The notes under the pieces: model-generated
Told to the model about the DNA's origin: nothing
The model's database searches: none
The model's input: the letters and a program-made list of their open reading frames with translations, nothing else
Translations under genes and position numbers: made by a program
In this document: piece after piece, positions 1-64,000 of the stretch
Numbering within the stretch: the first letter of the stretch is position 1
Layout: each line of letters opens with the position of its first letter
From: Macrostomum lignano
Lineage: Eukaryota
NCBI GenBank assembly: GCA_002269645.1
Contig: NIVC01000858.1
Span: forward strand, 186,001 to 250,000
Direction of reading: 5' to 3'
DNA: 64,000 bases

Positions 1-2
1 TT

Positions 3-767
3 GTGTTGCGCCGTGTTAGCGCTTGGCAGCTGTTTGCCGCAATGTTTATCTCCAGCTGGGCGGTGAACTATATCCGGTTGTACCGGCTGGAGCTGGCTCA
101 GCGACAGCATGCGGTGACCAGTCTCCATTGTCGGCCCGCGGGACAAACTCTGAGCATCTTTGAGTCCATCAGCCTGTGGTTCACCGGCACAATGCGCGTC
201 GCTCCGCCCAAAAACGACTGCCTGAAGCAGTTAGAAGCGCTGGCAGTTGATCCCTTTTGGGATGTCAATCCGCTGGAGGCGGCAATCGACCTGCTAGGAA
301 ACATCGTATTGAACCGTCTGGTGCAGCTGATGCAGGCGGTAAATCTGGGCTACCGACAACTGATTGAGGGCCTGCCAATCTGGCACTCTGTCGGCATCGC
401 CTTCATCTTACTGTTCTTGCCCACGCTTTTCTTGCTGCTGCGCTCTGGCTACGTTCTCCGCCTTATGTACGGCCTCCTTCACGTGGGTCCGGACGCGAAC
501 CGCTTGCACGCGGAGCGCCTGGACACTTTGGAGAGGGAGAATCGGCGCCTCCTCGAACTTGTCCACGCGGCGCCGCAGCCGACACCTGCTCGGGCGCTGC
601 AGCGATCGGCGTCCATCGCCGTCAGCCAGCGGCAGCGTCCAGACGACCGGGGAGACGGCCCGGCAGCGGCGCCCGCAGTGTTGGCAAGGACGCCGCCGCT
701 GCGGATGCGCGCATCGCGGTCGGAGTGCAACATCTCGGTGGCCGCGTCGGTCGGTGACGATCAATGA
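3..767 (+). CDS. CLCC1: Chloride channel CLIC-like 1 / MCLC family membrane protein, 3' part (start lies upstream of the window)
   Basis: The translation WAVNYIRLYRLELAQRQ..C..SISLWF..DCLKQLEALAVDPFWDVNPLEA..LIEGLPIW+TM follows the MCLC pattern as I recall it (WNWxYLYK.AFA.HQ..C..W..D.C..Y.E.L.V.P.W.VPP..A..EIP..TM). Stop TGA at 765-767. Confidence 0.65.
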   Translation: MLRRVSAWQLFAAMFISSWAVNYIRLYRLELAQRQHAVTSLHCRPAGQTLSIFESISLWFTGTMRVAPPKNDCLKQLEALAVDPFWDVNPLEAAIDLLGNIVLNRLVQLMQAVNLGYRQLIEGLPIWHSVGIAFILLFLPTLFLLLRSGYVLRLMYGLLHVGPDANRLHAERLDTLERENRRLLELVHAAPQPTPARALQRSASIAVSQRQRPDDRGDGPAAAPAVLARTPPLRMRASRSECNISVAASVGDDQ

Positions 768-1347
768 CGGAGTTTCTCGGTGCCTTAGCCATTAGCTGTG
801 GGATGTTCCCATGCACTCTCCGCTGCTTTTCTGAAGCTCAAGAATGGCTCACCTAACAGATATTGGTTTTTGAAAATCTGGAATCTTGAAGCTTCAGCTT
901 AATTCCTCTATTCCTCTAAAGCTTGAGCTCAATTGTAGGCCAAGCAGTGATGCCCGATTGAGCCCTGAATTGGAGTTGTTTTTGAGTCTGTTCTGGTTCA
1001 TCCTGGCCTCGTTTTCGCACGCTCTTTAAGCGCCACTCTCATGAATCGCCCTCTGTGAAACCCGTGAATAATGATTACTCTATTTTCCTCTCGGCAGCAA
1101 ACTTGCTTCGAAATTCTATATATTTTATTATTGAGCTAAATACAGTTCACAGTTCGCTGCTGGCCTTATATTCCGAATTCGTATGTTTTTATCTTCCTGG
1201 CTATAATGTCCAATCACTTTTTGCCTTTCTGCTTTGAAAATCAAGTTAGTGACTGCAGTAAATTAGTTGCATTTTCTGGCTCTCACTCTAGCTGACAGGC
1301 CTTGCACTCAATGACTCTCGCAACCCGGCTTGTCCCGCTGCCGCCGC

Positions 1348-4300
1348 ATGGGCAAGCACAGAACTGACTCCCAGCAGCAGCAGGACGCTTCGCCTGACAG
1401 AGCCGCATCCAGTCGCAGCAGCAAGCGAAAGAAAGACAAGTCCAAAAAGAAGGAGAAGAAGTCCAAGAGCTCCAAGCGCGAGGGCCGGCGGGGCCGCAGC
1501 CCCTCCGAACGGAAGCGGCGCCACCGCCGTTCGTCCTCGAAGTCGGCATCCCCGGCGCCAGATTCGCTGAAGCGGCAGCAACGCAAGCGCGCCCGCAGCA
1601 GCAGCGACAGCCCCCTCGGCCAGCGTCACCGGGAAGGAAACTCGCGCGACCGGCCGCGGCCCGCCATGCCCAGCACCGGCCGCGGGAGCGGGCCCGATCG
1701 CCCAGCCTCGCCTCCCAGATCCCCCTGCCAGCTGGGCCGCCGCCCGCCCAGCAGCCGTCAACTGCTCAGGCGCCACCGCCGCCAACACCGCCACCGCCAC
1801 CGCCTCCCCCACCAGCGACATCGGCGTCCGTGACGGCAGCGGCGAGTCCCTTCGGTGCGCCTGCGCCTCAGCAATTTCAGCTGAATCCGTCGGCCGCTGA
1901 CTTTGTTCCGCAGCTTGCCGCCTTCAACAGCCCGCCGCCTCAGCAGGCCTTCCTGTCGCCACCTCCCGCCCGCTTCTGCGCTCCGGCTCTGTCAACGCCG
2001 ACCATTCTGTCGCCGCCGCTTGTCGCCATGAACTTTTCCGTGCCGCCGCCGCCGATGTCCATCGCTGGCAAGGAAGGCGACGGCGGCAGCCGCGGCGGCA
2101 ACAGCGCAGCGGTCGGGACCCCCGGCGACCGCAGCTCTGACGCGGAGCAGCCCGCTGACCTGCCAGACGAATTCTTGCAGCTCGGCGGCAACCTGCTGCT
2201 CAGCAAGCACTATCACGAGCCCGACTCCAGCATCTCCTATTTTCCCAACTTCCTGTCCAAGCCCGAGGCTGACAATCTGTTCCAGGTGCTGCTGAACGAG
2301 CTGGAGTGGCGCCAGAGAGACACCCTGGTGCGCGGCGAGTACCACAGGGAGCCCCGGCTCACCTGCTGGTTCGGCGTCCCCTACACCTACTCGGGTGTAG
2401 AGCTGCAGGCCAATCACGTGTGGCACCCCCTGCTCGCCGACATCAAGGACCGGCTGGTGCACAATCTGGATGCGAGCTTCAACTCTCTGCTGTGCAACCT
2501 GTACAGGTAACTGCTTCATCATCCTGTAACTCAGCGGGATCAGCATCTCGTGACCCAGGGGGATCAGCATCCCGTGATCCAGCGGGATCAGGATCCCGTG
2601 ATCCAGTGGGATCAGCATCCCGTGACCCAGTGGGATCAGGATCCCGTGACCCAGTTGGATCAGCATCCCGTGACCCAGTTGGATCAGCATCCCGTGACCC
2701 AGTGGGATCAGCATCCCGTGACCCAGTTGGATCAGCATCCCGTGACCCAGTTGGATCAGCATCCCGTGACCCAGTGGGATCAGCATCCCGTGACCCAGTG
2801 GGATCAGCATCCCGTGACCCAGTTGGATCAGCATCCCGTGACCCAGTGGGATCAGCATCCCGTGACCCAGTTGGATCAGCATCCCGTGACCCAGTTGGAT
2901 CAGCATCCCGTGACCCAGTGGGATCAGCATCCCGTGACCCAGTTGGATCAGCATCCCGTGACCCAGTTGGATCAGCATCCCGTGACCCAGTTGGATCAGC
3001 ATCCCGTGACCCAGTGGGATCAGCATCCCGTGACCCAGTTGGATCAGCATCCCGTGACCCAGTTGGATCAGCATCCCGTGACCCAGTTGGATCAGCATCC
3101 CGTGACCCAGTTGGATCAGCATCCCGTGACCCAGGGGGATGAGCATCCTGTGATCCAGTGGGATGAGCATCCCGTGACCCAGTGGGATCAGCATCCCGTG
3201 ACCCAGTGGGATCAGGATCCCGTGACCCAGTGGGATGAGCATCCCGTGACCCAGTGGGATGAGCATCCCGTGACCCAGTGGGATCAGCATCCCGTGACCC
3301 ACTTGGATCAGCATCCCGTGACCCAGTTGGATCAGCATCCCGTGACCCAGTGGGATCAGCATCCCGTGACCCAGTTGGATCAGCATCCCGTGACCCAGTG
3401 GGATCAGCATCCCGTGACCCAGTGGGATCAGGATCCCGTGACCCAGTTGGATCAGCATCCCGTGACCCAGTTGGATCAGCATCCCGTGACCCAGTTGGAT
3501 CAGCATCCCGTGACCCAGTTGGATCAGCATCCCGTGACCCAGTTGGATCAGCATCCCGTGACCCAGTTGGATCAGCATCCCGTGACCCAGTGGGATCAGC
3601 ATCCCGTGACCCAGTTGGATCAGCATCCCGTGACCCAGTTGGATCAGCATCCCGTGACCCAGTGGGATCAGCATCCCGTGACCCAGTTGGATCAGCATCC
3701 CGTGACCCAGTTGGATCAGCATCCCGTGACCCAGTTGGATCAGCATCCCGTGACCCAGTGGGATCAGCATCCCGTGACCCAGGGGGATGAGCATCCTGTG
3801 ATCCAGTGGGATGAGCATCCCGTGACCCAGTGGGATCAGCATCCCGTGACCCAGTGGGATCAGGATCCCGTGACCCAGTGGGATGAGCATCCCGTGACCC
3901 AGTGGGATGAGCATCCCGTGACCCAGTGGGATCAGCATCCCGTGACACAGTGGGATCAGGATCCCGTGACCCAGTGGGATCAGGATCCCGTGACCCAGTG
4001 GGATGAGCATCCCGTGACCCAGTGGGATGAGCATCCCGTGACCCAGTGGGATCAGCATCCCGTGACCCAGTTGGATCAGCATCCCGTGACCCAGTTGGAT
4101 CAGCATCCCGTGACCCAGTGGGATCAGCATCCCGTGACCCAGTTGGATCAGCATCCCGTGACCCAGTGGGATCAGCATCCCGTGACCCAGTGGGATCAGG
4201 ATCCCGTGACCCAGTTGGATCAGCATCCCGTGACCCAGTTGGATCAGCATCCCGTGACCCAGTTGGATCAGCATCCCGTGACCCAGTGGGATCAGCATCC

Positions 4301-5207
4301 CGTGACCCAGTTGGATCAGCATCCCGTGACCCAGTTGGATCAGCATCCCGTGACCCAGTGGGATCAGCATCCCGTGACCCAGTTGGATCAGCATCCCGTG
4401 ACCCAGTTGGATCAGCATCCCGTGACCCAGTGGGATCAGCATCCCGTGACCCAGTTGGATCAGCATCCCGTGACCCAGTTGGATCAGCATCCCGTGACCC
4501 AGTTGGATCAGCATCCCGTGACCCAGTGGGATCAGCATCCCGTGACCCAGGGGGATGAGCATCCTGTGATCCAGTGGGATGAGCATCCCGTGACCCAGTG
4601 GGATCAGCATCCCGTGACCCAGTGGGATCAGGATCCCGTGACCCAGTGGGATGAGCATCCCGTGACCCAGTGGGATGAGCATCCCGTGACCCAGTGGGAT
4701 CAGCATCCCGTGACACAGTGGGATCAGGATCCCGTGACCCAGTGGGATGAGCATCCCGTGACCCAGTGGGATCAGCATCCCGTGACACAGTGGGATCAGG
4801 ATCCCGTGACCCAGTGGGATGAGCATCCCGTGACCCAGTGGGATCAGCATCCCGTGACACAGTGGGATCAGCATCCCGAGCCCGCTCCCCACAGGTCGGG
4901 CAGAGACTCGATCGGCTGGCACGCGGACGATGAGAAGTCGCTAGGCCGGTACCCCCTGATCGCCTCCATCTCCCTGGGCTACGAGCGCCAGTTTGAGGTG
5001 AAAACGAAGCGAATTCAGCCGAAATTCCGCCAGCTGAACGAATGGGGCCGCCACCTGCGGCTGCCGCTGCGGCACGGCTCGCTGCTGGTGATGCGGGGTG
5101 CCATGCAGGTGCACTGGCTGCACTCGGTGCCCAAGGACCAGCTGGCCTTCAACAGCCCCACCGCCTCTCGCATCAACCTCACCTTCCGCTACACGCACCC
5201 GGACTGA
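1348..5207 (+). CDS. ALKBH3: AlkB-family 2OG-Fe(II) dioxygenase, ALKBH3-like, with a long Lys/Arg/Ser- and Pro-rich N-terminus. Exons 1348-2506 (1-nt frameshift near 1660) and 4895-5207
   Basis: EPRLTCWFG.PYTYSG, FNSLLCNLYR|SGRDSIGWHADDE (HxD), IASISLG.ER.F, LRHGSLLVMRGAMQVHWLHSVPK and RINLTFR are all present. Donor AG|GTAACT at 2506/2507 and acceptor CCCACAG|G at 4894/4895 join in phase 2 and restore NLYRSGRDSIGWH. Confidence 0.88.
2536..4878. repeat. 24-bp minisatellite (GGGATCAGCATCCCGTGACCCAGT and variants), about 97 copies, filling the ALKBH3 intron
   Basis: Direct reading. It produces the spurious 793-976 aa repeat ORFs in several frames. Confidence 0.97.
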
Positions 5208-5860
5208 GTGACTCGCTCATGTGCAGAACAGTTAGTTCCCCTGTTGCTATCGCCTCCAGCTGTGTGCCTGCAAATGCCATGCCAGCCCCTTTCCGGACCA
5301 TAATGGCCGCTTATCAGATTACACTTCTTTGGAACTTGAGAGTCAAGGCATTTCTATATTTTAGCCCCTAATTCTCCCTACTGGAAGTAGGCGGAACGCA
5401 TATTGCAGTTAATTTTTATTTGGACTTAAATCTCGGGAAAACTTGTTTTACACATAAAATTGTTTTATCCGCAGCGTCTTATACACGACACAATCAAGGC
5501 ATTTCTGATTTAGCGTGGGGAGATCTAGCTAGATTTTTGAGAACATTACCTATTATCACCTGTGCAGACTTGTCCAGCTTGTACATTTCATAATATTTAT
5601 GTATACTGTACAAATGCATGTTCCTTTTTTCTGATTAAATTAACTCATTGCTTTAGCCTGCACCCTCTTGGTGTCATTTTTGCTTGTCGCCTCTCTATAT
5701 TCAGATATCATTCATTACATATTAATTAGTATTTGTGTCTGTGTACTCCTTGCACCTGCGCATTAGCCTTGGCTACCAGCTTCTCCCAGAGCCAATGCTC
5801 AACTTGTTGCTTCGTGATTAAAATTTCAGTGGACTTCTCGAGCCCGAGGTTTTGATTGGC

Positions 5861-7865
5861 GTGAGTCTGCCCGTGCTGTTGCACCTGACTGCTTGTGAGT
5901 CTGTCTGCCCGTGCTGTTGCACCTGACTGCTTGTGAGTCTGTCTGCCCGTGCTGTTGCACCTGACTGCTTGTGAGTCTGTCTGCCCGTGCTGTTGCACCT
6001 GACTGCTTGTGAGTCTGTCTGCCCGTGCTGTTGCACCTGACTGCTTGTGAGTCTGTCCGCCCGTGCTGTTGCACCTGACTGCTTGTGAGTCTGCCCGTGC
6101 TGTTGCACCTGACTGCTTGTGAGTCTGTCTGTGCTGTTGCACCTGACTGCTTGTGAGTCTGTCTGTACTGTTGCACCTGACTGCTTGTGAGTCTGCCCGT
6201 GCTGTTGCACCTGACTGCTTGTGAGTCTGTCTGCCCGTGCTGTTGCACCTGACTGCTTGTGAGTCTGTCTGCCCGTGCTGTTGCACCTGACTGCTTGTGA
6301 GTCTGCCTGTGCTGTTGCACCTGACTGCTTGTGAGTCTGCCCGTGCTGTTGCACCTGACTGCTTGTGAGTCTGTCTGTGCTGTTGCACCTGACTGCTTGT
6401 GAGTCTGTCTGTGCTGTTGCACCTGACTGCTTGTGAGTCTGTCTGTGCTGTTGCACCTGACTGCTTGTGAGTCTGTCCGCCCGTGCTGTTGCACCTGACT
6501 GCTTGTGAGTCTGCCCGTGCTGTTGCACCTGACTGCTTGTGAGTCTGTCTGTGCTGTTGCACCTGACTGCTTGTGAGTCTGTCTGTGCTGTTGCACCTGA
6601 CTGCTTGTGAGTCTGTCTGTGCTGTTGCACCTGACTGCTTGTGAGTCTGTCCGCCCGTGCTGTTGCACCTGACTGCTTGTGAGTCTGCCCGTGCTGTTGC
6701 ACCTGACTGCTTGTGAGTCTGTCTGTGCTGTTGCACCTGACTGCTTGTGAGTCTGCCTGTGCTGTTGCACCTGACTGCTTGTGAGTCTGCCCGTGCTGTT
6801 GCACCTGACTGCTTGTGAGTCTGTCTGTGCTGTTGCACCTGACTGCTTGTGAGTCTGTCTGTGCTGTTGCACCTGACTGCTTGTGAGTCTGTCTGTGCTG
6901 TTGCACCTGACTGCTTGTGAGTCTGCCCGTGGTGTTGCACCTGACTGCTTGTGAGTCTGTCTGTGCTGTTGCACCTGACTGCTTGTGAGTCTGCCCGTGC
7001 TGTTGCACCTGACTGCTTGTGAGTCTGTCTGCCCGTGCTGTTGCACCTGACTGCTTGTGAGTCTGTCTGTGCTGTTGCACCTGACTGCTTGTGAGTCTGC
7101 CCGTGCTGTTGCACCTGACTGCTTGTGAGTCTGCCCGTGCTGTTGCACCTGACTGCTTGTGAGTCTGTCTGCCCGTGCTGTTGCACCTGACTGCTTGTGA
7201 GTCTGTCTGCCCGTGCTGTTGCACCTGACTGCTTGTGAGTCTGTCTGTGCTGTTGCACCTGACTGCTTGTGAGTCTGCCCGTGCTGTTGCACCTGACTGC
7301 TTGTGAGTCTGCCCGTGCTGTTGCACCTGACTGCTTGTGAGTCTGTCTGCCCGTGCTGTTGCACCTGACTGCTTGTGAGTCTGTCTGTGCTGTTGCACCT
7401 GACTGCTTGTGAGTCTGTCTGTGCTGTTGCACCTGACTGCTTGTGAGTCTGTCTGTGCTGTTGCACCTGACTGCTTGTGAGTCTGCCCGTGCTGTTGCAC
7501 CTGACTGCTTGTGAGTCTGCCCGTGCTGTTGCACCTGACTGCTTGTGAGTCTGCCTGCCTGTGCTGTTGCACCTGACTGCTTGTGAGTCTGCCTGCCTGT
7601 GCTGTTGCACCTGACTGCTTGTGTCTGCCTGTGCTGTTGCACCTGACTGCTTGTGAGTCTGTCTGTGCTGTTGCACCTGACTGCTTGTGAGTCTGTCTGT
7701 GCTGTTGCACCTGACTGCTTGTGAGTCTGCCTGCCTGTGCTGTTGCACCTGACTGCTTGTGAGTCTGCCCGTGCTGTTGCACCTGACTGCTTGTGAGTCT
7801 GTCTGTGCTGTTGCACCTGACTGCTTGTGAGTCTGCCCGTGCTGTTGCACCTGACTGCTTGTGAG
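5861..7865. repeat. 34/38-bp minisatellite (core GTGCTGTTGCACCTGACTGCTTGTGAGTCT plus GTCT/GCCC spacers), about 55-58 copies
   Basis: Direct reading. Units differ by 4-nt blocks, and the 696-745 aa minus-strand ORFs are repeat artefacts. Confidence 0.95.
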
Positions 7866-10656
7866 AGGCACATTCTGAACTGCCTGTTGAACCCGAATGT
7901 CGGTGCAAAGCAGTTTTAATGTTGAGGGAAACAAACAGCCTTTAAATTTATCATAAATTTCAACTGCATTTAAATCTCTGCTGAAGGGCCTTTGACGAAA
8001 ATTTATGCAGCTCAAATTTGCACTGCATTTTGCGTACGCGCCTGTCGTATCAGCAGGGGTCAATTATTCACCAATTTTTCATGTTTTTTTTATGACGCAG
8101 TAAGGTAAATGGGTCTGCATGTCAATTGGTTATTGGCTCGAGTGACTGCCTGAGTGACTGCCTGTGTGAGCTCGAGATCGCCCCCCAACTGCTTTATAAA
8201 CTGCTTCTCTGATTGCAGCGTCTGCAACTCCAATTTTCCCTTGTGCGTTCTGTCTCGAAATAAACTGGCTAAGCAGTCGCCTGCGGCCTGCCGCTATTAG
8301 CAAAGCCCTGTATTTATGGTCCCGCTTCATTTTTATAATTGCTTCTTTGATGTACATGTACATGCTAGCTCATGTGAGTCACAGGATTAACCAGTAAGTC
8401 TTTACAGAGCACATTTCCCAAATTGTGACGATCCGGTACTGACCAGTTGGGCTCGTTCCGTTATTTAGCGTTTATTCGTTAGTGAAGCAGCTTACTTTTT
8501 TATAACAATTTTGCTTACCAAAGCTATTTTATTTCTCGGTAACGGAATTGTTACAACTAGGGAAGTTTTACTAACTGATTTCCGTGCCGTTCCGATTTGA
8601 GGGCTGAAAGATGAATGACTCTCTTGCAGTGCTCTTTGTACGGTTTTAATTTTTATATTTTAGTTAATGTATAAATCTGTTCTTTATTATGAGAGACGTA
8701 AGGCGTATCAGCGTATCAGTAAGAGGTTTTCAATTGAAAAAAGCTGAGAATTAGAGAAATTACCTCATATTTGTTTGGATACAATCGATTAAAAGTTGCA
8801 CACAAGTTTCGGCGCGGCAGACTTTGACATGAAGCTTTTATTTTGAGAGTTTAGTAAGTCTAGGCAAGCATTTTGTACTGTCTTACAGTACAGTTCCGGA
8901 GCTTCCGGTTAATGTGCGTCACGTGTGACGTAGCTGTGCGTCACACGGGCAAGAATTTGAAAGCCCCACCAGCAGTAGCTAGTAGCCATTCTGCTGCCCG
9001 AAGGCCTGTTTGGTGTACAGGTAGCTGGGCCGCTGGTCCCCGGCTCGCAAGTCCTGGCGCAGCTGCTTCGGGCCCCACTTCATCCGCAGCCAGTTGCTCG
9101 GCGCGGTCACGTGCACCGTGAACTCGCGGGAGAATGGGCCCTGATTACGCTGCTGACCCTGTGGAGGAAAGTGCGAGTTTGGGGTTGTCGAACTTGAGCA
9201 TGCTGTTGGCTTCTCAGTGAGGCAAATCTTTTGCGTATTTTCCTTCCCTGCAAAAGCCGCAGTGACCTTAAACGTGTCGGCTGGTCAACGCCGCGCGATA
9301 CTGTAGGAACTTGTAGCTATTTTGTAAATTTTACCTCTCAATAATAGCCGTCATTTAAGCTCGTTAAGCTCGTGTGTGCCTGTTGGGGTTATAAATCATA
9401 CAGGTGTTGTATATAATACAAGCAAGAGTCAAGTGTACTTTAATAGCACGGCGGGTTCCTGAGGCCCTGAGTATACTTCACCCTAAGCATGCTGTACCTA
9501 AGCTTTACGGTTGTGCGTTATAATTGAATTGGTTTGTTTGCATAGAGTCAACATTAGTTCATCATCTCGGTATGGAGCTGATTAAAGATTTTTAAACATA
9601 AAGGTGCTAAAATCAATTTTATGAAAAAATTGGCCAACTTTCTTCAAATCGAATCGCTGGACGATCTCGAATGTTTTAGAAGAATAGGGGTCATAGTCGC
9701 ATAATTTTTATCTGTTTTGTACATGGCGACGTCTAGAGCTCGCCTGTCCCGGGCCAGACGGGAATTCTGGACAAGTCATGCCATTTTCTCCTTTGTAAAG
9801 ATGCAAGTGAAGCTGGTGGACACCTATGGAATTAACAGTGGGAATACCAAGCCATTCCCCCTTCCGGACTATCGAGATATTCGCCGATTTCTACCAGGTC
9901 GGATTTGGTGCATTCAATGCACCTATGTGCGCCAATCGGCACTGCGCCTTCGTGCAGCCTTGTCAAGCCGATCCAAATTTCATCAGCACGTCGACCACGT
10001 GTGTCTGCATCAGCTCTGACTTTGTTGTTTAAGGTGTTTAACCTGTTGAATGTCCAGAAGCTCCGCCTGGGTGAAGGCCAATGACCAATGAAGTTAGAGC
10101 TGATGCAGAAACTTGGTCGACTTAAGCTAATAATGTTGAGCCCGAGTAACCTACATGTATGTACACAAATGATGCGTCATTCTGCTCACAGTGACACCGG
10201 GTTTGGCAAAAAGCGACAAAATTTGGACTTGGGTATGGGGAGAACAAGCAAGGGCATAATTAGGGACTCCAACTTTATGAGTAATGTTGACGGGCCCTTC
10301 GGAGATTTTTGCCTGTAGAAAAACTCCGACCTGGCAGAATATTTGGATATGTTGACGTTACCGAAGGCTGGCGACTCGATTCTTATTTTAGAAGGTGCAC
10401 AACAAACAGTTAGCCAGTGTTCCTGAATTTCGTGTGCCTGCATGCGTTGCTCCGTTCCGGCGCAGCAAAAAATTATCACGGCGGGGGGGAATCCCCCAAA
10501 ATTGGTAGTTCTACCGTTAAAGAAACACTGAGCTTTGTTGTGTTAAGCTGTTAGTCTTTTTTAGGAAATTTGAATCAATTTGCAACTTACATTTGCACGA
10601 TATAGCTGTTGTTGGTTTAACTAATTGGCTGTTATTTCCTTAGAATATCGTTATAG

Positions 10657-12540
10657 CTAATAGAGAGGCAGGATATATAGCTTCTAAGAAATTTAGCTTT
10701 CCGCCCTACTTCAGTAGTCCTTGACTCACCTTCCTGTCCACCTGCCAGTGCCTCTGCGTGCTCATCGTCCACCGCAGTCTCTCAGCTTCGTCGCCGCGCG
10801 AAACCAGCGTCGCTTCTCGTCGAAGCCGCGGCTGCTGATGCACGGATGTCGACAACGCAGTCGGCGGGAGTCCGCGGCGCAGGAAAATCTCCGCCCGGCT
10901 TTGCACGTAGGGAGCGGCCAGCTGCCGCTGCGCACCTGCCGCCATAGCTGGCTCTGTGCGGCTGCGCTGAAGCTGCAGTCCCGGGCTGGAATTTCAGCGC
11001 GAAACCCTGAGAGCTGGCACCCACTGCCTCGCGATCCCTACCCTGAGAGCTGGCACCCACTGCCTCGCGATCCCTATCCTGAGAGCTGGCACCCACTGCC
11101 TCGCGATCCCTACCCTGAAAGCTGGCACCCACTGTCTCCCTACCCTGAGAGCTGGCACCCACTGCCTCGCGATCCCTACCCTGAGAGCTGGCACCCACTG
11201 CCTCGCGATCCCTACCCTGAGAGCTGGCACCCACTGCCTCGCGATCCCTACCCTGAGAGCTGGCACCCACTGCCTCCCAACCCTGAGAGCTGGCACCCAC
11301 TGCCTCGCGATCCCTACCCTGAGAGCTGGCACCCACTGCCTCCCAACCCTGAGAGCTGGCACCCACTGCCTCTCAACCCTGAGAGCTGGCACCCACTGCC
11401 TCCCAACCCTGAGAGCTGGCACCCACTGCCTCGCGATCCCTACCCTGAGAGCTGGCACCCACTGCCTCGCGATCCCTACCCTGAGAGCTGGCACCCACTG
11501 TCTCCCAACCCTGAGAGCTGGCACCCACTGCCTCCCAACCCTGAGAGCTGGCACCCACTGCCTCCCAGCCCTGAGAGCTGGCACCCACTGCCTCCCAACC
11601 CTGAGAGCTCACGCTGATATTGGTCATGACTTGATTTTGTTGGCACGCAGACCTGCGGCTCTCACCTGAGAATGTCGCTGCCGCCGCGGCTCGCTGGCAG
11701 GGAGGCCGCCGCGCCAGCCGGTTGCTCCGCAGGTCGAAGCGGCGGGCCAACATAGAGCCTGAGGGACTTGCTGGGCAGCGGGTATTTCCACTGGCTTGCC
11801 GCGTCTCTCCTGGCGGTCGGGTGCATGCGGTGAATTGCCTCAGGATTTTCTCAATAATTTAATGGGAAAAAGGTGCATGCGGTGAATTGCCTCAGGATTT
11901 GCTCAATAATTTAATGGGAAAGGGTATTCGCAGGGGATTTTGGGCGCTGCCACGAATCAATTGGCGACTGATGGCAAACCCGCAGTCAGCCAGAAGGCAA
12001 AAGTCATGTTTAGCCGCTGACCCCGAGCAGACAGACGCACACGGGTGTGTACTCAGGCACCCTCTCAGCTGCCCCCGACTCGATCTCATCGTTAGGCATG
12101 CACATGGAGTGCCAACTGCTTCGTCGAGAATTGCAGAAGCCGCCCCAGTCTAATTTTTTAATCGCCCTGGGCTCATTGAAGCGAACCGGGCGCGATCGAG
12201 TCGGTTGCGCTGACCGCTGTGTCCCCCTCCCAGTAGAACTATTAATATAACTTTACAAGTACTTGAAAGGCCAGGGGACATTCACTCTGGCACTTGGTTT
12301 CATTTCATCAGCTCGATTCCTCCGAACAACTCACGGCGAGCGCGGCGGCGAGTAGCCGTGCCTGTCGTAGATGGCGGATGCCGCTGCTGCCAGGTCCGGA
12401 CTGCCCGCCAGGTGCGGCGGCGGCTGCTGCTGGCCGCTGCCGATGCTGGGCAGGCGGAAGGTCACCGAGGGCGATGCCGGCTGGTGCGGCCGTTGGAGCT
12501 CCAGCGGCTCCGCGAATCGCACAGTGGGATGCGGGTGCAT
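10657..12540 (-). CDS. Uncharacterised protein of about 210 aa. Exons 12540-12335, 11809-11666, 10985-10730 and (tentative) 10683-10657
   Basis: Three canonical donors (CC|GTGAGT, CAG|GTGAGA, AAG|GTGAGT) and acceptors (CGCCAG, TTCCAG, TTCTTAG) join in consistent phases 2,2,0. The product is one open frame, MHPHPTVRFAEPL..SPPRSPRDAASQWKYPLP..SDILSPGLQLQRSRTEP..RLRWTMSTQRHWQVDRKKLYILPLY*. No family recognised. Confidence 0.55.
11004..11609. repeat. 36/27-bp minisatellite (CCCTGAGAGCTGGCACCCACTGCCTC + GCGATCCCTA or CCAA) filling intron 10986-11665 of the orphan gene
   Basis: Direct reading. Source of the PESWHPLP repeat ORF. Confidence 0.95.
11821..11921. repeat. Local tandem duplication of about 52 bp inside intron 11810-12334
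   Basis: GTGCATGCGGTGAATTGCCTCAGGATTT..AATGGGAAA begins at both 11821 and 11873. Confidence 0.85.
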
Positions 12541-12573
12541 GCCCGGCCAGGCTGGGAATTACGGGCGGGCGTG

Positions 12574-15500
12574 CTGTGCATGTCATAAACTGGGATGGGG
12601 CATACTGTGCATGTCATGAACTGGGATGGGGCATACTGTGCATGTCATGAACTGGGATGGGGCATACTGTGCATGTCATGAACTGGGATGGGGCATACTG
12701 TGCATGTCATGAACTGGGATGGGGCATACTGTGCATGTCATGAACTGGGATGGGGCATACTGTGCATGTCATGAACTGGGATGGGGCATACTGTGCATGT
12801 CATGAACTGGGATGGGGCATACTGTGCATGTCATGAACTGGGATGGGGCATACTGTGCATGTCATGAACTGGGATGGGGCATACTGTGCATGTCATGAAC
12901 TGGGATGGGGCATACTGTGCATGTCATGAACTGGGATGGGGCATACTGTGCATGTCATGAACTGGGATGGGGCATACTGTGCATGTCATGAACTGGGATG
13001 GGGCATACTGTGCATGTCATGAACTGGGATGGGGCATACTGTGCATGTCATGAACTGGGATGGGGCATACTGTGCATGTCATGAACTGGGATGGGGCATA
13101 CTGTGCATGTCATGAACTGGGATGGGGCATACTGTGCATGTCATGAACTGGGATGGGGCATACTGTGCATGTCATGAACTGGGATGGGGCATACTGTGCA
13201 TGTCATGAACTGGGATGGGGCATACTGTGCATGTCATGAACTGGGATGGGGCATACTGTGCATGTCATGAACTGGGATGGGGCATACTGTGCATGTCATG
13301 AACTGGGATGGGGCATACTGTGCATGTCATGAACTGGGATGGGGCATACTGTGCATGTCATGAACTGGGATGGGGCATACTGTGCATGTCATGAACTGGG
13401 ATGGGGCATACTGTGCATGTCATGAACTGGGATGGGGCATACTGTGCATGTCATGAACTGGGATGGGGCATACTGTGCATGTCATGAACTGGGATGGGGC
13501 ATACTGTGCATGTCATGAACTGGGATGGGGCATACTGTGCATGTCATGAACTGGGATGGGGCATACTGTGCATGTCATGAACTGGGATGGGGCATACTGT
13601 GCATGTCATGAACTGGGATGGGGCATACTGTGCATGTCATGAACTGGGATGGGGCATACTGTGCATGTCATGAACTGGGATGGGGCATACTGTGCATGTC
13701 ATGAACTGGGATGGGGCATACTGTGCATGTCATGAACTGGGATGGGGCATACTGTGCATGTCATGAACTGGGATGGGGCATACTGTGCATGTCATGAACT
13801 GGGATGGGGCATACTGTGCATGTCATGAACTGGGATGGGGCATACTGTGCATGTCATGAACTGGGATGGGGCATACTGTGCATGTCATGAACTGGGATGG
13901 GGCATACTGTGCATGTCATGAACTGGGATGGGGCATACTGTGCATGTCATGAACTGGGATGGGGCATACTGTGCATGTCATGAACTGGGATGGGGCATAC
14001 TGTGCATGTCATGAACTGGGATGGGGCATACTGTGCATGTCATGAACTGGGATGGGGCATACTGTGCATGTCATGAACTGGGATGGGGCATACTGTGCAT
14101 GTCATGAACTGGGATGGGGCATACTGTGCATGTCATGAACTGGGATGGGGCATACTGTGCATGTCATGAACTGGGATGGGGCATACTGTGCATGTCATGA
14201 ACTGGGATGGGGCATACTGTGCATGTCATGAACTGGGATGGGGCATACTGTGCATGTCATGAACTGGGATGGGGCATACTGTGCATGTCATGAACTGGGA
14301 TGGGGCATACTGTGCATGTCATGAACTGGGATGGGGCATACTGTGCATGTCATGAACTGGGATGGGGCATACTGTGCATGTCATGAACTGGGATGGGGCA
14401 TACTGTGCATGTCATGAACTGGGATGGGGCATACTGTGCATGTCATGAACTGGGATGGGGCATACTGTGCATGTCATGAACTGGGATGGGGCATACTGTG
14501 CATGTCATGAACTGGGATGGGGCATACTGTGCATGTCATGAACTGGGATGGGGCATACTGTGCATGTCATGAACTGGGATGGGGCATACTGTGCATGTCA
14601 TGAACTGGGATGGGGCATACTGTGCATGTCATGAACTGGGATGGGGCATACTGTGCATGTCATGAACTGGGATGGGGCATACTGTGCATGTCATGAACTG
14701 GGATGGGGCATACTGTGCATGTCATGAACTGGGATGGGGCATACTGTGCATGTCATGAACTGGGATGGGGCATACTGTGCATGTCATGAACTGGGATGGG
14801 GCATACTGTGCATGTCATGAACTGGGATGGGGCATACTGTGCATGTCATGAACTGGGATGGGGCATACTGTGCATGTCATGAACTGGGATGGGGCATACT
14901 GTGCATGTCATGAACTGGGATGGGGCATACTGTGCATGTCATGAACTGGGATGGGGCATACTGTGCATGTCATGAACTGGGATGGGGCATACTGTGCATG
15001 TCATGAACTGGGATGGGGCATACTGTGCATGTCATGAACTGGGATGGGGCATACTGTGCATGTCATGAACTGGGATGGGGCATACTGTGCATGTCATGAA
15101 CTGGGATGGGGCATACTGTGCATGTCATGAACTGGGATGGGGCATACTGTGCATGTCATGAACTGGGATGGGGCATACTGTGCATGTCATGAACTGGGAT
15201 GGGGCATACTGTGCATGTCATGAACTGGGATGGGGCATACTGTGCATGTCATGAACTGGGATGGGGCATACTGTGCATGTCATGAACTGGGATGGGGCAT
15301 ACTGTGCATGTCATGAACTGGGATGGGGCATACTGTGCATGTCATGAACTGGGATGGGGCATACTGTGCATGTCATGAACTGGGATGGGGCATACTGTGC
15401 ATGTCATGAACTGGGATGGGGCATACTGTGCATGTCATGAACTGGGATGGGGCATACTGTGCATGTCATGAACTGGGATGGGGCATACTGTGCATGTCAT

Positions 15501-18500
15501 GAACTGGGATGGGGCATACTGTGCATGTCATGAACTGGGATGGGGCATACTGTGCATGTCATGAACTGGGATGGGGCATACTGTGCATGTCATGAACTGG
15601 GATGGGGCATACTGTGCATGTCATGAACTGGGATGGGGCATACTGTGCATGTCATGAACTGGGATGGGGCATACTGTGCATGTCATGAACTGGGATGGGG
15701 CATACTGTGCATGTCATGAACTGGGATGGGGCATACTGTGCATGTCATGAACTGGGATGGGGCATACTGTGCATGTCATGAACTGGGATGGGGCATACTG
15801 TGCATGTCATGAACTGGGATGGGGCATACTGTGCATGTCATGAACTGGGATGGGGCATACTGTGCATGTCATGAACTGGGATGGGGCATACTGTGCATGT
15901 CATGAACTGGGATGGGGCATACTGTGCATGTCATGAACTGGGATGGGGCATACTGTGCATGTCATGAACTGGGATGGGGCATACTGTGCATGTCATGAAC
16001 TGGGATGGGGCATACTGTGCATGTCATGAACTGGGATGGGGCATACTGTGCATGTCATGAACTGGGATGGGGCATACTGTGCATGTCATGAACTGGGATG
16101 GGGCATACTGTGCATGTCATGAACTGGGATGGGGCATACTGTGCATGTCATGAACTGGGATGGGGCATACTGTGCATGTCATGAACTGGGATGGGGCATA
16201 CTGTGCATGTCATGAACTGGGATGGGGCATACTGTGCATGTCATGAACTGGGATGGGGCATACTGTGCATGTCATGAACTGGGATGGGGCATACTGTGCA
16301 TGTCATGAACTGGGATGGGGCATACTGTGCATGTCATGAACTGGGATGGGGCATACTGTGCATGTCATGAACTGGGATGGGGCATACTGTGCATGTCATG
16401 AACTGGGATGGGGCATACTGTGCATGTCATGAACTGGGATGGGGCATACTGTGCATGTCATGAACTGGGATGGGGCATACTGTGCATGTCATGAACTGGG
16501 ATGGGGCATACTGTGCATGTCATGAACTGGGATGGGGCATACTGTGCATGTCATGAACTGGGATGGGGCATACTGTGCATGTCATGAACTGGGATGGGGC
16601 ATACTGTGCATGTCATGAACTGGGATGGGGCATACTGTGCATGTCATGAACTGGGATGGGGCATACTGTGCATGTCATGAACTGGGATGGGGCATACTGT
16701 GCATGTCATGAACTGGGATGGGGCATACTGTGCATGTCATGAACTGGGATGGGGCATACTGTGCATGTCATGAACTGGGATGGGGCATACTGTGCATGTC
16801 ATGAACTGGGATGGGGCATACTGTGCATGTCATGAACTGGGATGGGGCATACTGTGCATGTCATGAACTGGGATGGGGCATACTGTGCATGTCATGAACT
16901 GGGATGGGGCATACTGTGCATGTCATGAACTGGGATGGGGCATACTGTGCATGTCATGAACTGGGATGGGGCATACTGTGCATGTCATGAACTGGGATGG
17001 GGCATACTGTGCATGTCATGAACTGGGATGGGGCATACTGTGCATGTCATGAACTGGGATGGGGCATACTGTGCATGTCATGAACTGGGATGGGGCATAC
17101 TGTGCATGTCATGAACTGGGATGGGGCATACTGTGCATGTCATGAACTGGGATGGGGCATACTGTGCATGTCATGAACTGGGATGGGGCATACTGTGCAT
17201 GTCATGAACTGGGATGGGGCATACTGTGCATGTCATGAACTGGGATGGGGCATACTGTGCATGTCATGAACTGGGATGGGGCATACTGTGCATGTCATGA
17301 ACTGGGATGGGGCATACTGTGCATGTCATGAACTGGGATGGGGCATACTGTGCATGTCATGAACTGGGATGGGGCATACTGTGCATGTCATGAACTGGGA
17401 TGGGGCATACTGTGCATGTCATGAACTGGGATGGGGCATACTGTGCATGTCATGAACTGGGATGGGGCATACTGTGCATGTCATGAACTGGGATGGGGCA
17501 TACTGTGCATGTCATGAACTGGGATGGGGCATACTGTGCATGTCATGAACTGGGATGGGGCATACTGTGCATGTCATGAACTGGGATGGGGCATACTGTG
17601 CATGTCATGAACTGGGATGGGGCATACTGTGCATGTCATGAACTGGGATGGGGCATACTGTGCATGTCATGAACTGGGATGGGGCATACTGTGCATGTCA
17701 TGAACTGGGATGGGGCATACTGTGCATGTCATGAACTGGGATGGGGCATACTGTGCATGTCATGAACTGGGATGGGGCATACTGTGCATGTCATGAACTG
17801 GGATGGGGCATACTGTGCATGTCATGAACTGGGATGGGGCATACTGTGCATGTCATGAACTGGGATGGGGCATACTGTGCATGTCATGAACTGGGATGGG
17901 GCATACTGTGCATGTCATGAACTGGGATGGGGCATACTGTGCATGTCATGAACTGGGATGGGGCATACTGTGCATGTCATGAACTGGGATGGGGCATACT
18001 GTGCATGTCATGAACTGGGATGGGGCATACTGTGCATGTCATGAACTGGGATGGGGCATACTGTGCATGTCATGAACTGGGATGGGGCATACTGTGCATG
18101 TCATGAACTGGGATGGGGCATACTGTGCATGTCATGAACTGGGATGGGGCATACTGTGCATGTCATGAACTGGGATGGGGCATACTGTGCATGTCATGAA
18201 CTGGGATGGGGCATACTGTGCATGTCATGAACTGGGATGGGGCATACTGTGCATGTCATGAACTGGGATGGGGCATACTGTGCATGTCATGAACTGGGAT
18301 GGGGCATACTGTGCATGTCATGAACTGGGATGGGGCATACTGTGCATGTCATGAACTGGGATGGGGCATACTGTGCATGTCATGAACTGGGATGGGGCAT
18401 ACTGTGCATGTCATGAACTGGGATGGGGCATACTGTGCATGTCATGAACTGGGATGGGGCATACTGTGCATGTCATGAACTGGGATGGGGCATACTGTGC

Positions 18501-21500
18501 ATGTCATGAACTGGGATGGGGCATACTGTGCATGTCATGAACTGGGATGGGGCATACTGTGCATGTCATGAACTGGGATGGGGCATACTGTGCATGTCAT
18601 GAACTGGGATGGGGCATACTGTGCATGTCATGAACTGGGATGGGGCATACTGTGCATGTCATGAACTGGGATGGGGCATACTGTGCATGTCATGAACTGG
18701 GATGGGGCATACTGTGCATGTCATGAACTGGGATGGGGCATACTGTGCATGTCATGAACTGGGATGGGGCATACTGTGCATGTCATGAACTGGGATGGGG
18801 CATACTGTGCATGTCATGAACTGGGATGGGGCATACTGTGCATGTCATGAACTGGGATGGGGCATACTGTGCATGTCATGAACTGGGATGGGGCATACTG
18901 TGCATGTCATGAACTGGGATGGGGCATACTGTGCATGTCATGAACTGGGATGGGGCATACTGTGCATGTCATGAACTGGGATGGGGCATACTGTGCATGT
19001 CATGAACTGGGATGGGGCATACTGTGCATGTCATGAACTGGGATGGGGCATACTGTGCATGTCATGAACTGGGATGGGGCATACTGTGCATGTCATGAAC
19101 TGGGATGGGGCATACTGTGCATGTCATGAACTGGGATGGGGCATACTGTGCATGTCATGAACTGGGATGGGGCATACTGTGCATGTCATGAACTGGGATG
19201 GGGCATACTGTGCATGTCATGAACTGGGATGGGGCATACTGTGCATGTCATGAACTGGGATGGGGCATACTGTGCATGTCATGAACTGGGATGGGGCATA
19301 CTGTGCATGTCATGAACTGGGATGGGGCATACTGTGCATGTCATGAACTGGGATGGGGCATACTGTGCATGTCATGAACTGGGATGGGGCATACTGTGCA
19401 TGTCATGAACTGGGATGGGGCATACTGTGCATGTCATGAACTGGGATGGGGCATACTGTGCATGTCATGAACTGGGATGGGGCATACTGTGCATGTCATG
19501 AACTGGGATGGGGCATACTGTGCATGTCATGAACTGGGATGGGGCATACTGTGCATGTCATGAACTGGGATGGGGCATACTGTGCATGTCATGAACTGGG
19601 ATGGGGCATACTGTGCATGTCATGAACTGGGATGGGGCATACTGTGCATGTCATGAACTGGGATGGGGCATACTGTGCATGTCATGAACTGGGATGGGGC
19701 ATACTGTGCATGTCATGAACTGGGATGGGGCATACTGTGCATGTCATGAACTGGGATGGGGCATACTGTGCATGTCATGAACTGGGATGGGGCATACTGT
19801 GCATGTCATGAACTGGGATGGGGCATACTGTGCATGTCATGAACTGGGATGGGGCATACTGTGCATGTCATGAACTGGGATGGGGCATACTGTGCATGTC
19901 ATGAACTGGGATGGGGCATACTGTGCATGTCATGAACTGGGATGGGGCATACTGTGCATGTCATGAACTGGGATGGGGCATACTGTGCATGTCATGAACT
20001 GGGATGGGGCATACTGTGCATGTCATGAACTGGGATGGGGCATACTGTGCATGTCATGAACTGGGATGGGGCATACTGTGCATGTCATGAACTGGGATGG
20101 GGCATACTGTGCATGTCATGAACTGGGATGGGGCATACTGTGCATGTCATGAACTGGGATGGGGCATACTGTGCATGTCATGAACTGGGATGGGGCATAC
20201 TGTGCATGTCATGAACTGGGATGGGGCATACTGTGCATGTCATGAACTGGGATGGGGCATACTGTGCATGTCATGAACTGGGATGGGGCATACTGTGCAT
20301 GTCATGAACTGGGATGGGGCATACTGTGCATGTCATGAACTGGGATGGGGCATACTGTGCATGTCATGAACTGGGATGGGGCATACTGTGCATGTCATGA
20401 ACTGGGATGGGGCATACTGTGCATGTCATGAACTGGGATGGGGCATACTGTGCATGTCATGAACTGGGATGGGGCATACTGTGCATGTCATGAACTGGGA
20501 TGGGGCATACTGTGCATGTCATGAACTGGGATGGGGCATACTGTGCATGTCATGAACTGGGATGGGGCATACTGTGCATGTCATGAACTGGGATGGGGCA
20601 TACTGTGCATGTCATGAACTGGGATGGGGCATACTGTGCATGTCATGAACTGGGATGGGGCATACTGTGCATGTCATGAACTGGGATGGGGCATACTGTG
20701 CATGTCATGAACTGGGATGGGGCATACTGTGCATGTCATGAACTGGGATGGGGCATACTGTGCATGTCATGAACTGGGATGGGGCATACTGTGCATGTCA
20801 TGAACTGGGATGGGGCATACTGTGCATGTCATGAACTGGGATGGGGCATACTGTGCATGTCATGAACTGGGATGGGGCATACTGTGCATGTCATGAACTG
20901 GGATGGGGCATACTGTGCATGTCATGAACTGGGATGGGGCATACTGTGCATGTCATGAACTGGGATGGGGCATACTGTGCATGTCATGAACTGGGATGGG
21001 GCATACTGTGCATGTCATGAACTGGGATGGGGCATACTGTGCATGTCATGAACTGGGATGGGGCATACTGTGCATGTCATGAACTGGGATGGGGCATACT
21101 GTGCATGTCATGAACTGGGATGGGGCATACTGTGCATGTCATGAACTGGGATGGGGCATACTGTGCATGTCATGAACTGGGATGGGGCATACTGTGCATG
21201 TCATGAACTGGGATGGGGCATACTGTGCATGTCATGAACTGGGATGGGGCATACTGTGCATGTCATGAACTGGGATGGGGCATACTGTGCATGTCATGAA
21301 CTGGGATGGGGCATACTGTGCATGTCATGAACTGGGATGGGGCATACTGTGCATGTCATGAACTGGGATGGGGCATACTGTGCATGTCATGAACTGGGAT
21401 GGGGCATACTGTGCATGTCATGAACTGGGATGGGGCATACTGTGCATGTCATGAACTGGGATGGGGCATACTGTGCATGTCATGAACTGGGATGGGGCAT

Positions 21501-22564
21501 ACTGTGCATGTCATGAACTGGGATGGGGCATACTGTGCATGTCATGAACTGGGATGGGGCATACTGTGCATGTCATGAACTGGGATGGGGCATACTGTGC
21601 ATGTCATGAACTGGGATGGGGCATACTGTGCATGTCATGAACTGGGATGGGGCATACTGTGCATGTCATGAACTGGGATGGGGCATACTGTGCATGTCAT
21701 GAACTGGGATGGGGCATACTGTGCATGTCATGAACTGGGATGGGGCATACTGTGCATGTCATGAACTGGGATGGGGCATACTGTGCATGTCATGAACTGG
21801 GATGGGGCATACTGTGCATGTCATGAACTGGGATGGGGCATACTGTGCATGTCATGAACTGGGATGGGGCATACTGTGCATGTCATGAACTGGGATGGGG
21901 CATACTGTGCATGTCATGAACTGGGATGGGGCATACTGTGCATGTCATGAACTGGGATGGGGCATACTGTGCATGTCATGAACTGGGATGGGGCATACTG
22001 TGCATGTCATGAACTGGGATGGGGCATACTGTGCATGTCATGAACTGGGATGGGGCATACTGTGCATGTCATGAACTGGGATGGGGCATACTGTGCATGT
22101 CATGAACTGGGATGGGGCATACTGTGCATGTCATGAACTGGGATGGGGCATACTGTGCATGTCATGAACTGGGATGGGGCATACTGTGCATGTCATGAAC
22201 TGGGATGGGGCATACTGTGCATGTCATGAACTGGGATGGGGCATACTGTGCATGTCATGAACTGGGATGGGGCATACTGTGCATGTCATGAACTGGGATG
22301 GGGCATACTGTGCATGTCATGAACTGGGATGGGGCATACTGTGCATGTCATGAACTGGGATGGGGCATACTGTGCATGTCATGAACTGGGATGGGGCATA
22401 CTGTGCATGTCATGAACTGGGATGGGGCATACTGTGCATGTCATGAACTGGGATGGGGCATACTGTGCATGTCATGAACTGGGATGGGGCATACTGTGCA
22501 TGTCATGAACTGGGATGGGGCATACTGTGCATGTCATGAACTGGGATGGGGCATACTGTGCATG
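12574..22564. repeat. 31-bp satellite GAACTGGGATGGGGCATACTGTGCATGTCAT, about 322 apparently identical copies (10 kb)
   Basis: Direct reading. I saw no variant units except at the two ends. Confidence 0.98.
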
Positions 22565-23599
22565 AGTTTAATAGAACATGGCGATCCCTACTCACCCGAG
22601 TCGAAAGCCGACCTTTTAAATTTTTAAATTTCAGGGCAGCAGCACCGTTACTATTTAGGCTAGCCCTTCTCCGAGGCAAGGAAACTTGGAAATTATTAAC
22701 AGCTAATCGGCGCTTCAAGCCCTGCTTTGCCAGCCCGCGCTGGCTACAATAGCGGCCAAAGTTAAGCAGCTGCCTGCCAATTCATTTTGCTGCTGCTCAG
22801 AGCGCAGGCTGCACACGGCTGAGGTGAGGGGCGGGGCGCCGCTGTCTTGTACGCGCGAACGCACCCGGCTGGATGTCTTGTCTGCCGTCTTTGCTTTAGT
22901 TCTCTTTCCCTGGCAGTCCCGGCCTGCGCGCTCTGCTCAACACAGCTCAGAACTAATTGATGCTGCGCATATTGGCCGGCCGGGATGTAGGCCCGCTGCT
23001 TCTCCCGGGATCCCGCAAGGAGCTGCCTTGGAGCCTTCCTCCCAGCCGCTTCCCCGTGGCTGTCTGGATGCTGTTGCCAGTGGCAACGGGAGGGTAGACT
23101 TGGGCCGAGCCGCTCCATCCTCGCTGCTTCCCGCGGCTGGCCGAAGCTCAGCCCTGCTTTTTGCTTTTTCTTTGTTTCCTTTGCTTCATCGCCGCACAGG
23201 GGAGGGCGCGGCGGTGACGGTTGTCTGGGGCACCGGAGGCAGGGAAACAATGGTGGGGTTGGGTTGGGTGAGTGGCGGCTCTCAGCTATGAGAAAAATTT
23301 TAATGCAATGCCAAGTTTAGCTTTGTATTGACTTTCAGCAGCTATAAAAAGCTTAAAGTTTTAACAAAAGTAACTCTGGAAGGCCGGGGCTCCATAAAAT
23401 TGTGAATTTGAGTTCGCAGTCGTTTTATATTCAGTTTTATTATTTAAAATTTGCATAATTCTGTGGAAAGGGAAATATAAAATGTTCTCCAGACCAGCCT
23501 ATAATTTTTATAAAAGCACTACTAACGCTATAAGAGTAGTAAATTCGTGTTTCAATTTGTTTTGTTGCTGACTTAATTGCCTTGACTTAGCTGCAGGGG

Positions 23600-24580
23600 G
23601 CGTCCGGCGGATGCAGCGAGGAGGCGGAGGAGACCGCCTATTCCGCTAGCCCCTGGCGACCAATGACTTCCATCGAAGCGATGTCGCTCAGGGGGACCCG
23701 TCGGTCTCGCCTGCAGCGCTGTCCTCCTCACCGGCGGTGGGGAAGAACTCAGCTCGTCCCGTGTCCCTGAGGTACCGGGCGAGCAGCGGGATGCTCTCGG
23801 GCCTGCAAACGTCGGAGAGAACCGGGTTTGGCCCGAGGTGAGTGAGCCTGGCCCTGGTGAAAACCGGGCAGTGGCAGATGCTCGGCGTTTTCACTGCCTG
23901 AGCGGCAGAAGGGGCACCGCTCCTCGGGTACTTGGCCCTGAAGGAAACGGTGGCGAGAGAAGCAGCCATGCCCGGAGAGGGCCATGCTGACTGCTCTGAG
24001 GTCTCTGTGGTTGAGCCTGAGGAGGGCTCTACGCAGGAGAGGAGAGGGGCAGGGGACGGCCGCCCGGGATTGCCTACAATTCCGGGTGTCGTGCCACTTG
24101 CGGAGATGCTCGGAGTCAGTCCAGCGCTTAACGCGGGAGTTGATCACCGAGGCGGGGATGGGGGCTCCCGGGCCCGGCCCCAGCAGCGCGCCGGCGGAGC
24201 CAGCCTTGGTCAGCAGGTCGGCGCGCTCGTTGCCGAGGAACGCCGTGGCCAGGGATCCATCTGAGCTCCACCTGGTTGCCTAGCGCAAGCCCGTTGAGCT
24301 GGTGTTGCAGTCCAGGACGGACCTGGAGCTGGTGGTGCAGCGGCAGAGGGCCCGAAGGGCTGCTTGGCTGTCAGAGTGAAAATTAAATTTCCGACCGCTA
24401 AGCTGCCTTCGGCGCAGCTCTGCCGCGCAGGAGCTGATGGCAAGCACCTCGCTCTGAAAAACACTGGAGTTGAGCCCAGTGTGCTGGGACTGGGAGTAGC
24501 TCCACACCACTTCTCCCTTGAAGAAGACGCAAGCTCCGAAGCATGAAAGACAATGCCTCATAGAGCCGTCAGTGTAACAG
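23600..24580 (-). mobile_element. 5'-truncated non-LTR retrotransposon remnant: RNase H domain plus C-terminal Cys/His knuckle, frameshifted
   Basis: CYTDGS..SVFQSEVLAI..FHSDSQAAL..VELRWIPGH matches the non-LTR RNase H motif order. It is followed by LSGHGCF.RH and CPFC..ENAEHL. No RT domain upstream. Confidence 0.85.
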
Positions 24581-27500
24581 GTTTTGTTGCTGAAAAAAAT
24601 CAATTTACTGCACGATTGGGTTCTGCAAGCATTGACCTCTCCTCAATGTTGCCACCTAACCTAAATTATGGCAGCCAATTGTGTGTCCGTATGATAGAAA
24701 TCTGTGACCATAAAAGCCACTTAATAATCCTTCAAATACATCAAGTCTAAAATTTCGATGCAACCCATCAGTCAGCTTCTAGTTGTTTCAGACCAAACTG
24801 ACGATCTCTGGTCGACATCGTCCAGCTTCCGCATGACTTATTAAAGGATTCAAAGCAGATCTGCAGCCAAAACCTGCTGCAATCGAGAACTTCCTTCCCG
24901 GCTGCTTCTTTATCCCACGAGAGCCAAAGACGGGGGCCTGAATGGGGTATAGAGTCGCCAACTTTGGCCGGAGCCTTACTGTAGGTTGTGGGCTACACTC
25001 CAGTGCTGTAGTGGATTTCCAAGGCCGAGTGCTCTTCGCTCATACATGCGCAACACCTGGCCGGCTGGCGAGAGACCCAGCCGACGTAAGTCACAAAAAT
25101 GCCTACCGGAAAGACGCAGAACTAATTAGGTGACAAGGTATTTAGCCTTAATAATAGTTATAATTACTTGCCATATACCCAAAATTACATTGATTATGCT
25201 CAAGCTTCTTCCATATGTAAGTCGCAACTCGCAAGTCACACAGCCGGTGTAAATCTGGGTGGTTGCGCATGTATGCTCTTCATGAAAGAATAGTAAAAAA
25301 CACCTGAGCAGATTTTTTTTGAATTAACAATGGAATGCAAAAAACGTGACAATGGAGCAACCAAGCTTTGTATATTTTATTCAAATGCAGAATGAACTCA
25401 TTGTAAAAATGCGTTATCTAAAAAGAATGCAATAAAAAAGCAATGAGTATGAGAAAAAGCTCGTCATGAAGTCTGGAAAACACAGGCGACCCGAACAATA
25501 AGCAGATTAGCAGGCAGCAAGCCGGTTACCAGCAGACCGAGAATCAATCAGCCTCGCCACTTCTGAAATAAAATGGGGATAATTTTTTGTGAGTAACTTG
25601 CATTGATAACCGCTATAGCAAATACAAAAGAGTAGATTTTGACTTTAATAATCAGCAGTTTTGGTATTTATTGAATTGTCTTCAGCGAGATTGCAGAAGC
25701 AGAACTGGAAACATCATTTTAGATATTTAAAATAAGCTGAGCATTGCTCTCTGTCAGCCAAATGACTAAAGGACAGCTCATTTGTATGCAAACTGGAGAT
25801 GGCCCTAGCGTTTTGGCATGAACAATATTGCACAGATACGACACCAAGGATAGCATAAGATAAGCCACCCCAGCTCTAAACTGTGCTGGAAAGCAAAACA
25901 AAATGTCAGTTACCTCAATTGCATGATGTAGTGGCTGAGAACAGCTCTTGACACCTGGAAATACAGAAAAGGAAAGAGATGACACTAGTGATGATGGAAA
26001 AACATTACAAAAATGCAATCTAAGAGTAATTGAGTCAGCAATTTAATTTTTAATTGTCTTCAGAAATGTACAGAAGCAGAACTGGAGACATCATGCATAT
26101 TAAATAAATAAATAAAAGTTATAAATTTTATCAACTTATGAATATGAGCTATTTAATGAATTATATTTGTTTGTCAAACCATTAAAGAATAAAGTGGCAT
26201 AACAAAATGATGCCAATTATATACATATAAGGAAGACAACTGCTTATATAGCACAGTTACGACACCAAATATGTAATTAATAGTTACAGCTTGGTTGAAA
26301 TGCTGTGCCAAAAAGTCTACCAAAAAGTCAATTGTTCTAGAGAACAATATGATCTAAATAGTAGCAAAAAATGAACTAATTAAGCATCTAAATGGAGCTA
26401 TTAATGCCAAAATAAATTTATTGGTTTATGAAAAAAACTTTTGGAATGCCTTTTATGAGGGCTTATTATATGACTAGGACTAGTTGGTGATAACTGTTAC
26501 CAAGCAAATAACCATTAATCCATTATTGGTAACAAAGCAAATTTATGAAGTTCTATTAATATGAAGCCTCTATCTATATATCTTATCTGTATAGTAGGCC
26601 TTAATGTTCCACCCACACTCCAGATCATGTAGTATATGCCCAAAAATTTAGGCATACATTGGCCTTGCATGCCAAAATTAGGCATGCACAATTGGTGTGC
26701 ATCACTCTTAAGAAAATAGTATGTGTGCATACCTGGCATGCACTTTATAGAATCACGAATAAAAGTTATCGTGAAGTTGAAAAAAGATGAAGAAAGTTCA
26801 TTTATAGGCACAAATTTCAAGCTTTCCAGTTTTTTAAGCTTGTAAAAAAGCATTTAAACAAATCTTTGCATATATAAATTTTCTGCTGTAAAAAGTATTG
26901 CCAAAAAGCATAAAAAGCAACCAAATTATCTGGTAAAAAGAGTCTATTACACAATTTAAAAATGGTATTTTATTGTCACAACATAAAAAATATCATTTAT
27001 TATTGTAACACCAACGTATTTTTGAAAATGGGTGTGCATTACATTTTTTCAATGTACAATTGTAATTATTCAATTTTTGTTCAGGCGTGCATCCAGCATG
27101 ATCTAGACTATGTTGTTCCACCATAGCTATAACTATGGCTATGGGATCCTATGTGTATGGCAAATATGATAAAATAGGTGCCTATGGCAATTATAAATAT
27201 GCTTATAATACTAATAAATAGCTACTTTTTTGACTATGACTATGGAAATATGGTAGTTGCTATTATATTCTATAGATTTCCATGGCTATAGCCATAGTTA
27301 TTAATTTAAAAATTATAAATATTAGTAACAGGTAGAGAAAAACAAAGATACCTTGGTAAACTATATTATAGACTTAAAAACTTATGAATTATACCTAATA
27401 AATTCTGGTAGAATAGCACGCTTGATAATGAGAAGTAAAAGAAAGGAGATTGCGAGCATTTTCATTAGAACGACATGTTTCACCTAACTTTAGGCATCAT

Positions 27501-27633
27501 TGGGCAGATTGGAATTTATTTAATTTAAGTCAAAACATAGAGTATAAATACATTTCAGTGGCAGATAGTCAGTGATGCACAAAATTGTAATAACAAAACA
27601 CGGGGGGAGTCAACAGATCAAACTGAGACAGAT

Positions 27634-27685
<52 letters not shown>
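27634..27685. repeat. (GA)n microsatellite
   Basis: Direct reading. Confidence 0.95.
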
Positions 27686-27703
27686 CCAGGTAGTGGGTGT
27701 ACG

Positions 27704-28760
27704 TTAAAACACTCTCAGGAGAGCACTGGCCCCAGAATAACCCAACTGTTTATTTAAAGTTGGTTGCCAGTTTTTAATGTACATAGCTTCAATAATCTTA
27801 CGGCGATGATCGATATTGCAACTATGTATGATAGTAAACCTATCTTTTTGTTCACTGTTGGCGCATTTACTACAGGCCATAAGATGGTCTTGCACTGCTG
27901 ATGGCTTTAACCAGTGTTCTCTGCCCCTAACATACAAGTGCTGTTTCGATTTACCTAGGTAGGTAACTCTCTGATCAACAGAGCACTGGAATTGGTAAAT
28001 GACACCTGCACATAGTTGCAAAGGCACACGGCTTTTAAGCTTAGAGACATACTGGCCAACTTTATCGCAATAAAAGGTGATTCTCAGATTATCATTAGAA
28101 AACTGCTTAAAGCACCGGAGGAGCGCTTTCTTAAAACTGATCAAAGCCTCGCCATAGTAAGGGATAGAAAGGTGCCTATATTTGGTCTAAGACTGATCTT
28201 GCTGTTGTTCATTCACATTGGATTTTTGCAATTGTGATTTTTGGTTGAGAAACTTTTTAAGATAGTAGCTAAGCAGAGATTCTGGGTAATCATTCATATG
28301 GAAATATTTCAAAAGCCCGGTGGAGCATGCAGCGAACCAGGCTGATTTTCCACTGCTTTGGGCAGATCAAATTAAAGTTAAGCAAAAAGCCAGTGAAGGT
28401 TGGTTTTCTATAAACTTTGGTCGAAAGCTGCTGACCTTCAATGTTAATGTCAATGTCAAGGAACGGTATGGTTTTTTTGCCTCCCTCAACAGTGATTTTG
28501 ATATTAGAATGCATATTATTTAACAAATCAAAGAACTTGGTGTGGTCTGCTTTTTTGTCAAAGATCAAAAGCGTGTCATTGACATATCTCTAATAGAATT
28601 TAGGAGTGCAGTCGCTTCTTAGCCATTCTTTCTCCCAATTGGAAAGGCAAATGTTGGCAAGCGTTGGGGCAAAGGGGCTTTCCATGGCGCATCCGTTGAT
28701 TTGGCAGTAATACTTTTCTTGAAAAAGGAAAATTCCACTAGTGGCCATGACCATGAGTTT
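27704..28760 (-). mobile_element. Decayed Penelope-like retroelement (RT C-terminal half plus GIY-YIG endonuclease)
   Basis: AMESPFAPTLANI (GxxMGSP-type motif), Y*RYVNDTLLIF (YxDD changed to YVND, with a stop), FLDI..LSTKVYRKPTFTG, and GVIYQFQC..TYLGKSKQHLYVRGREH..IEAMYIK..PTLNKQ. Confidence 0.9.
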
Positions 28761-30724
28761 ATGGAACTGATCTTTGCTATATGATAGTCTAGAGCCTTCT
28801 TTTGAGTATACCTAATAAAGTATAATAAAACATTAGCAAACTTCAATTTTTATTAATGTTAAAAAGTTTAGCAGTAGGCCTAGGCCTAATATTATCATAG
28901 TAGTGATTAAGTTAAATAGCTTATATTGTTAGGCCTACTCTGTAAAAAGATGAAATATAATCTTACAAAAACAATCAAGTGTTTATTTTATTTTGTACTT
29001 TAATTTGCAGTTTTTTAAGCACTAGTTTATCTTCCTGTTTCAAAATATTTTGTTTCCTAGACTTTTTGTTAAAACTACAGCTATGGCTATAGGAACTATG
29101 GAAATATAGTAATATTGGAGTCCCTATGGCTATAGAATATGGAGAATTGGAATAAGCCATAGTTTTGCTTAGGGCTATGGCTAAGGCGCATGGACCTCCT
29201 TACGGCGAAACACTAGTAGGCCCTGCCCTGATTGATAGAAATTTATGTCAATGATTTTTATTTATTAAATTATTGTGACTTACTTGTGGCTGCATTAATT
29301 GGCGGTGGACGAAGTGACCAAGCGGTATGTGGTAGGTGTAGGCCAATTTATTTGATAGGTTGACGGTTTGACCAAGTGACGTGTGACTGGGTGGTCACAA
29401 AGAAATAGGACTGTAGTTTAGGCCTAGCCTACATAAAATAGTGGCCTAATAAAAGCACTAAAGCATTTTGATTGGAACAAAGTAGGTATTGGATCTTTTT
29501 CAAGTTGACTTGCCATTCCAGTTTGCACAAAATAGCCTCGAGGCCTATAGTTAAGCTCCTTTCGCCTTGGGCTTTTCAGAATGCATTTATACGAGCTCGT
29601 TATTCTCTGGTTCCAACTTCTAAGACATCTTTCCAAAACACAGATAAAATAAGCGGCATGAAAAGTATTAAACAATTTGCGATAACAAGCTTAAACAAAT
29701 AATAAACTTTTTTACAATTAAAAAATGTAAAATACACAAAATAACGTTGATTTAAAAGAAATTTCTAAAAATAAATGTTATGCCACTATTTAAAATAACA
29801 TATATGTTGTGTACGGTAAACTTTTTGATTTCAACTATGTAGGACTCATCATGGGCCCCGCACTATTCGATATTATATATGCGCAAACTACAAAGTTAAT
29901 AAAAAATCACAGATTCAAGAGTGTAATGTTGTTTGTACTTATAAATATAAGTTTTAATAAACGGTAGTACTTCTATTCTATAGCAGTTTTATAATCTAAA
30001 TTGCATTGGTCAGAGAAGTGTTGAAGAATGAAGATCAAAGGCTGATTCACATTGTTTGTTATCAATCAAATACACAACTACATTCAAAGAAATAAAAGTT
30101 GCTAGCGATAGTACGAAATTTGGCCCTATCCTATGACCTATAGTGTATGATGGCAGAATTTATTTATGTGTTGCGATATTTTTATCATTTTAGGCTATAT
30201 ATGAGAATAGTCAATAGGTAGGTAATCTTTTAAACATTCTCAAAGTCCAAGATAGGTCTATTGTTTTTGAAAAAAATTTTTGCACACTAAGCTGCTAAGC
30301 AGTTGTGCCACAATTGTTTGCAGTGGGGCCTGGGTGCTGTTAATGTTAGTAGTTTTTTTAAATGTAATGCCACCATTGACCATTATTCATTTTTTATTAT
30401 TCATAATAATAGAACAATTGAAAATAAAATAATAATACAATAGCAGCAGTTTAACCTTACCTAGGCTTATCAACGCATATCACTCATTATATTAATAGGT
30501 CTTATTTATTGTAAAAGAATGACTTACTTGATTTAGCTTTTTACAGATTACTTAAATTTTTAACTTATTTGACTCACTTAGATTGCATACTAGCAATCTT
30601 CGCCCCCCGATGGGGGACATCTGGATAGAACTTCTGTTCTCTACAAGTAACAAAAAGACAGCCAAATAGAGTCTTTACAAAGACAACAGAAAAACTGCTC
30701 AAATGAAGCACAATGCAAAAAGAA

Positions 30725-30885
30725 AGCATCCCAAGACAGCAAGCATCCCCCTCCCCCCCCCCCCCCAGATAGCAAGCACCCCCAGATAGCAAGCACCCCC
30801 AGATAGCAAGCATCCCTCAGATTGCAAGCACCCCAGATAGAAAGAACCCCCAGATAGCAAGCATCCAATTGATTGCAAGTATCTA
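30725..30885. repeat. Short ~17-bp repeat (CCCCCAGATAGCAAGCA) with a poly-C run
   Basis: Direct reading. Confidence 0.8.
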
Positions 30886-30999
30886 TCCTTAAATAGAAAG
30901 CATCCACTAGACAAAAAGTATATAGTGCAACATTTCCTTAGCTTTCTAGGGGCTGCTTTATGATTGGCATGAGGCTTCTTATTACATTTGAAAATGTCT

Positions 31000-33900
31000 C
31001 TCCTGTGTTTGAAATGGTGGCTATTTTATTTTTGAATTCATGGCTTTTTAATGTTTGGCATGGTGACTCTTTAATGTTCTACAAGGTGGCTCTTTAATGT
31101 TTGACATCGTGCCAGTTTTATGTTTGTCATGGTGGCTCCTTAATGTTAGAAACGGTGGCTCTTTAATGTTTGACATGGAGTCACATATATGTTTCACATG
31201 GTGGCTCTTCTATGTCTAACTTGGTAGCTCTTCTATGTTGGACATCGTGGCTCTTTACTGTTTGACATGGTGGCTCTTTAATGTTCAACATGGTGGCTTT
31301 TTAATGTTCGACATGGTGGCTCTTTAATGTTTGACATGGAGTCACGTATGTGTTAGACATGGAGTCATGTATATATTTGGCATGGAGTCACATATATGCT
31401 TTATATGGTGGCTCTAATGTTTGACATGTTGGCTCTTTAATGTGTGACATGGTGGCTCTTTAATGTTTGACATGGTGGCTTTTTAATGTTTGACATAGTG
31501 GCTCTTTAATGTTTGACATGGTGGCTCTTTTATGTTTGACATGATGGCTCTTTAATGTTCGACATAGTGGCTGTTTAATTTTTGTTATGGAGTCATATGT
31601 ATATGTTTTACATGGTGGCTCTTTTGTGTGTGACATGGAGTCACGTATATATTTGACATGGAGTCACATATATGTTTGACATGGTGGCTCTTTAGTGTTC
31701 GATATGGTGGCTCTTTAATGTTTGACATGGTGGCTATTTAATGTTTGACATGGTGGCTCTTTTATGTTTGACATAGTGGCTCTTTAATATTTGACACTGT
31801 GGCTCTTTAATGTTCTACATGGTGGCTCTTTAATGCTCTACATTGTGGCTCTTTAATGCTCTACATTGTGGCTCTTTAATCTTCGACATGGTGGCTCTTT
31901 TATGTTTGACATTGTGGCTCTTTAATGTTCTAAATATTGTGGCTCTTTAATGTTCTAAATATTGTGGATCTTTAATGTTCGACATGGTGGCTCTTTAATG
32001 TTCTACATTGTGGCTCCTTATTGTTTGACATGATGGCTCTTTAATGTTTGACATGGTGGCTCTTTAATGTTCTACATGGAGGTTCTTTAATGTTCTACAT
32101 TGTGCTCTTTAATATTTGACGTTGTGGCTCTTTAATGTTTTACATTGTGGCTCTTTAATATTTGACATGGTGACTCTTTAATGTTTGACATGGTGGCTCT
32201 TTAATGTTTGACATGGTGGCTCTTTAATGTTCGACATGGTGGCTCTTTATTGTTCAAAATTGTGGCTCTTTAATGTTCTACATGGTGGCTCTTTAATGTT
32301 CTACATGGTGGCTCTTTAATGCTCTACATTGTGGCTCTTTAATGCTCTACATGGTGGCTTTTTAATGTTCTACATGGTGGCTCTTTAATGTTCGACATGG
32401 TGGCTCTTTATTGTTTGAAATGATCGCTCTTTAATGTTTGACATTGTGGCTCTTTAATGTTCTACATTGTGACTCTTTATTGTTTGACATGATGGCTTTT
32501 TAATGTTTGACATCATAGCTCTTTAATGTTCTACATTGCGGCTCTTTAATGTTCTACATTGTGGCTCTTTAACGTTAGACAGGGTGGCTCTTTAATGTTC
32601 TACATGGAGGCTCTTTAATGTTTGACATGGAGTCATGTATGTGTTAGACATGGAGTCACGTATATGCTTTAAATGGTGACTCTTTAATGTTCAACATGGT
32701 GGCTCTTTAATGTTTTACATGGAGTCACGTATATGTTTGACATCTAGTCACGTATATGTTTCACATGGTGGCTCTTTAATGTTTGACATAGTGGCTCTCT
32801 TATGCTTGAAATGGTGGCTCTTTAATGTTCAACATGGTGGCTCTTTTATGTTTGACATGGTGGCTCTTGAATGTTCGACATGGAGTCATGTATATGTCTT
32901 CCATGGTGGCTCTTGAATGTTTGACATGGTGGCTCTTTAATGTTCAACATGGTGTCTCTTGAATGTTTGACATGGAGTCATGTATATGTTTGACATGGTG
33001 CCTGTTGAATGTTTGACATGGTGGCTCTTTAATGTTCAACATGGTGGCTCTTGAATGTTTGACATGGAGTAATGTATATGTTTGACATGGTGGTTCTTTA
33101 ATGTTCGACATGGTGGCTCTTTAATGTTCGACATGGTGGCTCTTTAATGTTTGACATGGAGTCACGTATGTGTTAGACATGGAGTCATGTATATATTTGG
33201 CATGGAGTCACATATATGCTTTACATGGTGGCTCTAATGTTTGACATGTTGGCTCTTTAATGTTTGACATGGTGGCTCTTTTATGTTTGACATGATGGCT
33301 CTTTAATGTTTGACATGGTGGCTGTTTAATGTTTGTTATGGAGTCATATGTATATGTTTTACATGGTGGCTCTTTTGTGTGTGACATGGAGTCACGTATA
33401 TATTTGACATGGAGTCACATATATGTTTGACATGGTGGCTCTTTAGTGTTCGATATGGTGGCGCTTTAATGTTTGACATGGTGGCTATTTAATGTTTGAC
33501 ATGGTGGCTCTTTTATGTTTGACATAGTGGCTCTTTAATATTTGACACTGTGGCTCTTTAATGTTCTACATGGTGGCTCTTTAATGCTCTACATTGTGGC
33601 TCTTTAATGCTCTACATTGTGGCTCTTTAATCTTCGACATGGTGGCTCTTTTATGTTTGACATTGTGGCTCTTTAATGTTCTAAATATTGTGGCTCTTTA
33701 ATGTTCGACATGGTGGCTCTTTTATGTTTGACATAGTGGCTCTTTAATATTTGACACTGTGGCTCTTTAATGTTCTACATGGTGGCTCTTTAATGCTCTA
33801 CATTGTGGCTCTTTAATGCTCTACATTGTGGCTCTTTAATCTTCGACATGGTGGCTCTTTTATGTTTGACATTGTGGCTCTTTAATGTTCTAAATATTGT

Positions 33901-34850
33901 GGCTCTTTAATGTTCTAAATATTGTGGCTCTTTAATGTTCGACATGGTGGCTCTTTAATGTTCGACATGGTGGCTCTTTAATGTTCTACATTGTGGCTCC
34001 TTATTGTTTGACATGATGGCTTTTTGATGTTTGACATCATGCCTCTTTAATGTTCAACATTGTGGCTCTTTAATGTTCTACATTGTGGCTCTTAAATGTT
34101 CGACATTGTGGCTCTTTAACGTTCGACAGGGTGGCTCTTTAATGTTTGACATGGAGTCACGTATGTGTTAGACATGGAGTCATGTATATATTTGGCATGG
34201 AGTCACATATATGCTTTACATGGTGGCTCTTTAATGTTTGACATGTTGGCTCTTTAATGTGTGACATGGTGGCTCTTTAATGTTTGACATGGAGTCATGT
34301 ATGTGTTTGGCATGGAGTCATGTATATATTTGGCATGGAGTCACGTATATGTTTGACATGGTGGCTCTTTAATGTTTGACATAGTGGCTCTTTAATGTTC
34401 AACATGGTGGCTCTCTTATGTTTGACATGATGGCTCTTTAATGTTCGACATGGTGGCTGTTTAATGTTTGTTATGGAGTCATATGTATATGTTTTACATG
34501 GTGGCTCTTTTATGTGTGACATGGAGTCACGTATATATTTGGCATGGAGTCACGTAAATGCTTTACATGGTGGCTCCTTATGTTCGACAAAGAGTCATAA
34601 GTATATGTTTTACATGGTGGCTCTTTAATGTTAGACATGGTGGCTTTTTAGTTTTTGACATGGTGGCTCTTTAATGTTTGACATGGTGGCTCTTATATGC
34701 TTGACATGGTGGCTCTTTTATGCTTGACATGGTGGCTCTTTAATGTTCGACATGGTGACTCTTTAATGTTCGACATGGTGGCTCTTTAATGTTCAATATG
34801 GTGGCTCTTCTATGTTTGACATTGTGCTTCTTTTATGTTTAGCAGTTTTG
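31000..34850. repeat. Diverged AT-rich 23-bp satellite (GGTGGCTCTTTAATGTTTGACAT) interspersed with GGAGTCACGTATATGTTTGACAT-type units, with internal block duplications
   Basis: Direct reading. Far more heterogeneous than the intronic arrays. Confidence 0.93.
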
Positions 34851-34881
34851 TTTTTAATGTGTTTTAATAAAAAAATCTTTT

Positions 34882-34946
34882 TGCACTACTAAGATTCGAA
34901 CCCAGGTCACTACTTTAGCATCCCAGTCTGTTCGCATCTGGGCTAT
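34882..34946 (-). pseudogene. tRNA-derived sequence (tRNA pseudogene or SINE head)
   Basis: The minus strand reads TAGCCCAGATG (A-box-like) ... CTGGGTTCGAATC (B-box). I could not fold a clean cloverleaf or assign an anticodon. Confidence 0.45.
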
Positions 34947-35039
34947 CTCTTTTCATTTGGAGAACATGAATTGTGGCCCTTATAATTCAATTCTTACAGC
35001 AAGTCAATTGGAGTAGAAAGTTATGACATAATCAATTTC

Positions 35040-35810
35040 TCAGTCAGCCAGTATCAGTCTCAATTTAAGTTAGCAATATGGTTACACAATTTTAATCAAG
35101 TCGGGTGTGCATTTCTTCGACACCGTTTTCAAATTGTTGTGATGCAATCTTTATCACAATCGGAATTCAGCCAGTCAGTTTTTTCTCTAGCATTCTTACA
35201 ATGCATTCCAGGTCGAAAGAGCTGCTTGACCTTTGCAAAAAAGCATGTTTTTCGAATATTTAATTCCTTTAAAATTGAGCAATTTCTTAGCCAAGATGCA
35301 TGTACCGTCCCAGGAAAATTTCTGATCAAATGGTGCAAGTTTGAAGAAAATCGGTTGAGCCAATTTTTCTGAAATCTATCGCATACCCATATACAGACAT
35401 TTCATTTTTAGTATATAGGACTAGCAGGGGTAGGCTGTCTGCCAGCATCCAGAATTTTTATTATACCCCCCGGGTAGGCTTGCGCAAGTTAAATAGAGTA
35501 ATTATCTTGGCAGTGGGGCGGGGTGAGTTTTCTTATCAGTTGGCTCTGGCGCAATCATTAAAATTGGCAGTGAAGTTTCTCGCTGATAGAATTTTGCATT
35601 GAAAAAGCCCATTTAAAACAGTTTTTCGAATATTTAATCCCCTTAGCATTGAGCTAGAGCCTAATAAAATTACATGTACCGTCCCGGGCACATTTGACAT
35701 GTTTTGGCGAAGAAACGGAGAAAATCGGTTGAGCCGTTCGGGAGATAATCGATTGCATACAAGCAAGCAAGATTTTCATTTTTAGTATATTAGATTTCAT
35801 TTTTAGTATA
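35040..35810 (+). mobile_element. Two tandem related non-autonomous elements resembling Helitron/HINE-type insertions. Related ends occur near 37690 and 41310
   Basis: Shared CATGTACCGTCCC..GAAAATCGGTTGAGCC..CATTTTTAGTATAT(A/T)G(G/A)A ends, with the next copy starting CTAG. Associated (CACT)n and (GACT)n microsatellites. Class inferred from end structure only. Confidence 0.4.
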
Positions 35811-35856
35811 TTGGATATCTTAACTTTTGTCCCTACCTTATTAGTTATTATGGAGA

Positions 35857-36800
35857 GCTTGCATGTACAGTAGCTATCCACCTAGTTTTTAAATTGCATG
35901 CATGGTGCATGGCATCTATCCACATAGTGTTTAAATTACATACATTGTAGCTGTCCACCTAGTATTTTAATTATGTACATGGCAGCTATCCATATTGACC
36001 CAGTATTTTAATTGCATTCATGGCATCCTGCAGATTGGCAATATAGTGAATTGCAAATTGGACCCTTTCCTTCAAATCTGTATATTGTTACTCACTGAAC
36101 TTATTAAATAATTTATTACTTGTTTTATTGCATATACAATATAATCTCAATTCATAGCTATTTTTTGTTAATTTGAATAATAATTTTTAATAGGCCTAAT
36201 TCCAATAATATGACATACTGTATAATAAATTAAGATACAACTGCCGTGTATATATGGGTTCTTTGACAGATATTCTCCCAACAGATTTTTTTCTTTGAAC
36301 AGATAATTCAAACAAAAAATGAATTCATGTTTTGGGATATATTCCTTACTCTGATGCCATATTCAGCTTTAAAAATTTGTAAGCAGAAATTTTCTGACCC
36401 AAAAAAATAACATTGGCACAAATGCAAAGTGTGTCAAAAGATGAATTCATTTGGCACGCCTTAGAAACACATTTTGGAAGCAAATATCTTGGGAAATATA
36501 AAAGGCAATAATGCATCTAAGATACAATTGCAAAGCTAAGACATGTATCAAGAATTGATAAAAGTTTTTGAGCAAATGATTGAAGCATAGAGATGTAGCA
36601 ATAAATCAAAGTTTTGATTGATCTTGGTTGAAGATCGTAGATCAACAAAAAGTTTGATTTATCACTGTGTCTCTATGCTTCAAATGAATTCATTTTTTGT
36701 TTGAATTATCTGTTTGAAGGAAAAAATATCTATTGGGAACCCACACATCTGCCATACATGCAATTTAAACATTGGGTAGATAGCTGCCATGCATGCAAGC
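35857..36800. mobile_element. Foldback / palindromic MITE-like element with insertions in the left arm
   Basis: Inverted pairs: 35857-35905 with 36752-36800, 36270-36328 with 36684-36745, and TTGAAGCATAGAGA (36580) with TCTCTATGCTTCAA (36670-36683). Confidence 0.6.
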
Positions 36801-37811
36801 TGTTTGTAGTTATTACTCCAATTATACAATACAATATATATATGGCAATGCTATATCACAACAGTATCTATTTCTTTAGCTTTTGACCCTAGGCCTAGCT
36901 AAAGCCTAGGGACTTAGGTCCCTTGAACCAAGATACAATTTTTGTATAAAATCCAAGATATTTGTGTATATATATATATATATATATTTGCAAACTTATA
37001 TATACATAATTAAATTAAATATTAATCAAAGATTTGATATTTGAATATATTGCATTTTGCATTTTTTATATAAAAGAAATTTATATATTTGTTCTAAGGT
37101 GTTTCCCTTTAAAAGTGAACTAAATAGAAAGTTTAAAATCAATATTTAATGTCTAAATATGGTAAATCTTTTCTTCCTAAATTTGCTATGTTTTAGTCAA
37201 TATAGACCAAACAAACAAAACTTCATAAAATTAAATATATAATTATTGCAAAGTGAACAAAGTAATTATAAGGGATTAAATATCACTGTATAGTTTAGAG
37301 TAAAATGGGCTAGGGGCTAATAAGCAAATAAAGGGCAATCAGAGTCCAAGTAGAGAGTGCAATCTATAGCTAGAACTATATTATATAGTTATTATATAGT
37401 TCTAAAGCTAAATATAGAGCTAATGCCAGATTAGTACCAGTGTTAGAATAGAACTAGAGACCTACATAATACTATGTTAAGATTAAAGAAAGAATTTAAA
37501 AATTACTTGTAGGTATTCAGGAAAACTTTCAATATAACAAGCTATAAAAGGTTGTTTATAAAATTTAAATGCAAATAGGTTATATTTTTTAGGATAAAAA
37601 CCCGTGAAAACACATTGTGTGCAAGTTTTAGTTCTAAGCCATTTTTGCTAAAATCAATTGCATACCTACCAATAGACCATTTTTAGTATATGGACTAGTC
37701 ATTGAGACCTGCTACGCGAGTCCTATTAGAAAAAGAAGTATTTTAGCCCAAAAAAATTTATGAATAAAACAATTCAACCAAAATATCACTTACTTAGTCA
37801 TTAACTAACTG

Positions 37812-38466
37812 ATTCACTCACTCACTCAATCACTCACTCACTGTGCTCACTCACTCATTCACTCACTGTGCTCACTCATTCACTCAGTCACTGTGCTCAT
37901 TCACTCACTCATTCACTGTGCTCACTCACTCACTCACTGTGCTCACTTACTCACTCACTATGCTCCCTCATTCACTCACTCACTATACTCACTTACTCAC
38001 TGTGCTCACTTACTCACTGTGCTCACTTACTCACTCAGCCACTCACTTATTCATTGTGCTCATTCACTCACTCACTCACTCACTGTGCTCACTCACTCAC
38101 TCACTCACTGTGCTCACTCACTCACTCACTCACTGTGCTCACCCATTCACTCACTCACTGTGCTCACTCACTCACTCACTGTGCTCACTTACTCACTCAG
38201 CCACTCACTAACTGCACTCACTCACTCACTCACTGTGCTCACTCACTCACTCACTGTGCTCACTTACTCACTCAGCCACTCACTAACTGCACTCACTCAC
38301 TCACTCACTATGCTCACTTACTCACTTAGCCACTCACTTACTCATTGTGCTCACTTACTCACTTAGCCACTCACTTACTCACTATGCTCATTCACTCACT
38401 CACTCACTCATTTACTCTCTTAATCACTCACTCACTGTGCTCACTCACTCACTCACTGTGCTCACT
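37812..38466. repeat. (CACT)n-derived compound microsatellite
   Basis: Direct reading. Source of the LTH-rich ORFs. Confidence 0.93.
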
Positions 38467-41400
38467 CTTGCTAGAGGTGTCACTTTTGACTATTGCTGAG
38501 AATATAGTTACTAAAATGATTTTTTAAAAATCTAGCACAAGCAGCCTTTCTTCCAATAGACTTTTTGTAAATCTATTCTATAGTCTGCAAGGTATATTTT
38601 AAGATGTTAGCTTGTGGAACAAAATTTAACTTAATCTCTTTCTTAGAAAAAACTTGAAATGTTTATGCACAAAAGAATTCTAGTCCATTCTCAATTTTTC
38701 TTCATTGTGCTTTATTCATTAGGCCTTGATACAATTTCTCCTTTTGCTGCGATGCTGCATTTCTCATTTGGAATTTTCGAAATTCCTCTTAGTAGCCTGA
38801 CAAAGCAAATGATGCTTTGCTTTGCCTGCAAGGATAAGTTTTTGGACTTTCATGAGCTAAGATTGCAAAGACTACCTGTGTTCACTTCCTATAGTACCCA
38901 TATACACAGTTTGCTTATATATTTTTAAAAAATAACTCAATATATTCATGAAGTTATATTTCAGATATATATTTATATAGCTCAATCAAATCAGTGGTCA
39001 GCACAGGCATAAGAAAACTATAAGTATATAAACTTTAGGAGCAAATTTCAATCATACAATTATCAATTTGTTGTTTACAATTGTATATGCATTGATTCAT
39101 CAATCAAACCACTAATGAGCTGATTGGCCAAAGCCTACTAACTGGCTATCTGACCATTGATAAGAGGGCACAAAAATCTGTCATATATGTTTGAATCTCT
39201 TACTGCTAGCTGGCAATAATAAAAGGCCACTCAAGGGTTCTCTCCACAAGTGGTTTAAGAGTGTACATTTTAATGCATCTAAGCTAGCAATAAATAATTC
39301 AGCTAGCCAGGGTAAACGGGACACAAATACACATGATATGCAAATTAAGCACTGGGCAATAATCATTTCAGCTAGGCTTAGAGAGAAAGCTTGATGTAAC
39401 CATAACAAATGTTAATTCATTTGGCCTAAAGGAAAGGTCCACATGTACATTGATGCACATGGACTTTTTAGCCTATGCAAAAAAGAGGGTAAAAGAGTAA
39501 GTAAATTGAACTTGGGCACTACTGATGCAATTTAATGAAATGAACACTTTTAGCAAGCCAGAGCAGCCAAGCAGGTTTGACCTTGAATGAACTTTGCAAA
39601 AAATAGTTTCTGTCAATTTAACAGTCTAAAATAAACAGAATTAAACAAATTTTAAGCCATACCACTGGCAGAAAATTTCAAATAAAAAAATCTGGTTAGA
39701 AATGATCTAGGCATTCAGCTTAAAACATAAAACATTTGGACATAGGCAGAAACATACACAGATTTAGGTATAAGAAGAAGAAAAAGAAGAAGATTGCCAA
39801 ACAAAGATTCTATTTTAGTCTTTGCATTGAAAGTGAAAATGTTAATCTTAATTTTGGCCCCTAATCAGTATTATCATGAATATACAATGTGCTTATGACA
39901 TTGAAAATCTATTGCTTAAGTCCCCAACCATAAAAAAGCTTCTTTTATATAAAGACTTAAAACTTCAAACTGAACCAAAAAGCTATTTATCAAGACTAGG
40001 AACACAAAGTCTTGGTGTGTATTTTAGGAGCTGCTAAAGACATGAGTCATACCTTGGTTGTAGCAAATATATTATGATGATTGTTTTAGCAAGATGGCAC
40101 TCTAGCTTATACTACAAGGACAATATAGGTATTTTTGGTGGCCAAGTTTAGCCATTTCTAGGTTAAGGATATCTAGCCCCTTTTTTCACTGAATTTGAAC
40201 CCTTTAGACTTCTACTAGCACATTAAGCCCCCATGAGGGCATTCAAATTCAAAATTCAATCATTAAAAGCATAAAAATCTTTTTTTGAATATTTGACCCA
40301 TTTTTGTATCCATTTTTTTATTGTTAAAAATTGTATATATACTCAACAACATTGAAAAGTTGCCACTCTATGTGCCAATGAGCAATTTCTCTTGGACTAT
40401 TCTGAAATAAAAGATACAAGAAAACTGATTAGGTAGCTTTAATCCATTTAACAAAACCCACACACACTGAACCCCCATTTTATTCCTCAACTCAAGCCTG
40501 CTATTGCATAGCAAGTTGCGTCACTCACAAGAGAGACTTTACTTGCAACCACAGACAGAATATTTTGTGATGGCAACTTTTTTATATTGCTAAATATATA
40601 TAAGCACACTATGATAATAAGACCCTAATGGTGGGCATTCAAAAGAAAAATTCAAATATTAAAAGCATTAAAAACTTTGTTTTCAAATATTTGACTCACT
40701 AACAATTGGTATAGATATAAATAAATTTTATATACCAATTTGCCAAATGAATCTTAATCAATTAGGCACATAGTTACTACCTTCATCTGCAACTGTGCCA
40801 CCTAGTGTTGTATTCATAAAATAAGACAAACAAGATCAGAGCAGTTTAGGGGATTGGTAAATTTCAGGCTAATCCCCCCCTATGCACCCACTCTTTCATC
40901 AATTGTCTATCAGACTGGTTGGTAAACAATAATAAAATTCAACCAACCCCACAAATTGCCAGCCTGCTGCACAAAGGGTCATAAAACTCCTTCCCTTCAC
41001 TGTAAATGTGCATTTTACACTGTACATTGGCCAATAAGAGGCCTAAATGGTTGAACTGAGCAATTAAATTTAGAAACAGAGTGCCTATTGAAATCATTAA
41101 AAAATTGTTTTGCAAATATTTGACCCACTTCCCATTCAATTTTTTCATCAAAGAAAGTTATGCATGATCCCAAAAAATTAGAAATTTTTAAAAGCTTATT
41201 TGAAAAAAAATTGTTTAAATGGCTCTTGATAAATCAATGACAGATAGACTGACTGACTGACAGAAAAACAACACAAAATTAGACTTTTAAGACCATTTTT
41301 AGTATATAGGATTTCTTGACACATAAAGGAGGCCTATTGATTGCTTGTCCAAAAGTGCAGTGGATTTGTATTTTATGGGAAAAGTGCATGGGAAAATTGA

Positions 41401-41511
41401 AACAAAGGTTGTCAGAGCTATGCAGACTTTTTGGAAGCATCTTCAGAGAATTTTGGAAACTGGGGGAGGATTTATAGAATAACTTAGGATGAAATAAATA
41501 TGATGGACTAT

Positions 41512-41650
41512 TATAGAATATATAGAATTTATAGAATATAGTATATAGAATAGTATATAGAATAATAATATAGAATAGTATAGAATAGTAGTACGCTCGT
41601 ATATAGAATATAGAATATAATTTGTAGAAGATAAACTATTATAGAATATA
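41512..41650. repeat. Degenerate ATAGAAT low-complexity repeat
   Basis: Direct reading. Confidence 0.8.
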
Positions 41651-42458
41651 AAATTATTTTTATGTAATTGCAAGAGAAGTCATTTGGTTACTGTCAATGA
41701 AAAAAACACTTTTTATAAAATTGTAACATTTCAGTATGCACACCTGGTAAATAGATAAAATTATATTTCTGTTAGGAATTTTGTGTTGCCTTAAAGCTTT
41801 TCTTTGATTAAACACTAATAAGCTATAGCTAGTATATATAAATATAATAGTTTTTGAATAGCTTTTAGTTCAAGTATAATTTAAAGATTTCTATCTTTTG
41901 AAAGTTTCTATTTCTCATGGATTGACTGCTAGTTGGCAAATATAGCTCTAGCAAATGTTTAGTTAACAATTGAATTTTCTATCATATATGTAGTAGACTA
42001 AAAGCTTTTGTGCTATTATTTTGATAGGCTTAGAAAATTTTGGCTTTTAATAAAAGTCTTGCAATTAATTATACTGTTAGATGGGATTTTTTATGTTATA
42101 TTGTTGCAAATGCTACTAAAATTTCTAATTGCAACCAGTTCAAGCCTTCTGATATTATAGTAATGCTGAATATTTGTAGGCATTAAATTCCACGTATATA
42201 AGATGGATAATGAGTGATTTATGTATTGCATTTTAAACATTGTACATACACATGTTCATATGTCTACTTATCAATAGGCATAAGTAGACTGCTGTGGCAT
42301 GATGCTCTTTATCCCAAGGTGCATTAGACTTGGTCTGGTTTAGTATATGCTGTAACTAGTTGGCCTGGACATGGCTTGAATTGCATGCCTGTTTTGCTAA
42401 CACAGGTTATGCATTCCAAAGCCAGATTTACAAGTATAAAATTTCATTCTGCTATCTC

Positions 42459-44684
42459 ATGGAGGACCCGGCGCTAGAGATCCATTTCAAGGGCCACAAG
42501 GACGCCATCACCAGCGTTGACTTCTCGCCCAACGGCAAGCAGCTGGTGTCCGGCTCTCTGGATGGCAACCTCACCATATGGAACTTCAGGCCGCAGTCCC
42601 GCGCCTTCCGCTTCATGGGCCACAAGGAGGCCGTGATGGGCGTCCGCTTCTCCCCCACCGGCCAGCTGGTCGCCTCCGCCTCTCGCGACAAAACCGTTCG
42701 CCTGTGGACGCCGAGCGTCAAAGGCGAGAGCACCGCTTTCCGCGGCCACACGGCCGGCGTGCGGGCCGTTGACTTCACCGCCGACAACGAGCGGCTGCTC
42801 ACCGGCTCGGACGACAAGACCGTGAAAGTGTGGACTGTGCAGCGGCAGAAGTTCCTGTTCTCCCTCAGCCGCCACGTGAACTGGGTGAAGTGCGCTCGGT
42901 TCAGCCCGAGGGCCGCCTCATCGTGTCCGGCTCGGATGACAAAACCGTGCGCCTGTGGGACTGCCAGTCGCAGGACTGCGTCAGCACCTTCCAGGAGCAC
43001 GGCGGCCTGGTCAACGATGTGCAGTTCCACCCGGCCGGCAACTGTGTGGCCGCGGCCGCCTCAGACGGGTCCGTGAAGATCTGGGACATCCGCATGAACA
43101 AGCTGGTGCAGCACTACCCGGTGCACGAGGGCCCCGCCAATGGCATCGCCTTCCATCCCAGCGGCAACTTCCTGCTGTCCGCCGGCGACGACTCCACCCT
43201 GCGCCTGTACGACCTGCTGGAGGGCCGCCTCATCTACACGCTGCGCGGCCACGACGGCGCCGTCACCGCCTGCAGCTTCAGTGTGTGCGGCGCCAACTTC
43301 GCGTCAGGCGGCGCCGATCAGCAGGTGTTCCTGTGGCGGACCAACTTCGATCAGGGCGCTGGTGGAGCGCCGCAGGCGGAGACCATGGAGGTTGGCGAGG
43401 TGAGGCTGCGGCTAGAGTCGCCTGACGCGTCCTGGGTTTCTGGGAGTTTCTGGTTTCCAATTCGGGTTTAACGCACAGAAGCGCTGAGGGGGACCCGAAA
43501 GGCACAGTGAAATTTCAGTTACTGGGTGTGTTTTGCTTCTCTAGGGTTCGAGCTGTCAACACCTGTCGAATATTTAACCTTCACATCACCATGCTGAACT
43601 CTCGCAGCCGGCTCAGCCGCGCAAACAGCAGCAGGACGGAAGCCGACCCAGCCGCCAGTCCGGACACCAGCAGCAGCCTCTGGCCGGCCAGCGATCGGCC
43701 GAGCTGGCCAGCAGCTCCCGTCTCGTCACCGACGTTGGCCGGCACGGCGGCCGAGGCCCTTCGTCGGCATTCGATGACAGCCTGCCGCGGCCGAGTTTGG
43801 CGGCGCCAGTCAACGGCGGCGGGGTGGCGGCCGTCGGCAGCTCAACCGAGCAGCAGCAGCAGCCGGGCTCTGTGCCGCCCGTCATTGCCAACACGCTGGA
43901 GCACGTTGTCAGGCAGCTGGACATCCTCACGCAGGTGCGGGATTTGAGTGACGAATTTGCACTTTTTCTAGTGTGAACGGTGGGACCTGTTCACCCTGAC
44001 AATGCTGGCAGATTTGCACTATTTTCTAGTGTGAACGGTGGGACCTGTTCACCCTGACAATGCTGGCAGATTTGCACTATTTTCTACTGTGAACGGTGGG
44101 ACCTGTTCACCCTGACAATGCTGGGAGATTTGCACTATTTTCTAGTGTGAACAGTGGGACCTGTTCACCCTGGCAATGCTGGCAGATTTGCACTATTTTC
44201 TAGTGTGAACAGTGGGACCTGTTCACCCTGGCAATGCTGGCAGATTTGCACTATTTTCTAGTGCGAACAGTGGAACCTGTTCACCCTGACCATGATGGCA
44301 GATTTGCACTATTTTCTAGTGTTAACAGTGGGACCTGTTCATCCTGGCAATGCTGGCAGATTTGCACTATTTTCTAGTGTGATCAGTGGGACCTGTTCAG
44401 CCTGGCATTGTGGCAACGCTGGTAGATTTGCACTTTCTTAGAAATCGAATTCGAACTTGTGATAGTCCAGCATCTTGCGTGTTGTCAGCTGGTCTCAACC
44501 GCTGAGAGAGGACCCCAGTCGCTGACACATCATATATGCATCAATGGCTGCCATTTGTCATATCAAGTCATACCCACCCTCCCCCGCATTGCAGACCGTG
44601 TCCATCCTGGAGCAGCGGCTCACCTTGACGGAGAACAAGCTGAAGGACGTGCTGGACTCGCAGAGGCCACCGTCAGCCAAGTAG
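42459..44684 (+). CDS. POC1: Centriolar protein POC1 (WD40 propeller plus C-terminal Poc1 coiled coil). Exons 42459-43399 (1-nt frameshift near 42905), 43608-43934, 44595-44684
   Basis: [44 protein letters not shown][E][19 protein letters not shown], plus [17 protein letters not shown]|[16 protein letters not shown]. Phase-0 GT-AG junctions. Confidence 0.93.
43950..44435. repeat. 58-bp minisatellite (about 8 copies) in POC1 intron 2. Each unit carries a GTGAAC(A/G)G..CTGTTCAC hairpin
   Basis: Period measured from TGGGACC at 43981, 44039 and 44097. Confidence 0.93.
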
Positions 44685-44713
44685 CTGCTGACAGAAAGCT
44701 GCAGTCGCAGAGT

Positions 44714-44842
44714 TGGCTGGCATTGAGCAGGCTGGCATTGAGCAGGCTGGCATTGAGCAGGCTGGCGTTGAGCAGGCTGGCATTGAGCAGGCTGGCATTG
44801 AGCAGGCTGGCATTGAGCAGGCTGGCATTGAGCAGGCTGGCC
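44714..44842. repeat. 15-bp repeat (GGCTGGCATTGAGCA) just 3' of the POC1 stop
   Basis: Direct reading. Confidence 0.92.
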
Positions 44843-45305
44843 CACCAGCTCACTGAAGACTTTGCAGTTGCTTTCTGCTCTGTGCTGCTCTCCGTTGCTG
44901 TTTTATCCTGATCTGGGCGGGCCCGATCTTCATGTGTTCCACTGTATTTGTGTGACAATTCAAAACTGCTAGGGATCTACTTTGTTGGGATTCTGGCGAG
45001 CTCAAATAGAGAATTTAGCCTCGCTTAGCTTCATCTCTCCGTCCGTTGACTGCCAATCGAGTTATTAGCATTCCCATATTGTTTCATTCTAATGCCGGTT
45101 TTGCGAACTAAGTGAAATATTTTGACTTAATTGTTCTTGCGTTCAGTTTGCTGCTAATATTCATAGTAAATAAATTATTACTTATGCGACATTGCCTGGG
45201 AGAGATCCTGTGCGGCTTGGCTTCTCTTATTTCAATTGCCAATCAAATTTTAATTAAGAGACTGTAGTAATAGTGTTAAGACTAAATTAATTCTTTTAAT
45301 GCTCT

Positions 45306-45720
45306 CAGACTGAGCAGCCAGCCTCCCAGATCCTCAGGCTGAGCAGCCAGCCTCCCCAGATCCTCAGGCTGAGCAGCCAGCCTCCCAGATCCTCAGGCTG
45401 AGCAGCCAGCCTCCCAGATCCTCAGGCTGAGCAGCCAGCCTCCCAGATCCTCAGGCTGAGCAGCCAGCCTCCCCAGATCCTCAGGCTGAGCAGCCAGCCT
45501 CCCAGATCCTCAGACTGAGCAGCCAGCCTCCCAGATCCTCAGGCTGAGCAGCCAGCCTCCCAGATCCTCAGGCTGAGCAGCCAGCCTCCCAGATCCTCAG
45601 GCTGAGCAGCCAGCCTCCCAGATCCTCAGGCTGAGCAGCCAGCCTCCCAGATCCTCAGCCTGAGTAGCCAGCCTCCCAGATCCTCAGGCTGAGCAGCCAG
45701 CCTCCCAGATCCACAGGCTG
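45306..45720. repeat. 29-bp repeat (GCTGAGCAGCCAGCCTCCCAGATCCTCAG), about 14 copies, just upstream of CCT8
   Basis: Direct reading. Confidence 0.93.
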
Positions 45721-45836
45721 ACAGTCGAAAATCAGTTTATCTGGACATTCGAAGCAGTTTAGGGACTCTCTGATCGCAGGCAGCATCTCAACCTTCGGCA
45801 CTGTTTTATCCCCCGCTGCTCTAGCAACCGCCCACA

Positions 45837-48800
45837 ATGGCCCTGCACGTTCCCCGAGCCCCCGGCTTCTACTCCATGATGAAGGAGGGCGCCCGACACT
45901 ACGCCGGCATGGACGAGGCCGTGTTCCGCAACATCGAGGCCTGCTGCCAGATGAGCGGCATGACCAGCACCTGCTACGGGCCAGTCGGCATGAACAAGAT
46001 TGTCATCAATCACATCGGCAAGCACTTCATAACCAAGGACGCCGCCACCGTGCTGCAGGAGCTGGAGGTGGCCCACCCGGCCGCCAAGATGCTGGTGCTG
46101 TCCAGCAAGCAGCAGGAGCAGGAGGCCGGCGACGGCACCAACCTCTGCCTCATGCTGGCCGGCTTCCTGCTTAAGGAGGCCGAGAGCGTGTTGCGCATGG
46201 GCCTCAGCCCCACCGAGGTTGTGGCCGGCTATGAGAAAGCGCTGGAGATGGCGCAGAAGATGCTTGAAGACCAGATTGTTGGTCAGGTGAGCATTTGGCC
46301 AGTGTGTGGCGGAATTGCATTGCATCATGCAGTCAGTTTGATGGCCATAGCAACTTTTTGTAGCGATTTGATGACCACGTGGCTATTTAGTCACTCGATG
46401 CTTTTACGATCAGTTGATGCTCATAGGATCACACAAAGGTCATGCAATCAGTCGATGCTCATAGGATCACACAAAGGTCATGCAATCACTCGATGCTCAT
46501 AGATCACACAAAGGTCATGCAATCACTCGAAGCTCATAGGATCACACAAAGGTCATACAATCATTCGATGATCATACGGTCACTCGATGCTCATTCGGTC
46601 ACTTTTTGGCCATCTGGTCACTCGGTGGTCATACTATCACGGGTCATTCAATCACTCGGTGGTCATACGATCACTCGGTGGTCATACGATCACTTGGTGG
46701 TCATACGGGCACTCGGTGGTCATACGGTCACTCGGTGGTCATACGGTCACTCGGTGGTGATACGCTCACACTAAGGCATGATTAGCCCGCGAGTATCGCG
46801 CCTCCCCTCACTCCCCCTCCCCAGGTGAGCGACGTTCGCGACATCGCTCAGGTGGAGCCGCTGATCCGCTGCGCCGTGATGTCCAAGCAGTTCGGCCTGC
46901 ACGAACGCCTGGCCCGCCTGATCAGCGAGGCCTGCATCAGCGTGCTGCCCCAGGGCGGCCACTTCGATGTGGACCGCGTACGCGTCTGCAAGGTGCTGGG
47001 CGGCTCCGTTGACGGCTCCCGCCTCATCGGCGGCATGGTGTTCCGCCGGGCCGCCGAGGGCGACGTCACCCAGGTGATCCCGGAGAGCGGCCGCGTCAAG
47101 GTGGCCGTGTTCGCCTGCCCGGTGGACTTCCTGCAGACGGAGACCAAGGGCACCGTGCTGATGGAGACGGCCGCCGAGCTGGCCAACTTCTCGGTTGAGG
47201 AGGAGCGAATCATGGAGGCCCAGGTGCGCAGCCTGGCCGAGGCCGGGGCCCGGGTTGTGGTGAGCGGCGGCAAGGTGGGCGAGCTGGCCCTGCACTACCT
47301 GAACCACTACAACATCCTGGCTCTGCGGGTGTCCTCCAAGTTCGACCTGCGCCGCCTGGCCACCGCCACTGGCGCCATCGCCCTGCCGCGCCTCACCACG
47401 CCAACCGCGGAAGAGATGGGCTCCTGCTCCCGCGTGGTCACCCAGGAGGTCGGCGACACCAACGTAGTGGTGTTCGAGGTGAGACTGCATGTGCTTTGCG
47501 TCTGAAGCCACCGATGACTGACCGATATTTGGAGGGGCAGAGCAGCTCGGCTGTTAACGCGTCTTCGGCTCTCTCGCCAACCATCTGTATACTGGATAAG
47601 CCATCTGTATACTCGATGAGCCATCTGTATACTGAATGAGCCATCTGTATACTGGATAAGCCAACTGTATACTGAATGAGCCATCTGTATACTGGATAAG
47701 CCAACTGTATACTGGATAAGCTATCTGTATACTGGATAAGCCATCTGTATACTGAATGAGCCATCTGTATACTGGATAAGCCATCTGTATACTCGATGAG
47801 CCATCTGTATACTGAATGAGCCATCTGTATACTCGATGAGCCATCTGTATACTGAATGAGCCATCTGTATACTGGATAAGCCAACTGTATACTGAATGAG
47901 CCATCTGTATACTGGATAAGCCAACTGTATACTGGATAAGCTATCTGTATACCGGATAAGCCATCTGTATACTGAATGAGCCATCTGTATACTGGATAAG
48001 CCATCTGTATACTCGATGAGCCATCTGTATACTGAATGAGCCATCTGTATACTGGATAAGCCAACTGTATACTGAATGAGCCATCTGTATACTGGATAAG
48101 CCAACTGTATACTGGATAAGCTATCTGTATACCGGATAAGCCATCTGTATACTGAATGAGCCATCTGTATACTGGATAAGCCATCTGTATACTCGATGAG
48201 CCATCTGTATACTGAATGAGCCATCTGTATACTGGATAAGCCATCTGTATACTGGATAAGCCATCTGTATACTGGATAAGCCATCTGTATACTGGATAAG
48301 CCATCTGTATACTGGATAAGCCATCTGTATACTGGATAAGCCATCTGTATACTGGATAAGCCACCTGTTTACTGGATAAGCCATCTGTATACTCGATAAG
48401 CCATCTGTATACTCGATAAGCCATCTGTATACTGGATAAGCCACCTGTATACTGGATAAGCCACCTGTATACTGGATGAGCCATCTGTATACTGGATAAG
48501 CCACCTGTATACTGGATAAGCCATCTGTATACTGGATAAGCCACCTGTATACTGGATAAGCCACCTGTATACTGGATAAGCCATCTGTATACTGGATAAG
48601 CCATCTGTATACTGGATAAGCCATCTGTATACTGGATAAGCCATCTGTATACTGGATAAGCCATCTGTATACTGGATGAGCCATCTGTATACTGGATAAG
48701 CCATCTGTATACTGGATAAGCCATCCGTATACTGGATGAGCCATCTGTATACTGGATAAGCCATCTGTATACTCGATAAGCCATCTGTATACTGGATAAG

Positions 48801-49921
48801 CTATCTGTATACTGGATAAGCCATCTGTATACTGGATAAGCCATCTGTATACTGGATAAGCCCCACCTCTGCTCCATCTGTATACTGGATAAGCCCCACC
48901 CCTGTTCCATCTGTATACTGGATAAGCCCCACCTCTGCTCCATCTGTATACTGGATAAGCCCCACCCCTGTTCCATCTGTATACTGGATAAGCCCCACCC
49001 CTGTTCCATCTGTATACTGGATAAGCCCCACCCCTGTTCCATCTGTATACTGGATAAGCCCCACCCCTGTTCCATCTGTATACTGGATAAGCCCCACCCC
49101 TGTTCCATCTGTATACTGGATAAGCCCCACCCCTGTTCCATCTGTATACTGGATAAGCCCCGCCTCTGCTCCATCTGTATACTGGATAAGCCCCGCCTCT
49201 GCTCCATCTGTATACTGGATAAGCCCCGCCTCTGCTCCATCTGTATACTGGATAAGCCCCGCCTCTGCTCCATCTGTATACTGGATAAGCCCCGCCTCTG
49301 CTCCATCTGTATACTGGATAAGCCCCGCCTCTGCTCCATCTGTATACTGGATAAGCCCCGCCTCTGCGCCGCTTCCAGGAGGACAACTGCAAGATCTCCA
49401 CCGTGCTGCTCCGCGCCAGCACCGAGAACCTCCTAGACGATCTCGAGCGGGCCGTTGACGACGGCGTCAACGCCTACAAGGCGCTGACCCGCAACCCCCG
49501 CTTCGTGTCTGGCGGCGGCGCCACCGAGGCCGCCCTGGCCGTGAAGCTGGCGGCGGCCGCCGAGGCGGAGCCGGGCCTGGAGCAGTACGCCATCTCCCGC
49601 TTCGCCAACGCTCTGGACGCCGTAGTGAAGACCCTGGCCACCAACTGCTGCCTGAACGGGGCCGAGACGCTGAGCAAAATCCACGCCGAGCTGGCGGCCG
49701 GCCGCAAGCACATCGGCATCTTCTGCGACCCGGACAGCGGCGAGTCGGCCGTGGCCAATGTGTCCGAGCGGGGCCTGTCCGACCTGCTGCTGGTGAAGCA
49801 GTGGGCCCTCCGCCTGGCCTGCCGCTCCGCCTGCACTGTGCTCAGCGTGGACGAGATCATCATGTCCAGGCCGGCCGGCGGCCCGAAGCCGCGCGGACCC
49901 GGCGGAGACGATGACGATTGA
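45837..49921 (+). CDS. CCT8: T-complex protein 1 subunit theta, 548 aa. Exons 45837-46286, 46825-47478, 49379-49921
   Basis: MALHVPRAPGF..MKEGARHY.G.DEAVFRNI, GDGTN, MSKQFG, ISTVLLRAST.N..DD.ERAVDDGVN.YK, GGGATE and IIM.RPAGGPKP. Phase-0 GT-AG junctions give 150+218+180 aa. Confidence 0.96.
46420..46765. repeat. Compound degenerate repeats (about 38-bp GGATCACACAAAGGTCATGCAATCACTCGATGCTCATA, then about 20-bp GGTCATACGGTCACTCGGT) in CCT8 intron 1
   Basis: Direct reading. Confidence 0.85.
47580..49366. repeat. 20-bp minisatellite (CCATCTGTATACTGGATAAG) changing to 33-bp composite units at the 3' end, filling CCT8 intron 2
   Basis: Direct reading. Source of the YPVYRWLIQ repeat ORFs. Confidence 0.96.
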
Positions 49922-50564
49922 AGGAAGCTGAGCCGCTGATCCAGGATCCGGGTGCGGGGCCCGTTGCTAAGAGACCGATAGAGTGACAATTGCTGATTGG
50001 CTGAGGCTTGGAAGCTGCAATGTCTGCTTTGCTTGTTTTCTTCTTTTTTACTTTCTACCCGCCGTTTTTTACGCACCGAACTGACTGGAAGCTTCAATAC
50101 TAGGCTGGGGTGGCCCTTCTGCCCGAACAACTCATTGTTAACTGATTCCGCAAGTTTCTAATAGCAGCAAATTGTTAGCGCAGTGTTTATCCAGCTGTCT
50201 TTGCTCCCACTTATTTAGTTTATCAAAATATACCAGCCAAGACTTAGGACTGACTGAATGTTCCCCATCTCCCACTAGGCAGACGGCTTGAATTGCGTTC
50301 GCCTATTCCAGCTGAGACAGGTAGGCTATAAAAAAAGGTTTGCTTTGACAACAGAAATACACACGGGCTGCGGCCGCGACTTGTTGAATCTGATCAATGC
50401 CGCCTGTGGCTTGCGATCTGACTTGATTTATTTTCCTTCTATTTTACTTTTAACGCAGTATTCTTATTCAGATTCAGTAGCTATAGTACCGTCTGTCCAA
50501 ACATTCACTGTTCTCTGTGTTATTTTCAATGGGTTTATATTGGTAATCACTGGTAGTATCTTAG

Positions 50565-50890
50565 CCGTCAGCAGTGTCATCAGCCGCAATGTCAGCAGTG
50601 TCATCAGCCGTAATGTCAGCAGTGTAATCAGCCGCAATGTCAGCAGTGTCATCAGTCGTAATGTCAGCAGTGTCATCAGCCGCAATGTCAGCAGTGTCAT
50701 CAGTCGTAATGTCAGCAGTGTCATCAGTCGCATTGTCAGCAGTGTCATCAGTCGTAATGTCAGCAGTGTCATCAGTCGCATTGTCAGCAGTGTCATCAGT
50801 CGCATTGTCAGCAGTGTAATCAGTCGCATTGTCAGCAGTATAATCAGTCGCATTGTCAGCAGTGTCATCAGCCGCAGTGTCAGCAGTCGC
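50565..50890. repeat. 24-bp repeat (GTCAGCAGTGTCATCAGTCGCATT), about 13 copies, starting at the apparent stop of the bHLH-PAS gene
   Basis: Direct reading. Confidence 0.93.
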
Positions 50891-52378
50891 AGTGGTAGTG
50901 AGCATACATATCGGAGTAAGCGCCCTGGCAGCAGTCGCAGACGCAGTAGTCGTACCAGGCGTCCTCTGTCGCGTAGGCGGGATTCCAATCGGCCGCGATG
51001 TCGCAGCCGAAGCCGGGCTCCTCAGCTGTGGCGATGGCCTCCTCGGCAATGAGGCACCTATTCAGGTGGGTGAACAGGCGCAGAGCCGGCAGCTGCGCGA
51101 GCTCGGCCAGCCGGTAGCCGCAGCGCAACCCGGTCACGGCGCCCGTTGTCGAGTCCAGCACGGCGCGCAGGCTGGCCAGACAGGCGGGCCCCGGCTGGCC
51201 GTCCGGCCTGAGCAGCCGCAGGGCAGCGCGGGCCTGGCGGTCGGGGCTGGCCAGAGCCTCGGCGTGCATCCGGCTGGCCAGGCTGAGGTCACCAGGATGC
51301 AGCAAGCGGTACCAGCTGTGCCCGGCTGCCAGACCGGGGAAGTGGTCCAGGAACAGCTGGGAGGCGGAGCGCAGCCGCATGTCCAGCTCGTGCAGCGTCA
51401 GCAGGTCCAGCGTGCCAGCTGGAGCGGGTCCGGCTGATTCCTCCTGCAGCAAGCGGCACTCGGCCAGCAGCAGCCTGTGCTGGTGCTGATGCTGAATTGA
51501 TGGATGCTCGTAGTAGTAGGCCAGGTGCGGCGACGTGACCTCTCGGATGCTCAAGGTCACGTTCTGAGCGGTGGCTGCAAAGCATTCGGTTACTGAAATT
51601 CACCTGTGCCACATCTATATATGCGCTTGACACTTGGAAACTACAGGAAACTCCAAGCTTGACAATTGGGAAACTACAGGAAACTCCAAGCTTGACAATT
51701 GGGAAACTACAGGAAACTCCAAGCTTGACACTTGGGAAACTACAGGTAACTCCAAGCTTGAAACTTTGGGACAATACAACTACAAGACCCCGAGTTTAGA
51801 GGCTCGCCTTGCAATTTTGTCAAAGTTTCCATGCAAAAGCTGAACTCACGGGCCGGCATATCGCCTCCTCCATTTTCATCATTCTCTCCAGTCTGCTGCT
51901 GCTGCTGCGGCTGCTTTTTCTGCCTGGCCGTCTGGCTGACCAGAAATGCCAGCTCGCGGTTGCCCGCGACCTGTCCGTCCAGCAGCTGCTCCGGATTGGT
52001 GGGCAGGTCCAGCAGCTGGTCCAGGCTGCGGCACTGCGCCATCAGCTCCGTGTTTGTTTTCGGCAGGAACTGGTTGCAGTTGTCCGATATGTACAAAATC
52101 TCCAACTGCTGGTTCATCAGCACGAAGAAGAAGTCCAACGCGGCGCACGCCTCCGCGTTGCTAGGGGCAGTCTGGTCGTACAGCCCGTGCGGCAGAGTTG
52201 GCGGCATGTGCATGAGCTTCTTCAAGTAGGTGTTGGTCAGAGATAGAATGTGCAGATAGGACAGCTTCTTGGTGATCGACCTCGGCAGCGGCAGGCACTT
52301 CTTGAGCTCCACAATTTCCCTGTTGATTGACTCGCGCCTCACCTTGGAGGTCAGCTTGGGAAACAGCCCGCCGCTCAT
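50880..52378 (-). CDS. bHLH-PAS transcription factor, NPAS4/dysfusion-like, about 407 aa. Exons 52378-51850 and 51574-50880; C-terminus uncertain
   Basis: SKVRRESINREIVELKKCLPL..LSYLHILSL resembles the NPAS4-type bHLH. PAS-A: FFFVLMN..ILYISDN. PAS-B: LHELDMRL..SWYRLLHPGDL. Donor C|GTGAGT and acceptor TTTGCAG|CC join in phase 1. Confidence 0.8.
51625..51770. repeat. 33-bp repeat (GGGAAACTACAGGAAACTCCAAGCTTGACAATT), about 4 copies, in the bHLH-PAS intron
   Basis: Direct reading. Confidence 0.9.
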
Positions 52379-52941
52379 CTCTGCTTACAGCGTCGGATTT
52401 GTCTCAGGCCAAGAGAGTCTTGGATGTTAAATACGGCCGGAAAAACTTCGCTGCCAACCCATGATTAGCCCGCAGTTGCCGCTCCACAGTGATTAGCACG
52501 ACTTGCTTCAGTGACTCCGTGTGCCTCCCATCTGCCATGGCGTTAGTCCCAGTCAAGCTTATCTATCTCTGCCATCAGAGTTAGGTCTGGTCCTGTTTAT
52601 TAACTCTCTTAACTGTTTTTTAAAGCTTATTTCTTAATTTCGATGATCTGCGGTCGAATATATGGGTATTAGTCGTGTCTAATTATTGGCCAGTGATCTC
52701 CTTTACTGATAATATCTTGGGTTTGTTCCGGCAGCTCTGCTTTTTAGTCCTCCTATTTGCTCAGCCACTGTCTGTCAAAACCAGAACGCAAACAAATTTT
52801 TAAAGCCACAAGATAATCGAAACTGATCGTGTATAATTTATTGAGTAAATTTATCGCAATACAGAAAAGGCACAGTAGGAGCTGCTCATGCTCAATGATC
52901 AATTATTGTGGCAATGAGTTCATAATCAGCTAGGAGATTGC

Positions 52942-53241
<300 letters not shown>

Positions 53242-54011
53242 TTAGCTAACGGAGTTCGTGTGCGTTTTGAGTTGCTGCGGCTGCGCTTGTCTTGTGGCCG
53301 CCTGTCCGGCCTGTCTTTATGGCCTTCGGCTTCTCGGTGGCTTAGCTGCTGGTTTAGCTTCGCCCGCAGGAGTTTAGCTGCTCCGGCAGCTCGCTATTGG
53401 CTGGGCCAGGCCAGCTTGCCTGCAGGCCTTGGGCTCAGGTCGTTTAGCTGCAGTGCCCACCCTTGCGGCCCTCCATTCACTGGCGACCACCTCAAGTTCG
53501 CTTGTTTGCCGCTGTCAATGAGAGCCTAATTGCTAGGGTGGGCGGCTGGGTCTGCCCGGCTCGAGTTTCTAGAGTTTTCCGCGCGAGCAGTTACTCGAAA
53601 ATCTGCGAGATGAAATTGCCCTGGTGACCGTGCTTTTGTAGTTCTCAGAATTTGGATAACCCCTGTTGCATTTTTTCTCTTTGTGGCTGCTTTGTTGACA
53701 GCCAAACCGCTGGATGTTTCTTACGCATTGCCGACTGTTTGCGTTATTTCTCACGCATGCTGACTGGCTTTTGTTTAATAGCTTATGAAAGTGGCGCTGC
53801 ATCAGTGAAGCTCGTCTATTTCCTCTGCAATCTATATCGATTTCATCGTACCTTTGGTTTGGGTATTTGGTTTAGGGTACTCCTTTGGTATTCCAATACG
53901 CCTTCCAATTGATTTCTAGATTAAAATTTGAATTTTTTTTCCATAATGTTGCTGCATTTTTTACTTTAATATAGCTGATAATTCAAGACTGCCATTTTAC
54001 TTCATTTGCAG

Positions 54012-55037
54012 CAGCAGCAGCGGCCCGCCGCCGAGGCGGAAGCGGCCCTGGAGGAGCGGTTCGTCCACCGGGTGTACAGCTGCATGGCGCCCGCCCTCGC
54101 CTGCGCGGATGAAGGCGGCTCCGGCGGCTGCGCCAACCGGCGCGGCCCCCCAGCCTGCGTGCGCGACCTGCTGCGGGACCTGCCGCCCGGCTGCCTGCTG
54201 GCCGACCTCGGCTGCGGCCACTCCGCCGCCGCGCTGTCCCGCCTGGCTGCGGCGCGCGGCCACCTGGCGGTCGGCGCCGACATCTGCCTAGACCTGCTGC
54301 TGGCCGCCAACGACGACTGGCACCGGCGCCGGTCACGGGGCCGCCAGCGACGTCAGCCTCTGCTTGTCCAGGCCGACGTCCTCCGCTGCCCCCTGCGCTC
54401 CGCCGCTTTCGACGCCGTCACCTGCGTGTCGGTGGTGCACCACCTCGCCTCCCGAGACCGACGCCGCCGCCTCCTGGCCGAGGCTGCCCGCCTCCTTAGG
54501 CCCGGTGGCCGCCTCCTCGTCACCGCCTGGGCCTTCGAGCAGCCGGGCCGGCCGGCGAGGAGCTTCAACTGCCAGGACCTCCTCGTGCCGTGGGGCGCGC
54601 CGGAGCCTCCGCAGACTCCGGCTTTGCCGCCGCCGCCGAAGCCTCCGCCGCGGCCGGCGTGGCAGCGCCGCCTGAGCTCCCTGCCGCTGCTGGCCGGCTT
54701 CTTTGGCGGCAGCCGCAACGGCGGCGGCTCCGGCGACTGTCAAGCCGACAGCAGCGACTGCGAGAGCGACTCGAGCGACTGCGAGTTCCGCATCCGGGAG
54801 TTCCCCGCTTCGTCGTGCCCGCGCCGCCACACGGCCGGCGACTGCTTGTGCGACGGCGCCTGCGGAGCGGCGGGCGCGCCGGCCAGCGAGGGCCGCAGGC
54901 TGCGCTACTACCATGTGTTCAGGCAGGGTGAGCTGGCCGACTGCGCCCGCGGCCTCGGCCTGGACTGCCTGCGCGAGTGGCACGAGCAGGGCAACTGGTG
55001 CCTGTCGGCCAGGCGGATGCCCCCTTCATACTACTGA
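54012..55037 (+). CDS. SAM-dependent methyltransferase of the TRM9/ALKBH8-MTase/TRMT9B group. Begins at a splice acceptor; no own ATG before the conserved N-terminus
   Basis: LEERFVHRVY, LADLGCG, FDAVTCVSVVHHL..RRRRLL.E..RLLRPGG.LLV.AWA.EQ, DLLVPW, RYYHVF..GEL and GNWC. Acceptor TTCATTTGCAG at 54011. Confidence 0.8.
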   Translation, partial: QQQRPAAEAEAALEERFVHRVYSCMAPALACADEGGSGGCANRRGPPACVRDLLRDLPPGCLLADLGCGHSAAALSRLAAARGHLAVGADICLDLLLAANDDWHRRRSRGRQRRQPLLVQADVLRCPLRSAAFDAVTCVSVVHHLASRDRRRRLLAEAARLLRPGGRLLVTAWAFEQPGRPARSFNCQDLLVPWGAPEPPQTPALPPPPKPPPRPAWQRRLSSLPLLAGFFGGSRNGGGSGDCQADSSDCESDSSDCEFRIREFPASSCPRRHTAGDCLCDGACGAAGAPASEGRRLRYYHVFRQGELADCARGLGLDCLREWHEQGNWCLSARRMPPSYY

Positions 55038-55148
55038 CTGAGCTCCACGAGTAGTATCGGATTTGTCAAGCTCATCGAACTGTTGGCGCAGACTTAATGC
55101 TTCCATACTCTTTTTAACGTTTTATTACTCTGCAATTTCACACGCTGC

Positions 55149-56891
55149 ATGCGCTGTGCACTTTTATTGTTTGGTGTCGGGGCATTTTTGCGGTTCCAAA
55201 GTGGCTTCAGGTCAGGTCAGGTCACGCGGATTTCATGCTAGACTTATGCTAGACCGTTTTGCACATTCCAATATAAATTTTACTGAGAACTGCTGCAGCT
55301 TCCAATTGAAATATACTGAGGTTTTTATTTCTTCATTTATCAACGAACTTACAAATGTGCCTGTTATGCTGAGTCGTTTATTTCCTAGAGAAATTTCTAG
55401 GTTTTCAAATAGCAGTTTTCGATACATATCGGCTCTGGTTCGATATGTATTTCTAGATACCCACAGAAAAAACTATTTTTCGATACATATCGGCTCTGGT
55501 TCGATATATATGTCTAGATACCCATAGAAAAACTATTTTTCAATACATATCGGTGCTAATCCGAATCGCCATCCGCATTCGCCCGCAGTCGGCCGCGGCT
55601 GCCAAGTCAGCGGCAGCAGCAGCAGTGGCGGGCGGCCAGCTGCCCAGCCGCATCATCAGCCTGTCCGGCCAGCTGCGCTCCCGCACCCTGCAGACAATCC
55701 TGCGGCACACGGAGGAGCAGGGCCAGCGCTGGGCACGCTTTACCGAGCTCAACGCCCTGCTGAAGGGCTTCCGCAGTCACGAGCTGACGGTGCTGTGCGG
55801 CCGCACTGGCACCGGGAAGACCACCCTGCTGTCCGAGTACTCGCTGGACCTGTGCGAGCAGGGCGTGCCCACCCTTTGGGGCAGCTTCGAGGTGCCGCTG
55901 CACCGCCTCTGCTCCCTCATGCTGCACCAGTTCGCCGGCAGGCCGCTGCACCGCGAGCCCGTCGACACCGTCAACGCCGTGATGGACGCCTTCGGCTCGC
56001 TGCCGATGCACTTTCTCGACTATCACGGACCGCAGTCCACCGCCGCCGTGCTGCGCGACCTGGAGGCCGCCACGGCCGGCCCACTGGGGGTCCGGCACGC
56101 CGTCATCGACAACCTGCAGTTCCTGCTGGGCGGCGAGGCCGACGCCTCTATGGCAGACCGGTTCCTCCGCCAGGACCGGTTCGTGGGCCAGCTGCGCCAG
56201 CTGGTCAACCGCACCGGCCTGCACGTGTCGCTGGTGGCGCACCCGCGCAAGGAGGACCCGAAGAAGCTGCTGGACGTCGGCTCCGTCTACGGCGGCGGCA
56301 AGGTGACGCAGGAGGCGGACAACGTGCTGCTGCTGCAGGACGAGTCCGGACTGGACGACCGGCCGCACCCGCAGCGCTACCTGCAGGTCAGCTTCACCGC
56401 CTACCTCGCTTGCCTCATCAGCACTGGCCCCATGAGCTGTCCGGAAATAGTCTCCGATCCCACCTGAGAATCGTCTCCGATCCCACCTGAGAATCGTCTC
56501 CGATCCCACCTGAGAATCGTCTCCGATCCCACCTGAGAATCGTCTCCGATCCCACCTGAGAATCGTCTCCGATCCCACCTGAGAATCGTCTCCGATCCCA
56601 CCTGAGAATCGTCTCCGATCCCACCTGAGAATCGTCTCCGATCCCACCTGAGAATTGCCCCAATTCCACCTGAGAATCACCCTCAATCTCACCTGAGAAT
56701 CGCTGCAACCCACGCGACTCCAACCGCAGGTGGCGAAGAACCGACACGACGGGCAGCTGGGTCGCATGCCGCTGCTGTTCGACCGCCAGTCCAAGTCGTA
56801 CCGGCGGCTCCGCGCCCAGCAGCAGCAGGGAGGCTCAGCGCAGCCTGTCAGGGAATCCGGCTCGACCAGTGTTGCCGCATCCGGCTCCTGA
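55149..56891 (+). CDS. TWNK: Twinkle-like SF4 helicase, helicase domain only. Exons 55149-55220 (tentative presequence), 55589-56386, 56730-56891
   Basis: WARFTELNALLKGFRSHELTVLCGRTGTGKTTLLSEYSLDLC.QGV.TLWGSFE, IDNLQF, VAHPRKE, TQEADNVL.LQ and YLQ|VAKNRHDG.LG match Twinkle motifs H1-H4. The GCAG|GT junctions at 56386 and 56730 are in phase 0. The first exon is less certain. Confidence 0.85.
55415..55553. repeat. ~60-bp tandem triplication upstream of the Twinkle acceptor
   Basis: C(G/A)ATACATATCGG occurs at 55420, 55481 and 55541. Confidence 0.85.
56445..56700. repeat. 23-bp minisatellite (GAGAATCGTCTCCGATCCCACCT) in the Twinkle intron
   Basis: Direct reading. Confidence 0.93.
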
Positions 56892-57214
56892 CAGTGTGCT
56901 GCTTTTGCAATTGCTGCTAGTTTTGTCCGGACTTATGACTGCTTGCTTGAACAGCTGATGTTGCTACTGTCAGTAGAGTTGCGAGCTTCAGATTATAACG
57001 AACTATTTTTATTGGCCTCAGATTTTTACTATATTTTTGTCAGTGTTTATCGGCTCGATTCGGTCAACTGTGACTGTCAGCATCTGTATTTTTCATTGTT
57101 ATCTTTGAGCTGACGATTTCTGACTGTAATAACAGCTGATCCCCGATTTTTTGCGAATGGCATATTTACTGACTCTACACCTCTCACTTTGACTCTCTTC
57201 CGTGTCTCATCTAG

Positions 57215-57820
57215 TCTCACCCTGACTCTCATTCGTGTCTCACCCCTGACTCTCATCCGTGTCTCCATCCTGACTCTCATTCGTGCCTCCATCCTGACTC
57301 TCATCCGTGTCTCACCCCTGACTCTCATTCGTGTCTCCATCCTGACTCTCATTCGTGTCTCACCCCTGACTCTCATTCGTGTCTCAACCCTGACTCTCAT
57401 CCGTGTCTCACCCCTGACTCTCATCCGTGTCTCACCCCTGACTCTCATCCGTGTCTCCATCCTGACTCTCAACCGTGTCTCCATCCTGACACTCATCCGT
57501 GTCTCACCCCTGACTCTCATTCGTGTCTCAACCCTGACTCTCATCCGTGTCTCACCCCTGACTCTCAACCGTGTCTCCATCCTGACTCTCACCCGTGTCT
57601 CACCCCTGACTCTCATACGTGTCTCACCCCTGACTCTTATCCAGTCTCACCCCTGACTCTCATCCGTGTCTCCCCCCTGACTCTCATCCGTGCCTCACCC
57701 CTGACTCTCATCCGTGTCTCACCCCTGACTCTCAACCGTGTCTCCATCCTGACTCTCACCCGTGTCTCACCCCTGACTCTCATCCGTGTCTCACCCCTGA
57801 CTCTCAACCGTGTCTCAATG
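57215..57820. repeat. 24-bp minisatellite (CCTGACTCTCATCCGTGTCTCACC), about 25 copies
   Basis: Direct reading. Confidence 0.93.
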
Positions 57821-58544
57821 CAAGTTTTCCTGTCCAGCTGTGCAATTCCAGCAGCCCCCTGCTGATTGGCAAATTTGCCTGCTCGAGCTCCATTTTCAAG
57901 CTGGACACTCCATTTTGCCGCATTTCCTGTAAATTTCCGGTGTGTCATGCGAGCCGGGCAGCCAGTAAATCCTGAGGCTGTTCGCCCTGCCCGATCAGGC
58001 GGGCTCTCCGTTGGAGCGAAATAACTGCCTCTGTCTGAGTTTATCGGTCGGCTTTTCTTTATTTTAAATAAATAATTTTGCTCGGCCATTTCCTGCAATT
58101 GGTTGCTGGGCAAACAAAACTGCTGGGCGGCTCTCTGGAGAGTTGGGGATCTCCAATAAATGATGACAGAACCGCATCTGGCCCAGCAGAGCCGTCTTGG
58201 AAATTCTTAGAAAAAGCAAGAAGTCATTAGTAGGTATGCTGATCCGCATCAGCAGAGCGTGTTCTCAGCGCTGAGCAGCAATAAAAAATTCCGCCCTAAT
58301 GGGACTTGCTTTGCCGCTTCAGCAGCGGCACGAATTTCTACCCACCGGACTTTTTCTATCGGAGACCGCTTTCCTGGCAAACTGCTTTCCTCACTTCTGT
58401 GCTCATTAGTCCACTCCAACTTCACGCTAATGCAGGAATAAATAGGGGTGGAATACAGGTGGGAAAGCAGTCAGTCACGTGATGAGACTTCTACATTGGT
58501 TAGATAGTAATCCATTTTTACACTTCCTAGCTGTGTGAAGAACT

Positions 58545-58992
58545 GCTGCTTGCGGCATGGCGTACAGAGCCTGTCACGTGTCATACATGCTTGCGGCATG
58601 GCGTACAGAGCCTGTCACGGATCATGCGTGCTTGCGGCATGGCGTACAGAGCCTGTCACGTATCATGCGTGCTTGCGGCATGGCGTACAGAGCCTGTCAC
58701 GTATCATGCGTGCTTGCGGCATGGCGTACAGAGCCTGTCATGGATCACACGTGCTTGCGGCATGGCGTACAGAGCCTGTCACGGATCACACGTGCTTGCG
58801 GCATGGCGTACAGAGCCTGTCACGGATCATGCGTGCTTGCGACATGGCGTACAGAGCCTGTCACGGATCACACGTGCTTGCGGCATGGCGTACAGAGCCT
58901 GTCACGGATCACACGTGCTTGCGGCATGGCGTACAGAGCCTGTCACGGATCATGCGTGCTTGCGGCGCATGGCGTACAGAGCCTGTCACGGA
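58545..58992. repeat. 41-bp minisatellite (GTGCTTGCGGCATGGCGTACAGAGCCTGTCACGGATCATGC), about 11 copies
   Basis: Direct reading. Confidence 0.93.
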
Positions 58993-59934
58993 TTATGCAT
59001 GGGCACGTGCAGTTTTCCGCTGCACGCCGCACTGCAAGCAATTATACTGCCGGTTTGAACTGCTGGCCTGAAGCTACACGGCTACTGCAGTTCCTTGCCC
59101 AGTGCCACTGGACTGGGTATATATAGTGCGTACGTCCGTTTTCCTGACTGGATAAGGTCTCATGTCCGCCTGTCTGCGTCTGCCTGTCCGCCTGTCTGCA
59201 TCCGCCTGTCTGCGTCTGCCTGTCTGAATTTCATTATTTTTTGTCTGGCTACTATATAAATTTGTTTAATAACTATATGCATCTGAAACTTGAAAGCTCC
59301 GGTCTGTTTGAGTGAAAGCCAGGCTGAAGGCTTCAATACAATAACGGGGCTCTGATGTCGCACTCCGATTGCAGCTGAGATTCGATCGGGTCCGAAGCAG
59401 ATTTGCATTACAATGGGTACAATGGGGCACAGGTGGGGCTTTTCTGAACCGGCCCCCGCGTACGCGGTCTTTGGCTTTATGTAAATCTGCATGTTTATAG
59501 CGCCAGCGAATCGCAATTGAAACGTTAAAACCGGAATGCTGAAGAGGGAGCCGTTATTTCAACAACACCCAAATGCACTTCGCCCAGCCTGCGCTCATAG
59601 AGCATGTGGCCTCTCAAATCGATTAATTGAATTGCTCACTTTGTTGCCATGCAGGCCGCAGGTGCAATTAATTAATTGATTGGCAAACAGCAAAAGTGGG
59701 CGAGCAGAGAAACTCGCATCTGGCTGTTTTATATTCGCGCTTTTGTTCAAAGCTGCAGTTGCCATGCAGGTTGCATGAGGCAGGGGACCCGAACTGCCTG
59801 CTGCTACCGGTCAGCCCCCCCCCACTCAGCTGCTCAATTTGAACTCAGCCCACCGTGACTGCGGCTTCATCACAGACACCTGTGCCTGCAGCAGCATCGC
59901 TCGGGTGGGGAAACGTGGCCATTCACTATACTCA

Positions 59935-61627
59935 CATTGCTCATAGCCTGCAGTGAATAGGGTGTCTGAGCAGCTGAGCTCATTGCTCACAGCCTGCAGT
60001 GAATAGGGTGTCTGAGCAGCTGAGCTCATTGCTCACAGCCTGCAGTGAATAGGGTGTCTGAGCAGCTGAGCTCATTGCTCACAGCCTGCAGTGAATAGGG
60101 TGTCTGAGCAGCTGAGCTCATTGCTCACAGCCTGCAGTGAATAGGGTGTCTGAGCAGCTGAGCTCATTGGTCATAGCCTGCAGTGAATAGGGTGTCTGAG
60201 CAGCTGAGCTCATTGCTCACAGCCTGCAGTGAATAGGGTGTCTGAGCAGCTGAGCTCATTGCTCACAGCCTGCAGTGAATAGGGTGTCTGAGCAGCTGAG
60301 CTCATTGCTCACAGCCTGCAGTGAATAGGGTGTCTGAGCAGCTGAGCTCATTGCTCACAGCCTGCAGTGAATAGGGTGTCTGAGCAGCTGAGCTCATTGC
60401 TCACAGCCTGCAGTGAATAGGGTGTCTGAGCAGCTGAGCTCATTGCTCACAGCCTGCAGTGAATAGGGTGTCTGAGCAGCTGAGCTCATTGCTCACAGCC
60501 TGCAGTGAATAGGGTGTCTGAGCAGCTGAGCTCATTGCTCACAGCCTGCAGTGAATAGGGTGTCTGAGCAGCTGAGCTCATTGCTCACAGCCTGCAGTGA
60601 ATAGGGTGTCTGAGCAGCTGAGCTCATTGCTCACAGCCTGCAGTGAATAGGGTGTCTGAGCAGCTGAGCTCATTGCTCACAGCCTGCAGTGAATAGGGTG
60701 TCTGAGCAGCTGAGCTCATTGCTCACAGCCTGCAGTGAATAGGGTGTCTGAGCAGCTGAGCTCATTGCTCACAGCCTGCAGTGAATAGGGTGTCTGAGCA
60801 GCTGAGCTCATTGCTCATAGCCTGCAGTGAATAGGGTGTCTGAGCAGCTGAGCTCATTGCTCACAGCCTGCAGTGAATAGGGTGTCTGAGCAGCTGAGCT
60901 CATTGCTCACAGCCTGCAGTGAATAGGGTGTCTGAGCAGCTGAGCTCATTGCTCACAGCCTGCAGTGAATAGGGTGTCTGAGCAGCTGAGCTCATTGCTC
61001 ACAGCCTGCAGTGAATAGGGTGTCTGAGCAGCTGAGCTCATTGCTCACAGCCTGCAGTGAATAGGGTGTCTGAGCAGCTGAGCTCATTGCTCACAGCCTG
61101 CAGTGAATAGGGTGTCTGAGCAGCTGAGCTCATTGCTCATAGCCTGCAGTGAATAGGGTGTCTGAGCAGCTGAGCTCATTGCTCACAGCCTGCAGTGAAT
61201 AGGGTGTCTGAGCAGCTGAGCTCATTGCTCACAGCCTGCAGTGAATAGGGTGTCTGAGCAGCTGAGCTCATTGCTCATAGCCTGCAGTGAATAGGGTGTC
61301 TGAGCAGCTGAGCTCATTGCTCACAGCCTGCAGTGAATAGGGTGTCTGAGCAGCTGAGCTCATTGCTCACAGCCTGCAGTGAATAGGGTGTCTGAGCAGC
61401 TGAGCTCATTGCTCACAGCCTGCAGTGAATAGGGTGTCTGAGCAGCTGAGCTCATTGCTCACAGCCTGCAGTGAATAGGGTGTCTGAGCAGCTGAGCTCA
61501 TTGCTCACAGCCTGCAGTGAATAGGGTGTCTGAGCAGCTGAGCTCATTGGTCATAGCCTGCAGTGAATAGGGTGTCTGAGCAGCTGAGCTCATTGCTCAC
61601 AGCCTGCAGTGAATAGGGTGTCTGAGC
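59935..61627. repeat. 46-bp minisatellite (CATTGCTCACAGCCTGCAGTGAATAGGGTGTCTGAGCAGCTGAGCT), about 36 near-identical copies
   Basis: Direct reading. Confidence 0.96.
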
Positions 61628-62017
61628 CACTTCAACTGAGTTACATTTTTTGGTATGTTCGTGATTTAGGAGTGATGATGGAGATGTTAAGCGAGCTTTA
61701 GACGGAGAGTTCCTGTCCTGAAGTGGGAAGTTCCTGTCCTGAAATGGGGCTATCCTGAAATGGGGAATTGTTGCTTCAGTACCTTTCCAGGAATTTGTTG
61801 CAGAAACGCATCCGACAGCTGCACTGACTTGCTGGATTTCAGACTTCTGTTTTTTCTTCAAGCAGAAAGCAGGAAAGCCAAGCAAAGCAGAAGCGAGTTG
61901 TATTCATGGGCCACTTCCGCCGCGCTGTCCGTGTTTGCTTGCCAAATATTGAGAGAAAGCGGAGAGAATTCGAAGAAATTCAAGCTGCGCCAACAACCCA
62001 TGCGGCTGTGGTCGGTG

Positions 62018-62285
62018 GAGCTCAGACTGAGTGAGTCCGGTTCTGACCAATTGTTTAGCGGGAGCTCAGACTGAGTGAGTCCGGTTCTGACCAATTGTTT
62101 AGCGGGAGCTCAGACTGAGTGAGTCCGGTTCTGACCAATTGTTTAGCGGGAGCTCAGACTGAGTGAGTCCGGTTCTGACCAATTGTTTAGCGGGAGCTCA
62201 GACTGAGTGAGTCCGGTTCTGACCAATTGTTTAGCGGGAGCTCAGACTGAGTGAGTCCGGTTCTGACCAATTGTTTAGCGGAGCT
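62018..62285. repeat. 44-bp repeat (GAGCTCAGACTGAGTGAGTCCGGTTCTGACCAATTGTTTAGCGG), about 6 copies
   Basis: Direct reading. Confidence 0.93.
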
Positions 62286-62372
62286 GCTTGATTTGAGTTC
62301 GGTTTATTTCTTTTGTTATAAATGGTCAGTTGAATTTATTCATTCAGCCGAGGCCTGCGGGGTCATCCGGGG

Positions 62373-63144
62373 TCAGCTGAGCAGCTGCAGGCCGCGGTCC
62401 AGGTTCACCGAGTGCAGCATGGCGAAGTAGCACCGGCGGACGCACCTGGTCGACTCGTCGGAACAGCCGCAGGCGGCGGGCACCGGGGCGGCCATCTCGC
62501 GGAACAGCAGCCGCATCAGGCGGACCTCCGCACGCATCACGCCGATGTCCGCCACGCCGCCCAGGCAGCCGCGGCCGGTGCGGGCGCATTCCTCATCGTC
62601 TGGCATCAGCGGAGGCGGCGCGGGAGATGCCTGAGGTGGTGGGGCGAAGATCGCGCGATCACCTGAGCGTTTTGTGATCCCAACTTCTGGATTCCCTGAG
62701 CTCAGGGTCTGTCAGGTCAGTCAGGAGTCCTGAGCATCCCTGAGCTCAGGGTCTGTCAGGTCAGTCAGGAGTCCTGAGCATCCCTGAGCTCAGGGTCTGT
62801 CAGGTCAGTCAGGAGTCCTGAGCATCCCTGAGCTCTGAGTCTGTCAGGTCAGTCAGGAGTCCTGAGCATTCCTGAGCTCAGGGTCTGTCAGGTCAGTCAG
62901 GAGTCCTGAGCATCCCTGAGCTCAGGGTCTGTCAGGTCAGTCAGGAGTCCTGAGCATCCCTGAGCTCAGGGTCTGTCAGGTCAGTCAGGAGTCCTGAGCA
63001 TCCCTGAGCTCAGGGTCTGTCAGGTCAGTCAGGAGTCCTGAGCACCCTGAGCTCAGGGTCTGCAGTTCTGTCAGCTAGCCTCACCTGCACGAATCCGCAG
63101 GCGCAGCAGCACAAGAGAAGCAGAGCAGCGGCTGAGGCCCTCAT
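62373..63144 (-). CDS. Small secreted Cys-rich protein, 105 aa. Exons 63144-63085 and 62630-62373
   Basis: The signal-peptide-like MRASAAALLLLCCCACGFVQ ends at donor CAG|GTGAGG. Acceptor CCACCTCAG| continues in phase 0 into ASPAPPPLMPDDEECARTGRGC..CGCSDESTRCVRRCYFAMLHSVNLDRGLQLLS*. Confidence 0.7.
62695..63062. repeat. 44-bp minisatellite containing the 14-bp palindrome CCCTGAGCTCAGGG, about 8 copies, filling the intron of the secreted-peptide gene
   Basis: Direct reading. Confidence 0.94.
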
Positions 63145-63578
63145 GCTTGGGGAAATTCGTTTAGACTTTTGGCTTTTAAAATTTTTTTCTGGCTGGAAAG
63201 GGTGGAGGCGGAGCGGCAGAGGCTGGCCGGGCTGGCCGGAGCGGCCGGTTTTCATCTGAAGCAGCCCCGAAGCCATTAGGTGGGCAGGGGCCAATCAGGC
63301 CTCGCTACTGAGCAGTCCCGACTCCGAATTCATTTTGTCGGGTCGGAAATCAAAATTACATAAATAATTTTTTGCGGCCACAACAGGCCTGCATTAAATT
63401 TGAACATTGGAATTTAATTTCGGGCCTCGGCTGCAGCCCAACTTCCGCAGGTGACTGATCGCGCGAACAGCCGTCTCGGCGGGGGAAAATCGCTGCGTAA
63501 ATTAAAATTAAACCGCTCTGAACCGTTCTGCCTCTGACCTTGCTGTGACTTGGCTGTCTCAACAAAGCACAGAGCCAG

Positions 63579-64000
63579 CCCTAACCCTAGCCCTAGTAGC
63601 CCTAACCCTAGCCCTAGTAGCCCTAACCTTAGACCTAGTAGCCCTAACCCTAGCCCTAGTAGCCCTAACCTTAGACCTAGTAGCCCTAACCCTAGCCCTA
63701 GTAGCTCTAACCTTAGCCCTAGTAGCTCTAACCCTAGCCCTAGTAGCCCTAACCCTAGCCCTAGTAGCCCTAACCCTAGCCCTAGTAGCCCTAACCCTAG
63801 CCCTAGTAGCTCTAACCTTAGCCCTAGTAGCTCTAACCCTAGCCCTAGTAGCCCTAACCTTAGCCCTAGTAGCTCTAACCCTAGCCCTAGTAGCTCTAAC
63901 CTTAGCCCTAGTAGCTCTAACCCTAGCCCTAGTAGCTCTAACCCTAGCCCTAGTAGCTCTAACCCTAGCCCTAGTAGCCCTAACCCTAGCCCTAGTAGCT
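63579..64000. repeat. 21-bp telomere-like repeat (CCCTAA CCCTAG CCCTAG TAG), running off the window end
   Basis: Direct reading. Built from CCCTAA/CCCTAG hexamers. Confidence 0.92.

What the first reader, a model, noticed from the sequence alone, without database searches (positions are those of the whole stretch)
1348..2250. ALKBH3-like demethylase with an RS/basic region, polyproline and a PAM2 (PABP-binding) motif
About 290 aa precede the AlkB domain. They include a K/R/S-rich tract (SKRKKDKSKKKEKK..RGRSPSERKRRHRRSSSKS..RERARSPS), a P-rich linker, and LNPSAADFVP at 1881-1910, which fits the PAM2 consensus LNxxAxEFxP. PAM2 motifs bind the MLLE domain of cytoplasmic poly(A)-binding protein, and ALKBH3 removes m1A/m3C from single-stranded DNA and RNA (established). 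I do not know this architecture from vertebrate ALKBH2/3. Inference: an AlkB enzyme tethered to polyadenylated mRNPs and/or speckles, i.e. a dedicated mRNA demethylase or repair enzyme.
Basis: partly seen in the sequence, partly recalled or inferred. Interest (0 to 1): 0.75.

Follow-up and report, generated by a model that had tools for sequence, protein, structure and literature searches.

The report
Flatworm ALKBH3 with a PABP-docking motif
This is the Macrostomum lignano (flatworm) version of the RNA/DNA demethylase ALKBH3, with a long disordered head that carries a likely docking peptide (PAM2) for poly(A)-binding protein; the same pairing turns up in spiders and sea stars, so it is probably functional, although in this genomic copy one missing G breaks the reading frame.

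Summary
The window is Macrostomum lignano DNA (contig NIVC01000858.1). It has a two-exon ALKBH3-type gene: exon 1 at 1348-2506, an intron at 2507-4894 filled by a 24-bp minisatellite, and exon 2 at 4895-5207.

LNPSAADFVP lies at 1881-1910 inside a predicted disordered N-terminal region of about 290 aa. That region also holds a K/R/S-rich basic tract (net charge +28) and a polyproline run.

In this copy the start-codon frame and the PAM2/AlkB frame join only if one G is added to the G-run at 1684-1686. Two other loci in the same assembly have that G and are annotated as 489-490 aa proteins. The repaired window CDS is identical to one of them.

The motif fits the ELM PAM2 pattern and scores just under Pfam's cutoff. 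PAM2-like motifs also occur in ALKBH3 homologues of five spiders (C-terminal tail) and two sea stars (N-terminal linker). They are absent from 141 vertebrate sequences and 12 mollusc, annelid and nemertean sequences.

A profile built from these eight motifs hits only four PDB chains, all PAM2 peptides. MLLE binding, localisation to speckles and activity are untested, and no other flatworm orthologue was found. I found no paper describing this architecture.

The parts
1348..1686 (+). Exon 1, first part. Start codon and the K/R/S-rich N-terminus (residues 1-113), read in the ATG frame.
   Evidence: GC at third codon positions is 0.83 against 0.58 and 0.63 at the other two positions. The sequence is collinear with P0383 and P0382.
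1684..1686 (+). Frameshift site. The G-run is GGG here and GGGG in the two sister loci. It is the only difference from locus L002 across exon 1.
   Evidence: three-locus DNA alignment; adding one G gives a protein identical to P0383.
1687..2506 (+). Exon 1, second part. Holds the polyproline run, the PAM2-like motif, a linker and the N-terminal half of the AlkB domain. The splice donor is AG|GTAA at 2506/2507.
1420..1545 (+). Strongly basic K/R/S tract (SKRKKDKSKKKEKK...ERKRRHRRSSSKS). It is probably a nuclear-localisation or nucleic-acid-binding region. It includes a degenerate form of the KRRRxRxQG motif found at the N-terminus of other ALKBH3 orthologues.
   Evidence: residues 1-125: S 22%, R 20%, K 13%, net charge +28, 7 RS/SR dipeptides. 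(alignment with the conserved N-terminal motif).
1773..1814 (+). Polyproline run PPPPTPPPPPPPPP. It is two prolines shorter in locus L003 because of an in-frame 6-bp deletion.
1875..1913 (+). PAM2-like short linear motif FQLNPSAADFVPQ, with the core LNPSAADFVP at 1881-1910.
   Evidence: Match to the ELM pattern. Pfam PAM2 at 18.4-18.9 bits. Predicted disordered, pLDDT about 34-37. Identical in all three M. lignano loci. A profile of eight ALKBH3-linked motifs hits only four PDB chains, all PAM2 peptides.
2028..2030 (+). Internal ATG (MNFSV...). The NCBI annotation of this copy uses it as the start (BOX15_Mlig032459g2, 263 aa), which leaves out the PAM2 motif.
2229..2506 (+). AlkB (2OG-FeII_Oxy_2) domain, N-terminal half.
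   Evidence: Pfam E=4e-34. Alignment to ALKBH3 structure 2IUW. AlphaFold pLDDT above 90.
2507..4894 (+). Intron, from GTAA to CACAG. It is almost entirely a 24-bp minisatellite (2516-4878, 98.5 copies).
   Evidence: The same array has 65.4 and 22.5 copies in the sister loci.
4895..5207 (+). Exon 2: the C-terminal half of the AlkB domain, with the stop TGA at 5205-5207. The Fe(II) ligands are H and D in WHAD (4920-4928) and H in HWLHSVP (5121-5123). The 2OG arginines are in RINLTFR (5169-5189).
   Evidence: H394, D396, H461, R477 and R483 are invariant or nearly invariant among 150 homologues.

Best explanation
The gene is the Macrostomum lignano orthologue of ALKBH3, an Fe(II)/2-oxoglutarate dioxygenase that removes 1-methyladenine and 3-methylcytosine from single-stranded DNA and RNA.

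Its catalytic core is intact. In front of it sits a lineage-specific, disordered extension of about 290 aa with three parts:
- a very basic K/R/S tract, probably for nuclear import or non-specific nucleic-acid binding;
- a polyproline run;
- a PAM2-type short linear motif, LNPSAADFVP.

The most likely role of the motif is to dock onto the MLLE domain of cytoplasmic poly(A)-binding protein. That would concentrate the demethylase on polyadenylated mRNPs, where it could repair alkylated mRNA or erase m1A.

Shown here: the gene model, the ALKBH3 assignment, the disorder prediction, the match to the motif, and its recurrence in other phyla.
Inferred: MLLE binding and action on mRNA.

In this window one G is missing from a G-run, so the start codon and the PAM2/AlkB frame are uncoupled. 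Because the exon is otherwise identical to an intact sister locus, I think an uncorrected long-read homopolymer error is more likely than a real mutation, but a very recent mutation in one duplicate cannot be excluded.
For: - Organism and gene model.
- ALKBH3 assignment: Pfam 2OG-FeII_Oxy_2 at E=4e-34; 174.6 bits to ALKBH3 structures against 90.8 for ALKBH2; the catalytic H-x-D...H and R...R residues are conserved.
- The N-terminus is coding: third-position GC is 0.83 in the ATG frame. Two sister loci are annotated as 489-490 aa from the same ATG, by a transcript-based pipeline (PMC5730564). The indel between paralogues is in frame and 6 bp long.
- Motif quality: it matches the ELM pattern. 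It is the only such match in six frames of 64 kb, and the strict consensus appears in 0.004% of shuffles. PAM2 is the only Pfam hit for the peptide. It lies in a region with pLDDT below 50.
- Recurrence: five spider ALKBH3 homologues carry LN[AV][ND]A[PI][DE]F[IV]P in an otherwise divergent C-terminal tail, where L, N, A, F and P are among the few invariant columns.
- Recurrence: the sea stars Patiria and Acanthaster carry GLNPYAPEF and GLNPNAPVFEP in the same N-terminal linker as the flatworm.
- Controls: 0 of 141 vertebrate ALKBH3 sequences match.
- Specificity: a profile of the eight ALKBH3-linked motifs, searched against 177,635 PDB sequences, returns only superPAM2, Paip2, GSPT1/eRF3 and Paip1 peptides.
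Against: - The Pfam score is below the curated cutoff: 18.4-18.9 against 20.
- No other flatworm orthologue was found, so conservation within flatworms is untested.
- Molluscs, annelids, a nemertean, amphioxus, a sea urchin, a sea cucumber and the sea star Asterias lack the motif. It is therefore not ancestral or general.
- The three M. lignano copies are too similar (98-100%) to show selection on the motif.
- P/A-rich disordered regions produce such motifs by chance at about 0.4-1.7% per protein.
- In this copy the motif is not in frame with any upstream ATG.
- I obtained no binding, localisation or activity data, and no RNA reads.
Confidence: 0.55

Rival explanations
1. The PAM2 match is a chance product of a P/A-rich disordered region and has no binding function. 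On this view the N-terminal extension only supplies nuclear import or non-specific nucleic-acid affinity to an ordinary ALKBH3.
For: - The ELM pattern appears in 0.4-1.7% of shuffles.
- The Pfam score is below the gathering threshold.
- Other spiralian ALKBH3 orthologues lack the motif.
- No flatworm orthologue is available to test conservation.
Against: - The strict consensus appears in only 0.004% of shuffles.
- Two further lineages have the same motif on the same enzyme. In five spiders the invariant columns of the tail include exactly the PAM2 contact residues, and the motif keeps its position in two sea stars.
- The profile of these motifs finds only PAM2 peptides in the PDB.
Confidence: 0.25
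2. The missing G is real. This locus would then be a recently disabled duplicate. It would make at most a 161-aa basic peptide from ATG 1348, or an AlkB-only 263-aa protein from ATG 2028 as NCBI annotates it. In that case the PAM2 motif is not expressed from this copy.
For: - GGG here against GGGG in two sister loci.
- The assembly was polished with Illumina and RNA-seq reads using Pilon (PMC5730564), which should remove many homopolymer errors.
- The genome has large, recent duplications in which one copy can decay.
Against: - Exon 1 is otherwise 100% identical to the intact locus L002 over 1159 bp.
- The assembly is built from long PacBio reads. It is my own inference, not shown here, that such reads tend to drop bases in homopolymer runs and that short-read polishing is unreliable between duplicates of 95% identity or more, because reads then map ambiguously.
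Confidence: 0.35
3. The motif is a real MLLE ligand, but its partner is the MLLE domain of the HECT ubiquitin ligase UBR5/HYD rather than PABPC. It would then control turnover of the enzyme rather than target it to mRNA.
For: One of the PDB entries retrieved by the motif profile is listed under the Paip1 PAM2 peptide as 3NTW. From my own knowledge, this entry is the UBR5 MLLE-Paip1 complex, and PAM2 peptides can bind both kinds of MLLE domain.
Against: Most characterised PAM2 proteins act through PABPC (established knowledge). ALKBH3 is a single-strand and RNA enzyme, for which tethering to PABP has an obvious use. Nothing here distinguishes the two partners.
Confidence: 0.1

Closest known systems
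Human and vertebrate ALKBH3 (PDB 2IUW, 8JNR, 9NCZ)
   Same: It has the same catalytic domain, about 45-50% identical over 197 aa at E=3.7e-50. The Fe(II) and 2OG ligands are the same, and it is clearly closer to ALKBH3 than to ALKBH2. A degenerate remnant of the N-terminal KRRRxRxQG motif is present.
   Different: Vertebrate proteins are about 275-300 aa with a linker of about 35 aa and no PAM2: 0 of 141 match. The flatworm protein is 490 aa, with an extension of about 290 aa that holds a basic tract, polyproline and PAM2.
ALKBH3-like proteins of spiders (Nephila pilipes GFS91089.1, Argiope bruennichi XP_055953982.1, Parasteatoda tepidariorum XP_042907467.1, Stegodyphus mimosarum KFM66967.1, Caerostris extrusa GIX81195.1)
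   Same: An ALKBH3-type core is combined with a PAM2 motif that closely matches the consensus, in a disordered extension. The motif is a conserved island in a divergent region.
   Different: The motif sits in a C-terminal tail of about 300 aa, roughly 190 aa after the catalytic domain, and is followed by a conserved helix-like segment of unknown nature. These proteins keep the canonical N-terminal KRKNARTQGRF motif. The origin is therefore independent, or the motif has been repositioned.
ALKBH3-like proteins of valvatid sea stars (Patiria miniata XP_038049091.1, Acanthaster planci XP_022110375.1)
   Same: The PAM2-like motif (GLNPYAPEFKS, GLNPNAPVFEPK) lies in the same expanded linker as in the flatworm, between the N-terminal basic motif and the first conserved beta strand.
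   Different: The extension is shorter (about 165 aa) and rich in RG/RGG rather than K/R/S. The Patiria motif lacks the final proline. Asterias, a sea urchin and a sea cucumber lack the motif.
Classical PAM2 proteins (Paip1, Paip2, ataxin-2, eRF3/GSPT1 and others)
   Same: The motif has the Leu, Asn, Ala, Phe and Pro positions shared with Paip2, eRF3/GSPT1 and Paip1 peptides held in the PDB. A profile of the ALKBH3-linked motifs retrieves only these peptides.
   Different: Those proteins regulate translation, deadenylation or mRNA decay. None is a nucleic-acid repair or demethylation enzyme.
ALKBH2 with its N-terminal PCNA-interacting (APIM) motif
   Same: The design principle is the same: an AlkB-family core is directed to its substrate by a short linear motif in a disordered N-terminus. 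This comparison rests on established knowledge and was not tested here.
   Different: The motif and partner differ (PCNA at replication forks), the substrate is double-stranded DNA, and the paralogue is different (90.8 bits).

Membership tests
AlkB-family Fe(II)/2OG dioxygenase, ALKBH3 subfamily | 2OG-FeII_Oxy_2 (PF13532) domain above the curated threshold | tested here: met
   119 bits against a cutoff of 31.2, E=4e-34, covering profile positions 2-194 of 194.
AlkB-family Fe(II)/2OG dioxygenase, ALKBH3 subfamily | Fe(II) triad H-x-D...H and the 2OG-binding arginines | tested here: met
   H394, D396, H461, R477 and R483 (P0001 numbering) align with human ALKBH3. They are invariant or at least 90% conserved in 150 homologues.
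AlkB-family Fe(II)/2OG dioxygenase, ALKBH3 subfamily | Closer to ALKBH3 than to the paralogue ALKBH2 | tested here: met
   174.6 bits to ALKBH3 chains against 90.8 to ALKBH2 chains. The best named database hits are all annotated ALKBH3.
AlkB-family Fe(II)/2OG dioxygenase, ALKBH3 subfamily | Conserved N-terminal KRRRxRxQG(G/S)W motif of metazoan ALKBH3 | tested here: inconclusive
   MAFFT places ERKRRHRRSSS under this motif, but the QGxW part is missing.
AlkB-family Fe(II)/2OG dioxygenase, ALKBH3 subfamily | Oxidative demethylation of m1A and m3C in single-stranded DNA or RNA | not testable with these tools
   This needs an enzyme assay.
PAM2 motif (ELM LIG_PAM2_1 / Pfam PF07145) | Match to the ELM regular expression | tested here: met
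   FQLNPSAADFVPQ matches. It is the only match in six frames of the window.
PAM2 motif (ELM LIG_PAM2_1 / Pfam PF07145) | Pfam PAM2 score at or above the gathering threshold of 20 bits | tested here: not met
   18.4 and 18.9 bits on the isolated peptide. No hit is reported on the full-length protein. It is just below threshold, and PAM2 is the only family hit.
PAM2 motif (ELM LIG_PAM2_1 / Pfam PF07145) | Location in an accessible, intrinsically disordered region | tested here: met
   AlphaFold2 pLDDT is 34-43 for residues 161-210, with no secondary structure predicted.
PAM2 motif (ELM LIG_PAM2_1 / Pfam PF07145) | Evolutionary conservation of the motif relative to its flanks | tested here: inconclusive
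   - The motif is identical in three M. lignano loci, but these are 98-100% identical overall.
- No other flatworm orthologue was found.
- Conservation as an island is shown in spiders and sea stars, which are separate lineages.
PAM2 motif (ELM LIG_PAM2_1 / Pfam PF07145) | Direct binding to an MLLE domain | not testable with these tools
This needs ITC, a pull-down or complex modelling.
RS (arginine/serine) domain of SR and SR-like proteins | Dense, consecutive RS/SR dipeptide repeats | tested here: not met
   There are 7 RS/SR dipeptides in residues 1-125. The tract is lysine-rich (K 13%, R 20%, S 22%) and looks like a nuclear-localisation signal.

The most novel reading that the evidence does not exclude
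Tethering ALKBH3 to poly(A)-binding protein through PAM2 is a real targeting mechanism that has evolved repeatedly: in macrostomid flatworms, spiders and valvatid sea stars. It would define an mRNA dealkylation-repair or m1A-erasing activity coupled to poly(A) mRNPs, which vertebrates lack or achieve by other means.
Probability: 0.4. Interest if true: 0.75.

Novelty: new variant of a known kind. Interest (0 to 1): 0.55.

Why it matters
ALKBH3 is known to act on RNA, removing m1A and m3C from mRNA and tRNA. How it finds RNA substrates in cells is poorly understood.

A PAM2 motif fused to ALKBH3 would give a simple, testable mechanism: recruitment through the PABP MLLE domain to polyadenylated mRNPs. 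Its appearance at different positions in three distant animal lineages argues that selection favours this coupling.

M. lignano is transgenic- and RNAi-tractable (PMC5730564), so the hypothesis could be tested in vivo. I found no paper linking PAM2 or MLLE to an AlkB enzyme.

Practical point: the NCBI model for this locus (263 aa) is truncated by a single-base indel and hides this architecture.

Tried and rejected
1. Flatworm orthologues. Three searches found only M. lignano copies.
   - The word-indexed search with PAM2 plus AlkB was partly swamped by polyproline words.
   - The exhaustive HMMER search of 1.84 billion representatives was run with the full protein.
   - A search without the polyproline, covering the linker and half the domain, gave 4 hits and no flatworm.
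   - Conservation within flatworms therefore could not be tested.
2. A small intron instead of a frameshift. Rejected: the sister loci are collinear and differ only by one G.
3. An RS domain and speckle targeting. Rejected as a label because there are too few RS dipeptides.
4. A single-peptide phmmer search against the PDB gave nothing. A profile of eight motifs was needed.
5. Pfam on the full-length proteins does not report PAM2 for M. lignano. It appears only on isolated peptides, which is usual for an 18-position model.
6. Selection analysis between paralogues. Upstream of Met 2028 there are only 3 substitutions (1 non-synonymous, 2 synonymous) and one in-frame indel. That is too few.
7. 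Literature. Searches for PAM2 with AlkB or ALKBH, ALKBH3 with MLLE, and M. lignano with AlkB returned nothing relevant.
8. Modelling the MLLE-peptide complex.
Full report
**What is in the sequence**

The window is genomic DNA of the flatworm Macrostomum lignano, assembly Mlig_3_7, contig NIVC01000858.1. Between 1348 and 5207 on the + strand lies a two-exon gene.

- Exon 1 runs from ATG 1348 to 2506, with the donor AG|GTAA.
- The intron, 2507-4894, is almost entirely a 24-bp minisatellite of 98.5 copies.
- Exon 2, 4895-5207, follows a CACAG acceptor and ends in TGA.

**The frameshift**

- In this copy the ATG frame ends at a stop at 1831-1833.
- The frame carrying the PAM2 motif and the AlkB domain is open from 1398 but has no ATG before 2028.
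- The NCBI annotation of this locus (BOX15_Mlig032459g2, 263 aa) therefore starts at 2028 and leaves the motif out.
- The same assembly has two more loci: L002 (BOX15_Mlig032459g1, 490 aa) and L003 (BOX15_Mlig016133g1, 489 aa, partial).
- Across exon 1 the window differs from L002 by a single base. The G-run at 1684-1686 is GGG here and GGGG in both sister loci.
- Adding that G gives a 490-aa protein identical to P0383.
- The assembly is PacBio/Canu polished with Pilon, and it contains 180 Mb of duplicated blocks at 95% identity or more (PMC5730564).
- I consider an uncorrected homopolymer error more likely, at about 0.6. A very recent disabling mutation in one duplicate is not excluded.

**Is the N-terminal region coding?**

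- Third-position GC is 0.83 in the ATG frame over 1348-1685, against 0.58 and 0.63 at the other positions. This resembles the AlkB exons (0.85-0.89) and differs from the flanking non-coding DNA, which is flat at about 0.44.
- The signal is weaker in the proline-rich stretch, where CCN codons dominate.
- The annotation of the sister loci is transcript-based (StringTie/TACO, trans-splice and poly(A) boundaries, TransDecoder) and begins at the same ATG.
- L003 differs from the other two loci by an in-frame 6-bp deletion in the polyproline run. Upstream of Met 2028 it has 2 synonymous and 1 non-synonymous changes.
- Together these make an mRNA that starts downstream of the motif unlikely. I did not see reads directly.

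**The enzyme**

- Pfam 2OG-FeII_Oxy_2 matches at E=4e-34.
- The domain scores 174.6 bits to human ALKBH3 structures (2IUW and others) against 90.8 to ALKBH2.
- The H-x-D...H iron ligands and the R...R 2OG ligands are present and conserved among 150 homologues.
- AlphaFold2 models residues 290-488 at pLDDT above 90.
- Residues 1-290 are mostly below 50, including the motif at about 34-37.

**The motif**

- FQLNPSAADFVPQ satisfies the ELM LIG_PAM2_1 pattern and is the only such match in all six frames of the window.
- In composition-preserving shuffles the ELM pattern arises in 0.4-1.7% of trials. The strict form LNxxAx[ED]FxP arises in 0.004%.
- Pfam PAM2 is the only family that the isolated peptide hits, at 18.4-18.9 bits, just under the 20-bit cutoff.

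**Evidence from elsewhere**

- The exhaustive HMMER search found no protein sharing the N-terminal region. Scanning its 150 best hits did show PAM2 motifs in other ALKBH3 homologues.
- Five spiders (Nephila, Argiope, Parasteatoda, Stegodyphus and Caerostris) carry LN[AV][ND]A[PI][DE]F[IV]P in a C-terminal tail of about 300 aa that is otherwise poorly conserved.
- In that tail L, N, A, F and P are among the few invariant columns.
- The sea stars Patiria miniata and Acanthaster planci carry GLNPYAPEFKS and GLNPNAPVFEPK in the N-terminal linker. This is the same segment, between the basic KRRR motif and the first conserved strand, that holds the flatworm motif.
- The motif is absent from 141 vertebrate sequences.
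- It is also absent from the molluscs, annelids, nemertean, amphioxus, sea urchin, sea cucumber and Asterias that I examined.
- A profile made only from the eight ALKBH3-linked motifs, searched against all 177,635 distinct PDB sequences at E up to 10, returned four chains.
- All four are PAM2 peptides: superPAM2 (8SMO), Paip2 (1JGN), GSPT1/eRF3 (2RQH) and Paip1 (1JH4, 3NTW).

**Interpretation**

The best reading is an ALKBH3 orthologue whose disordered N-terminus carries a real MLLE-docking peptide. This would recruit the enzyme to PABP-bound mRNPs.

The recurrence in three phyla at two different positions looks like convergent gain of a short linear motif, which argues for function. I put about 0.55 on the whole statement. 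The gene and enzyme assignment alone is above 0.9.

The rivals are:
- a chance motif (0.25);
- UBR5 rather than PABPC as the partner (0.1);
- for this locus specifically, a real frameshift that removes the motif from the product (0.35, not exclusive of the others).

The speckle idea is weak. The basic tract has 7 RS/SR dipeptides in 125 aa, is lysine-rich, and looks more like a nuclear-localisation or nucleic-acid-binding tract.

**Novelty**

I found no paper connecting PAM2 or MLLE with an AlkB enzyme in the searchable library. The spider and sea-star proteins are annotated only as ALKBH3-like or uncharacterised.

This is a new variant of a known kind: a known enzyme family combined with a known motif class in a pairing I did not find described. 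It rests on sequence evidence only.

Noticed in passing
window 2516-4878; L002 4170-5738; L003 4169-4709: The single intron of the gene is a 24-bp minisatellite (TCAGCATCCCGTGACCCAGTGGGA). Its copy number differs greatly between the three near-identical loci: 98.5, 65.4 and 22.5 copies. The flanking exons are 98-100% identical.
   Followed up: partly
window 12567-22564: A 10-kb, nearly perfect 31-bp minisatellite (322.5 copies, 99% matches) with strong GC skew (+0.37). Many other arrays fill the window, for example 5861-7865 (34 bp), 31006-34840 (23 bp), 47581-48862 (20 bp) and 59935-61627 (46 bp).
   Followed up: no
window 3-767 (+): An open frame with coding-like third-position GC (0.74) and a sub-threshold Pfam match to MCLC, the Mid-1-related chloride channel family (22.3 bits against a cutoff of 25). 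It looks like the 3' end of a gene. No called gene covers it in the NCBI-derived locus L001, where nothing is listed between 611 and 4001.
   Followed up: partly
window 1311-1367 (+): A short upstream ORF (MTLATRLVPLPPHGQAQN, 18 codons) starts 37 nt before the main ATG at 1348 and overlaps it in another frame. It could affect translation if the 5' UTR includes it.
   Followed up: no
window 63577-63999: A 21-bp tandem repeat, AGCCCTAACCCTAGCCCTAGT (20 copies), that contains the telomere-like unit CCCTAA and runs to the end of the window.
   Followed up: no
window 26001-42000: An AT-rich block (GC 0.30-0.38) that contrasts with about 0.5-0.6 elsewhere in the window.
   Followed up: no
spider proteins P0166, P0202, P0208, P0230 and P0280, about 60-110 aa after the PAM2 motif (alignment A3, columns about 620-665): A second conserved segment follows the PAM2 motif in the spider ALKBH3 tails (consensus RDxxELDTYxxL...NQxxILxRICSMIxNA). 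It has no Pfam match and its nature is unknown.
   Followed up: no
P0001 residues 226-230 (window 2028-2042): AlphaFold2 predicts a short strand at MNFSV with pLDDT about 77. It lies at the same place in the linker as the conserved FxF/YExP strand of other ALKBH3 proteins. The NCBI start codon for this copy therefore falls exactly at the first conserved structural element.
   Followed up: partly
P0129 (1150 aa) and P0144 (795 aa, Asterias amurensis): Other ALKBH3 homologues have large and different extensions. P0129 has about 930 aa in front of the AlkB domain. The Asterias protein has RGG-rich N-terminal repeats and an acidic repeat tail at the C-terminus. Extensions of ALKBH3 seem evolutionarily labile in invertebrates.
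   Followed up: no
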